This document shows, piece by piece, positions 1-32,000 of a stretch of 32,000 bases of DNA. Made by a program: the position numbers and the translations under genes. Origin of the DNA: Pyrodictium abyssi (GTDB lineage Archaea > Thermoproteota > Thermoprotei_A > Sulfolobales > Pyrodictiaceae). Positions within the stretch are counted from its first letter, which is position 1, and each line of letters starts with the position of its first letter. A model generated the notes under the pieces. That model was not told where the DNA came from. It saw nothing but the letters and a program-made list of their open reading frames with translations, and ran no database searches. The stretch is taken from the NCBI RefSeq assembly GCF_036323395.1, contig NZ_AP028907.1, positions 1,830,001-1,862,000 of the forward strand, in the 5' to 3' direction.

Positions 1-178
1 GGCTGTAGGGTAGGCCGAGGACCCTAACGTATACTTCTACATCAGATATGTCTGATACCATACCGTGACACCCTTTGTTGCCCGGAGGCTGCCTCGGAGG
101 GGCGTATAGGGGTTCTCTCGCCCCCGGGGTATCCGTCGGGCTGCCGGGATAGTTGTGTGTCCCTGTGTTCTGCTGAGT

Positions 179-1246
179 CTATGTTATGGGTTGGGGCTGT
201 AGCCCGCGGCTCCGGAGGAGGTTCTCTACTATCCGGACGGCTTCGCTGAACGCCCTCTCTAGGCTAGCCCGGACGGACGCACCTGCTGCCTGGGCGTGGC
301 CTCCCCCGCCGCCACCCAGGCTCCGGCCTAGCTGCTCCATTATGTCGCGGCCTAGGTGGATACCGAGCTTCTCTACGATGCTTTTCCTGGCCCTGCCTAC
401 CACACGGGTCTCTGACCCCCGCTCGGAGACTACTATCACGAGGTCGGCGCCGAGGTCTAGCAGAGCACGGGCCACGCTAGACTCGTAGGCACCTACGTGT
501 GTGAAGGCTACTATGTAGTCGCCTGCGCGCACGCAGTGCATCCTCTTGGCGCCCTTTATACGGGCTATGCGCTCCGGGGGCTCCATGGGCGGCGACTGTA
601 GCGCTTTGAGGACGCGTTCGAGGCTTGCACCCTGCTCTAGGAGCTCGGAGGCTATCCGGAGAGTCCGGGCGTTGGAGAGTATGAAGTGTCTTGTATCGTA
701 GACTATTCCCGCCAGGAGTAGCTCTAGCGCCTTCTTGTCGAGCTCGAGGCCTAGGACGTGGGTTGCCATGAGGTAGACGAGTTCGGAGGTGGCGCGCGCT
801 GTAGCGTCGTGGATGGCCACCTTGGCGCGCTCTACTAGCTTGTTGGACGAGTGATGGTCTATAACCACGAGGAGCACGTTGAGCGCGAAGTTTGACAGCT
901 CTCCCAGCTGCTCAGGCGAGGCGGTGTCAACTACTACTGCCATGGCTGATTCTTCTGGTGCCTCGTCCTCGACGTCTCCAGGCTCCTTGCCTATTATCTC
1001 GCGTACTAGCCTCTTGCTTGCCTGGCTCAGCCCCTCGGGGAAAACCAGCCTAGCATCGTAGCCTTCTGCACGCAGTATCTCCCGGACCACGTAGGCGGAC
1101 GCCAGTGCGTCGGGGTCGGCGTTACGGTGGCCCATTACTACTATGGGGGTCCCGGCAGAGTCAGCTAGCTCTAGCATCTCCCTCGTCTTCTCTCTCAGCC
1201 ACTCTGGCACGTAGCCGCTCTTCGAGCCACCTTGCTGCCTCGTCAA
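179..1246 (-). CDS. DHH/DHHA1-family phosphoesterase (NrnA/RecJ-like)
   Basis: 355-aa ORF with GHRNADPDALASA (motif I), VVIDHHSS (DHH motif) and GGGGGGHAQAAGA (DHHA1 GGGH motif). The longest-ORF start is TTG at 1246 and overlaps the upstream gene by 86 nt. ATG at 1177 is an alternative start. Confidence 0.85.
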   Translation of the reverse strand: MTRQQGGSKSGYVPEWLREKTREMLELADSAGTPIVVMGHRNADPDALASAYVVREILRAEGYDARLVFPEGLSQASKRLVREIIGKEPGDVEDEAPEESAMAVVVDTASPEQLGELSNFALNVLLVVIDHHSSNKLVERAKVAIHDATARATSELVYLMATHVLGLELDKKALELLLAGIVYDTRHFILSNARTLRIASELLEQGASLERVLKALQSPPMEPPERIARIKGAKRMHCVRAGDYIVAFTHVGAYESSVARALLDLGADLVIVVSERGSETRVVGRARKSIVEKLGIHLGRDIMEQLGRSLGGGGGGHAQAAGASVRASLERAFSEAVRIVENLLRSRGLQPQPIT

Positions 1247-1502
1247 TAGCCTCAGCCACTACCTCGTCGTAGGATAAGGGGGCTATCAGCCTACCCGTAA
1301 CCCTGACGTCTATGTATACCCGCAGGCTCCTCCCGTCTGGGCTTAGCTCGCCCTCTACTATTATGTCGAGTTCTTCGAGGCGCCGGCGTAGGATCTTCTC
1401 CAGGCGTGTAGATACTATCTTCTCTACGCTGGCTAGCAGCTCCTCGAGTTCTTCAGGGGTTAGAGGCTTTGCGTCCAAGCCGACGTTTACTACACGCGGC
1501 AT
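1161..1502 (-). CDS. Small acidic conserved archaeal protein (tentatively DUF3194-like)
   Basis: 113-aa ORF with an ATG start at 1502. Protein-like composition with alternating helix/strand pattern (EELEELLASVEKIV..., SLRVYIDVRVTG). It sits downstream of prefoldin beta, as in other archaeal superoperons. The family assignment is from memory only. Confidence 0.6.
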   Translation of the reverse strand: MPRVVNVGLDAKPLTPEELEELLASVEKIVSTRLEKILRRRLEELDIIVEGELSPDGRSLRVYIDVRVTGRLIAPLSYDEVVAEAIDEAARWLEERLRARVAEREDEGDARAS

Positions 1503-1673
1503 ACCTGGGCACAGCCCCGGTAGACTGCGTCTTCATCATCCAAGACGTACGTCGCGGCCAGCCTATCGGCGGGGCAGCTATGCGTGGTAGACGCCTAGGC
1601 CCGGGCCACGCGTTGGTAGCTGGCAGCAAGCCTCAAAGGTTGAGCGATTCAACGCATGGCCGGCTCGCAGTGT

Positions 1674-1678
1674 AAAAA
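1674..1678 (-). terminator. Oligo-T (T5) archaeal terminator candidate after prefoldin beta
   Basis: Minus strand reads CCTGTTTTTACAC about 29 nt downstream of the pfdB stop codon (1707-1709). Confidence 0.4.
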
Positions 1679-1706
1679 CAGGCAAGCCTCCTCGGCGTCT
1701 GCGGGG

Positions 1707-2084
1707 CTAGCCTCCCGCGCCTCCCTGTTTACCTAGCGTGAGCCGCGTCTGCAGCTGCTTAATCTCCTGGGCGAGCTTGTCGAGCTGTTTCTTGATCTCG
1801 TCCTCCTGCTTCTTAAGCTTCTGGAGCCTTAGCTCGAGTATCTCTAGCCTATCCTTGAGCTCCTGGACCACCTTGCCGCGGTCCACGCGTACGAGTATGT
1901 TGGCCTCCATGCGGTATACCGGGGCGTCTTCCCCGGCTTCCTCTAGGAGCTTTAGGACCTTCTGCGTCTCAGCTATCTCGCTCTCAACCGCTACACGCTC
2001 CTGAGCTATCCTCGCGTACTGGGCCTGAAGGCTCTGGAAGCGTGTGAGCTTGTTTTCGAGCTCCGGCGGTATACGCTGCGCCAC
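1707..2084 (-). CDS. pfdB: Prefoldin subunit beta
   Basis: 125-aa coiled-coil protein. LTRFQSLQAQYARIAQERVAVESEIAETQKVLKLLEE...VYRMEANILVRV...LEILELRLQKLKKQE is the typical prefoldin beta layout. GTG start lies 2 nt after the Pcc1 stop. Confidence 0.9.
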   Translation of the reverse strand: MAQRIPPELENKLTRFQSLQAQYARIAQERVAVESEIAETQKVLKLLEEAGEDAPVYRMEANILVRVDRGKVVQELKDRLEILELRLQKLKKQEDEIKKQLDKLAQEIKQLQTRLTLGKQGGAGG

Positions 2085-2086
2085 AT

Positions 2087-2341
2087 CTATTCACCTGTAG
2101 CTTCGACCGCTTCGAATGTCGCTGCCGCTAGGCTAAGATAAGCGTTTATCAAGGTCCGGGCTGATGAGGGGTCGCGCGCGTCAATGCATATCGACAGAGT
2201 ATCCTTCTCCGCGTGGACCTCTACGCGCCCCCTCCGGGGGTCCGGCGGGTTACGCGCCTCAGTCTCAAGAGCCCTTGCCAGCGCCCGAGCTAGCTTCTCG
2301 GAGAGGCCCTTTAGCCTTATGCAGCCGGAGACCCGCGTCAT
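2087..2341 (-). CDS. pcc1: KEOPS complex subunit Pcc1
   Basis: 84-aa ORF. LSEKLARALARALETEA...VEVHAEKDTLSICIDARDPSSARTLINAYLSLAAATFE matches the Pcc1/CTAG fold pattern. It holds the conserved position between Brix and prefoldin beta. ATG start at 2341 overlaps the Brix 3' end. Confidence 0.75.
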   Translation of the reverse strand: MTRVSGCIRLKGLSEKLARALARALETEARNPPDPRRGRVEVHAEKDTLSICIDARDPSSARTLINAYLSLAAATFEAVEATGE

Positions 2342-2915
2342 AGTCCACTACACCTGCTATACGTAGTAGCGGGCCGCAGACTCTGCCCGTGCTACAGCGG
2401 AACTCCACCTCAGCGATAGAGCTCCTCCCCTTATCAAGGACAGCGACCACGTCGAACCGGTCAAGAGCCTCGCCGTAGTCTATAGCTATGCTTGCAAGCA
2501 GGGTCCTGGCGAGTATATCCGCGAGACGATGAAGCTCGTCGCCGGCTGCCGGCGGCACGTATACGCCAAGGCTCTGGGCTCCATAGGCCCGCTGCGCGCC
2601 CGGCGTCTCGCGGGAGAGCCGTACACCCTCCAGCATTATACGCGCCATGAGCCTCAGCTCTAGACTAGGGGGCTCAAGAGGCTCATAGACATGCAGTGTA
2701 CCGGGATTACCCTTCCACACCGACACCACTATCACGCGCTGTGCCCCACGCGCTACTGCCTCGTAGTACAGGTCGCGTAGCGTAGCCTTGCCGCGTGTCA
2801 GCTTTTCTGCGCCCGGCAGAACTGATACCAGGTCCTTAACGAAGCTCCTAACACGCTGCGTGGGCCTATGGGATGTCGTCACTATTATGCGGGTCCTCCT
2901 AGCCGCGGCAGGCAA
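2265..2915 (-). CDS. Brix-domain ribosome biogenesis protein (Imp4-like)
   Basis: 216-aa ORF. RIIVTTSHRPTQRVRSFVKDLVSVLPGAEKLTRGKATLRDLYYEA...VIVVSVWKGNPG is a typical archaeal Brix domain. Apparent TTG start. Confidence 0.85.
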   Translation of the reverse strand: MPAAARRTRIIVTTSHRPTQRVRSFVKDLVSVLPGAEKLTRGKATLRDLYYEAVARGAQRVIVVSVWKGNPGTLHVYEPLEPPSLELRLMARIMLEGVRLSRETPGAQRAYGAQSLGVYVPPAAGDELHRLADILARTLLASIAIDYGEALDRFDVVAVLDKGRSSIAEVEFRCSTGRVCGPLLRIAGVVDYDAGLRLHKAKGPLREASSGAGKGS

Positions 2916-3093
2916 GGCGGTATCACGCTGCCAAGAGTCTACCAGGATGGCTCACGGGGCTCTGAGAGCCACTACGCATTGTAAGAGGCCACTGTATTGG
3001 TTCAAAAGAGGCTTCACAGCCCCGGGGCGAGGGGCGGGATTGTCTCCCTCTACAAGGGACAGTTGAGCGTAAAACCCTGCGGTCTTATTCTGG

Positions 3094-3360
3094 CTAGTCT
3101 TCGCGTATGACTACCTTTGGGAAGTTCTTGTTCAGCCCTGTCCTGGGTACGTAGGCGCCGCCAGCCCACGTCGAGCCGCACTTCGTACACGTCCATAGGC
3201 CTACACTTATCCTCTTCACGTGGCCCTTTACGCCGCAGAACGGGCACATGTGGTCTGCGTAGCGACGCTCCATTACGTCTCTCCAGCGCTTTCTCAGCGT
3301 GGAGCCGTAGCGCGGACCAAACCTGCCAGCTATGCCTACTGTGCGTGTGCGCCTCGCCAT
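3094..3360 (-). CDS. rpl37ae: 50S ribosomal protein L37Ae (eL43)
   Basis: 88 aa. MARRTRTVGIAGRFGPRYGSTLRKR..., with zinc ribbon CPFCG...CTKCG. Confidence 0.97.
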   Translation of the reverse strand: MARRTRTVGIAGRFGPRYGSTLRKRWRDVMERRYADHMCPFCGVKGHVKRISVGLWTCTKCGSTWAGGAYVPRTGLNKNFPKVVIRED

Positions 3361-3437
3361 TACCGTGCTCCCCCGCAGCGCATAACAGGTAGAGCCTAGG
3401 TTATAAGAAGTATTGTCCGCCGACGCTTCCGGCCGCG

Positions 3438-4430
3438 CTACTCCCCGGAGCCTTCTCCGCCGCTCTGCCCCTCTTCGTCGGCCACTTCGGCTATCTCGAC
3501 TGATTCCTCGTGCTCCCTGTGGGGCGCTGGCTGCAGCTCTGCCGCCCCTTCGGCTGCCTCCTCGGTTTTCTCTGTCCTTAGCTCCTCCTCCATCTTTGCG
3601 CGGTATGGTAGTACCATGTCTTCAAGCGCCTTGTGGTATATACTAGCCTTGTTGACAGCTATAGCCACAGCTGATAGTACTTCGCGGTACTCTAGGTCGC
3701 CCATACCGGTCTTCTGGATGCCCGCTATCCGGCCGTCATCGCTGACTGCCACGACCATTCTCGTATCTGCTACCTGCTCTTCCTCGTAGGTCGGGTCTAC
3801 TACGAGCTTTCCAGCTATCTTCGCAAGGGTTACGGTGACTACGCGGCGATTCACCGGGACTACTCTGGTGAACCTACTACGGTCGACCCGGTACCCGTCC
3901 TCGGTCTTAACGGCTACTGGCAGCCTAGCTGATAGGAGGGCAGCCATAGCCGCCAGCATGGATGCATCGAAGAGGTTACCGTCATGGTTAAGCACGTATA
4001 TGTCCACGAATAGGCGCCACACGTGCTTACCGGGCTCCAGGACAAGCTGGTCTAGTGCTACAGCCTTTATCTCGCGAAGGCTCCTATCTATCACGCGTGC
4101 CAGCTCTATAGCGTTCTCGTCCGGTGGGCCGGGCTCGAAGGTAGGCGAGGCCAGTGGCACGAACTCTGCGTGGACTACGAGTACACCCTCGTTAGGCGTA
4201 TCGGGGAATGGGGCCACTATGTCGGTCTTAACACCCGCCAGCACAATAGTCTGCCCTAGTCTGACTAGTGCTGAGCCCTCGGCGCGCTCTATGTAGCCGG
4301 GCACTATCTCTATCTTTCTTACCTCGTCTAGCTTCCGGCCATCTAGCCGGACACCACGCGATAGTAGCGTCTCCATAGTGTAGCGCTTTAGCTTCGGCAC
4401 CACAGGCTGGAATGAGGGCGTAATGCTCAC
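3438..4430 (-). CDS. rrp42: Exosome complex component Rrp42 (RNase PH-like, inactive subunit) with acidic C-terminal tail
   Basis: 330 aa with an RNase PH fold pattern ([39 protein letters not shown]...). GTG start overlaps the rrp41 stop (GTGA at 4427-4430). The last ~55 aa are Glu-rich and low-complexity. Confidence 0.92.
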
Positions 4431-5197
4431 TGCTCACCACCCTCCTGGACTACCTCTACATACTTCCTACGGAGCGCCTCCTTCTGCAGCTTGTATATGG
4501 TCTGGATGCCCTTACGCGCAAGCTCCATCGCTTGTACAAACTCATCGTGGGTCAATACACCGTTAAGCTGGAGGAGGAGCACCTTGCCTAGGTTAGGCGC
4601 CATAGCCACTGGCATATCCGCTTCCGCGTAATTATCCTCTATCTCATCTATATCAAGCACTAGCACACCGTCCACCTTACCAACTGCGACACCCGCTACT
4701 AGGTCGCGCATAGCTATCCCAGCATCCGCGAGTGCTAGGCTCGCTGCTGTTATAGCAGCAGTCCGTGTACCCCCATCGGACTGGAGCACCTCCATATACA
4801 CGTCGATTGCTGTACGGGGAAACAGCTCTGTGAGCACGACCGCCTCTAGGGCCTCGCGGATGACCTTGGACAGCTCGACCTCTCTACGTGTAGGTGCAGG
4901 CGTCTTACGCTCCGCAGTAGAGAATGGCGCCATGTGGTACCTGCATCTTATGACAGCCCGGTCTGGCAGCGCCATGTGGCGTGGATGCGCCTCACGGGGA
5001 CCATAGACTGCGGCTAGTACACGAGTCCCGCCGTACTCTACCAGCGCGGAGCCATCTGCGTTGCTTAGTACGCCCACCTCCATGCGTATGGGCCGTAGCT
5101 GCGCCGCCAGCCTACCATCGTGGCGTATCGCTACCTTCTGGCCGTCACGCTCCTCCCAGCGTATAAGGACCGGCTTCTCGCCTGCTCCACCGCCCAA
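4427..5197 (-). CDS. rrp41: Exosome complex exonuclease Rrp41 (RNase PH-like catalytic subunit)
   Basis: 256 aa. [45 protein letters not shown]...[21 protein letters not shown]. Confidence 0.95.
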
Positions 5198-5200
5198 GAC

Positions 5201-5923
5201 TTACACACCTCTACGTGCCTTCTCCCTGCGTATAAACTCACGCACTCTCTCAGTGAGCCCTGTCGTGTGAGCTTCTGCTTCTATCTTCTTTATAGAGAGA
5301 ACAACTATCTCTTCCAGGTCCTTATTGGGACAGTTCACGAGTATACGGCCATTCTGGCCCACAACTATCTCGCAACCAGACTCGTTCATCAACATGTTTA
5401 CCATTGAACCCTTCTTGCCTATGACCCGGGGTATCCGGCTAGGCTTTATCTCGACTATAGAACCCTCGACGATCCTGCCCAGACCCTTGCCTTTGATCGT
5501 TAGGAGCGGGTCCCGTGCACGGTCGAAAGCGACAACCTTGGCCACTATATAGTCGCCTACATCCAGGTATTTCTTGAGACTGTCTACCGCTGGGTTAAAC
5601 GGCCTATCGAGGACCTCCTGTATAGTGAGAATCCCTTTGTAAGGGGAGGCGATATCCACCTCCCAGTGCGTTAGCCCAATGTCCTTTACAAGCCCTATCA
5701 CTATGTCGCCTGGCTTTGGTATGTAGGCGCCCTCAAGTGGTATTATGCTTATCTTGTACTTACCGTTCTCGAGCTGCTGGACGTTTACAAGACCCGTTAT
5801 CGTCGCGTAGTACTGGTTGCCCTTACGCTCTATGAAGGGCGACTCAACTACTATGTCGTTGCCTTCAGCTATGATATCTCCCGGTAAAACTATTGACCTG
5901 GATTGTACGTGTATACGCGCCAA
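5201..5923 (-). CDS. rrp4: Exosome RNA-binding subunit Rrp4 (S1 + KH domains)
   Basis: 240 aa. S1-like region (PKPGDIVIGLVKDIGLTHWEVDI) and KH region (IPRVIGKKGSMVNMLMNESGCEIVVGQNGRILV). Apparent TTG start. Confidence 0.93.
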   Translation of the reverse strand: MARIHVQSRSIVLPGDIIAEGNDIVVESPFIERKGNQYYATITGLVNVQQLENGKYKISIIPLEGAYIPKPGDIVIGLVKDIGLTHWEVDIASPYKGILTIQEVLDRPFNPAVDSLKKYLDVGDYIVAKVVAFDRARDPLLTIKGKGLGRIVEGSIVEIKPSRIPRVIGKKGSMVNMLMNESGCEIVVGQNGRILVNCPNKDLEEIVVLSIKKIEAEAHTTGLTERVREFIRREKARRGV

Positions 5924-5929
5924 CCCCGA

Positions 5930-6643
5930 TTACACCACGCTCACGACTTTAACGTCAACATTGCCCCGGGTAAGCTTATTGAGCTTATCCATGACTTCTT
6001 GCTGTAGGCCAGCCGGTATCTCTAGCTCAGCCACGAGGCTGCCATCGCTACGCCAGTCCATATGTTTTACCTCCCCAAGCTTGGAGAGCGCGCCAGCCAC
6101 CCGCCCGGAATACTCTGCAGGTACTACAATACGGAGCAGCGCTTTCGCCAACTTTATGGGGATTATGCGGCTGATTGCACGTATTATCTGCGGCGCCTGC
6201 TCTTCAACACTCTTAAACGGGTCTACACCGACACCAGCTTGCTCCATAGCAGCTTCTATCCTTGCAGGTGGTATAGGAAGCTTAGTCTTCGGATCAATCG
6301 CGTTACGAGCTATGTAGTTTATAAGCTGCCTACGCTTAGCCTCGATGAGCTTTCTACGCTGCTCAGCAGTAAGCTGCAGCTCTCCACGCCTCACTATCTC
6401 AGCGACAATCTTGACTACGTCGTCTGTGCCGAATACCCGGCGGAGAAGCTCGGGGGAGGCGCGGAGCCCCCGCCGAAGGTCAGTGTATACAGCGTCGCTA
6501 ATGACGAGATCCTCCAGGTTCACATCCCTGCCCTGCTTATAGTCAAAAGCAAGGTCAGGGTTTACGAGTACTTCGAACCTCTTGCCCCCTACCTCTAGCC
6601 TCGCAACCACGGGCTCGTGCTCGCCCTTGCTTCGGCGCGGCAT
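5930..6643 (-). CDS. SBDS-family ribosome maturation protein (Sdo1)
   Basis: 237 aa. VVARLEVGGKRFEVLVNPDLAFDYKQG...VYTDLRRG is a typical SBDS N-terminal FYSH domain. Conserved position between psmA and rrp4. Confidence 0.9.
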   Translation of the reverse strand: MPRRSKGEHEPVVARLEVGGKRFEVLVNPDLAFDYKQGRDVNLEDLVISDAVYTDLRRGLRASPELLRRVFGTDDVVKIVAEIVRRGELQLTAEQRRKLIEAKRRQLINYIARNAIDPKTKLPIPPARIEAAMEQAGVGVDPFKSVEEQAPQIIRAISRIIPIKLAKALLRIVVPAEYSGRVAGALSKLGEVKHMDWRSDGSLVAELEIPAGLQQEVMDKLNKLTRGNVDVKVVSVV

Positions 6644-6648
6644 ACCTG

Positions 6649-7380
6649 CTAGGCACCAAGTTTTTCTAGGAACTTTTGGAGCTCCTCTTTAGACAGTTTT
6701 CTGAATTTCTGCGTCTCGGAGTCAACTATGCCTACCTCTAGCGTCTCAGTCGTAGGCTTGCCCTCCATGACCGAAGCGACCGCCTTCATTCCAAGCAGTA
6801 TCGCGTCCTCTAGCTTCATGTCGTCGCGGTACTCTCTCTGCAGCACCTCTATCGCCTGGCCACCGCCCTGCCCTAGGCCGTGAGCCTTGTAGCTTATGTA
6901 CTGGCCGCTTGGCTCAGCAACGTATAGTTTAGGCCCAGTGTCATCCACGCCAGCTATCATGAGGGTTACGCCGAAGGGGCGGACACCGCCATGCTGCGTG
7001 TAGACCTGCATCAGGTCGCATATCTGGCGGGTCAGGTACTCTACAGGTATCGGCTCCCCGTAGACGAACCTGTACTGTACCGCTAGGAGCCTAGCATAGT
7101 CTATCAGTATGCGTCCGTCGCTGCCGAACCCGACGAAGCCTGCACCTATATGACCATCCACCATGTAGACCTTCTCTAGCTGGCTAATGTCTATTAGTGG
7201 GCTTGTCTTCCTCTTCTCCGCTACTATAACCACACCATCCACTGCGCGGACCCCGACCATGGTCCAGCCGCGCTTGGCAGCCTCCATGGCGTACTCTACT
7301 TGGAAGAGACGGCCGTCCGGCGAGAACATCGACGTAGAACGGTCATACCCCATCATCGCTGGCGGTGCGGGGAACGACAC
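6649..7380 (-). CDS. psmA: Proteasome subunit alpha
   Basis: 243 aa. GYDRSTSMFSPDGRLFQVEYAMEAAKRG is the alpha-subunit signature. The longest ORF starts at GTG 7380; an ATG (MMGYDRS) at 7356 is equally plausible. Confidence 0.96.
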   Translation of the reverse strand: MSFPAPPAMMGYDRSTSMFSPDGRLFQVEYAMEAAKRGWTMVGVRAVDGVVIVAEKRKTSPLIDISQLEKVYMVDGHIGAGFVGFGSDGRILIDYARLLAVQYRFVYGEPIPVEYLTRQICDLMQVYTQHGGVRPFGVTLMIAGVDDTGPKLYVAEPSGQYISYKAHGLGQGGGQAIEVLQREYRDDMKLEDAILLGMKAVASVMEGKPTTETLEVGIVDSETQKFRKLSKEELQKFLEKLGA

Positions 7381-7426
7381 TGTGCGTCACACCCTCCAAG
7401 CCGTGAGCATAGACACATACCTAAGC

Positions 7427-7433
7427 ATAAAAA
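7427..7433. promoter_or_regulatory. TATA-like element (TTTTTAT on minus / ATAAAAA on plus)
   Basis: The only AT-rich box between psmA and the structured region. It lies ~47-53 nt upstream of psmA GTG 7380 on the minus strand and ~40 nt upstream of the first strong helix (7472) on the plus strand. Orientation is not resolvable by eye. Confidence 0.35.
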
Positions 7434-7471
7434 GCCTTATCTGAGCCACAATAACCAGCTGGAATACGCAT

Positions 7472-7731
7472 GGGCCGGTGAAGAAGAGTCCGAAAACCGA
7501 GAACCGGAGAGAATGGCTATGCGGAGTCTTCTCGCCCCAGAGGCCCGCTTCTCCACGATGAGCGCCAAGGCGCCGCGAAACCCGGATAACCTTCTCCTGC
7601 TCTCTAGTGCTCTAATCGGGCCTCTCGGGTGCCACCGGGCCCCAGACAGCCCCGAAGCCCTGGGGCTGTGGCCTGGGGATGAAGGGGCTCTGCGCGCCGG
7701 AACAACCATACCCTGGCGCTTATTCTTGACC
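7472..7731 (+). ncRNA. Candidate structured non-coding RNA, family unassigned (weak RNase P RNA CR-I/CR-V-like motifs)
   Basis: No credible ORF on either strand. Strong helices: 7482-7492 with 7522-7532 (10/11 bp), extended by 7477-7480 with 7533-7536 and 7472-7476 with 7542-7546. A perfect 9-bp alternative pairs 7539-7547 with 7617-7625. A 14-bp hairpin spans 7640-7678 and a 7-bp hairpin spans 7694-7719. RNase P-like strings: GAAGAGUCCG (7483-7492), GAUGAAGGGGC (7678-7688), GGCGCUUAU (7715-7723). Strand and ends are uncertain. Confidence 0.35.
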
Positions 7732-7773
7732 TCTATACCTAGGGCTACATGATGGAGGAACGGGATAAGCGCT

Positions 7774-7831
7774 GTGATGAGCGCGTCCTTCGTGTAGAGC
7801 AAAGGCGATGACTTGGAGGCCCCATTACTGA
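7774..7831 (+). ncRNA. Weak C/D-box sRNA candidate
   Basis: Canonical C box GUGAUGA (7774-7780) and D box CUGA (7828-7831), 58 nt overall. Internal C'-like CGAUGAC (7806-7812). No clean D' box, a 15-nt C'-D spacer instead of ~12, and only a 2-bp terminal stem. Confidence 0.2.
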
Positions 7832-7864
7832 GCATACTGCATTGACGCTGGAGGGGCGTTAGGC

Positions 7865-8527
7865 ATGCCTGCTGGCATCGAGAGAAGGGTTGTACAAGCG
7901 CTTCGGAGGCTGACTAGGAGGCGTAGCTGTGTCTCCGTGGCCGAGCTAGCTGCAGAGGCGCGTCTCACGCCAAGCGATGTACATAGAGCGCTAGAGGTGC
8001 TTGAGCACAGGAAGCTGGTAGTCGTCTCAGGCGACAAGGTTTGCTATATAGGCGGCGCGCTGGATGAGCAGGCTCATGTTATTGGGCGGGAGCTGCGCCG
8101 TGTACTGGACGAGGCCAGGTCTAGAAGGAGTATAGTAGCCTCCGTCTACGAGGTGGAGCGTAGCCCATTACGAGTCGTGGTTATAGTGAGGCGGGATGGG
8201 GTTGTTTTTGCTGTCCTTCCCGTGACTGGTAGGGAGCCTGCTGAACGGCTAGTAGGTTTAGCTAGAAGGCTTGCCCGGCTAGCCCGCCGCATAGCAGAGC
8301 AAGGCTGCAACGAGTTCTGCGTAGACCGCATTACTCCCCGGCTGGTTGTTCCCGTGCTAGCGTCTGACTATGGCGCGCCAAGGCTCATAGAGGGTGTCTT
8401 GTTCCGGCCCGCAAGGGGCCTACTCAACCTCATAATCGAGCCTGGGGCTGCGCTTTCTGACCCGTTTGTCCGTGTCTATGAATGCAACCGTCAAGCTAGA
8501 CGAGAGGAATCTCAATATATCGAGTAG
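7865..8527 (+). CDS. Hypothetical protein with N-terminal winged-helix DNA-binding domain
   Basis: 220-aa ORF with an ATG start. The N-terminus (VVQALRRLTRRRSCVSVAELAAEARLTPSDVHRALEVLEHRKLVVVSGDKVCYI) looks like a MarR/TrmB-type wHTH. I do not recognise the ~150-aa C-terminal domain. The 3' end overlaps thiI convergently by 32 nt. Confidence 0.6.
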   Translation: MPAGIERRVVQALRRLTRRRSCVSVAELAAEARLTPSDVHRALEVLEHRKLVVVSGDKVCYIGGALDEQAHVIGRELRRVLDEARSRRSIVASVYEVERSPLRVVVIVRRDGVVFAVLPVTGREPAERLVGLARRLARLARRIAEQGCNEFCVDRITPRLVVPVLASDYGAPRLIEGVLFRPARGLLNLIIEPGAALSDPFVRVYECNRQARREESQYIE

Positions 8528-9662
8528 CTGTTAGCTCTACTATACCCTCTATCTTCGCGTACTCCCTAGCCAGCTTATCCGGGTCAGCGCGTGTAGCGAC
8601 AAGCCCGCGCGCCAACTGACAGTACTCCTTAGTCCTGGCAGCCTCCTCGTAGACTCCTATACGCCTTGTAAGAGATACTATCTCCTCCTTATCGAGCCCA
8701 GCTAGAGGCCTTATCAGCGGAACCTTTAGCGGATGCGCCCTTGCAAGAGCATAGAGGTTCTTCAGCGTCTGGCTCGAGACTTGGCCCACGCTTTCGCCCG
8801 TGTATACGGCGTCATAGCCCATTGCTAGAGCGAACTTCTCTGCCACAACATACATCGCTAGCCTTAGGACTATCTGCGCATAGCTATTATCGACCATACC
8901 TGCTATAGCAGCCGTGACCGGGCGGAAGTCGAAAACATAGAGCCTCGGACGGTAGCCGTAGAGCCAGAGCCTGGCAAGCTTCTTGCCTACACGTAGAGCA
9001 TCTGCTATCGAGAGTGGCGAGGCTAGCACGTAGTGTACTAGGTCTACCTCGATACCCCTCTTTGCAGCCATCCAGGCTGCTGCCGGCGAGTCGAGGCCGC
9101 CAGAAAACAATACTATAGCTCTACCCTCAACACCTATTGGCAGGCCGTCGGGGCCTCGGCGCATCTCCCGGTATACATAGGCTTTACCACCCCTAATCTC
9201 GACGAATACTTCTACTTCCGGGTTCTCCAGGTCCACACCAGCAGAGAGAGGGTAGAGAGCCGCTCCAATCACGCGTGCAGCATCGAGACTCGTAAACTCT
9301 TCAACTCCGCTCCTTCTGGCACGCACTGCGAACTTCTTGCCACGGACCCACTCGCCTGCTATTTCCTTTACACGCTCTGCTAGGTCATCTAGACTCTTGT
9401 ACCTCACTAGGTGGGCTACAGTAGCGCCATGTATCCCGAAGACCCTGGACAGTGTGTCCACGGCCTTCTCCAACGCATCATAGTTTCTACAGCCCGACAC
9501 GTACAGCCTAGCCGCTTCTATCCATACATCACTGCATTCTACACCTTCGCGCCTAAAAGCGTCAACAATGTTCTTTACGAGCCGCCGCTCGAAACGCGGT
9601 CTCGTGCGGTCCGACTTGAGTACGATCTCTCCCGCGATACTCGCGAGCACTACCGTGTCCAT
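8496..9662 (-). CDS. thiI: tRNA 4-thiouridine / thiamine sulfur transferase ThiI (THUMP + PP-loop, no rhodanese domain)
   Basis: 388 aa. N-terminal ferredoxin-like/THUMP region, PP-loop VLFSGGLDSPAAAW, and TGESVGQVSSQT motif. It ends ~90 aa short of rhodanese-containing bacterial ThiI. Confidence 0.9.
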   Translation of the reverse strand: MDTVVLASIAGEIVLKSDRTRPRFERRLVKNIVDAFRREGVECSDVWIEAARLYVSGCRNYDALEKAVDTLSRVFGIHGATVAHLVRYKSLDDLAERVKEIAGEWVRGKKFAVRARRSGVEEFTSLDAARVIGAALYPLSAGVDLENPEVEVFVEIRGGKAYVYREMRRGPDGLPIGVEGRAIVLFSGGLDSPAAAWMAAKRGIEVDLVHYVLASPLSIADALRVGKKLARLWLYGYRPRLYVFDFRPVTAAIAGMVDNSYAQIVLRLAMYVVAEKFALAMGYDAVYTGESVGQVSSQTLKNLYALARAHPLKVPLIRPLAGLDKEEIVSLTRRIGVYEEAARTKEYCQLARGLVATRADPDKLAREYAKIEGIVELTATRYIEIPLV

Positions 9663-9722
9663 ACTGCCCCCGGGTCCTAGTCCGGAGGCCTAGAGCCCCT
9701 TCTTTACTTGACCTAGGCCAGC

Positions 9723-10529
9723 CTAGCCGCATTTACAGTCCTTGCGCGGCCTAAGCTCTATCTTCATTATATCCATTGTGTAGGCGTCCACCACTATCAT
9801 TTTGCCCTTATTTACTTCACCCATGCCGGTTACTAGCTTCATGAGCTCTGTCACAGCTATAGAGCCTACTAGGGCTACAATGGGGCCTACAGCTGGTATC
9901 TTTGAGGGAGACTTCAGCGAAGAGGGGAGGAGGCAGCGGAGGCACGGCGTCTCGCCGGGTATCACTACCACTACTTGCCCCTCGAACCCGTATATTCCTG
10001 CATGTATGTAGGGCTTGCCAGCCCTGTACGCGGCCTCGTCTAGAAGGAATCGCGTCTCCCAGTTGTCCAGCCCATCAATTACTATGTCTACCTGCCTAAC
10101 CAGCTTATCCACATTATCCTCTGTTATCCTCTCAGTAACCGGAACTATCTCGACATTGGGGTTAAGGCGCCGAAGCTTCTCCGCAGCCGAGATAGGCTTT
10201 GGCTTACCTATATCGTCGGTCCAGTGGAGGATTTGGCGGTTTAGATTAGTCTCCTCAACAGTGTCCCCGTCGACGAGTACGAGTTTACCGACACCGAGTG
10301 CGGTAAGGTACAACGCCTCGAATGAGCCGAGGCCTCCTACTCCCGCCACCAAGACGCTAGTCTTTTTCAGCTTCTTCTGTCCCTCGGTCCCGAAGAGGAG
10401 GAGCTGGCGTTCATACCGCAGTAGCTCGGCAGGTGTAAGCTCAACATTATCCAGTGAGCGTTCACTCATACCGTATCCTCTCCTCCATGCAGTTTGTATC
10501 GCGTCTGGTGCACTGCATGACAAGGGCAC
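9723..10529 (-). CDS. ThiF/MoeB/HesA-family E1-like adenylyltransferase
   Basis: 268 aa. RYERQLLLFG, Rossmann loop VLVAGVGGLGS, and zinc site CLRC ... CKCG. The longest ORF starts at GTG 10529; ATG (MSERSL) at 10469 is the likelier start. Confidence 0.88.
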   Translation of the reverse strand: MPLSCSAPDAIQTAWRRGYGMSERSLDNVELTPAELLRYERQLLLFGTEGQKKLKKTSVLVAGVGGLGSFEALYLTALGVGKLVLVDGDTVEETNLNRQILHWTDDIGKPKPISAAEKLRRLNPNVEIVPVTERITEDNVDKLVRQVDIVIDGLDNWETRFLLDEAAYRAGKPYIHAGIYGFEGQVVVVIPGETPCLRCLLPSSLKSPSKIPAVGPIVALVGSIAVTELMKLVTGMGEVNKGKMIVVDAYTMDIMKIELRPRKDCKCG

Positions 10530-10782
10530 GTGGGCCCAGAGGCCCGTGATGCGCCGTACACACTAGACGCGAGGCCGCCGCGCGACAGCATTCAGAGCCT
10601 ACTACGCTGTGGACACCGGGTACAGCGTGTCCCTGCACGGTTGCTTTGAACGTTTACACGGCCGCTACAAGACCGGGTTTATTCCTCTAGTGTCGCAGCG
10701 GTCGGATCGTCGTGAGATCTTCATTGCATAGGCACTCTACCTCTGTCTGGGACGGCGTCCTCATCCCGCCGGACCGTTAGTA

Positions 10783-11538
10783 GTGGTTGCCTCCTATTTT
10801 ACTCCCCCTGGGCTCTGCTTTCACTGTCCTGGGGCCAGGCTAGTGGAGACTAGATGGCTTAAGCTGCTGAGTAACCAGACACGTATAGGCGTCGTGATAC
10901 AGCCAATAGCTTCAATAGAGAATCATGGCGTACTACCCCTAGGCGCTGACCTGCTGATAGCAGACTGCACCATGAGGAGACTAGAACTCCCAGAGGAAGC
11001 AGTCATAGCACCAGCCATACCTTATTCCACCGCAGCCGAGCACACTGGCTTCCGCGTCTCTATCAGCCCGCAGACTTTCGTACAGTACCTTGTAGAAGTT
11101 GGCTCGTCTATCCTATCGAATGTCAACGCATTGCTGTTTGTGGTCTTCCACGGTGGAGCCTATCACGCTACATACCTCGCTGCTAGAATTCTGCGTTCAA
11201 AGGGCTACGAGGTATACCTCTTCAACTTCTGGGACACCGTTACACGGGCTCTAGGGCTGGAGGGCATGCTTATACACGCCGACTGTATTGAGGCTAGTAT
11301 CCTGCTAGCGTGCGGCTATACACAAGGAATCCGCGAAGCAGAGAGAATAGATTCAAGCTGTACGCGTAGGGCGCCACCGTACCAGCCCTGGGTTTCCCGG
11401 GATATACCAGGCATGTACCCGGTAGACCCCGTGCTAGCGTCGAGGCCTCTTGGCGAGAAGCTTCTACAAACCGCTACCGAGCAGCTAAGAAGGCTTGTAG
11501 ACTTGATCTTGGAGCGGCAGAAAGCCTCTTCACAATAG
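10783..11538 (+). CDS. arfB: Creatininase-fold amidohydrolase, probable FAPy deformylase ArfB (2-amino-5-formylamino-6-ribosylaminopyrimidin-4(3H)-one 5'-phosphate deformylase)
   Basis: 251 aa with creatininase-family ligand motifs ENHGVLPLGADLLIA, FHGGAYH and IHADCIEAS. It is embedded in the riboflavin cluster. GTG start at 10783 is uncertain; a later GTG near 10843 is possible. Confidence 0.7.
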   Translation: MVASYFTPPGLCFHCPGARLVETRWLKLLSNQTRIGVVIQPIASIENHGVLPLGADLLIADCTMRRLELPEEAVIAPAIPYSTAAEHTGFRVSISPQTFVQYLVEVGSSILSNVNALLFVVFHGGAYHATYLAARILRSKGYEVYLFNFWDTVTRALGLEGMLIHADCIEASILLACGYTQGIREAERIDSSCTRRAPPYQPWVSRDIPGMYPVDPVLASRPLGEKLLQTATEQLRRLVDLILERQKASSQ

Positions 11539-12586
11539 ATACTATCGGGGAGCTGCTCCAGCCTATCTCTGGAATCTCTGCCGCCAGCAGCCTATCTACG
11601 GGTACACCTTCGCCGACCACTGCTCCGTCGAGGCGTAGCAGCTTTGTACAGCTTATCGTAGCCGCCTTTAGCAATGCTCTAGCCAGAGCCTCCGCTTTAT
11701 CCCGGTTATCTCTATGCACAGCCATATAGGCGAACATTATTTCCTCGTCAATGTATGGTGGTATCCACGCCGCGTTATCCGTGCCTATACCGACTAGCGT
11801 CTTCTCGAGAAGCTCTGGGAGCAAGCTAAGCGGGGGCAGTCTCCCTAAATGGTACATGTTCGATCTTGGACAGTATACTAGGCCTATACCTGATTCAGCC
11901 AGTTCTATTAGCTCGTCTTTGCCGAGGTATGTTAGGTGTATAGCCGCCGTTGGGGCTGCCCCGAGTACTACCTCGTAGTCTCTGGACTGGTACAGCTCGA
12001 GGGTCTCGGATACGTGTACGTGTACATGCCCGCCGATCTGCCTAGCGTGGGCCACCAGTTTGTTTAGCTCCCTTGGGTTTAGGTCAAATACGGTATCGAG
12101 GCCCACGCCTTTAGCCTCGTCTAGCAGTTGGAGATACTCGCTAAGGTTCTTTGCGAGTGGTTGGCCTAGTATCCTTGCAGCTACTCCGGCGCGCGCCATG
12201 CCATCGCTTACTAGCTGTAATCCCTTTCTACCTAGCTCCGCGTATACTCCAGCGTAGAGTACTCCTCTCCTCTTCATGTGTGCTGCTGCCGTGGCTACCC
12301 TTCTTGCTAGCTCGTCGCTGCTTAGCTGGGAGAGTAGCCTGTACTTGAGCCCCGTGGGTAGTGCTACAAGATCGTGGAGTGGGAGAGTCTCTCCCGCCTC
12401 GGCTATGGAGATGTCGAGAATGTGTAGGTGAGCATTGCAAAGAGCTGGGAGGATTACCAGCCCTAGGAGCACTCTCCTGGAGGGGCTACACCCCCTTCCT
12501 ACGCCCTTCACACGCTGTTCGTCGTCAATGTCTATGCACGGTCTATGCACTGGTTCTAGTTCCTCGCCTACAAGAGCCGCGAGCAC
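11474..12586 (-). CDS. Amidohydrolase-superfamily deaminase-like protein (TRZ/ATZ, cytosine/guanine/MTA deaminase type)
   Basis: Motifs LPALCNAHLHILD (HxH), GGHVHVHVSETLE (His + catalytic Glu), AIHLTYL (His) and GIGTDNAAW (Asp). The track ORF runs to 12700 but overlaps ribH by 98 nt. I trim it to GTG 12586, 16 nt after the ribH TAA, which matches where family N-termini begin. The 3' end overlaps arfB convergently. Confidence 0.8.
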   Translation of the reverse strand: MLAALVGEELEPVHRPCIDIDDEQRVKGVGRGCSPSRRVLLGLVILPALCNAHLHILDISIAEAGETLPLHDLVALPTGLKYRLLSQLSSDELARRVATAAAHMKRRGVLYAGVYAELGRKGLQLVSDGMARAGVAARILGQPLAKNLSEYLQLLDEAKGVGLDTVFDLNPRELNKLVAHARQIGGHVHVHVSETLELYQSRDYEVVLGAAPTAAIHLTYLGKDELIELAESGIGLVYCPRSNMYHLGRLPPLSLLPELLEKTLVGIGTDNAAWIPPYIDEEIMFAYMAVHRDNRDKAEALARALLKAATISCTKLLRLDGAVVGEGVPVDRLLAAEIPEIGWSSSPIVSIVKRLSAAPRSSLQAFLAAR

Positions 12587-12602
12587 TTCTATCTGTATGC
12601 TC

Positions 12603-13070
12603 TTACTCGATGTAGACTGTTTCTCCTTCGAACTTTGCTTCTTCAATAGCTCGGAGCCTCCTTGCCAACTTAACAGCCGCCTCGACAGACCTGCGGGCAT
12701 AGTCGTCTACGCGCTCGAGTGCCTGCATACGGTTCATCCCTGGCCCCGATATTCCGAGGGTTACGGGCTTACCATACTTCTCGGCTAGGTCTACTAGTTT
12801 TCTCGCCACCTGGTGGGCTATCACCTCGTCGTGCTTGGTAGCGCCGGTTATTATGGCTCCTAGCGCCACGACGGCGTCGACGTCGTCCTTGCGTAGTAGT
12901 TTCTCTACGAGTAGTGGTATGTCGTAAGCACCTGGCGCCCTTACCACGTATGTAACGGTGGCTCCTAGGAATTTGGCGTGGCTTAGGGCACGCTGGAGCA
13001 TAAGGTAGGTTACATCATGGTTGAACTCTGATACCACTATTGCGAGACGTATGCCTTCGCCTGCTGCCAC
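12603..13070 (-). CDS. ribH: 6,7-dimethyl-8-ribityllumazine synthase
   Basis: 155 aa. [22 protein letters not shown]...[18 protein letters not shown]...[19 protein letters not shown]. Confidence 0.95.
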
Positions 13071-13164
13071 GGCCTATACACCTACCCTCCGGGACACGTA
13101 GAGGGGCTAGGCTGGGTTAGAGGGTTATCGGTTCTAACCACGGACTGGAAGAGCGTGTAAAGCA

Positions 13165-13632
13165 CTATGGCTCTATAGGGCCGGCGTCAGGGTAGCCCTG
13201 CCTCCTCCCGGTCCCAGCGCGTGTTGACAGCACTTCCGGCCGGTATAGTAGTAGGTAGAGGTTCTCTGCGTGTTTTCTAGCACGGTCTACCGCTATACGG
13301 TAGAGCTCCTCCTCGCTATCAGCCTCGTCCTCGTGCACTGTCACATCTATTATGTGGCGCTCGAGTTCCAGCTGTACTAGCTGCATGGCGAGACTATAGA
13401 CTGCGTAGCTTATCTTGTCGGTCATTGACCTGCCTATCCACCCCAGCACCATGCCAGCATCGCAGCCCTCCTCCTTCATGAGCTTCTTTATAGCCACGGG
13501 TATGTCCTTTATCCCTGGTACTGTACGCCTCACTATCTGCGCGCTAGGCATCAATGTGAGGATAGCGTCTATAGCATGGCTGGCCATGTCGACTCTAGCA
13601 AAGGTTGTATCTACAATACAAATCTTCACCAA
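13165..13632 (-). CDS. ribC: Riboflavin synthase, archaeal type
   Basis: 155 aa. KICIVDTTFARVDMASHAIDAI is the hallmark N-terminus of the archaeal lumazine-synthase-like riboflavin synthase. TTG or GTG start overlaps the ribB 3' end. Confidence 0.9.
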   Translation of the reverse strand: MVKICIVDTTFARVDMASHAIDAILTLMPSAQIVRRTVPGIKDIPVAIKKLMKEEGCDAGMVLGWIGRSMTDKISYAVYSLAMQLVQLELERHIIDVTVHEDEADSEEELYRIAVDRARKHAENLYLLLYRPEVLSTRAGTGRRQGYPDAGPIEP

Positions 13633-14302
13633 GCCTTTCCACCCTATCGATTATCTCGCTACCCTCGACCAAGGGGTAGCCCTTTTCCCTAGATACCCTT
13701 CTCGCGTCCTCGATGCTTAGCGCATCTCCCTTCGAAAGCATCTCGACAATAACAGTTGACGGTGTCATCCCCGCTAGTATAGCTAGGTGCAGCGAGAGCT
13801 CTGTATGTCCCTTTCTATCGCTTAGACGGCGCCCAAGCAGTATCGGCACATGGCCTGGTGCTACGAAGTTTTCCTGGAAGTAGCTACGCGCCTTCTCTAC
13901 GTCGTCGTTCACAATCATCGTTAATACTTTGTCGAGCTCTCTTATAGTGGTGGCACGGTCTGCGTCACGTATCCCCGTTTTTACATGGACGCTGTTAACC
14001 CATAGAGAGAATGCTGGTTTGTCGCCGTAGCCTAGTGTCTTGCTAGTAAGTGGGGCTAGTTCTGGTATTGTTGATAGTATCTCGTAGCCGTATCTAAGCC
14101 CTATGAGTCTCCCAGCTGGCTGGGGCATCGCATAGCATATGAGGCCTCCTGCGAGTGTACGCATTTCGTAGACTCGCTCAGCTGTGACCATGGAGGCGTG
14201 GATAACGTAGTCTACCTCGTTCTCACGCCCAGCCGCGTCATATATTAGGACGGGTATTCCTTTGCGGAACGCCTCTATTGCTTTTTCTAGCTGACTGCTC
14301 AA
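13595..14302 (-). CDS. ribB: 3,4-dihydroxy-2-butanone 4-phosphate synthase
   Basis: 235 aa. IEAFRKGIPVLIYDAAGRENEVDYVIHASMVT...RKGHTELSLHLAILAGMTPSTVIVEM. Confidence 0.95.
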   Translation of the reverse strand: MSSQLEKAIEAFRKGIPVLIYDAAGRENEVDYVIHASMVTAERVYEMRTLAGGLICYAMPQPAGRLIGLRYGYEILSTIPELAPLTSKTLGYGDKPAFSLWVNSVHVKTGIRDADRATTIRELDKVLTMIVNDDVEKARSYFQENFVAPGHVPILLGRRLSDRKGHTELSLHLAILAGMTPSTVIVEMLSKGDALSIEDARRVSREKGYPLVEGSEIIDRVERLGEDLYCRYNLC

Positions 14303-14443
14303 GGGCGTTTATCCCTCAATCGGCTCCGAGAGCTATACTATGTAGCCTACCGGCATGCGCCCTTAATCTCTCACTCCCGGCGGGGGTGTTAAACGAGAGA
14401 CGCCGTCTATCTATAGAGCTTGTACCGTTCTTGTTCGACGCTA

Positions 14444-15157
14444 TTAGTAGGCTGCAGTTTCTACCCCACGTCTATCAATGTATACTTGGCTATTTCTAGT
14501 ACTCCTTATGACTGATAACGCGTGGGCTGCCCGCGCCAACGCTGCGCGAGGGTTATCATCAACACCTATACCTATCTTGTACTTCTCACCGCCTATTGCA
14601 GCCATAACTAGTTCTAGGGCCTTATCGAGATCCTCCTCCGGGGCAAAGACTACAATATTGTCGCCGCCAAGGTAGCCTGGTATGTAGCCTCTTGGGAGGG
14701 CATCCTCTACGAGCTTAATGTAGAGATTCATCACCTGGATGAAGGGCTTGAGGAAGCCCTTCTCTAGTCTCTCCTTGCTGACCATATCCAGGTCGATGTG
14801 AAGGGCTGCTACGCCGCTCTCGTCGTACTCGTCTATAGTTATGCCTGGCTCTAGAGGTACCTGCCACCAGTCTGAATGTCTCGTCGTTGTCACCCTCATT
14901 GCTACCGGTACGGGGGACTCACGGCTCACAGCTCTATATATCTCCTCAATGCTTTTTCTCGGAACACCGTTCAACAATGCCACCATTATGTCATGGCTGA
15001 ACGGGGCTACGTATCCTCCACCAGCCGCCGCGGCATCTATCGCTGCAAGGTATACAGCTGACTGCCGTTTCTGGATTATCCATTCCCTATCATGGCCTAT
15101 CTCTTCCGTCCACTCGCGGTAGCCTACTAGAGCTATGATGCCCACCAGCAGAGCCAT
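14444..15157 (-). CDS. arfA: GTP cyclohydrolase III
   Basis: Collinear by eye with the archaeal GCH III layout: N-terminal MALLVGIIALVGYREWT, LHIDLD, GGDNIVVF and KIGIGV motifs. The track ORF extends to 15325 but overlaps arfC. I trim it to ATG 15157, which has GGAGGG 7 nt upstream (ATG 15172 is an alternative). Confidence 0.85.
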   Translation of the reverse strand: MALLVGIIALVGYREWTEEIGHDREWIIQKRQSAVYLAAIDAAAAGGGYVAPFSHDIMVALLNGVPRKSIEEIYRAVSRESPVPVAMRVTTTRHSDWWQVPLEPGITIDEYDESGVAALHIDLDMVSKERLEKGFLKPFIQVMNLYIKLVEDALPRGYIPGYLGGDNIVVFAPEEDLDKALELVMAAIGGEKYKIGIGVDDNPRAALARAAHALSVIRSTRNSQVYIDRRGVETAAY

Positions 15158-15183
15158 AGTTCGTCCCTCCATACCAGCGCCTA

Positions 15184-15954
15184 TTATGCGGCCTCCTTGC
15201 TGGCTTTCTCCATGAGAGCTGCTATTCTCTCGGAGAGGCATGGCTCGGCGTAGGGACCGGTAGCCGGGGGGCAACAGGTAGATTCTACGCGGTAGGCTAC
15301 GTGTACACAGTTGCCGCAGGGGCACTTCTCAAGACATATGAGTCTTAGTCGCGGGGACTGGCTGGTTGTAGTGAACCCTGTAGCCCCGGGATCCTCCACC
15401 ACGCTTCTTCCAGCCGCGAAGATGTATGGGGTGTATGTTACCCGTATCTCGTCTACGAGCCCGGCTCTAAGCATGTTATAGTTTAGTATCCCACCTCCCT
15501 CTATGAGTAGCCGCTTTATGCCATATTCCACGACTAGTATCTCCATGGCCTTGGCGAGGTCTACTACACCGTTCTCGCCAACTACGTGTACGTGGACTCC
15601 CCTGGCCTTTAGACGCTCAATCTTCTCGTCATCGTGCACCGCTGTAAACACTATGACGAGTGGGCCGGGTTCATTTACGAGGCGTAGTCTTTCGTGTAGC
15701 CGCAGTTTACCATCTACTACTACACGGTAGTACTTACTACTGCTAGGGTTCAGTCTTCTCCGGAGCGAGGGGTTATCTATCAGGACCGTGGAGGCGCCGA
15801 CCATTACTGCTTCAGCGGCACCTCTTAGCAGTCTGAGCCTTGCGAGGTCATAGCTGCAGCTCAGCATGCTGTACCGAGTAGAGGACGCTATTCTCCCATC
15901 AAGTGTAGCTGTGGAGAATATTATTGTGTATGGCCGCGCCGCTGGCCTTGTCAA
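15184..15954 (-). CDS. arfC: 2,5-diamino-6-ribosylamino-4(3H)-pyrimidinone 5'-phosphate reductase (RibD C-terminal-type domain only), Cys-rich C-terminus
   Basis: 256 aa. PYTIIFSTATLDGRIAS...VMVGASTVLIDNPSL...LLIEGGGILN is the RibD_C reductase pattern. There is no cytidine-deaminase-like domain. TTG start overlaps the Pop5 stop (TTGA). Confidence 0.88.
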   Translation of the reverse strand: MTRPAARPYTIIFSTATLDGRIASSTRYSMLSCSYDLARLRLLRGAAEAVMVGASTVLIDNPSLRRRLNPSSSKYYRVVVDGKLRLHERLRLVNEPGPLVIVFTAVHDDEKIERLKARGVHVHVVGENGVVDLAKAMEILVVEYGIKRLLIEGGGILNYNMLRAGLVDEIRVTYTPYIFAAGRSVVEDPGATGFTTTSQSPRLRLICLEKCPCGNCVHVAYRVESTCCPPATGPYAEPCLSERIAALMEKASKEAA

Positions 15955-16502
15955 GGCAGTCTCCGCCTGGCGACGGCTAGTGCGCGTTTAGCCCTCTTTA
16001 TAGTGCCACTCGTCCGTACCGGGATTATAACAGCGCGTTTATCGCCGATACGCCTTACTAGCCCTAGGGCAGCTAGAACGAGATACTTTGTATCATGCGA
16101 GGCGCGTAGTATGCCAGCCGCTCTCTCCGGGTCATAGTACACTAGCTGTAGACGGGCTAGCGCTACCGTTAGTTGCCCAGCTAGCCTCTCAGTGGCCCGT
16201 ATTATTGCACGTTCTACCTCCTGCGGCGAGGGTGGTTGTTCTCCCTCGTAGACTACTATGAAGGCTATGTAGCGGCGCCGTCTACGTCTACGCAGCTTCT
16301 CTAGGAACTCTTCCGCATCAATGCTCTGGAGCGCGTAACCTGCCGCCTTTAGGACTCTACCCATTTCCCCGGCTAGGCTGTTTAGCCGCTTCTCTAGACT
16401 CTCTATGCGCCTCTCAAGCATTCTTCTGTTGTAGATGTCCCAAGCCATGTAGCCAGCGAGGCCGGCGGCTAGCGCTGCTAGTACAGCTGTCTCCAGCTGC
16501 AA
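15951..16502 (-). CDS. rnp2: RNase P protein component 2 (Pop5/Rpp14) with ~70-aa N-terminal hydrophobic + coiled-coil extension
   Basis: The C-terminal ~110 aa (RYIAFIVVYEGE...AIIRATERLAGQLTVALARLQLVYYDPERAAGILRASHDTKYLVLAALGLV...IIPVRTSGTIKRAKR) fit Pop5. TTG start lies 2 nt after the Rpp30 stop. The N-terminus LETAVLAALAAGLAGYMAW is followed by heptad-like RRMLERRIESLEKRLNSLAGEM. Confidence 0.8.
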   Translation of the reverse strand: MQLETAVLAALAAGLAGYMAWDIYNRRMLERRIESLEKRLNSLAGEMGRVLKAAGYALQSIDAEEFLEKLRRRRRRRYIAFIVVYEGEQPPSPQEVERAIIRATERLAGQLTVALARLQLVYYDPERAAGILRASHDTKYLVLAALGLVRRIGDKRAVIIPVRTSGTIKRAKRALAVARRRLP

Positions 16503-16504
16503 TT

Positions 16505-17173
16505 CTAGTCCGCCTCCCCGTTCTGGCTATGGTATCGTGCCTTGGTATTAACTATGGCAGCTGGGTAGCCCGTTATAGCGAGTTTCGCGATGGTCTCAGG
16601 GAGCCCGAAAGCCACCAACATAGCCTGTACTGTCCGGGGGTGCCACATCTCCCACCTGGTTCTAGCACCGCTAGTCACGACTAGCGGGGCCTCGTACGCC
16701 GCTGCCCGCCTCGCAATTATCATTGTGCCGCGGAGGCTGGAGCGGGGGTCGCCGCCGTAGAGCAGTGGCAGGAAGCGTATCTCGACTGCTGCTCCGCCCT
16801 CTCGTAGCATTGCTGTCTGGCTCTTATCCATGTACCTGGCCATGCCGGGTGGTAGCACTATTAGCCCGACGCGGGGGTCTCTTGCAGCTAGCCTAGCAGC
16901 CTCAGCAGACTTAGGCTTTACAGCTACTAGGTCAAAGCTTAGGGCTACTCGCTTCAGTATGTTGACAGTCTTACCCCAGGACTCGGCCTCTATGGTTACA
17001 CGTGTTAGAGCCTCAATACCCTCTTCTGTGAACACTCTTGCGTATTCGCGTGCGCGCTGTGGGTCACTATTCTCTACTGCTACGAGCCTATACCCCATTA
17101 TCTTTGCGAGCGAGGCCATCTCCATAGCGTCTCGGAGGCTACGTGGCTCAAGTGCTAGGTCAATGAACTTCAA
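16505..17173 (-). CDS. rnp3: RNase P protein component 3 (Rpp30)
   Basis: 222 aa with an Rpp30/PHP-like TIM-barrel pattern (MKFIDLAL...GYRLVAVEN...FDLVAVKP...VEIRFLPLL...APLVVTSGA). TTG start overlaps the upstream stop (TTGA). Confidence 0.85.
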   Translation of the reverse strand: MKFIDLALEPRSLRDAMEMASLAKIMGYRLVAVENSDPQRAREYARVFTEEGIEALTRVTIEAESWGKTVNILKRVALSFDLVAVKPKSAEAARLAARDPRVGLIVLPPGMARYMDKSQTAMLREGGAAVEIRFLPLLYGGDPRSSLRGTMIIARRAAAYEAPLVVTSGARTRWEMWHPRTVQAMLVAFGLPETIAKLAITGYPAAIVNTKARYHSQNGEAD

Positions 17174-17625
17174 GACACGAGCCCCAATTCCTTGAGAACC
17201 TTTATGGCTTTTTCGAGGCGCGGAGTCCCCCTAAGGTTGATCATTACATGGATAACGTCGTCTCCATCGTAGAACCTTAGTTCGCCTAGGAAGGCGTCCT
17301 GCTTGCTGAACCTTAGGTAGAACCTGCCCTGTTTTGCATCGTACCGGTTTTCAAGCATCATAGCAATGATCTTCTTGCTCTCCTTGTCAAGCTTCTCTGC
17401 AAGCCCACGTACAAACTCCTCTGCAGCTCCGCCTTCGAGCCTGACCATTATCCTCGTTATCGGGTTATTGTAGTGCCCCTCTAGAGTGTGGATTGTGAAC
17501 TCCACCTTGCTGTGAAGCGCCTCTGGTATGATGTTGAGTATTGCTTGCTTAACTCTGTCCACATCCTCGGTGGCGTGTGCATGAGCAGCTATCTCTACCC
17601 TTATGACCTTGCTAGGCATAGGCAT
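17170..17625 (-). CDS. DUF54/COG1325 RNA-binding protein (predicted exosome-associated subunit)
   Basis: 151 aa. VEIAAHAHATEDVDRVKQAILNIIP...IHTLEGHYNNPITRIMVRLEG. It holds the conserved position directly upstream of Rpp30 in the archaeal superoperon. ATG start with GGTGAGGGGG upstream. Confidence 0.75.
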   Translation of the reverse strand: MPMPSKVIRVEIAAHAHATEDVDRVKQAILNIIPEALHSKVEFTIHTLEGHYNNPITRIMVRLEGGAAEEFVRGLAEKLDKESKKIIAMMLENRYDAKQGRFYLRFSKQDAFLGELRFYDGDDVIHVMINLRGTPRLEKAIKVLKELGLVS

Positions 17626-17927
17626 AGGTTTCTACCCCCTCACCGATATGTGGTTGCCTGGCCTAGCTGTGTTCCCCAGTGCTGCGTCCGGCCAGGCCAT
17701 CATGGGCTGCCAAGCTTTCTTCAAGCCCGCTACTCTCGGAAGAACTGTTTATCCATAAAATTCTTCAAGAAGCCTCGCCATGTTTGCAGTCAAGGGTTTC
17801 CTATATGCCCGGTGTGCACAGTACAACCTCTAAGGTGCTATGTAGAACATCTACAATTATACCGGCAGAGTATGTTGCCGGGTAGCAGGAAGAGGAAATG
17901 CCCTGTGTTGACTGCCGGTCTAACGTC

Positions 17928-17932
17928 AAAAA
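17928..17932 (-). terminator. Oligo-T (T5) terminator candidate after L15e
   Basis: Minus strand reads GCTCCTAGTTTTTGACG ~39 nt downstream of the L15e stop (17971-17973). Confidence 0.4.
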
Positions 17933-17970
17933 CTAGGAGCTAGAGAACCGTAGATAGTGTTGGGTAGGTG

Positions 17971-18651
17971 TTACTGTAGGTCGCCGTGGTGGTACTTTTC
18001 GCGTATCTCGTCTGGCGCAATGAGGCGGGCGCCGCGGTGGGCCTCGTGGCGCTTCTTGAGCTTGCGCTCCTTCTGCTTCTTCTTCCACTTGTACTTGTGC
18101 GTGCCGCGTAGGCCGCGTGTCTTCCTTAGGCCGCGCATCTTCTTGCCAGCGCTTGTTAGGCCGCGGAATACGCGGCCACGGTGCTGCTTCTCGCATATCC
18201 AGCCCAGGTCCTTGTCCCTGCACACAGCGGGGTGGCTGCGGTCTACCAGTATGACCTCGTACCACTTGTACTCGCCGTCCTCGGCCACGTAGTAGCTGTT
18301 GAGCACCTCCATGTTCGGGTACTTTCTGGCTGCACGCTCCTCAGCTATCAGCCTTGTGGATTTCGCGGGCGCGTAGCCGTAGACACCCATCCTCTTGGGG
18401 CGGCGGCCCTTGTTTGGCCTTGGCCTGTTTAGGCCACCCTTGCGTACCCGTACCCGGACTACTATGATGCCCTGCTTGGCCTTGTAACCAAGGCTGCGAG
18501 CACGGTCAATGCGCGTCGGCTTCTCGATGCGGACCACACTTGGCTGACGACGCCACTCCATTAGACGGCGCTTCCACAGCTGTACTAGCTCGGGTACCTC
18601 GTGGCGCTGCTTCCACGTCTCTCTAAGATAGTGGTATAGACCGCGTGCCAT
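17971..18651 (-). CDS. rpl15e: 50S ribosomal protein L15e
   Basis: 226 aa. [15 protein letters not shown]...[33 protein letters not shown]...GLTSAGKK. Confidence 0.96.
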
Positions 18652-18707
18652 CGCCTTCCCCTACCTACCTTATCGTGAGCCCAGGAACCGACTAGCCCTA
18701 CTCACCC

Positions 18708-18716
18708 TATTAAAAA
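18708..18716 (-). promoter_or_regulatory. TATA box candidate for rpl15e (TTTTTAATA on minus strand)
   Basis: Minus strand reads GTGTTTTTAATAGGG, 57-65 nt upstream of the L15e ATG (18651) in an otherwise GC-rich spacer. Confidence 0.4.
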
Positions 18717-18859
18717 CACTACAGCCCGGCTTACCCGCCTACGGCGGGGATGAGGACTTGCCCGCATAACGGAGCCCTACGCGTGTACCGAGGGCCGTGG
18801 CGAGGTGTGCGCCCCGGCTGACCCGCCATGCTGCTTCTGCCGCCGAGCTGCTGGCTCGT

Positions 18860-20110
18860 CTAGCTCTTCTTGGCCGCGGCAGCAACTATCTTGATGACGT
18901 CATCGTCTTCTAGCTCGTAGTCTTCTCCCACTCGTGTCTTTGTCCTAGCGTTTACCGCGTAGAGGAATGTCTTCCCGAGGTCAGTGTGCACCATGTAGGC
19001 TAGCTCGCGCGCAGTAGTCCCTCGGGGTACTAGATAGGCGTCAGGCAGAATCCTTCCGCGACCATCCGTGAACTTGTTGGCGTCCTCAACCGGGTACACC
19101 GCTATCATGTTGAGCAGCTCTAGGAACGTCTTGTTTATCGCCTCTTGTACACCGGTTGACCCCCACTTCCGGAGCACACGCTCCCTTATGTACTCGAGGG
19201 CCTGGAGCTGCTTCTTTGACAGCTTGTCCTCGTCGATTATTTCGAAGTCGCTATCACCAGGTATGTACTTTATTACTCCGGCGCGCGCTGCCCGTCGCAG
19301 CGCGAGCTCTGCAGCCGCGCTAGTGGGCACGACTATGTAGTCCTTGAGCTCCTTCTTCATGCGCTTTATGTTGTCTTCTGCCTCCGGTATATCTGCCTTG
19401 TTAGCAGCTATGAGCATTGGCTTTGAGATCCTTATTCCTTTAGCGAATCTCCGGAGGTCTTCCCGTGTCCAGGCTGTGAGCGACTTGCCTACCAGGCCAG
19501 CATACTCTAGCGCCTTTTCCACGTGGTATCTCCGGATGCTTAGGCCGCTAAGCCTCTGGGTGAGAGCCTCGACGATGTTAGCCCCGGTCGTGGAGACCTT
19601 CATGGCGAAACGGTCCCAGTCGTTGAGCAGTATCCCGTATATCCATTCTTCTAGCTCCTTTTCGAGCCAGCGAACCTCGTCCACTGGGTCATACGTTCCC
19701 GGCGGTACGGGGTTTCCTGCAGCATCGGTGGAGCCAGAGGCGTCAACCACTAGTATTATCGCGTCGGCCTGCCTTATGGCGTCGAGGAACCTGTTACCGA
19801 GGCCCTTACCCTCATGCGCGCCCGGAATTAGGCCTGGTATATCTATGAGCTTGACTGGGATGAAGCGCCAGCCGTCAGTGCAGTAGCCGGAGGCGGGGTC
19901 ACAGCGGGGAAGTCCTAGCTCTACGTGGACACAGCGCTTCCTAACGTATCCCACACCAGTGCTCGGCTCCAGCGTGACGAATGGCCTATTGCCTATCTCC
20001 ACTGTTGCGAGCGTCGCAGCTGCGAAGAATGTTGACTTCCCGACATTTGTCTTGCCTACCATGCCCGCCTGTCTTTCAGGTGGCGGCAAGGCCTCTACTA
20101 CACCCGCCAA
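18860..20110 (-). CDS. Obg-family (YchF/OLA1- or DRG-like) GTP-binding protein with C-terminal TGS-like domain
   Basis: 416 aa. P-loop GMVGKTNVGKSTFF, G3 LIDIPGLIPGAHEG, G4 IAANKADI, and C-terminal ...GEDYELEDDDVIKIV, typical of TGS. Apparent TTG start. Confidence 0.85.
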   Translation of the reverse strand: MAGVVEALPPPERQAGMVGKTNVGKSTFFAAATLATVEIGNRPFVTLEPSTGVGYVRKRCVHVELGLPRCDPASGYCTDGWRFIPVKLIDIPGLIPGAHEGKGLGNRFLDAIRQADAIILVVDASGSTDAAGNPVPPGTYDPVDEVRWLEKELEEWIYGILLNDWDRFAMKVSTTGANIVEALTQRLSGLSIRRYHVEKALEYAGLVGKSLTAWTREDLRRFAKGIRISKPMLIAANKADIPEAEDNIKRMKKELKDYIVVPTSAAAELALRRAARAGVIKYIPGDSDFEIIDEDKLSKKQLQALEYIRERVLRKWGSTGVQEAINKTFLELLNMIAVYPVEDANKFTDGRGRILPDAYLVPRGTTARELAYMVHTDLGKTFLYAVNARTKTRVGEDYELEDDDVIKIVAAAAKKS

Positions 20111-20276
20111 GGAGGGGTCTACAAACGTGAAGCTCTAAGGATATTCCGGTAGGGGCCAGTAATGGAACGAACTCGTCAATCGCCATGTATTCCTAGTCCA
20201 CCACTAGACGCCATACCCGGCGGTGAAGCCCGGTAAGGTGCACGCGGGCCGGGGAACTACCGCTATATACTCTAGT

Positions 20277-20281
20277 AAAAA
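20277..20281 (-). terminator. Oligo-T (T5) terminator candidate after ndk
   Basis: Minus strand reads GCTTTTTAC ~37 nt downstream of the ndk stop (20318-20320). Confidence 0.35.
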
Positions 20282-20317
20282 GCACGTGAAGCAGAGTACG
20301 TGATTTTGGGCTATGGG

Positions 20318-20746
20318 CTAGTAGTCTCCTACTATCTCGTTGTCGCTGAAGAATACCTTGTACTCGCGCTCAAAGGACTCCTTGCTGTCGCTTGCGTGTA
20401 TCACGTTGGCGCCTATATCTAGCGCGAAGTCACCGCGTATGGTTCCCGGCGGGGCCTTCCTGCCGTCGGTTGGCCCTATCATTAGCCTTACTACCTCTAC
20501 TGCACTGTCGCCCTCGAGTATCATGGCTACTACCGGGCCGCTAGTGATGAACTCTACTAGTTCCTCGAAGAATGGCTTGCCGCGGTGGACTTCGTAGAGT
20601 TTCTCGGCCTCCTCGCGCGTAAGCCACTTCATCTTTAGGGCCTTTATCTTGAGGCCTTTCCTCTCAAACCTGGCTATTATCTCGCCCACTAGCCCGCGCT
20701 TAACCGCGTCAGGCTTTATCATAACGAAGGTGCGCTCTACTGCCAC
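20318..20746 (-). CDS. ndk: Nucleoside diphosphate kinase
   Basis: 142 aa. [31 protein letters not shown]...GTIRGDFA...[11 protein letters not shown] start. Confidence 0.97.
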
Positions 20747-20811
20747 GCCAGGGCCACCCCTCGCGCTTTTGCCCTCTAGGTGTGCTCCTCGCGGGTGAAC
20801 AGCTGGGAGGG

Positions 20812-20818
20812 CTATAAG
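20812..20818. promoter_or_regulatory. TATA-like element (CTATAAG) in the ndk / SagB-like divergent spacer
   Basis: The only TATA-like box in the 118-bp divergent spacer. It lies ~50 nt upstream of GTG 20865 (plus) and ~70 nt upstream of ndk GTG 20746 (minus). Confidence 0.3.
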
Positions 20819-20864
20819 AGGACACTCTTAGCAATGGTATACGGTTTCGTTCATACTCTTCCTG

Positions 20865-21713
20865 GTGGAGCGCTATACCGGGGTGCCAGCGTTGCACATT
20901 GACCACGTGTGCAGAGCCATCTGGTCATTTATAACGCGTCTCAGCGAGGGCGCACGAAGGCTGTTCCTCCGCGGCGTCGCCGAGCTAGTGAAGCGTAACG
21001 ACGTTGCAGCCCTTTACCACTATGCCACTATGATAGAGGAGCACGCCTACATGGATAGCCCAGATGTCGCCTGGCCTGGGTTCTTCAAGCAGTATGACTG
21101 CCTTGACCATGTAGAGTTGCCGAAGCCTCCCGAGCAGAGCGGTGTTGATGTTTTCTCCGCTATAAGGCTGCGTAGGAGCCGGAGAAGCTACAGCTCCGAG
21201 CCACTTGACCTGCATGAAGTCTCAGCCGTACTCTACCATGCTGCAGGCATACGTGGATGGGATGGTGATTGGCCCCTTAGGGTCTATCCTAGCGCTGGGG
21301 GCCTGCAGCCGGTAGAAGTCTACCTAGCTGCTGACCGCATAGATGGCGTTGAGCGCGGGCTTTACCACTATAATCCTCTTAACCATTCTCTATGTTTGCT
21401 TAGAAATGGGCGTTACATGGATACGCTTTCCGCCATAGCTCTAGGCCAGGACCATGTTGCCAAGGCTCCAGCTGCGCTGGTGATGACAGCCGTCTATTCT
21501 AGGACAGCTAGCAAGTATGCTGCCCGTTCCTACCGCTATGTCCACCTAGACGCTGGGACCGTTGTCCAGAACGTGTACCTGGCCGCGGAGGCAATGGGCT
21601 TGGCTACTGTGGTTGTTGGCGCCTTCTATGACGAGGAGTTGTGTAGGCTTCTAGGCATAGACTGCTACAACGAGATACCGGTAGCCATAATGCCTATCGG
21701 AAAGAGGTTATGA
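20865..21713 (+). CDS. SagB/ThcOx-type nitroreductase-fold (FMN) oxidoreductase
   Basis: 282 aa. IRLRRSRRSYSSEPLDLHEVSAVLYHAAGI...YPSAGGLQPVEVYL...YRYVHLDAGTVVQNVYLAAEAMGL. The GTG start is uncertain. Confidence 0.75.
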   Translation: MERYTGVPALHIDHVCRAIWSFITRLSEGARRLFLRGVAELVKRNDVAALYHYATMIEEHAYMDSPDVAWPGFFKQYDCLDHVELPKPPEQSGVDVFSAIRLRRSRRSYSSEPLDLHEVSAVLYHAAGIRGWDGDWPLRVYPSAGGLQPVEVYLAADRIDGVERGLYHYNPLNHSLCLLRNGRYMDTLSAIALGQDHVAKAPAALVMTAVYSRTASKYAARSYRYVHLDAGTVVQNVYLAAEAMGLATVVVGAFYDEELCRLLGIDCYNEIPVAIMPIGKRL

Positions 21714-21755
21714 AGTAGTATCCTCTCTAGAGCCCTCTGGGAGGAGGGACAAAGG

Positions 21756-22649
21756 ATGACAGGCTGCATAGCCATCCTAGGCCTGGGGCGTATGGGCTCC
21801 GCGATGGCTAGGAGGCTTGCTGCTAGAGGCTATAGCCTGGTTCTTTGGAACCGTACACCGTCAAAGGCTAGGGCTCTTGCAGAAGAGCTGGGAGCCGAAG
21901 TCGTTGCCTCGCCCCGTGAGGCGGCTGATGCATGCGAGTTCGTACACATAGTCGTATCTGATGACGAGGCCTCGCTCGAGGTACTATCTGGGGGAAACGG
22001 TGTAGCAACAAAGCCGCTGACCGGCAGGACCGTCTTCAACCATACGACTGTTACACCTAGGCATAGCATCGTGGCAGACAGTATAGTGTCGCGCGCTGGC
22101 GGCGTCTACGTGGAAGCCCCGGTTGCCGGTAACCCCCGCAACGCCCTCGAAGGTAGCCTCGTCATACTCTGCGGCTCTAGGGCTGGCGAAGATGTGTGTA
22201 GCGCTAAGCACCTACACGATTTAGGCGAGGTTGTCTACCTAGGCGAGCCCCCTAGAGCGTCTGCAGCGAAGCTGGCGTTTAACCTATCATTCCTCTCCAT
22301 AGTAGCTGGGCTGGGAGAGGCCTTCGCTCTAGCCGAGTCCTACGGGCTGAGCGCAGAGCGCTTCGCGAGAGAAGTTCTAGGCAGAACATGGCTTAAAGCG
22401 ATAGTAGAGAGGTACGGCGAGAGGCTATGGCCCCGTGGAAAGGCTAGCTTTGCTGCCGCACTTGCAGGAAAAGATGCTAGGTACGCGTTCGAAGCCCTAA
22501 CCGACGCCGGACTACCGGGCAGCGTTGCAGCCGCTGTGGCTAGCTATTACTCGCTGATGACGCTAATGGGCTACGGTGAGGAAGACTATCCCTCGCTTGC
22601 AGGATTCCTAGCCAATCTCGCGGGCAACAAGAGGAACCAGCAGAACTAG
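21756..22649 (+). CDS. NAD(P)-dependent beta-hydroxyacid dehydrogenase (3-hydroxyisobutyrate / 6-phosphogluconate dehydrogenase family)
   Basis: 297 aa. Rossmann N-terminus IAILGLGRMGSAMARRLAARGYSLVLWNRTPSKA. ATG start preceded by GGAGGAGGG. Confidence 0.85.
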   Translation: MTGCIAILGLGRMGSAMARRLAARGYSLVLWNRTPSKARALAEELGAEVVASPREAADACEFVHIVVSDDEASLEVLSGGNGVATKPLTGRTVFNHTTVTPRHSIVADSIVSRAGGVYVEAPVAGNPRNALEGSLVILCGSRAGEDVCSAKHLHDLGEVVYLGEPPRASAAKLAFNLSFLSIVAGLGEAFALAESYGLSAERFAREVLGRTWLKAIVERYGERLWPRGKASFAAALAGKDARYAFEALTDAGLPGSVAAAVASYYSLMTLMGYGEEDYPSLAGFLANLAGNKRNQQN

Positions 22650-22669
22650 GCCCTTATGGTGCCCGTTTT

Positions 22670-23551
22670 ATGGAGCTTAGAGGGCTCGCCGCTGTAATTG
22701 TAGCAGTTGCAGCATGGAGCTTAGCCCCCGCTATAGTGAGCCGCGCATCGTTGAAGGTAGAGCGGGTGAACCCTTGGGCTTTCAACGGGTGGCGGATGCT
22801 CATCGCAGCTCTAGCTACTATACCTCTTGCGTACGTCTACGAGGGCTTTCCCCTTACTACTCCTTGGCTTGATCCTGTTTTCGAACTAGGCGTGTGGCTA
22901 GGCGGGGTATTTGCCACGATCTTGGGCGATGGCCTCTTCGTCTACAGTGTTAGCCGTATAGGCGCAGGCATAACGATGCCTATATCATACTTATTCGTGA
23001 TATGGACAAGCCTCTACGACTACTTTAGAGGCATGGCCGGCGAAAACGTCCTCTTAGCAGCTGCGCTCGCACTCGCAGGTATATGGATCGTATCCACTAG
23101 CAGCGGGGGAAGACCCTCGCCGTCTCGCCGCTACCGTTTATCCGCTATAGCAGCCGCCATAGCCACATCATTCATATGGGGCGCTAGCATGTACGCCTAC
23201 CAAGCTGCACTTGAAAAGGCAGGCTATCTCAGCGTAGCTAGTGCTAGAGCTATATTCACTGTCCTAGTGCTTCTCTACCCAATACTAACGTGGCGTGACG
23301 CAAGCCGCGTGGCAGTAGAAATAGCTGCGAGCTCGCTACTAGGCTACGTCGTTGGCGCACTAGCATTTCTTGTGGCTCTCTCGCTGATGCCCGCAAGCAT
23401 TGTAGCCATAGGACTAGCACTATCGCCTATAACAACACAGCTCATTGTAGCCCCTATAGCCAAAGAGCGTATCGAGCAACGCCTACTAGTAGGCGGCGCA
23501 TTGATAACGGCGGCACTCATACTTGCAAACATCGAACATGTAGGATGGTAG
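22670..23551 (+). CDS. EamA/DMT-family membrane transporter
   Basis: 293 aa with about 10 hydrophobic segments arranged as two similar halves, typical of the drug/metabolite transporter superfamily. Confidence 0.75.
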   Translation: MELRGLAAVIVAVAAWSLAPAIVSRASLKVERVNPWAFNGWRMLIAALATIPLAYVYEGFPLTTPWLDPVFELGVWLGGVFATILGDGLFVYSVSRIGAGITMPISYLFVIWTSLYDYFRGMAGENVLLAAALALAGIWIVSTSSGGRPSPSRRYRLSAIAAAIATSFIWGASMYAYQAALEKAGYLSVASARAIFTVLVLLYPILTWRDASRVAVEIAASSLLGYVVGALAFLVALSLMPASIVAIGLALSPITTQLIVAPIAKERIEQRLLVGGALITAALILANIEHVGW

Positions 23552-23646
23552 TGCTCACTCTCTATCTCTTTAGTCTCTTTAGTTGATAGGCTGATAGAGA
23601 ACAGCTTCGGGTACTATTTCAGCTAAGCTTTCTAGATGCGTGCCGC

Positions 23647-23651
23647 AAAAA
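23647..23651 (-). terminator. Oligo-T (T5) terminator candidate after L24e
   Basis: Minus strand reads CCGTGTTTTTGCGGC ~27 nt downstream of the L24e stop (23678-23680). Confidence 0.4.
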
Positions 23652-23677
23652 CACGGCTCTGTAGAGGGGGCTTCTGG

Positions 23678-23863
23678 CTAGTGGCGTAGCCTCGTGTAGT
23701 GCTTAGTCCACTTTAGCTTACGTGGATCGCGGCCCATCTTCCATAGCTTAAAGCACTTGCTACTGCAGAACCACAGTATTGAGCCATCGTTCTTCACGTA
23801 CATTAGACCTGTCCCGGGCTCTATGTCGCGGCCACAGTAGGTACAGCTGTGCACCACCGGCAT
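23678..23863 (-). CDS. rpl24e: 50S ribosomal protein L24e
   Basis: 61 aa. [47 protein letters not shown]. Confidence 0.96.
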
Positions 23864-23869
23864 GGCTTA

Positions 23870-24115
23870 CTACCTCCTCCTACCTAGCCTCCTGGCTTCG
23901 CGCTCTGTCTCTCTCAGTATAACTATGTCGCCCAGCCTCACCGGGCCGAGGACGTTGCGCGTCAGTACACGGCCCTTGTCGCGGCCCTCAAGTACGCGTA
24001 CACGCACTTGTATGACCTCGCCGTGCACGCCAGTACGGCCTATTATCTGTATGACTTCCGCGGGGAAGCCTATTTCCTCGATAATGTTGAAGTCCTTGTC
24101 CCTGCGCTGGCTCAA
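23870..24115 (-). CDS. rps28e: 30S ribosomal protein S28e
   Basis: 81 aa. [60 protein letters not shown]. Apparent TTG start. Confidence 0.95.
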
Positions 24116-24156
24116 GCCTCTCTAGCCCCCGCAGAGCCCCTAGCGAAAGCGGGCTA

Positions 24157-24163
24157 TAAAACA
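24157..24163. promoter_or_regulatory. Shared TATA box (TATAAAA plus / TTTTATA minus) between divergent rps28e and the HD-like gene
   Basis: GGGCTATAAAACAC lies 38-44 nt upstream of ATG 24201 (plus) and 42-48 nt upstream of TTG 24115 (minus). It is the only AT-rich box in the 85-bp spacer. Confidence 0.4.
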
Positions 24164-24200
24164 CAATGCCCCGGCAGACCCTGCCTCTGGGGCGTTCCGC

Positions 24201-24944
24201 ATGGTGCGCGAGGCGGTCGCCCACGTTCTCTCTAAGGTGCGCGGCATAGACCCTAAGAGGCTGCTCTCGGGGGTACCACCACGCGCGGTACTAGCTGCTT
24301 TCTATGCTGCAGAGCTTTGCAGGCTTGAGAACTGTAGCGAAGAGACGGCTGCCATAGCCGCCCTAGTTTACAGCCATAACCAGGCAGACAGTGTACTTGA
24401 CAAGGCTCCACAGCACATCGTGCACCACGTACGTAAGGTGCTAGAGGAGGCTGAATACGCTCATCTACGTTCGCCTTCATCCCAATACACTATGGTTGTG
24501 CTTGACGCCGACGTGCTAGCACGTATAGGCGCATTGTCGCTTTTCAACAGGTTTACAGAGTACCAGGCGTCGATAGCAGATATGCTCCAGGCTGCACTGG
24601 ATATACTGAGTTATGCCGTGGCATCCGACTATATACTGTATACACACTCTGCCAAGAAGCTGGCTAGCCGCATGAAGCCGCATACTATAGCGTACTTTAA
24701 CTGGCTTGTAGAGGAGCTGGCGAGCCTAGGTATAAAGGCTAGACTACGTACTGAGACCACAGTGGGCGGCGTCATATCCTACGTTGACCTACTATCTTGC
24801 CCGTGTGGCGATACTATTGTCAAGGAGAAGGCTGTGAAGCCCGCTGAGAAGTGTATGCGCTACATTCTACGCTATACGTGTAGAAGCTGCGGTCTAGATG
24901 TAGAGGCTACAACATGCATCCCGGAATCGACAAGGACGAGATAG
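24201..24944 (+). CDS. Hypothetical protein: degenerate HD-domain-like region plus C-terminal Cys4 zinc ribbon
   Basis: 247 aa with an ATG start. AIAALVYSHNQAD has HN where HD-domain proteins have HD. VVLDADVLARIGAL resembles the distal HD-domain Asp motif. The C-terminus has CPCG...x26...CRSCG. Confidence 0.6.
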   Translation: MVREAVAHVLSKVRGIDPKRLLSGVPPRAVLAAFYAAELCRLENCSEETAAIAALVYSHNQADSVLDKAPQHIVHHVRKVLEEAEYAHLRSPSSQYTMVVLDADVLARIGALSLFNRFTEYQASIADMLQAALDILSYAVASDYILYTHSAKKLASRMKPHTIAYFNWLVEELASLGIKARLRTETTVGGVISYVDLLSCPCGDTIVKEKAVKPAEKCMRYILRYTCRSCGLDVEATTCIPESTRTR

Positions 24945-25020
24945 AATACCCGTTTCCTCCGATTGATTACTGGTGGCAACACTAGTAGGATTAGCGGCGA
25001 GGAGCCGTTGGAGAGGCTTC

Positions 25021-25025
25021 AAAAA
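25021..25025 (-). terminator. Oligo-T (T5) terminator candidate after L7Ae
   Basis: Minus strand reads CAGTTTTTGAAG ~43 nt downstream of the L7Ae stop (25068-25070). Confidence 0.35.
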
Positions 25026-25067
25026 CTGCTGCGGTGACGTGTGCCCTATAAGAAGGGCTTTGGGGCT

Positions 25068-25448
25068 TTAAGCAGCCTTAGCCTTTAGCTCGTTTACAGC
25101 CTTTACTATCTCGTCAACTAGGCTCTTAGCCTCGCCTGGGTCTATTATGCACGCGCTTGCAGCAGCTACCTCTATGCCGGCTGCCTCGCCTAGCCTCTTC
25201 TTGCTGGGCACGTACACGTAGGGTATCTTCTTCTCCTCACATAGTAGCGGTAGGTGTGCCACTATCTCCGGTGGGTCCACGTCCTCTGCTATGAGTACTA
25301 GCTTTGCTAGGCCGCGCTCTACACACTTTGTGGTCTCGTTGGTACCCTTCTTTATCTTGCCGGTCTTCCTGGCTATCTCTAGTGCCTGGTATGCCTTCTC
25401 AGCTAGCTCCTCTGGTACCTCGAACCTTACGTAGAAGGGCTTGCTCAT
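25068..25448 (-). CDS. rpl7ae: 50S ribosomal protein L7Ae (K-turn binding protein)
   Basis: 126 aa. [61 protein letters not shown] preceded by GGAGGAGG. Confidence 0.97.
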
Positions 25449-25554
25449 GGCTCATCCTCCTCCCGGTGCCTGGTCGTCGCCCAGGTATCTGGGCGTGTAG
25501 AGCAGCTCTTACTGCTAGGGTTTACAAAACTAGCGGGCGGGCCTTCACGAGCTA

Positions 25555-27330
25555 TTACTCGTGAGCAAATATCATTACGACCTTCCTCGCCGAGCCGTCT
25601 TCTACCTCTACTGCGTCTACTCTCGCAAACCCTGTACGCACTAGCTGCACTATGTCTCCTTGCTTTAGCTCTGCCGCTGCGTACTCTACTACACCACGAC
25701 GCTGAATTAGGTCTAGGCCTTCGGGCACGAGGAGTTCTATATGTAGTGCTGTGTCCGCGGGTACCCACTGTATTATCGGTGCCTTATGTCTACGTGCTTC
25801 CTCGAGGCCAAGACTGTGGAATCTCGCTATTATCTTGTCGTTCTTGACGTCTACCACTTCTATGTTGAACGCCTCCATAAGCCTTATGACACTACCCTTT
25901 TTCATTAGCTTTCTATCGCTCTGGGATACGTATACTGTCGCTGTTGGACCTTCTAGTGTTATCCTCCTCGAGCCTAGCTTCCCCGACGGGTGGTAAGGTA
26001 TCTCGAACTCACGCTTCTCCCAAGGAAGCTCTTCTATCACCACTGGCGCCGGCGGTATAGCAGCCATTATTCTACGTGCTACTGGGTCTACGATGACACG
26101 GTTAGTAGCAGCTAGGTTAGCATAGCTTATACTTGCGTCAGTATACTTAGTGCCGACCTCTAGTATTAGCTTCCGTATAGCCTCGGCCGTTATACCGCGC
26201 CTCCTTAGACCCGCTATCGTGGCAAACCGTGGATCATCTATACCAGTGCTGACGCCCTGGTCGAGGAGCTGTTTTAGCGCAGACTTGCTCATTATGAAGC
26301 CTTCGAGCTTCAAGCGCCCAAAGTGCACGACATGCGGATACTTCCACCCCATGTACTCGTATACATACTTCTGCTTTGTCGTGTTCTGCATATGCTCCTT
26401 GGCGCGGAGTATGTGTGTTACACCCATCAACCAGTCGTCGACACCAGCTGCGAAGTTGTATGTAGGCCAGACGATGTAGCGATCGCCGACAAGTGGGTGC
26501 GGGTAGCGGCTTGTATCGATTATACGGAAAGCTACCCAGTCTCGGACGCTTGGGTCGGGGTGGTTAGGGTCAGTCTTTATCCTGACGACTGCCTCGCCTT
26601 CTGCGAAGCGGCCTTCGAGCATTCGGTCCCACATTTCTAGGTTTTCCTCGGGTGTACGTAGCCTGGACGGGTACTCGGAGAGCTTGCCAGAGTTGCGGTA
26701 TTTTCTGAACTCTTCGCCTGGCCTATCGTCTACATAGGCATGGCCTTTCTCTAGAAGCTCCTTTATTATTTGGTAGTATATCGGCATGCGTAGGCTTTGT
26801 ATGTACTCTTCATCCCAGCGGATGCCTAGCCACTCTAGGTCCTGTTTTATCAGCTCATATGCCTCGGGTAGCGGCGTCTTGGTGCGAGGGTCAGTGTCCT
26901 CAAAGCGAAGTATCATCCTCCCCTTGTACATTACCTTGTACTCGTAGCTGAGTATTGCTGGTCTCGCGTTGCCAAGGTGTATCACGAAGTCAGGGTTTGG
27001 CGCGAAGCGTGTGACAACCTTGCCTTCCTCTGCCCCGGGGAGTGGGGGCAGCGTCTTCTCCTGCTCTTTGGGCTTGCTGAGCTTCTCTAGTATCCAGCTA
27101 TACTTCTCCTCGAGTAGCCTCTTCTGCTCGTCTAGAGAGAGCCTATTTACCTCAGCTACGGCTTCACGTACTATCGCCACTATCTCGCGAGCATAGGGTC
27201 TCAGCTCTGGTTTTTCAGCCATAATCTTGCCCATCACCGGGCCTACTGCAGCGCTTCCACTATGCTCGACAGCGTTGACGAGAGCATACGCCTTTGCTAG
27301 CTCGCGTAGCTCGTCAGGATTGTATTTCAA
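25555..27330 (-). CDS. gltX: Glutamyl-tRNA synthetase (archaeal/eukaryal type)
   Basis: 591 aa. Class I motifs HLGNARPAILSY (HIGH-like) and FIMSKSAL (KMSKS). Apparent TTG start overlaps the upstream gene by 17 nt. Confidence 0.93.
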   Translation of the reverse strand: MKYNPDELRELAKAYALVNAVEHSGSAAVGPVMGKIMAEKPELRPYAREIVAIVREAVAEVNRLSLDEQKRLLEEKYSWILEKLSKPKEQEKTLPPLPGAEEGKVVTRFAPNPDFVIHLGNARPAILSYEYKVMYKGRMILRFEDTDPRTKTPLPEAYELIKQDLEWLGIRWDEEYIQSLRMPIYYQIIKELLEKGHAYVDDRPGEEFRKYRNSGKLSEYPSRLRTPEENLEMWDRMLEGRFAEGEAVVRIKTDPNHPDPSVRDWVAFRIIDTSRYPHPLVGDRYIVWPTYNFAAGVDDWLMGVTHILRAKEHMQNTTKQKYVYEYMGWKYPHVVHFGRLKLEGFIMSKSALKQLLDQGVSTGIDDPRFATIAGLRRRGITAEAIRKLILEVGTKYTDASISYANLAATNRVIVDPVARRIMAAIPPAPVVIEELPWEKREFEIPYHPSGKLGSRRITLEGPTATVYVSQSDRKLMKKGSVIRLMEAFNIEVVDVKNDKIIARFHSLGLEEARRHKAPIIQWVPADTALHIELLVPEGLDLIQRRGVVEYAAAELKQGDIVQLVRTGFARVDAVEVEDGSARKVVMIFAHE

Positions 27331-27877
27331 TCTCCTTTACCACCTCCTCTGGCGCCACCAGGACTATGTTCCTATCCGGCCCGGATTCAGGCGAGGAATA
27401 GATGTAAACTATAATGCCTTCCACATGGCTTCTGATGTGGCGTACCTCGAACTTCCTTGTTGCGACGAATCCCAGTGTATCCTCGACGCCTACTTTACTG
27501 CCCTCGCATACTTCTAGGGCTACACGCATACCTTCAAGAGGTATTGGCTCCAGGTAGCTGCCGGCTTCTACGAGGAGGCCCCTCTTATACTCCGGCGGGA
27601 GCACCACTATGAAGCTCCTTGTACACCTCTTAGCGACTATGTCCACTATGCTATCGAGCTCGACGCCGTATATCGCCTTACCAAAACACCGCAGACCATG
27701 AGGACACGTTTCAGCGCGCCTTGCCTTATTGTCTTCTAGTACTAGGTACTCGTCCGATTCTAGCCCTTCTATGAACAACTGGGGGATTAGGTAGGGCGAC
27801 TTGTGGCATTCCGGTGTCTGCTCCGTCACGTCTACGCTACCTCGTACGGGAGACCGCGAACCTGGCGAGTTCTTCAA
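27314..27877 (-). CDS. Hypothetical protein, C-terminal barrel-sandwich (biotinyl/lipoyl-like, DUF2118-like) domain
   Basis: 187-aa ORF. The C-terminal EVCEGSKVGVEDTLGFVATRKFEVRHIRSHVEGIIVYI resembles the hybrid-barrel motif. The longest ORF overlaps idsA by 41 nt; GTG 27829, 7 nt after the idsA stop codon, is a likelier start. The family call is tentative. Confidence 0.55.
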   Translation of the reverse strand: MKNSPGSRSPVRGSVDVTEQTPECHKSPYLIPQLFIEGLESDEYLVLEDNKARRAETCPHGLRCFGKAIYGVELDSIVDIVAKRCTRSFIVVLPPEYKRGLLVEAGSYLEPIPLEGMRVALEVCEGSKVGVEDTLGFVATRKFEVRHIRSHVEGIIVYIYSSPESGPDRNIVLVAPEEVVKEIEIQS

Positions 27878-28847
27878 GCATTTCTCTATACTCGCTTTCG
27901 GGGAGCACCTTTAGCGCTGCTAGTGCCTGCTCGCTGTAGCGGCGTGCAAGCTCCTCAGCGTATTCTATGGCCCCACTCTCCTTGATTAGTCTGGCTGCCT
28001 CCTCTATCTCCTCTCTGCCCGCGTCACGGTTACCAAGGACTTTTTCGAGCTTCTCCCGGGCTTCGCCTTCGAGTCTGCCTAGAGCGTAGAGTATTGGTAG
28101 TGTCTTCTTCCCCTCTCTTATGTCGCTTCCTACGGGCTTGCCTAGCTCCTCTTCCTTGCCCATTATACCTAGTATATCATCGCGTATCTGGAAAGCTATA
28201 CCAAGGCTCTTACCATAGCTCGCTAGCGAAGATAGTATGTTCTCATCGTCTGTGGCTACTAGCCCGCCGAGGACTGCTGATGCCTCGAACAAGGCCCCAG
28301 TCTTCTTGTATATCATTTTAAGGTAATCCTCTATGTCTACGTACTCCTCTTCTTCAAACATCATGTCCATTGCTTGGCCCTCAGCTATTATCGATGACGC
28401 TCTTGCTAGTACACGTACCGCCCTGGCCACTCTTTCGGCTGGCACGCCTTTGTCGCGTGCATCGGTTAGGGCTTCGAAGGCCTTAGCGTAGAGCAGGTCA
28501 CCTGCTGTTATCGCTAGGGGCTCGCCCCATAGCTTGTGGACTGTGGGTACTCCACGGCGGAACTCATCACGATCCATTATGTCGTCGTGTACCAGGGTGA
28601 AGTTGTGGACGAGTTCTACAGCTACCGCGAAGGGTAGTGCCTTTTCGGCTTCCTCTCCAAGAGCTTCCGCTGTCGCTACTACTATCACGGGACGGAGCCT
28701 TTTACCACCAGCTCTTATGAGGTGGAGAGCAGCGTTGTACAGCTCCTCGGGCTCGCCGTGGACCCGCGCGTATATGTAGCCGTCTACAAGCCCTGCTACC
28801 TTTGTTATGTAGTTTCGTAGCCTCTCGGAGAGCTGAGCCAAGTCCAT
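27837..28847 (-). CDS. idsA: Geranylgeranyl diphosphate synthase (trans-prenyltransferase)
   Basis: 336 aa. First Asp-rich motif LVHDDIMDRD, second Asp-rich motif FQIRDDILG, plus GKRLRP. Confidence 0.93.
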   Translation of the reverse strand: MDLAQLSERLRNYITKVAGLVDGYIYARVHGEPEELYNAALHLIRAGGKRLRPVIVVATAEALGEEAEKALPFAVAVELVHNFTLVHDDIMDRDEFRRGVPTVHKLWGEPLAITAGDLLYAKAFEALTDARDKGVPAERVARAVRVLARASSIIAEGQAMDMMFEEEEYVDIEDYLKMIYKKTGALFEASAVLGGLVATDDENILSSLASYGKSLGIAFQIRDDILGIMGKEEELGKPVGSDIREGKKTLPILYALGRLEGEAREKLEKVLGNRDAGREEIEEAARLIKESGAIEYAEELARRYSEQALAALKVLPESEYREMLEELARFAVSRTR

Positions 28848-28878
28848 CTTAACCTCCTAGGCTCTAGTGGCCCCGTGG

Positions 28879-30018
28879 CTACACAGGTGAGCAGCCGCTA
28901 CCAGGCTTGAATAGGACTCGGGGGCCATTAAGATATAGCTCGGGCTCTACTCCCCGAGCCTTCATGATGCTTAGTAGCCGGTGCCCTAGCACTATATCAG
29001 CGCCGCGTAGCTCTGCAAGGCTGCCAGAGCCAGATAGGAACATGGCTATACGGAGCTCAGTCACTAGTCTCTCTAGGAGCGCGCGAATAGCCTCTTCACC
29101 GCCACGTGCATACGCGTTAATCACGGGGAGCGCGACTCCGGCTATATCTGCCCCTAGGGCTATAGCCTTAGCTACATCGAGCCCGGAGCGTACGCCACCA
29201 CTAGCTATTATACAGGCATCTGGAGCCGCCCATCTAGCCTCTACTACCGCCTGGGCAGTCGGTATCCCCGTACTAGAGAACGTTGATGCAGCAGTGGCTA
29301 GCATCTCGTTGCCTTTAGCCCTAGCCCTGTACTGTTCTACTCTTATCCAGCTCGTGCCGCCAGCACCTGCCACATCTATGATTCTGACACCCGCTGCTCG
29401 CAGAAGTCTGGCCGCTTCCAGGCCTATACCATGGCCGGTCTCCTTGACTATTACAGGCTTCTCTATGGCGCTCGCTACATCTCTTATCCTCTCTATTACT
29501 CCGGCGTAGTCTGTGTCACCCTCTGGCTGGAAAGCCTCCTGTGCCGCGTTAAGGTGGATTGCTACAGCGTCAGCGCCTATCATTTCTACGGCCTTTCTTA
29601 TCTCCTCAATGCCGTATCCCTTGACAAGCTGTGGCGCGCCTATATTAGCTATTATAACAGCCGACGGCGCACACTTGCGTGCAACCGAGAATGTGTAAGA
29701 GAGGCTTGGATTCTCTAGGGCTGCTCTCTGGCTGCCGACACCCATTGCGAGTCCTAGCTCCTCGACCGCTTTAGCTATGGCGCAGTTTATCTTAGCCGCT
29801 ACAGCGTGACCCCCCGTCATACCAGTGACCATTATTGGCGCTGACAGTTTCTTGCCGAGAAACTCTATGCTGGCATCTACGCCGTTTAGAGACACCTCGG
29901 GGAGCGCTTTGTAGACCAGGGTTACGTCCTCAAACAGCGTGCTGGCACCGTCGTGGGACACATTACTGTCTATTGTTATCCTTATGTGGTCAAGTTTTCT
30001 AGGTGACGTAAGCGTCAA
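28879..30018 (-). CDS. fni: Isopentenyl-diphosphate delta-isomerase, type 2 (FMN-dependent)
   Basis: 379 aa. RKLDHIRI..., MVTGMTGG, VIVKETGHGI, DVAGAGGTSW and ASGGVRSGLDVAKAIALGA are typical IDI-2 TIM-barrel motifs. Confidence 0.93.
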   Translation of the reverse strand: MTLTSPRKLDHIRITIDSNVSHDGASTLFEDVTLVYKALPEVSLNGVDASIEFLGKKLSAPIMVTGMTGGHAVAAKINCAIAKAVEELGLAMGVGSQRAALENPSLSYTFSVARKCAPSAVIIANIGAPQLVKGYGIEEIRKAVEMIGADAVAIHLNAAQEAFQPEGDTDYAGVIERIRDVASAIEKPVIVKETGHGIGLEAARLLRAAGVRIIDVAGAGGTSWIRVEQYRARAKGNEMLATAASTFSSTGIPTAQAVVEARWAAPDACIIASGGVRSGLDVAKAIALGADIAGVALPVINAYARGGEEAIRALLERLVTELRIAMFLSGSGSLAELRGADIVLGHRLLSIMKARGVEPELYLNGPRVLFKPGSGCSPV

Positions 30019-30096
30019 GACTCTTCACCTTGGCTCCATCCGGGCTAGAAGCCCAGTGATATAACGGGTTTATGCACTGAGGTTGGCTTGCCGCGC

Positions 30097-30921
30097 CTAA
30101 AGTATAATACGTGTCCCGCTACCATGCCCCATTAACGCTGCGTAGGTATTCCCTTCACGCAGCCCATTTGTCACTAGGATTTCTCTTAGAGTAAGGCATC
30201 GATTAGCCCTTATTGCGTCAAGCTTCCTCTTTATACCACCAGTTACGTCTATCTTGCTACCCGTCTTCTGCTGCTCCACTATGCTGCTCTCCTCCAGCTC
30301 GTCCACATGGATCTCGTCTATCACCTTTCCATCAGCGTCAATTACACCATCTACATCCGTTACATAGACGACTAGAGGGCTGCCAAGACTGCAAGCCATT
30401 TCTATTGCCAACTCGTCACCGGATACTATGCACCAACTTTCCCCACACGCATAGACATCGCCATAGACTAGCGGTGTGACGCCCACCTTCATGTCGCGGA
30501 GAACGCTATTCCAGTTGCATCTGGGCACTAGCCCGTCAGGGTCGCAGAAGCTGTGCGGCGGGTATACTACTGGCTTTACCCCCTTAGACGCGAGTATATC
30601 CGCCATAGCGAGCACTAGCTCGAACATATACATTGTTACTAGCGTGAGCGCGTCTGCCGGTGGAGCGTCCAGCATACGCGCGCTAGAAGCAGCCACGTGA
30701 CCGTAGCTACCACCTCCAAGTACTATGCCTACCTTGATGCCGTTGCTTACTGCAGCCGCTATTTCTCCGGCTATACGGTTAGCTATAGCGTAGTTTAGCT
30801 TAAACGTTCTTTTGTCCGTTATTACGCTGCCTCCAATCTTTATAACACGAACTCCAGGGTATCGCCCAGCCCTGCTCCGGGTTTGCATATCCCGTATACC
30901 CTCTGAAGTGATGGTGTCCAC
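30097..30921 (-). CDS. ipk: Isopentenyl phosphate kinase (amino-acid-kinase fold)
   Basis: VRVIKIGGSVITDK, VLGGGSYGH and VSGDELAIEMA. The longest ORF starts at GTG 30921; ATG 30888 (MQTRSR...) is likelier. Either start overlaps the upstream gene. Confidence 0.88.
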   Translation of the reverse strand: MDTITSEGIRDMQTRSRAGRYPGVRVIKIGGSVITDKRTFKLNYAIANRIAGEIAAAVSNGIKVGIVLGGGSYGHVAASSARMLDAPPADALTLVTMYMFELVLAMADILASKGVKPVVYPPHSFCDPDGLVPRCNWNSVLRDMKVGVTPLVYGDVYACGESWCIVSGDELAIEMACSLGSPLVVYVTDVDGVIDADGKVIDEIHVDELEESSIVEQQKTGSKIDVTGGIKRKLDAIRANRCLTLREILVTNGLREGNTYAALMGHGSGTRIIL

Positions 30922-31700
30922 TTACACTCTGCGCGGGGTGTCTCAGCACCGTAGAGGAGGTAGAATACAGCATTGTCTACCCGCTGTACTAGTCTGAATA
31001 CCTCTGCTTCTCCTTCTCTTAGCCGTTTCACGGCCTCTACCACTGCTAGCCCACTCAGCCTTGTAAGCGCCGAGAAGAGGGGTTCTTCTAGTGCCTCTGC
31101 CGCCTCTTCTCCTATGTCCTCTTCTCCGACGAGCTCGAGTTCCAGCCTTATACCGGTACTTAGCTCTATGAGTTCTTCACCCTTCCTGTATACTATACTC
31201 TTGCCGAGCATAACGGCTTCACGGAGCCCATCTATGTAGTCCAGGCCTACGCCTGCCTCCGCGTCAATACTGCTAGCAGAGTCTAGCACTTCTCGCTGGT
31301 CTAGCTCGTAGCCTGCTGCATCGGCTATGCTCTTGACTAGCGCTAGTGTTGTCGCTGCATAGACCGAGGCAGCCGGGGGATATGATACGGGTTCGCCGAC
31401 ATTCACGGTGATATTGACTTTTATGGGCTGCTCAAGCCTTGCAGATAGTGTGTCTACAAAAGACTTCACCGCCAGGTCATAGCGCCATCCAAGCCTAACG
31501 CCATCTATTCTCGTGGTGGTCGTCTCGCTCTCTTCAACGTCAACATCTATTGACACAACCGGGTTAGGTGTCAAGAGTATTATGTAGGGGTTGGTTCTGC
31601 CCGGTAGCGGCACGCCCGCAAATACTATTGCTAGTGGAAACTCGTACAATGCTAGCCTCACACCCCGGTGCCGCAGGGCATGAATGCCACGTAGGCGCAA
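30840..31700 (-). CDS. Divergent GHMP-kinase-fold protein with degenerate phosphate-binding motif II
   Basis: 286 aa. The GHMP layout is recognisable: IKVNITVNVGEPVSYPPAASVYAATTLALVKSIADAAGYEL lies where PxGSGLGSSAA is expected, and the C-terminal KPGAGLGDT lies where motif III (K/T-GAGGGG) is expected. No mevalonate-kinase motif I (GKxILxGEHxVV). TTG 31700 or GTG 31661 start. Confidence 0.65.
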   Translation of the reverse strand: MRLRGIHALRHRGVRLALYEFPLAIVFAGVPLPGRTNPYIILLTPNPVVSIDVDVEESETTTTRIDGVRLGWRYDLAVKSFVDTLSARLEQPIKVNITVNVGEPVSYPPAASVYAATTLALVKSIADAAGYELDQREVLDSASSIDAEAGVGLDYIDGLREAVMLGKSIVYRKGEELIELSTGIRLELELVGEEDIGEEAAEALEEPLFSALTRLSGLAVVEAVKRLREGEAEVFRLVQRVDNAVFYLLYGAETPRAECKWTPSLQRVYGICKPGAGLGDTLEFVL

Positions 31701-31721
31701 TCCTATGCTATAGGGCTAGGC

Positions 31722-32000
31722 CTAGTATACCTGTATAGATGCATAGCCCACTACACTGCTCTTATCTCCGGCTACATCGCCGCTTGTCGCGTATCTGAGG
31801 AGTTTAGCACTGCTAGCTCCCGCTCCGCGGGCGTAGTAGAGCATCGCCATTACTGGGCCCGGTCCGCACATGCTTATACTGTGCTTCTGTATAGTCTGGT
31901 AGAGTTTCAGAGGGTCCAGCTCTAGTATAGCCTCAATAGCCAGCTTGTCTTTAGCTACTGCTACGTCGTGGGGCTCGTAGTGTGTAAAGTCGCTGCTAGC
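31722..32000 (-). CDS. Memo-like protein (AmmeMemoRadiSam system protein B / COG1355), C-terminal part; 5' end outside window
   Basis: I translated this frame manually (not in the ORF track). It is open from the window edge to TAG 31722-31724: ...HSISMCGPGPVMAMLYYARGAGASSAKLLRYATSGDVAGDKSSVVGYASIQVY*. The CG..P...LL.Y..SGD..GD...VVGYAS pattern is the hallmark Memo/UPF0103 C-terminus. Confidence 0.7.
   Translation of the reverse strand, partial: ASSDFTHYEPHDVAVAKDKLAIEAILELDPLKLYQTIQKHSISMCGPGPVMAMLYYARGAGASSAKLLRYATSGDVAGDKSSVVGYASIQVY

Follow-up and report, generated by a model that had tools for sequence, protein, structure and literature searches.

The 484-nt divergent intergenic spacer between psmA (minus strand) and a downstream winged-helix gene (wHTH, plus strand) very probably holds a plus-strand cluster of guide-RNA genes. 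Judged from the sequence and its relatives, two elements, B1 and B3, would be archaeal C/D box sRNAs with methylation guides for 23S rRNA; a kink-turn hairpin, B2, lies between them (Table 1). The window, meaning the whole 32-kb stretch of DNA that was analysed, was compared with related loci, which are cited here by number. The spacers of relatives are otherwise unalignable, yet they hold conserved blocks, and B1, B2 and B3 emerge as three separable plus-strand blocks from nine Pyrodictiaceae sequences, the window included.

Table 1 Features of the spacer (window coordinates) and predicted guide sites in 23S rRNA.
Feature	Position	Strand	Sequence or remark
psmA promoter and probable transcription start	7402..7434	-	TATA-like CTTTTTAT 7427-7434; transcript-like contigs from ~7402
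B1, putative C/D box sRNA gene	7472..7546	+	terminal stem GGGCC 7472-7476 / GGCCC 7542-7546
B1 box C	7478-7484	+	GTGAAGA
B1 D' guide	7485-7496	+	AGAGTCCGAAAA
B1 box D'	7497-7500	+	CCGA
B1 loop	7501-7518	+	variable
B1 box C'	7519-7525	+	ATGCGGA
B1 D guide	7526-7537	+	GTCTTCTCGCCC
B1 box D	7538-7541	+	CAGA
B2, hairpin with kink-turn-like internal loop and 3' tail	7618..7710	+	
B2 5' flank	7618-7635	+	GGGCCTCTCGGGTGCCAC
B2 stem, 5' strand	7636-7643	+	CGGGCCCC
B2 AGA	7644-7646	+	
B2 apical hairpin	7647-7668	+	
B2 clade-specific insertion	7669-7677	+	
B2 GAU-GA-A	7678-7683	+	
B2 stem, 3' strand	7684-7692	+	GGGGCTCTG
B2 tail	from 7693	+	CGCGC...; ACA 7702-7704, AUA 7708-7710
B3, putative C/D box sRNA gene	7768..7838	+	
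B3 box C	7774-7780	+	GTGATGA
B3 D' guide	7781-7794	+	GCGCGTCCTTCG(TG)
B3 box D'	7795-7798	+	TAGA
B3 loop	7799-7807	+	
B3 box C'	7808-7814	+	ATGACTT
B3 D guide	7815-7827	+	GGAGGCCCCATTA
B3 box D	7828-7831	+	CTGA
Downstream winged-helix gene	7849..8527	+	GGAGG 7849-7853, ATG 7865; Pfam HTH_IclR, HTH_20, MarR_2
Predicted site of B1 D guide	G2056, duplex 2052-2063		E. coli numbering
Predicted site of B1 D' guide	C2606, duplex ~2604-2613		E. coli numbering
Predicted site of B3 D' guide	A52 or G54, duplex 48-61		E. coli numbering, domain I
Predicted site of B3 D guide	G121, duplex 117-129		E. coli numbering, domain I

The spacer and its flanking genes

The spacer is without credible ORFs. This agrees with a preliminary description of the sequence, which had called positions 7381-7864 ORF-poor and proposed that this non-coding stretch carries RNA genes; the general proposal holds. 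Coding potential was rejected, as the loops of relatives differ in length by amounts not divisible by three and the relatives have no ORF in common. The loop of B1 alone ranges from 6 to 25 nt among the nine sequences, which rules out coding. Searches for a tRNA or tmRNA found none, exact-product look-ups for the wHTH protein and a 132-aa antisense ORF returned no matches, and the literature on Pyrodictium sRNAs or RNase P RNA held nothing relevant.

The DNA is that of a Pyrodictium: its psmA gene is 98% identical to that of a P. delaneyi MAG. Identical psmA is present in four independent Logan contigs (SRR31753160/166/167/176). All four start 22-23 nt before the psmA start codon and 31 nt past TTTTTAT, and the TAAAAAG box of the psmA promoter is kept in relatives. 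We infer that these runs are RNA-seq; the transcript-like data they supply consist of contigs of the psmA operon only.

Box D of B3 ends 33 nt before the ATG of wHTH with no A/T-rich box between (window, L005, L010-L012), and the winged-helix gene is probably co-transcribed with the sRNA cluster. The short distance, the lack of a separate promoter box and the stability of the local hairpins would also suit an mRNA leader, and archaeal mRNA leaders with L7Ae-bound kink-turns are known. The whole stretch would then serve the wHTH mRNA only, as a long, structured 5' leader or cis-regulatory element whose kink-turns allow L7Ae-dependent control of translation, with no sRNAs acting in trans. This is very unlikely: (i) B1 and B3 also occur in loci of different synteny (L008, L036 and L014, the last with an inverted B3); (ii) L016 has the wHTH gene and a 156-bp spacer but no B1 or B3 match in the examined stretch; (iii) the guides are the most conserved part and match rRNA as well as published guides; (iv) the helices are without covariation. 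A lineage-specific sRNA and a leader of the wHTH gene had both been offered as alternatives in the preliminary description. Co-transcription with the wHTH mRNA is compatible with the C/D sRNA reading and is no substitute for it.

Boxes, guides and helices of B1 and B3

Motifs, spacing, conservation pattern and complementarity to archaeal 23S sequences point to C/D box guides for both elements. The B1 architecture, with both spacers exactly 12 nt, is present in all nine Pyrodictiaceae sequences. Box C reads NUGANGA in eight (AGGAGGA in L008), box D' reads CNGA in seven, C' follows RUGNNGA and box D is CNGA throughout; the window copy has the variant boxes GUGAAGA and CAGA. Position 5 of box C and position 2 of box D, the 3b.3n pair of the kink-turn, co-vary in B1 as U.U, A.A, G-C or C.C. 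The terminal stem is 5 bp in the window and contains an invariant GCC/GGC, and one of its pairs is altered on both sides among relatives. A strict double-motif regular expression matched twice in the 32-kb window and not once in 100 shuffles.

B3 is likewise kept in the nine sequences, the copy in L014 lying on the opposite strand, and the boxes GTGATGA...CTGA are found in the window and most relatives. B3 departs from the canon in several respects: D' is YRGA after 14 nt in 7/9 sequences, C' is weak (AUGAC-like) and the D spacer is 13 nt (12 in L014). Its terminal stem has 3-7 bp in L005, L008, L014 and L036 and only ~2 bp in the window. A C-box-like ATGATGG at 7750, used by the Rfam sR33 alignment, was dropped as box C, since L005 has TGGATAG there.

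No Rfam family reached its gathering threshold in the window or in 13 related loci. The best sub-threshold matches were to snoU6-53 (18.6 bits, threshold 36) and sR28 (14.5 bits, threshold 39). Every sub-threshold match of B1 and B3 was to a C/D family; for B3 these were sR33 and sR19 in the window and sR28 and sR19 in L012.

The preliminary description had rested on helices stronger than chance, and the strings that it quoted are found where it placed them. As it described, AGAAGAGTCCG (7482-7492) pairs with CGGAGTCTTCT (7522-7532) at 10/11 positions, the GGTG/CGCC and GGGCC/GGCCC pairings extend this helix, and AGAGGCCCG (7539-7547) forms a perfect 9 bp with CGGGCCTCT (7617-7625). Excess stability holds for three hairpins folded alone (z = -3.1 for 7472-7546, -3.3 for 7640-7678 and -2.9 for 7694-7719, against dinucleotide shuffles and in windows picked post hoc). 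It does not hold for the 484-nt region as a whole, which is not more structured than shuffles (z = -1.1 on the plus strand, -0.3 on the minus strand). The 75-nt hairpin is present and locally stable; its pairing, however, joins box with guide sequences and shows no compensatory change. In eight homologues the columns of the main 11-bp helix, mostly invariant box or guide positions, are 77% pairable and no pair is altered on both sides. The 7-bp hairpin at 7694-7719 loses 2/7 pairs in the closest relative, L005, and L010-L012 lack any counterpart of the stretch 7700-7770. Compensatory changes between clades are confined to the 7640-7678 hairpin. By these comparisons, the conserved feature is box motifs and guides, not strong helices, and the argument from structure was misleading.

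A rival reading, built on the RNase P hypothesis of the preliminary description, takes the region for an RNase P RNA, perhaps reduced, with GAAGAGUCCG as CR-I and a P4 closing onto GGCGCUUAU downstream. The strings do resemble CR-I and CR-V, and in many archaea the psmA operon also carries RNase P protein genes. Kink-turns, too, are features of archaeal RNase P RNAs (PMC5499556). We nevertheless regard the assignment as extremely unlikely. With permissive filters, no Rfam RNase P family was matched even at E<=10 in the window or the 13 related loci, and the RNase P covariance models gave no listed match on 7250-7950 or on L012 3590-4000. The CR-I-like GAAGAGUCCG is the end of a box C and the start of a methylation guide, a guide that stands in the same register in IHOsR06 and Sac-sR13. 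Another CR-like string, GAUGAAGGGGC, is the bulged strand of the kink-turn-like loop of a separate element, B2. Neither the CR-V-like GGCGCUUAU nor the 3' strand of the proposed P4/P2 pairing (7713-7731) is conserved: both are confined to the window and its closest relative, where the CR-V-like string is altered (GGCGCTTAT is GACACTTAT in L005), and 7700-7770 is absent from other relatives. No conserved P4 formed by CR-I and CR-V strands within one contiguous conserved RNA was found. The blocks are instead independent, B2 being absent from 4/9 sequences and B3 inverted in L014, and the spacer upstream of psmA is only ~130-160 bp in L009, L013, L015 and L016. The likeness to archaeal RNase P RNA (Rfam RNaseP_arch, RNaseP-T) is limited to short strings and a kink-turn-like motif.

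Predicted targets in 23S rRNA and published guides

Complementarity was tested on eight archaeal 23S sequences, Thermoproteales-like and other, which stand in for that of Pyrodictium. A metagenome scan with the predicted target supplied one rRNA operon, L167, among 120 chance matches. Seven further archaeal 23S loci were reached through spurious ORFs antisense to 23S, none of them from the SRR317531xx runs; at least L206 and L210 have a PTC sequence of the Pyrobaculum/Thermoproteus type.

The B1 D guide is complementary to GGGCGAGAAGAC at 12/12 positions in all eight sequences, the match in L167 being partly circular because that operon was found with a pattern built from this guide. The remaining three guides form 9-11 contiguous pairs at homologous conserved sites in this non-cognate set, those of B3 at 48-61 and 117-129 (E. 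coli numbering) of the proxy 23S. Mismatches fall at positions that vary among rRNAs, and variation in the guides parallels variation in the rRNA: the L014 form GGTCCCATTG fits AAUGGGACCUC, and the form CCGCG... of L007, L010 and L014 fits ...GACGCGG. When the longest perfect run was compared with shuffles, the B1 D and B3 D guides stood out (reached by 4/500 and 1/500 shuffles) and the B1 D' and B3 D' guides did not (143/500 and 140/500). The best run of the B3 D guide (12 nt) falls within a protein gene, evidence that 12-mers do arise by chance.

Published, RNA-seq-detected sRNAs (PMC4644070) carry corresponding guides. Ignicoccus hospitalis IHOsR06 and Sulfolobus acidocaldarius Sac-sR13 have AGAGTCCGA / GAGTCCGAC in register with the B1 D' guide AGAGTCCGA, and Nanoarchaeum equitans NeqsR02 has GTCTTCTC in the register of the B1 D guide. 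Ignicoccus IHOsR96 and IHOsR449 hold CGCCCTTCG, again in the register seen here, and IHOsR96 is identical to the 5' half of B3 at 21/26 positions. The archaeal C/D box sRNAs of Dennis et al. 2015 (PMC4644070) share with B1 and B3 the C/D'/C'/D layout, guides of 12 nt, a box C to box D span of 52-71 nt and, by prediction here, double 23S guides and targets in the PTC hotspot. They differ in that none listed combines guides for 2056 and 2606, or for 50-61 and 117-129, and the window copies have the variant boxes noted above and, in B3, spacers of 14 and 13 nt.

We propose that in each sRNA boxes C/D would form a kink-turn and boxes C'/D' a K-loop, to which L7Ae and afterwards Nop5 and fibrillarin would bind. 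Both single-stranded spacers of an sRNA would pair with 23S rRNA, and fibrillarin would methylate the 2'-OH of the nucleotide that faces guide base five, counted upstream from box D or D'. G2056 and C2606, the predicted B1 sites, belong to the peptidyl-transferase loop. As the B1 targets lie on two sides of helix 73 and the PTC central loop, B1 may double as a folding chaperone; double guides that bridge opposing strands of rRNA helices, and PTC hotspots, have been described (PMC7994747).

B2 and the organisation of the cluster

B2 is present in only 5/9 sequences (window, L005, L010, L011, L012), and two compensatory changes in its apical stem separate the clades. The loop agrees with the kink-turn consensus in L010-L012 (3-nt bulge, tandem G.A/A.G); in the window clade the bulge is 12 nt long instead of 3 nt. 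Two assignments were discarded. As a C/D sRNA, B2 has no terminal C/D boxes at the required spacing (CTCGGGT occupies the expected box C site in the window), and as a classic H/ACA sRNA it allows neither a pocket nor a lower stem to be drawn.

The kink-turn hairpin is probably another L7Ae-binding sRNA, for which the best candidate class would be the atypical H/ACA-like guides, represented by Pyrobaculum PyrR210 (Bernick et al. 2012) and by Sulfolobus islandicus sR148 and others (PMC11077068). Like them, B2 is one kink-turn hairpin that lacks both lower stem and pocket; its 3' tail is single-stranded, and 4/5 copies have an ANA box at ~14-15 nt. The likeness is one of architecture only, and the kink-turn is disrupted in the window clade.

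On this tentative assignment, B2 would bind L7Ae and Cbf5-Nop10-Gar1 and guide pseudouridylation by pairing its 3' tail, and perhaps its 5' flank, with rRNA. The consensus kink-turn of L010-L012 sits above a stem of 7-8 bp, the tail being single-stranded, and the 5' flank and the CGCGC of the tail are conserved. ACA stands 14 nt past the stem in L011 and L012 and AUA 15 nt past it in the window and L005, within the H/ACA ruler of 14-16 nt. The L012 copy aligns end-to-end with PyrR210, a Pyrobaculum H/ACA-like sRNA, but at only 14 bits against a threshold of 59 (E ~1). In Sulfolobus, atypical H/ACA-like RNAs are proven guides, some with a 3' guide only (PMC11077068). Against pseudouridylation, the ANA box is absent in L010, and the 9-nt insertion of the window clade breaks the 3-nt bulge and makes possible a long alternative helix, CCCCAG/CUGGGG. 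Between the two clades the tails have only CGCGC in common, and the comparison spans five sequences from just these clades. The proxy rRNAs yielded no convincing target, whether bipartite or for a 3' guide alone; 5' and 3' guide models and GCGCGU gave only weak or chance matches there.

It is also possible, and again doubtful, that B2 is a relic or accessory without guide function: either a third C/D sRNA decayed to its C'/D'-type core, or a spacer whose kink-turn aids the loading of L7Ae on the precursor. A box D-like CAGA, a hairpin and a box C-like GGAUGAA have the exact C'/D' topology, the would-be guide positions pair with each other, and B2 is missing from 4/9 loci that keep B1 and B3. 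Sulfolobus sR666 offers a parallel, as a kink-turn hairpin without guide regions that binds L7Ae and Cbf5 (PMC11077068). Nevertheless, a terminal C or D box is lacking at the expected 12-nt distance. Sequence and pairing are kept between two clades whose surrounding spacer is unalignable, which argues for selection.

The cluster as a whole would probably be transcribed from the A/T box common to psmA, or from internal boxes. The transcript would read through into the wHTH mRNA and then be trimmed to protein-protected sRNAs. Clusters of two or three C/D genes, and their co-transcription with flanking ORFs, are described in work from 2017 reviewed in PMC7994747. The spacer likewise has two sRNA genes within 360 bp on one strand, the second of them separated from a start codon by 33 nt that contain no promoter box. 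It differs from those clusters by a third, non-C/D kink-turn element between the genes in part of the family. That B2 is a working H/ACA-like pseudouridine guide, acting through its 3' tail between two C/D guides in one transcription unit that runs into the mRNA of a transcription factor, seems rather unlikely. If true, it would extend the atypical H/ACA-like class from Pyrobaculum and Sulfolobus to Pyrodictiaceae, and would constitute an archaeal polycistron that mixes C/D with H/ACA RNAs.

B1 and B3 are very probably ordinary, so far unannotated genes of a known kind, whilst B2, a candidate for the poorly surveyed atypical H/ACA-like class, has an uncertain role. Naming B1 and B3 clears the false lead of a missing RNase P RNA. 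Hyperthermophilic archaea have few RNA gene families as large as the C/D box sRNAs, most of which nevertheless lack annotation; Rfam finds none in a 32-kb window that would hold at least three. As another double guide with targets flanking helix 73 at the peptidyl-transferase loop, B1 fits the chaperone idea. The guides predict at least four 2'-O-methylations in regions of the Pyrodictium 23S rRNA that are central to its function.

Separate conserved units in the psmA/wHTH spacer

Spacers upstream of psmA in Pyrodictiaceae were compared by BLASTN and MAFFT. The spacer between psmA and the winged-helix (wHTH) gene is mostly unalignable apart from three blocks (B1, B2 and B3), conserved roughly to the degree of psmA coding DNA. 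The psmA product places the window in Pyrodictium, with 98% identity to its P. delaneyi MAG counterpart against 74-88% to those of other Pyrodictiaceae. Four relatives (L009, L013, L015 and L016) have a spacer of just ~130-160 bp from which B1, B2 and B3 are all absent, and in the Pyrodictiaceae MAG L014 (558-666) B3 has the reverse orientation and converges on B1, their 3' ends lying ~10 nt apart. Since B2 is confined to a subset, the short spacers lack every block and L014 carries the inversion, the blocks vary independently and are separate units, not one large RNA.

Features of the locus and predicted 23S rRNA sites of its guides (E. coli numbering)
Feature	Position	Strand	Remark
psmA (proteasome alpha subunit)	6649-7380	-	head of SBDS-Rrp4-Rrp41 operon
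Divergent psmA/wHTH spacer	7381-7864		
B1	7474-7548	+	conserved in 9/9 sequences with long spacer
B2	7618-7697	+	conserved in window, L005, L010, L011, L012 only
B3	7771-7834	+	conserved in 9 sequences
wHTH gene	7865-8527	+	
Third C/D box sRNA candidate	10702-10764 (within 10695-10770)	-	upstream of ThiF ORF
B1 D guide			predicted G2056; duplex 2052-2063
B1 D' guide			predicted C2606; duplex ~2604-2613
B3 D' guide			predicted A52 or G54; duplex 48-61
B3 D guide			predicted G121; duplex 117-129

The preliminary description had suggested that the spacer might encode RNase P RNA. Rfam gave zero matches at gathering thresholds in the window and 13 related loci. At E<=10 the window gave chance-level matches only, none of them to RNase P, SRP or H/ACA families; two, at 7745-7826, are to C/D box families of archaea. 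The RNase P reading is rejected, as it has no Rfam match and the conserved blocks are separate units. Every string and pairing quoted in that description is present where it was placed. The helices said to exceed chance do so for three hairpins folded alone (z ~ -3 against dinucleotide shuffles), but the whole 484-nt region does not stand out (z = -1.1 on the + strand, -0.3 on the - strand).

The wHTH gene is followed by a ThiI-like (THUMP + PP-loop) and then a ThiF/MoeB-like gene (8496-10529, - strand), an order also kept in L005, L007, L012 and L016. In L009 and L015 the ThiI-like gene lies directly before psmA, and the wHTH gene and sRNA cluster are missing.

C/D box sRNA genes

B1 is a C/D box sRNA of canonical form. 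Each of the nine copies has a terminal stem (GCC(G) at the 5' side, GGC at the 3' end) and spacers of 12 nt before both D' and D. Box C is NUGANGA (AGGAGGA in L008), box D' is CNGA in 7/9, box C' is RUGNNGA and box D is CNGA; the D'-C' loop is 6-25 nt long with no conserved sequence. Columns without variation are the box GA dinucleotides together with both spacers, GAGTCCGAA and TCTTCTCGCC. The kink-turn 3b.3n pair, formed by box C position 5 with box D position 2, co-varies as U.U, A.A, G-C and C.C among the copies of the window, L005, L007, L008, L010-L012, L014 and L036; C'/D' follows the same trend. A regular expression requiring the two motif pairs as well as the two 12-nt spacers has two matches in the 32-kb window, one of which is B1, and 0 in 100 dinucleotide shuffles.

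The ~75-nt hairpin of the preliminary description consists of the end of box C and the D' guide of B1 paired with the end of box C' and the D guide. In eight homologues the hairpin remains 77-88% pairable, but no pair of the main helix has changed on both sides, and nearly all columns are fixed for another reason. Such invariant pairs are uninformative either way, so the strength of the hairpin is no evidence of functional structure.

B3 is a second, less regular C/D box sRNA. It reads GTGATGA, GCGCGTCCTTCG(TG), TAGA, loop, ATGACTT, GGAGGCCCCATTA, CTGA, with spacers of 14 nt before D' and then 13 nt; its terminal stem is weak in the window and 3-7 bp long in L005, L008, L014 and L036. Sub-threshold Rfam matches of B1 and B3 from L012 are all to C/D families (snoU6-53, sR47, sR39, sR28 and sR19; E = 0.15-4). 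The C/D identity of both blocks is well established.

The third candidate reads ATGAGGA, CGCCGTCCCAGA, CAGA, loop, ATGAAGA, TCTCACGACGAT, CCGA, and is conserved in L005, L007, L009, L012, L016 and L036. The D' guide is identical (12/12) to that of Ignicoccus IHOsR410. Of the D guide, 11/12 positions match 23S 2589-2600 (E. coli), immediately 5' of the site targeted by B1 D'.

Predicted targets in 23S rRNA

The B1 D guide was expected to pair with GGGCGAGAAGACCC, in the A2058 region of 23S rRNA. Complementarity was judged on eight non-cognate archaeal 23S sequences, none from Pyrodictium. The first was fetched by scanning metagenome contigs for GGGCGAGAAGACCC itself; one of the 120 matches was an archaeal rRNA operon, matched exactly at the predicted site. 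Seven further loci were reached via spurious ORFs antisense to this 23S. At least 38 protein clusters (P0001-P0038) are such annotation artefacts, antisense to archaeal 23S domain V. The proxy metagenomic 23S (L167, 9575-14102) is 4.5 kb long with two insertions resembling homing-endonuclease introns, whose long ORFs measure 200 and 175 aa; its 16S gene is oversized (1850 nt).

The B1 D guide matches at 12/12 positions in 8/8 sequences, the first of which was fetched by that same target. For the three other guides the best matches lie at conserved sites that are homologous: UCGGACUCU within GAGACAGGUCGGACUCUACC, GAAGGACGCG close to the 23S 5' end and GAAUGGGGCUUCC 65 nt downstream of the GAAGGACGCG site; mismatches fall at positions variable among rRNAs. 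When longest perfect runs were compared with those of shuffles on the non-cognate rRNAs and flanks (57 kb), B1 D (4/500) and B3 D (1/500) alone exceeded chance, and the longest B3 D run is a chance 12-mer within a protein gene.

Sites were placed on E. coli 23S numbering and the N+5 rule (PMC7994747) was applied. The exact methylated nucleotides are predictions. Positions 2052-2057 and 2611-2616 are the two opposing strands of helix 73, whose G2057-C2611 pair closes the central loop of the peptidyl-transferase centre. With targets on both strands of this helix, B1 would be a bridging double guide, like Nanoarchaeum sR15 and sR17 (PMC7994747).

Archaeal sRNAs detected by RNA-seq (Dennis et al. 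2015, PMC4644070, supplement) lend independent support to these assignments. The D' guide of IHOsR06 (AGAGTCCGACCC) and the D guides of Sac-sR13 (TGAGTCCGACTA) and NeqsR02 (GTCTTCTCTACT), each followed by box CTGA, are in the same register as the window guides. IHOsR449 likewise has a guide in common with the window sRNAs, in register with theirs as counted from box D or D', and IHOsR96 (GTGAGGAACGCGCCCTTCGTGGGGA) shares 21/26 positions with the 5' half of B3.

Among Pyrodictiaceae, guide variants track rRNA variants. L014 has GGTCCCATTG, which over 11 nt fits 23S of the AAUGGGACCUC type; the variant CCGCG... fits ...GACGCGG. In the B3 D guide of L014, GGTCCC replaces GGCCCC, fitting the AAUGGGACC variant.

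The B2 hairpin and probable expression of the cluster

In L010-L012 the fold of B2 runs through CGGGCCCC, AGA, the apical hairpin, GAU-GA-A/G and GGGGYCUG. A 3-nt bulge and tandem G.A/A.G beside a G-C-closed stem match the kink-turn consensus, and two compensatory changes distinguish the apical stems of the two clades. The topology is that of C'/D', with no terminal C or D box at the required distance, and there is neither a pseudouridylation pocket nor a lower stem; B2 is thus neither a C/D nor a classic H/ACA sRNA. It may be an atypical H/ACA-like pseudouridylation guide, a type proven to act in Sulfolobus and whose distribution elsewhere has been called unexplored (PMC11077068). Over its full length the L012 copy can be aligned to PyrR210, the Rfam family of Pyrobaculum H/ACA-like sRNA, through stem, kink-turn, apical hairpin and a ~15-nt tail ending in ACA, at only 14 bits (E ~1). 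The ruler of 14-16 nt accommodates ACA of L011 and L012, 14 nt past the stem, and AUA of the window and L005, 15 nt past it; L010 has neither. Against this reading, the tails of the two clades have only CGCGC in common, a 9-nt insertion in the window clade widens the bulge to 12 nt and permits a competing CCCCAG/CUGGGG helix, and target searches in proxy archaeal rRNAs gave no convincing site. B2 is probably an L7Ae-binding element, whichever its class.

Four independent Logan contigs (SRR31753160, 166, 167 and 176; psmA-SBDS-Rrp4) carry a psmA identical to that of the window and start at a common base, 22-23 nt upstream of the psmA start codon and 31 nt downstream of TTTTTAT. We infer that these data are RNA-seq, seemingly of this very organism; the shared start is probably the transcription start of the psmA operon (~7402, - strand), with its TATA box at 7427-7434. 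Every relative has an A/T-rich box ~25-55 nt before B1, which in the window is psmA's box on the other strand. From box D of B3 to the wHTH start codon there are 33 nt holding only GGAGG (window, L005, L010-L012), so the wHTH mRNA probably begins inside the sRNA cluster or before it. The 9-bp pairing of the preliminary description (7539-7547 with 7617-7625, AGAGGCCCG/CGGGCCUCU) is perfect. It connects B1, at its box D and terminal stem, with the 5' flank of B2, and its core of 5-6 bp (GAGGC/GCCUC) is retained in L010-L012; it could have a role in a common precursor, or be due to chance.

For archaea, C/D genes are described in groups of two or three, as are their co-transcription with neighbouring ORFs and trimming to the RNP-protected core (PMC7994747). 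The psmA/wHTH spacer contains two unannotated, ordinary C/D methylation-guide genes for 23S rRNA and a conserved kink-turn hairpin.

Follow-up and report, generated by a model that had tools for sequence, protein, structure and literature searches.

In the 32,000-nucleotide stretch of the Pyrodictium abyssi genome analysed here (the window), an amidohydrolase-superfamily gene (minus strand, 11474..12646) most probably encodes the deaminase acting on the product of ArfC in the archaeal riboflavin pathway. The enzyme would remove the 2-amino group from 2,5-diamino-6-ribitylamino-4(3H)-pyrimidinone 5'-phosphate and release 5-amino-6-ribitylaminouracil 5'-phosphate, the precursor common to riboflavin and the F420 chromophore, and would stand in, without homology, for the domain of cytidine-deaminase fold found in RibD of bacteria and Rib2 of fungi. 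In archaea, reduction precedes deamination, and most of them lack a RibD-type deaminase domain (PMC5397151). An earlier note on this DNA had proposed the same role, and its reading is supported, as a prediction, by the placement of the protein in a family, by its linkage and fusions with riboflavin genes, and by invariant catalytic residues; the substrate itself is deduced from gene context. The note had also held that the deamination step lacked an assigned archaeal gene; as a premise that there is no candidate, this is out of date. According to PMC5397151, Osterman et al. 2010 already proposed the PyrD family (MJ0699/HVO_2483) for archaeal pyrimidine deamination. The proposal recurs in Rodionova et al. 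2017 (PMC5397151), and Pfeiffer and Dyall-Smith 2021 (PMC8305020) treat the MJ0699/HVO_2483 candidate as an open issue. We equate PyrD with MJ0699/HVO_2483 on the basis of the latter article and of the presence of MJ0699 (Q58110) in our cluster tables. The role assignment is a rediscovery of this known prediction, made from the same kind of evidence, and the papers searched, up to mid-2026, report no experimental test, enzymological or genetic, of any member of the family.

The gene lies in a riboflavin cluster, whose members ArfA, ArfB, ArfC, RibB, RibC and RibH, named in the earlier note, were all matched by Pfam or NCBIfam models. On the minus strand, the cluster includes arfC, for the diaminopyrimidine nucleotide reductase (15184..15954; PF01872, RibD_C, 130 bits; TIGR01508 172 bits, slightly below the cutoff of 186), arfA, for GTP cyclohydrolase III (14444..15172; PF05165, GCH_III, 97 bits), ribB (13595..14302; NF004437 301 bits, cutoff 262), ribC, for the archaeal pentameric riboflavin synthase (13165..13632; TIGR01506 198 bits, cutoff 100.55), and ribH, for 6,7-dimethyl-8-ribityllumazine synthase (12603..13070; TIGR00114 146 bits; PF00885 127 bits), which comes directly before the amidohydrolase gene on this strand, adjoining or overlapping it. 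The arfA open reading frame runs to 15325, yet the family match starts only at residue 63, which is why we place the start, judging from the translation, probably at the ATG of 15172 or of 15157. The amidohydrolase gene is probably co-transcribed with arfC-arfA-ribB-ribC-ribH. The gene of an ArfB-like creatininase-fold formamide hydrolase (10783..11538; PF02633, Creatininase, 99 bits) is on the plus strand and converges on the amidohydrolase gene, with 65 nt of overlap between the 3' ends; it is therefore part of the cluster and outside the amidohydrolase transcript, and the same convergent layout is found in the Pyrodictiaceae loci L002-L011. ArfC contains the RibD_C domain only, and the Pfam scan of 40 window open reading frames revealed no cytidine-deaminase-type domain in any of them, in agreement with the earlier note on both points. 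Elsewhere in the window, a winged helix-turn-helix protein (7865-8527) was considered as the riboflavin regulator RbkR and rejected, the riboflavin-kinase domain being absent even at E<=0.1.

The amidohydrolase frame is intact and unbroken on the minus strand from the ATG at 12700 down to 11474, and the four motifs quoted in the earlier note are all present in the translation (LCNAHLHILD, HVHVHVSETLE, AAIHLTYLG and VGIGTDNAAW). The note had given the gene as 11474-12586, starting 16 nt behind the ribH stop codon on the same strand. The spacing is exact, with the GTG at 12586 lying 16 nt past the stop codon at 12603-12605, and the end at 11474 stands, but the TTG at 12646 is the likelier start because it has a GGAGG located 10 nt upstream, because close homologs are annotated at 386-392 aa (the TTG and GTG starts give 390 and 370 aa, respectively), and because a start at the GTG would cut 4 residues off the opening beta-strand (residues 17-26) of the AlphaFold model. 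With the TTG start, the gene overlaps the 3' end of ribH by 44 nt. Residue numbers below refer to the 390-aa protein; subtracting 20 gives the numbering from GTG 12586.

Among NCBIfam models, the best match of the protein is NF005552 (PRK07213), named 'chlorohydrolase' and assigned the SEED role 'Pyrimidine deaminase archaeal predicted (EC 3.5.4.26)', at 132 bits in a full-length alignment that pairs residues 5-356 with positions 10-368 of the 382 in the profile; the runner-up has 36 bits. The same model is the best for all 20 relatives sampled. The score of 132 bits is under the curated equivalog cutoff of 294, and because of this the pipelines label the protein only as 'amidohydrolase family protein'. 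Its kin score in the same range (120 bits for P. occultum, 137 for Acidilobaceae, 162 for a Sulfolobales MAG), whereas MJ0699 reaches 589 and thaumarchaeal, korarchaeal and bathyarchaeal members 313-370 bits, so that the Thermoproteota branch falls outside the curated boundary of the model, though its homology is clear. A first word-indexed search retrieved only 19 close relatives, and the wider family was seen only with an exhaustive profile search. A profile built from the clade of the window protein matches the Methanotorris representative along its whole length (6.8e-43), and MJ0699 belongs to the lineage of this representative according to the cluster tables. Direct BLASTP of the window protein against MJ0699 gives 31% identity (2e-32), identity to euryarchaeal members of the family is about 24-31%, and a rough neighbour-joining tree with a single MtaD-like outgroup places the window clade inside the MJ0699 family. 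These sequence comparisons place the protein in the NF005552/PRK07213 family, as a divergent member. An M. lauensis ortholog already bears the name "Pyrimidine deaminase archaeal predicted", and the ortholog of Methanococcus maripaludis is Q6LXH1.

Other models score far lower. The Pfam match to PF01979 amounts to 37 bits, the MtaD/DadD models NF005557 and NF012037 give no match at E<=0.001, and those for TRZ/ATZ, SsnA and guanine deaminase give weak matches of 19-36 bits against cutoffs of 375-617 (guanine deaminase, TIGR02967: 19 against 375). A grouping with MtaD/DadD or guanine deaminases, which the earlier note had named as counting against its reading, was thus not observed, and NF005552 is best by about 100 bits. 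The name 'TRZ/ATZ-type amidohydrolase' used there is loose, since the protein belongs to a separate branch of COG0402-like deaminases.

The full deaminase catalytic set recognised earlier holds up in the alignment: H73, H75, H211, E214, H237 and D290 are invariant across 82 sequences. Their layout is that of the deaminase class, with HxH after beta-1, a His after beta-5 followed by HxxE, a His after beta-6 and an Asp after beta-8, and in the AlphaFold model (pLDDT 95.7) these residues sit at the strand ends of the barrel. The protein has the (beta/alpha)8 amidohydrolase fold of a mononuclear-metal deaminase, in which, by comparison with the superfamily, H73, H75, H211 and D290 would hold the metal, H237 and D290 would activate the metal-bound water, and E214 of the HxxE motif would donate protons to the ring nitrogen and to the departing ammonia. 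The family has further invariant residues, D78, K101, E137, R261, N263, N291 and R374, which may provide contacts to the substrate's 5-amino group, ribityl chain and phosphate. Searched with this one sequence, the PDB gave weak matches only (best 2paj at 3e-6) and no close solved relative, and the best profile matches were the MtaD/DadD-type entries 3lnp, 4dyk, 4f0r and 1p1m. In Foldseek, the closest solved fold is that of isocytosine (2-amino-4-oxopyrimidine) deaminase; this is suggestive, but we do not take it as evidence of specificity, as the match is not significantly better than those to many other folds of the family, with E-values of about 1e-15 to 1e-19 and 15-18% identity for isocytosine, MTA, atrazine and guanine enzymes alike.

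Gene neighbourhoods tie the family to riboflavin and F420-precursor genes well beyond this genome. In Pyrodictiaceae and related lineages the gene is kept in the same position at 37-97% identity. In a genome scan, rib genes adjoin the amidohydrolase gene in 20 of 53 archaeal loci, in two arrangements, and about 30 of the 53 are without rib neighbours. Riboflavin or F420-precursor neighbours occur in at least five gene orders, in Thermoproteota, Nitrosopumilales (ribE-ribB-ribH-arfA-amidohydrolase-arfC, with overlapping genes), Korarchaeota (ribB-ribC-ribH-arfC-amidohydrolase), Bathyarchaeota (amidohydrolase-arfC-cofG-cofH) and Asgard archaea. In the last group, a 636-aa fusion (GAB4316839.1) joins the amidohydrolase to RibD_C (ArfC; TIGR01508 197 bits) and adjoins cofG and cofH. 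A second fusion, of Creatininase (ArfB) and amidohydrolase, has 580 aa and is present on 24 contigs. The adjacency to rib genes, on whose conservation elsewhere the earlier proposal depended, is conserved and has been independently rearranged in several phyla, with the two fusions in addition to the five or more gene orders. Those refuting outcomes listed in the earlier note that were checked thus all turned out in favour of its reading. Rib neighbours are absent at the Methanotorris, Methanobacterium and Thermoplasmatales loci examined. The unlinked copies of Acidilobaceae, whose neighbours are DUF2208, SCP2, thiolase and phosphoglucomutase genes, were considered for hints of another function and proved uninformative.

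These contexts indicate the pathway and not the exact step, and we accordingly considered that the enzyme might make riboflavin or F420 precursors through another step or on another form of the substrate. It could take the ribosyl compound before reduction, as in the bacterial order, or the dephosphorylated compound, or it could be an alternative formamide hydrolase, amide hydrolysis being possible for enzymes of the amidohydrolase fold. We consider this unlikely. The invariant glutamate of HxxE and the invariant histidine of beta-6 are characteristic of deaminases; the window already has an ArfB, and the fusion of ArfB with the amidohydrolase speaks for distinct activities of its two parts; and in Methanocaldococcus jannaschii reduction is reported to come ahead of deamination (Graupner et al. 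2002, cited in PMC5397151).

It is more improbable still that the protein is a salvage or detoxification deaminase, acting on guanine, 8-oxoguanine, MTA/SAH, 5'-deoxyadenosine or a pterin, and is found beside rib genes incidentally. Such enzymes are all among its structural neighbours in Foldseek, the weak NCBIfam matches include TRZ/ATZ, SsnA and guanine deaminase models, and many members of the family have no rib linkage. Yet these matches remain far below their cutoffs and the MtaD/DadD models do not match, the substrate loop that follows HxH (HxHxxD...GLK(H/Y)R in the family) differs from that of MTA-type enzymes (HxHxxM...W..WP.E), five gene orders and two fusions go beyond chance adjacency, and no purine-salvage genes lie beside the unlinked copies that were examined. 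As for an inactive or decaying paralog carried in the operon, the low scores against curated models (PF01979 and NF005552) are what one might expect of it, but the frame is intact, all catalytic and family-specific residues are kept, the model is of high confidence, and the gene persists in place across Pyrodictiaceae and related lineages, which makes decay very hard to credit.

Deamination of the ArfC product is the reading that we retain, and it can be set against the known systems. The window protein has full-length homology to the MJ0699/HVO_2483 family, the same catalytic and family-specific residues and the same riboflavin linkage, and the same function is therefore predicted for it. It nevertheless represents a divergent Thermoproteota branch, and at about 24-31% identity and a score below the cutoff, the function may have shifted in this branch. 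With the deaminase domain of RibD and Rib2 it has in common the predicted type of reaction, the hydrolytic loss of a 2-amino group, and the operon partners; the deaminase-reductase architecture of RibD is mirrored by the Asgard fusion with ArfC. Neither the folds nor the metal sites are related: RibD and Rib2 have a zinc CDA fold with H/C-x-E...PCxxC, the window protein a (beta/alpha)8 barrel whose metal ligands are HxH/H/D. Rib2 acts on the reduced, ribityl substrate, as expected for the window protein, whereas RibD uses the ribosyl form. Guanine deaminase (2uz9, 6ohb), isocytosine deaminase Vcz (7ww2, 8is4) and 8-oxoguanine deaminase resemble it in fold and in catalytic machinery (TM 0.70-0.75) and act on a 2-amino-4-oxopyrimidine, a substructure also of the predicted substrate, but identity is low and their models score far under the cutoffs; the family's own invariant Asp, Lys, Glu and Arg suggest a charged pocket for the ribityl phosphate. 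MtaD/DadD enzymes (TM0936, MJ1541) are of the same superfamily branch and of similar size, and differ in genomic context and in the segment after beta-strand 1, which is replaced in the window protein.

Taken across the archaea, it seems likely that this amidohydrolase-fold family is the actual, widespread deaminase for the riboflavin and F420 precursor, that bifunctional enzymes resembling RibD were reinvented within it twice, by fusion with ArfC in Asgard archaea and by fusion with ArfB, and that the divergent Thermoproteota branch does likewise as a deaminase in organisms growing at very high temperatures. Both fusions and the linkage to cofG-cofH may constitute new support for the old PyrD prediction. 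The deamination is among the last steps towards the archaeal riboflavin and F420 precursor that lack an experimentally proven enzyme; its proof would close a gap in the pathway that dates from about 2002, set right thousands of annotations that read 'chlorohydrolase' or 'amidohydrolase family protein', and provide a clean case of two unrelated folds for one reaction. To this the window contributes no new idea but a thermostable, operon-embedded member of the family, and the natural fusion proteins would be convenient constructs for a decisive assay.

In the window, an unbroken string of genes runs along the minus strand from Pop5 (15951-16502) through arfC (15184-15954, with a RibD_C domain only), arfA (14444 to about 15172, GCH_III), ribB (13595-14302), archaeal ribC (13165-13632) and ribH (12603-13070) to the amidohydrolase gene (AH), which ends at 11474. 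The creatininase-fold arfB (10783-11538, plus strand) is convergent with AH, and the 3' ends of the two genes share 65 nt (11474-11538). The earlier note had described the riboflavin cluster and started AH at GTG 12586; the gene, its spacing of 16 nt from the ribH stop and the four motifs quoted for its product are all found, but the start probably has to be moved by 60 nt to TTG 12646, giving 390 aa. The longer form is favoured because GGAGG lies 10 nt upstream of the TTG, because the gene calls of close homologs give 386-392 aa, and because in the predicted structure the first beta-strand already starts four residues ahead of the GTG. A Pfam scan of 40 ORFs of the window returned none with a cytidine-deaminase-type domain, as the note had held for RibD-type deaminases. 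The window comes from a Pyrodictiaceae genome; its nearest genomic matches are Pyrodictium delaneyi MAG contigs (88-99% amino-acid identity), and AH orthologs are present in P. occultum and Hyperthermus butylicus. In the closest relative, a P. delaneyi MAG, AH and arfB overlap to a similar extent (about 58 nt), whereas at more distant Pyrodictiaceae loci they are separated by about 25-80 nt.

Among protein families, Pfam recognises AH only as a generic amidohydrolase (37 bits). The best NCBIfam model for AH is NF005552 (PRK07213, "chlorohydrolase"), a full-length match of 132 bits; no other model exceeds 36 bits. Guanine deaminase, whose cutoff is 375 bits, comes to 19 bits, and the 5'-deoxyadenosine and MTA/SAH deaminase models have no match. 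This answers the question of placement among COG0402-type subfamilies in favour of NF005552, which is also the top amidohydrolase model for all 20 relatives scanned, several of them above its cutoff. When a profile of the window clade was searched exhaustively, 288 cluster representatives came out at E<=1e-30. The profile matches a Methanotorris igneus representative and leads from there to Methanocaldococcus clusters, one holding AAB98692.1 (Q58110, "Uncharacterized protein MJ0699" or "atrazine chlorohydrolase isolog") and another M. lauensis proteins named "Pyrimidine deaminase archaeal predicted". On NF005552 MJ0699 itself reaches 589 bits, and its alignment to the window protein has an E-value of 2e-32. 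Homology, common residues and genomic setting therefore place the window protein in the MJ0699/HVO_2483 family. It does not reach the curated NF005552 cutoff, which is why pipelines label the Pyrodictiaceae proteins merely "amidohydrolase family protein".

The view that the deamination step lacked an assigned candidate thus has to be given up. Rodionova et al. (2017, PMC5397151) counted a deaminase of this family in 15 RbkR regulons as a prediction awaiting test, and Pfeiffer and Dyall-Smith (2021, PMC8305020) gave HVO_2483 and MJ0699 (Q58110) as candidates, listed as an issue needing experimental confirmation. The proposed function was predicted in print in 2010 and 2017, and some genome annotations already carry it. 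In the full-text literature, from which subscription journals are largely absent, no family member turned up with a biochemical or genetic test; the sources covered include a 2024 re-annotation of M. jannaschii and a 2026 review on riboflavin biosynthesis. The finding is real, and its interpretation as the deaminase of the riboflavin pathway is very probably right.

The AlphaFold2 model of AH is a confident barrel (pLDDT 95.7, pTM 0.93), for which Foldseek retrieves COG0402-type deaminases at TM 0.70-0.75 and identities of just 15-18%. The best match is isocytosine deaminase, closely followed by TrzN, AtzA, TM0936, adenosine-type deaminases and human guanine deaminase; none of the solved structures retrieved is a close relative. 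Model and placement together make the predicted fold class, a COG0402-type deaminase, certain.

Rib genes directly adjoin AH in 20 of the 53 archaeal loci of the genome scan. Thirteen are of the Pyrodictiaceae type, arfC-(arfA)-ribB-ribC-ribH-AH with convergent arfB, and seven, from Sulfolobales and Desulfurococcaceae MAGs, have arfA-ribH divergent from AH-arfC. Further arrangements occur in distant members: ribE-ribB-ribH-arfA-AH-arfC, with overlapping genes, in a Nitrosopumilales genome, ribB-ribC-ribH-arfC-AH in a korarchaeote, and AH-arfC-cofG-cofH in a bathyarchaeote (L059, 6001-10278). The linkage is thus conserved, if not in every member. Natural fusions join the same partners. A Promethearchaeota (Asgard) protein of 636 aa combines an N-terminal amidohydrolase with a C-terminal RibD_C reductase (the archaeal reductase model gives 197 bits), and cofG and cofH follow its gene (L057, 8001-12193). 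A second fusion, creatininase(ArfB)-amidohydrolase (580 aa), is found on 24 contigs.

CofG and CofH build the F420 chromophore out of 5-amino-6-ribitylaminouracil. A reductase, a deaminase and a phosphatase working one after another would deliver exactly this substrate. At both the Asgard and the bathyarchaeal locus, AH and ArfC are followed by cofG and cofH in place of riboflavin genes; these sets are dedicated 5-amino-6-ribitylaminouracil supply modules for F420.

We consider it likely that AH is the deaminase of the ArfC product in archaeal riboflavin/F420 precursor synthesis. It would convert 2,5-diamino-6-ribitylamino-4(3H)-pyrimidinone 5'-phosphate to 5-amino-6-ribitylaminouracil 5'-phosphate, with a metal-activated water and a proton shuttle by E214/H237 taking the 2-amino group off the 2-amino-4-oxopyrimidine. 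The same chemistry is known from guanine, isocytosine and 8-oxoguanine deaminases of the amidohydrolase fold. The family-specific conserved residues K101, R261, R374, D78 and E137 lie on the predicted active-site side of the barrel and would hold the substrate by its phosphate, ribityl chain and 5-amino group. It is rather improbable that the enzyme acts at a different step, or on a different form of the substrate, in the same pathway; the linkage and the fusions place it within that pathway.

A salvage deaminase unrelated to the pathway is less probable still. AH has rib-unrelated neighbours in Methanotorris, Methanobacterium, one Thermoplasmatales MAG and Acidilobaceae; no hints of purine or methylthioadenosine salvage were seen beside these copies, and in a rough neighbour-joining tree rib-linked and unlinked members are interspersed within a single family, with a long branch between it and the one MtaD-like outgroup sequence. 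In the profile alignment, MTA-type enzymes have HxHxxM...W..WP.E after the HxH, whereas the AH family has HxHxxD...GLK(H/Y)R, so that the MTA-type substrate-contact residues, whose retention would have spoken against the proposal, are absent. Hardly conceivable is an inactive paralog: P67, H73, H75, D78, K101, E137, H211, E214, H237, G288, D290 and N291 (numbered on the 390-aa form) are invariant in the 82-sequence family alignment, and N71, G99, C259, R261, N263 and R374 are conserved in at least 90%. H73/H75, H211 and D290 correspond to the metal ligands, and E214 (HxxE) with H237 to the catalytic pair, of the mononuclear deaminases in the amidohydrolase superfamily. The deaminase of the ArfC product remains the preferred reading; its case is strengthened by the fusions to ArfC and ArfB, which are also handy assay constructs, and by the linkage to cofG-cofH. 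A divergent Thermoproteota branch is shown to belong to the family, though missed by curated models, and AH, as a thermostable operon member, has practical value.

Around the ArfB-amidohydrolase fusion gene (L060 and L061, 1-13743) lie very long ORFs (about 2700, 1025 and 762-770 aa), several smaller ones without Pfam match and, about 4 kb away, another amidohydrolase of 551 aa. In the window, the rib genes are joined directly to an RNase P/ribosomal string (15951-18651: L15e, a PF01877 RNA-binding protein, Rpp30 and Pop5), the arfC start overlapping the Pop5 stop. Because the Pop5-arfC junction is kept across Pyrodictiaceae loci (L001, L002, L005, L006, L010, L011), the rib genes may be transcribed together with these housekeeping RNA-processing genes. 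Just beyond arfB, a ThiI-like tRNA 4-thiouridine sulfurtransferase and a ThiF/MoeB/UbaA-type E1 adenylyltransferase (8496-10529, minus strand) accompany the cluster in most Pyrodictiaceae loci (L002-L011). Adjoining thiI, thiF and the rib cluster is a winged-helix protein of 220 aa (7865-8527, plus strand), with an N-terminal IclR, MarR or HTH_20-like domain and about 150 C-terminal residues without family match; it lacks a detectable kinase domain and was on this ground rejected as the riboflavin kinase/regulator RbkR. The superoperon of the archaeal exosome is present in its classic form (3438-7380, minus strand: proteasome alpha, SBDS, Rrp4, Rrp41, Rrp42); it is ordinary, and shows the window to be core chromosome. 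Four sizeable putative genes have no Pfam family at E<=0.001 (2265-2915, 7437-7835 and 30840-31700, minus strand; 24201-24944, plus strand), the last with a cysteine-rich C-terminus and a weak metallothionein-like match. A nitroreductase-family protein (20865-21713, plus strand), of a typically FMN-dependent family, is extended at its N-terminus by about 100 residues that match no family.

Follow-up and report, generated by a model that had tools for sequence, protein, structure and literature searches.

Which protein occupies the place of mevalonate kinase (MVK) in the isoprenoid gene cluster of Pyrodictium abyssi? In a 32,000 nt stretch of this genome (contig NZ_AP028907.1, positions 1,830,001 to 1,862,000; hereafter the window), the initial annotation drew attention to an open reading frame just upstream of the gene for isopentenyl phosphate kinase (IPK, ipk), a position where MVK was said to lie in many archaea. 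Two readings had been offered: an extremely divergent kinase, or a protein of GHMP fold that no longer binds ATP and has another role in the lower archaeal mevalonate pathway. We use X as a label for this MVK-derived GHMP-fold protein encoded just upstream of ipk, and for its family. Archaeal membrane lipids depend fully on the mevalonate pathway, the lower half of which was reportedly settled in 2018 with Aeropyrum pernix, a relative of the organisms considered here.

Gene X and its genomic position

The open reading frame lies on the minus strand (30840..31700) and encodes 286 aa when read from the TTG at 31700, as given in the ORF list. Homologues, codon inspection and an SD-like sequence (GTGAGG) point to TTG 31649 (MYEFPLA...) or GTG 31661 as the likely true start. 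We place the coding sequence at 30840..31649 (minus strand, 269 aa from TTG 31649) on the basis of homologues, fold and MVK homology, with GTG 31661 and TTG 31700 as the alternative starts seen by codon inspection and with the stop codon at 30840-30842 taken from the ORF list.

The genes that follow on the same strand encode IPK (30097..30888; NF040647, 1.4e-39, above cut-off; PF00696), type 2 IPP isomerase (IDI2, 28879..30018; TIGR02151, 1.5e-120) and geranylgeranyl diphosphate synthase (GGPPS, 27837..28847; PF00348, 4.5e-79; NF041003, 3e-111, the score of 371.6 bits being under this model's curated cut-off of 500 bits). A Memo-like gene is found 72 nt upstream of X; its 3' end (31725..32000, minus strand), cut by the window edge, is 98% identical to the C-terminus of Memo (PF01875) at another locus (L094).

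As originally claimed, the 3' end of X overlaps ipk, the out-of-frame overlap amounting to 49 nt (30840..30888, minus strand) from the conserved IPK start at ATG 30888. An identical 49 nt overlap exists in Pyrodictium occultum (L001) and at a further locus (L007), and among 30 loci the two genes mostly overlap, by 49 nt at most, or are separated by no more than about 35 nt, with gaps of 85-182 nt in four. Judged from this arrangement, the overlap indicates that X and ipk are probably translationally coupled; overlapping genes speak for co-expression of X and IPK, not for a physical interaction.

Far from being an isolated oddity, X is a broad family that extends across an entire order. It comprises more than 100 sequence clusters, from Pyrodictiaceae, Acidilobaceae, Desulfurococcaceae and Ignisphaera, and a second homologue search with a broad alignment returned mostly the same close relatives. 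All members examined are encoded in the order S2-Memo-X-IPK-IDI2-GGPPS. Six contexts picked independently of IPK all showed S2-Memo-X-IPK (6/6) and, where the contig was long enough, ran on as IDI2-GGPPS-DUF2118-GluRS. A survey of 80 IPK loci placed the canonical MVK in the slot next to ipk in 22 of them, as (Memo-)MVK-IPK, and family X in 26, as Memo-X-IPK, with both together in none. The expectation of an MVK upstream of ipk in many archaea was thus well founded, and X holds the very slot that the canonical MVK occupies in others.

Records for the family are inconsistently annotated, as 'hypothetical', 'pantoate kinase' (the UniRef label for the proteins from P. occultum and Hyperthermus butylicus) or 'mevalonate kinase' (one JGI record). 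No description of family X was found in the searchable literature, and nothing specific was found on GHMP pseudokinases in archaea or under the X locus tags.

Fold, ancestry and the former active site

Standard sequence models fail to recognise X. No Pfam or NCBIfam model matched at E<=1, PF00288/PF08544 and the NCBIfam MVK models included, and PDB searches with X by phmmer, or with a profile of its close relatives, gave nothing usable. The Pfam GHMP_kinases_N model matched 4 of 61 family members, each below threshold; a control MVK from the same slot (L062) gave 1e-14 with PF00288 and 2e-14 with PF08544. The structure is more telling. An AF2 model of X (pLDDT 92, pTM 0.90) retrieved 168 PDB matches at E<=1e-3 with Foldseek. 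The best 50 of these 168 are GHMP-fold proteins without exception (TM 0.45-0.63), and among the matches listed the MVKs 2x7i (E 9e-10) and 2hfs (TM 0.63) come first, followed by other GHMP enzymes. The GHMP fold has two domains, the N-terminal one rich in beta structure and containing a left-handed beta-alpha-beta unit, the C-terminal one of alpha/beta type, and X is predicted to have this fold. The GHMP architecture seen in the initial annotation is therefore upheld by the predicted structure and its Foldseek matches, not by sequence models.

Profile comparisons trace X to one branch of this superfamily. By hhalign, X matches canonical archaeal MVKs with a probability of 97.3% (E 2.6e-11), and with 97.8% over 258 columns in a second comparison. 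A broad family X profile searched against the PDB found, among GHMP proteins, MVKs only (2x7i, E 7e-4; 1kkh, 0.056), and the family X HMM scores the MVKs of the slot at 1e-5 to 1e-10. X descends from mevalonate kinase.

What became of the kinase motifs was followed by mapping them with hhalign against canonical MVK and counting columns over 61 family members. The remnant of motif I covers residues 22-39 (PLAIVFAGVPLPGRTNPY; 31584..31637, minus strand), where APGKxxLFGEH of MVK aligns with FPLAIVFAGVP, which puts A/P, V and P in place of Lys, Glu and His. Throughout the family, the Lys position holds P, A or S (K in 0/61), the Glu position a hydrophobic V, L or I (n=61), and the His position P in 57/61 (P31 in X), so that the reported absence of MVK motif I (GKxILxGEHxVV) proved correct. 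The segment contains a signature of the family, GxPxPxxxNP, with N37 present in 60/61 and P38 in 61/61 members. Motif II, the phosphate-binding loop, had been described as eroded at 31341-31400, and the aligned remnant (residues 102-118, GEPVSYPPAASVYAATT; 31347..31397, minus strand) falls inside that interval. Here SYPPAASVYAA pairs with PxGSGLGSSAA column for column, at equal length and free of deletions, the Gly and Ser residues having been replaced. The family has x-x-[GS]-[LVI]-Y instead of GLGSS, and Y114, at the position of the second Ser, is found in 59/61.

In the catalytic loop remnant (residues 143-160, SSIDAEAGVGLDYIDGLR; 31221..31274, minus strand), D146 takes the Mg-Glu position, which is acidic in 60/61 members. 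D157 aligns with the catalytic Asp of MVK (D138 in M. mazei and D204 in human; PMC6283576), at a column that is acidic in just 36/61, and R160, located in a 2-residue insertion, is invariant. A YRxGEE strand (residues 171-176; 31173..31190, minus strand), mapped in the same way, aligns with the beta-strand of L. major MVK whose Tyr167/Arg169 bind the carboxylate of mevalonate (PMC6283576); an aromatic residue fills position 171 in 61/61 members, and 60/61 keep R172.

Motif III had been misassigned. The C-terminal KPGAGLGDT initially taken for it belongs to a variable tail in which a single Gly is invariant among close relatives, and this lack of conservation led us to reject it. The real equivalent is CKWTPSLQRV (residues 259-268; 30897..30926, minus strand), aligned by hhalign to AKxTGAGGGG. 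Its glycine run is gone, while K and T (K260, T262) are kept in the Pyrodictiaceae clade only, a clade that also keeps D154 and D157. Half of the family has C259 paired with C272.

In these alignments, the Lys, Glu and His of motif I, the motif II loop, the conserved catalytic Asp and the glycines of motif III are all replaced across family X. Family-wide, about seven positions do not vary, and the most conserved columns fall in former active-site elements; the near-invariant, family-specific residues N37, P38, Y114, R160 and R172 line the former cleft.

It is extremely unlikely that X is the pantoate kinase of archaeal CoA synthesis (COG1829), although this is an archaeal GHMP-fold protein of similar length and supplies the UniRef name. 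X matches no pantoate kinase model in NCBIfam or Pfam at E<=1, its profile matches among GHMP proteins are MVKs only, and it is missing the phosphate loop that any GHMP kinase requires. All loci examined have an isoprenoid rather than a CoA gene context.

Selection, coexisting kinases and the role of X

X is under strong purifying selection, comparable to that on IPK and IDI2. Its dN/dS is 0.07-0.14 (0.14 against 0.145 for IPK and 0.136 for IDI2), and it is 78% identical at the amino acid level to its P. occultum counterpart, compared with 62% for IPK. Because of this low dN/dS and of the conserved columns in former active-site elements, we regard X as functional. A decaying relic without function, which the loss of all kinase motifs might suggest, is very improbable in view of the reading frame being intact in more than 100 sequence clusters, the invariant family-specific residues and the conserved ipk overlap; the dN/dS values, equal to or below those of the neighbouring enzymes, effectively refute a pseudogene.

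A canonical MVK elsewhere in the genome was found for several X-bearing organisms. The two coexist in Acidilobus saccharovorans, which has X as ASAC_0903 plus a separate named MVK, and in three MAGs: scaffold JAWAWX010000001.1 bears both genes about 116 kb apart, and WWDU01 and WANR01 also have the canonical MVK besides X. In each case the coexisting MVK has a locus of its own, DUF4346-MVK-TFB. Pyrodictiaceae are covered by indirect evidence, from a published presence/absence table combined with BLASTP. H. butylicus was scored MVK=1 by BLASTP criteria (PMC11052028, Table S5), a score that cannot be due to X, as BLASTP of X yields E=40, short of the criteria used there.

Could X nevertheless be the mevalonate kinase itself, extremely divergent and with a non-canonical nucleotide/phosphate site, at least in Pyrodictiaceae? 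We consider this quite improbable. X does occupy the exact MVK slot and carries that name in the JGI record, and homoserine kinase is an example of a GHMP kinase able to work without a catalytic base. The acidic residue retained at the Mg-Glu position (60/61; D146 in X), together with K260, T262 and D154/D157 as kept in the Pyrodictiaceae clade, might permit some phosphoryl transfer by an unusual architecture. Moreover, when an A. pernix MVK sequence (96% identical to the real protein) was used as query, none of the best 120 of 1403 matches bore a Pyrodictiaceae name (Pyrodictium, Hyperthermus, Pyrolobus), two clusters of unnamed matches held only names of Aeropyrum, Acidilobus and 'Desulfurococcales/Thermoprotei archaeon', and a literature search on a Hyperthermus or Pyrodictium MVK found nothing specific. 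However, the entire Gly/Ser P-loop is gone, as are Lys, Glu and His of motif I; at least four genomes or MAGs encode a canonical MVK as well as a member of family X; and the H. butylicus MVK is reported as detectable by BLAST (PMC11052028), which X is not.

We favour a different explanation, to which we assign a probability of roughly 55%: X is an inactive, MVK-derived pseudokinase, co-translated with IPK and most likely non-catalytic in its role, mevalonate being phosphorylated by a separate canonical MVK. Of the two original readings, the GHMP-fold protein without ATP binding fits the motif loss, the selection and the coexisting MVK, and the divergent kinase is disfavoured, though less firmly for Pyrodictiaceae. 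Of the features that mark a pseudoenzyme, three were observed in X, namely homology to an enzyme, loss of catalytic residues and purifying selection; the fourth, an active paralogue in the same genome, holds for Acidilobaceae and Desulfurococcales and, on indirect evidence, for Pyrodictiaceae.

According to this explanation, X would be the positional descendant of the ancestral archaeal MVK gene in a Memo-MVK-IPK-IDI2 cluster, and would have turned into a catalytically inactive GHMP-fold protein, without glycine-rich phosphate loop, catalytic Lys or conserved catalytic Asp. Phosphorylation of mevalonate would be left to the canonical MVK at the DUF4346-MVK-TFB locus. The cleft would have been remodelled around the acidic residue that takes the Mg-Glu site, two invariant Arg, an invariant Tyr and the Tyr/Arg strand, and may bind an anionic intermediate of the mevalonate pathway. 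In addition or instead, X may be a subunit that assists, regulates or scaffolds IPK, and possibly Memo or MVK as well. The overlapping genes would allow X to be made stoichiometrically with IPK, which makes its job most likely a non-catalytic one; the loss of motifs, the strong conservation and the presence of a normal MVK elsewhere in relatives likewise lead us to view X as most likely a non-catalytic partner protein.

The same conserved residues could also belong to an ATP-independent enzyme, with a cleft rebuilt (R160, R172, Y114, D146, N37) for another reaction, its substrate being an isoprenoid intermediate that bears a phosphate or a carboxylate. Their clustering in former active-site elements, the strong purifying selection and the operon shared with IPK, IDI2 and GGPPS agree with such a role, and a precedent exists in mevalonate 3,5-bisphosphate decarboxylase, which is one of the GHMP proteins and makes no use of ATP (PMC9254496). 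We nonetheless judge it unlikely, as there is no vacant step in the archaeal pathway of these organisms: H. butylicus and Thermosphaera were scored positive for MVK, AcnX1, AcnX2, AMPD, IPK and IDI2 (PMC11052028, Table S5). Also, some seven invariant positions are few for an enzyme, and the site of the catalytic Asp does not stay acidic across the family.

A wider proposal, which we advance only tentatively, is that X is an obligatory component, non-catalytic or ATP-independent, of the lower mevalonate pathway in hyperthermophilic archaea of the Desulfurococcales type. If so, X could bind mevalonate 5-phosphate, trans-anhydromevalonate 5-phosphate or isopentenyl phosphate and pass it to IPK within a heat-protective metabolon, or could alter the specificity or regulation of IPK, and the current pathway scheme would miss a conserved player in this order. 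X is a candidate for the regulation or channelling of isoprenoid precursors at about 100 °C, and may matter for engineered 'archaeal' mevalonate pathways. For annotation, the consequence is that the ipk-adjacent gene in X-bearing genomes should not be called the MVK.

Comparison with known GHMP-fold proteins

The closest known system is mevalonate kinase (EC 2.7.1.36; PF00288 and PF08544, TIGR00549), with which X shares the GHMP fold, profile-level homology (97-98% probability) and the slot between Memo and IPK-IDI2; X also retains the Tyr/Phe-Arg strand and has an acidic residue where MVK has the Mg-Glu. X differs in being about 50 residues shorter, in having its kinase motifs replaced, in escaping detection by Pfam, NCBIfam and BLASTP, and in coexisting with a true MVK.

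Loss of kinase activity in a GHMP-fold protein is already known from yeast Gal3p, a galactose sensor, and C. elegans XOL-1, a developmental regulator. Both are eukaryotic proteins of galactokinase-like ancestry with roles in transcription or development; Gal3p still has its ATP site and binds its ligand, for a non-catalytic purpose. Gal3 chains turned up as GHMP relatives in our search, and X resembles both proteins in its origin from a GHMP kinase, in the retained fold and in the presumed loss of kinase activity. Unlike them, X is archaeal, derives from MVK, lacks the ATP loop and is encoded in an operon of metabolic genes; it would add a prokaryotic metabolic-operon case to this short list. 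Mevalonate 3,5-bisphosphate decarboxylase (PMC9254496), from the Thermoplasma-type pathway, is similar to X in combining a GHMP fold and a place in the mevalonate pathway with independence from ATP, which for X is presumed, but it belongs to the MVD branch and fills a pathway step with a demonstrated reaction, whereas X comes from the MVK branch and no pathway step stands vacant for it.

Fold and boundaries of the protein upstream of IPK

Along its minus strand, the window contains a tightly packed array made up of a Memo-like gene, of which the 3' part is included (31725–32000), a gene that we call X (30840–31649), and the genes for isopentenyl phosphate kinase (IPK), type 2 IPP isomerase (IDI2), GGPP synthase (GGPPS), DUF2118 and glutamyl-tRNA synthetase (GluRS). 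The X ORF was listed as 30840–31700 on the minus strand (286 aa). Its homologues, however, have MYEFPLA as their N-terminus, and TTG 31649 is preceded by an SD-like GTGAGG, which gives a protein of ca. 269–273 aa. The most likely IPK start codon, ATG 30888, corresponds to that of Pyrodictium occultum and makes IPK overlap X by 49 nt out of frame; an identical overlap exists in P. occultum and in another Pyrodictiaceae MAG. By ORF-finder coordinates, GGPP synthase (27837–28847) and DUF2118 (27314–27877) overlap by 41 nt, and DUF2118 and GluRS (25555–27330) by 17 nt, so that the isoprenoid genes and a translation gene form a single compact array; this gene order is kept in all related loci. Two window ORFs lack a Pfam match, at 24201–24944 (plus strand, 247 aa) and 2265–2915 (minus strand, 216 aa). 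The former has an unannotated counterpart of 247–261 aa at the same position in P. occultum (loci L001, L002) and in locus L094, on the opposite strand between L7Ae and S28e.

The initial annotation had described X as a GHMP-fold protein, a claim that had to be tested by structure, because X gave zero matches to Pfam and NCBIfam at E<=1, and PDB sequence searches with X or with a profile of its close relatives gave no match. The AlphaFold2 model (31 homologues) is confident (pLDDT 92, pTM 0.90), and all top 50 Foldseek matches listed from the PDB are GHMP-fold proteins, which bears out the proposed architecture. Mevalonate kinases (MVK) lead the list (S. aureus 2x7i, E 9e-10; L. major 2hfs, TM 0.63; M. 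mazei 4hac); next come PMK, IspE and mevalonate decarboxylases. The reported erosion of the kinase signatures is also real for motif II, where GEPVSYPPAASVYAATT (nt 31347–31397) matches the PxGSGLGSSAA loop column for column, with no deletion and with all glycines and serines replaced, and for MVK motif I, where the counterpart of APGKxxLFGEH is FPLAIVFAGVP. The C-terminal KPGAGLGDT, which had been taken for motif III, is a poorly conserved tail; the true equivalent is CKWTPSLQRV, without a glycine run.

A family in the ancestral position of mevalonate kinase

X is not an isolated case but belongs to a family. By word-indexed search, 30 close relatives were found, among them those of P. occultum (77% identity) and Hyperthermus butylicus (60%), and when 1.84 billion representatives were searched exhaustively with a profile, 108 clusters emerged, all of ca. 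200–290 aa. Every named member (Acidilobus saccharovorans ASAC_0903, Caldisphaera, Desulfurococcaceae/“Sulfolobales” MAGs) is labelled “hypothetical”. Automatic names (family proteins P0003, P0004 and P0016) are in conflict, being “Pantoate kinase” in UniRef (two members), “mevalonate kinase” at JGI (one) and “hypothetical protein” at NCBI, and curated models back none of them; that X is a pantoate kinase has no support beyond this database name.

Six members were picked without reference to IPK, including some that are only 21–31% identical and one at E 8e-6, and all six are encoded in the order S13-S4-S11-RpoD-L18e-L13-S9-RpoN-S2-Memo-X-IPK, followed by IDI2-GGPPS-DUF2118-GluRS wherever the contig reaches. 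We classed the gene upstream of IPK by two HMMs, built for X and for canonical MVK, at 80 IPK loci from species-representative genomes. It is X at 26 loci (Pyrodictiaceae, Acidilobaceae, Desulfurococcales, Thermodiscus, Calypsonella and the more divergent Ignisphaera) and a canonical MVK with PxGAGLGSSA at 22 (Nitrososphaerales, Bathyarchaeia, Jordarchaeales, Hydrothermarchaeales, Culexmicrobium), while none of the 80 has both in this slot; Memo lies upstream in both kinds. As X and MVK exclude each other in the slot after Memo, X holds the ancestral MVK position.

Variants of the slot were also seen. The divergent Ignisphaera proteins (L031 3125–3970; L042 3109–3948; L056 3114–3959; family HMM E 1e-18 to 1e-9) have some elsewhere-invariant residues altered (N37 to S, YR to AR). 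A Marsarchaeota and a Thermoprotei MAG (L037 and L041, both 3276–3986) carry a 237-aa ORF between Memo and IPK that Pfam does not match and that resembles X only weakly, at the C-terminus (E ~3e-5); it may be a still more eroded MVK relic. In Hadesarchaea/Hadarchaeota (L039 3144–3980; L047 3072–3986; L073 3142–3978) Memo abuts IPK, and both MVK and X are missing from the slot.

X was not found by BLASTP with the MVK of M. mazei or A. pernix as query (best E 0.33). At profile-profile level, 61 X sequences matched 15 slot MVKs (a set validated against PDB MVKs, E down to 5e-79) with 97.3% probability (E 2.6e-11). In a global comparison, in which the M. mazei enzyme was the first sequence of the MVK alignment, the probability was 97.8% over 258 columns. 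MVKs were the sole GHMP matches of the X profile in the PDB.

Lost kinase motifs, retained selection

Among 61 family members, the catalytic Lys is replaced by P, A or S (K in 0/61), the Glu-His pair by a hydrophobic residue and Pro (57/61), and GLGSS by x-[LVI]-Tyr (Y114 in 59/61); at the catalytic Asp position only 36/61 have an acidic residue, and at the Mg-Glu position 60/61 still do. The motif III glycines are gone, and half of the members have a Cys...Cys hairpin instead (C259..C272, CxWxPx8C; window 30885–30926; 30/61), a pair that may form a disulfide staple or bind metal. Kept or newly fixed are N37, P38, E175, G217 and R160, the last within a two-residue insertion directly after the old catalytic Asp, and an aromatic residue 171 followed by R172 (60/61). 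This Tyr-Arg strand aligns with that of L. major MVK, where Tyr167 and Arg169 hold the mevalonate carboxylate (PMC6283576). The old cleft is the most conserved part of X and, judged from its residues, looks like an anion-binding pocket, not a nucleotide site. On a rival reading, X would be an enzyme whose active site has been rebuilt to work without ATP; mevalonate 3,5-bisphosphate decarboxylase sets a precedent.

Canonical MVKs were sought with an A. pernix MVK sequence, validated by a 96%-identical match named “mevalonate kinase [Aeropyrum pernix]”. PF00288+PF08544 proteins are present in Acidilobus saccharovorans, Caldisphaera and many Acidilobaceae/Desulfurococcales MAGs. On scaffold JAWAWX010000001.1, the MVK lies ~116 kb from the X-IPK pair of the same genome, and the MAG assemblies WWDU01 (Ca. 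Calypsonella navitae) and WANR01 likewise have both. In these three and in A. pernix, the canonical MVK belongs to a second locus that is also conserved, SFM1-Alba-hyp-PterinBD_DUF4346-MVK-TFB. In Acidilobaceae and Desulfurococcales (A. pernix among them), MVK always directly follows a 490–515 aa PterinBD-DUF4346 gene that has no known tie to isoprenoids, with stop and start overlapping; TFB lies downstream, and SFM1-like, Alba and hypothetical genes upstream (L087 8001–8984; L089 9001–9975; L090–L092; L098–L101).

The best 120 of 1403 matches included no Pyrodictiaceae MVK. H. butylicus has, however, been scored MVK=1, IPK=1, IDI2=1, AcnX1/2=1 and AMPD=1 (PMC11052028) at BLASTP E<1e-15 and >70% coverage, thresholds that are out of reach for X. 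Indirectly, this points to a canonical MVK in Pyrodictiaceae also, and the scores show no known archaeal pathway step to be vacant. The initial annotation had left the choice between an extremely divergent kinase and a fold without ATP binding; we disfavour a still-active, highly unorthodox kinase, given the motif losses and the coexisting MVK, and the second option gains by the same evidence.

A functionless relic is refuted by selection analysis, as dN/dS of X against its nearest relative (92% aa identity) is 0.14, on a par with IPK (0.145) and IDI2 (0.136), and 0.07 against P. occultum, with which X shares 78% aa identity, more than the 62% of IPK.

A probable pseudokinase derived from mevalonate kinase

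The evidence best supports reading X as a pseudokinase that derives from MVK. X would be the original slot copy, freed from catalysis once a second MVK copy was present, and kept by strong selection for a non-catalytic function linked to the translationally coupled IPK, perhaps binding an anionic pathway intermediate, acting as scaffold or regulator, or both. The annotation “MVK next to ipk” is thereby corrected for X-bearing genomes, and X becomes a testable new candidate accessory component of archaeal isoprenoid synthesis. The searchable literature yielded no description of the X family or of an archaeal MVK-derived GHMP protein without kinase activity; in eukaryotes, Gal3p and XOL-1 are GHMP-fold proteins that have lost kinase activity.
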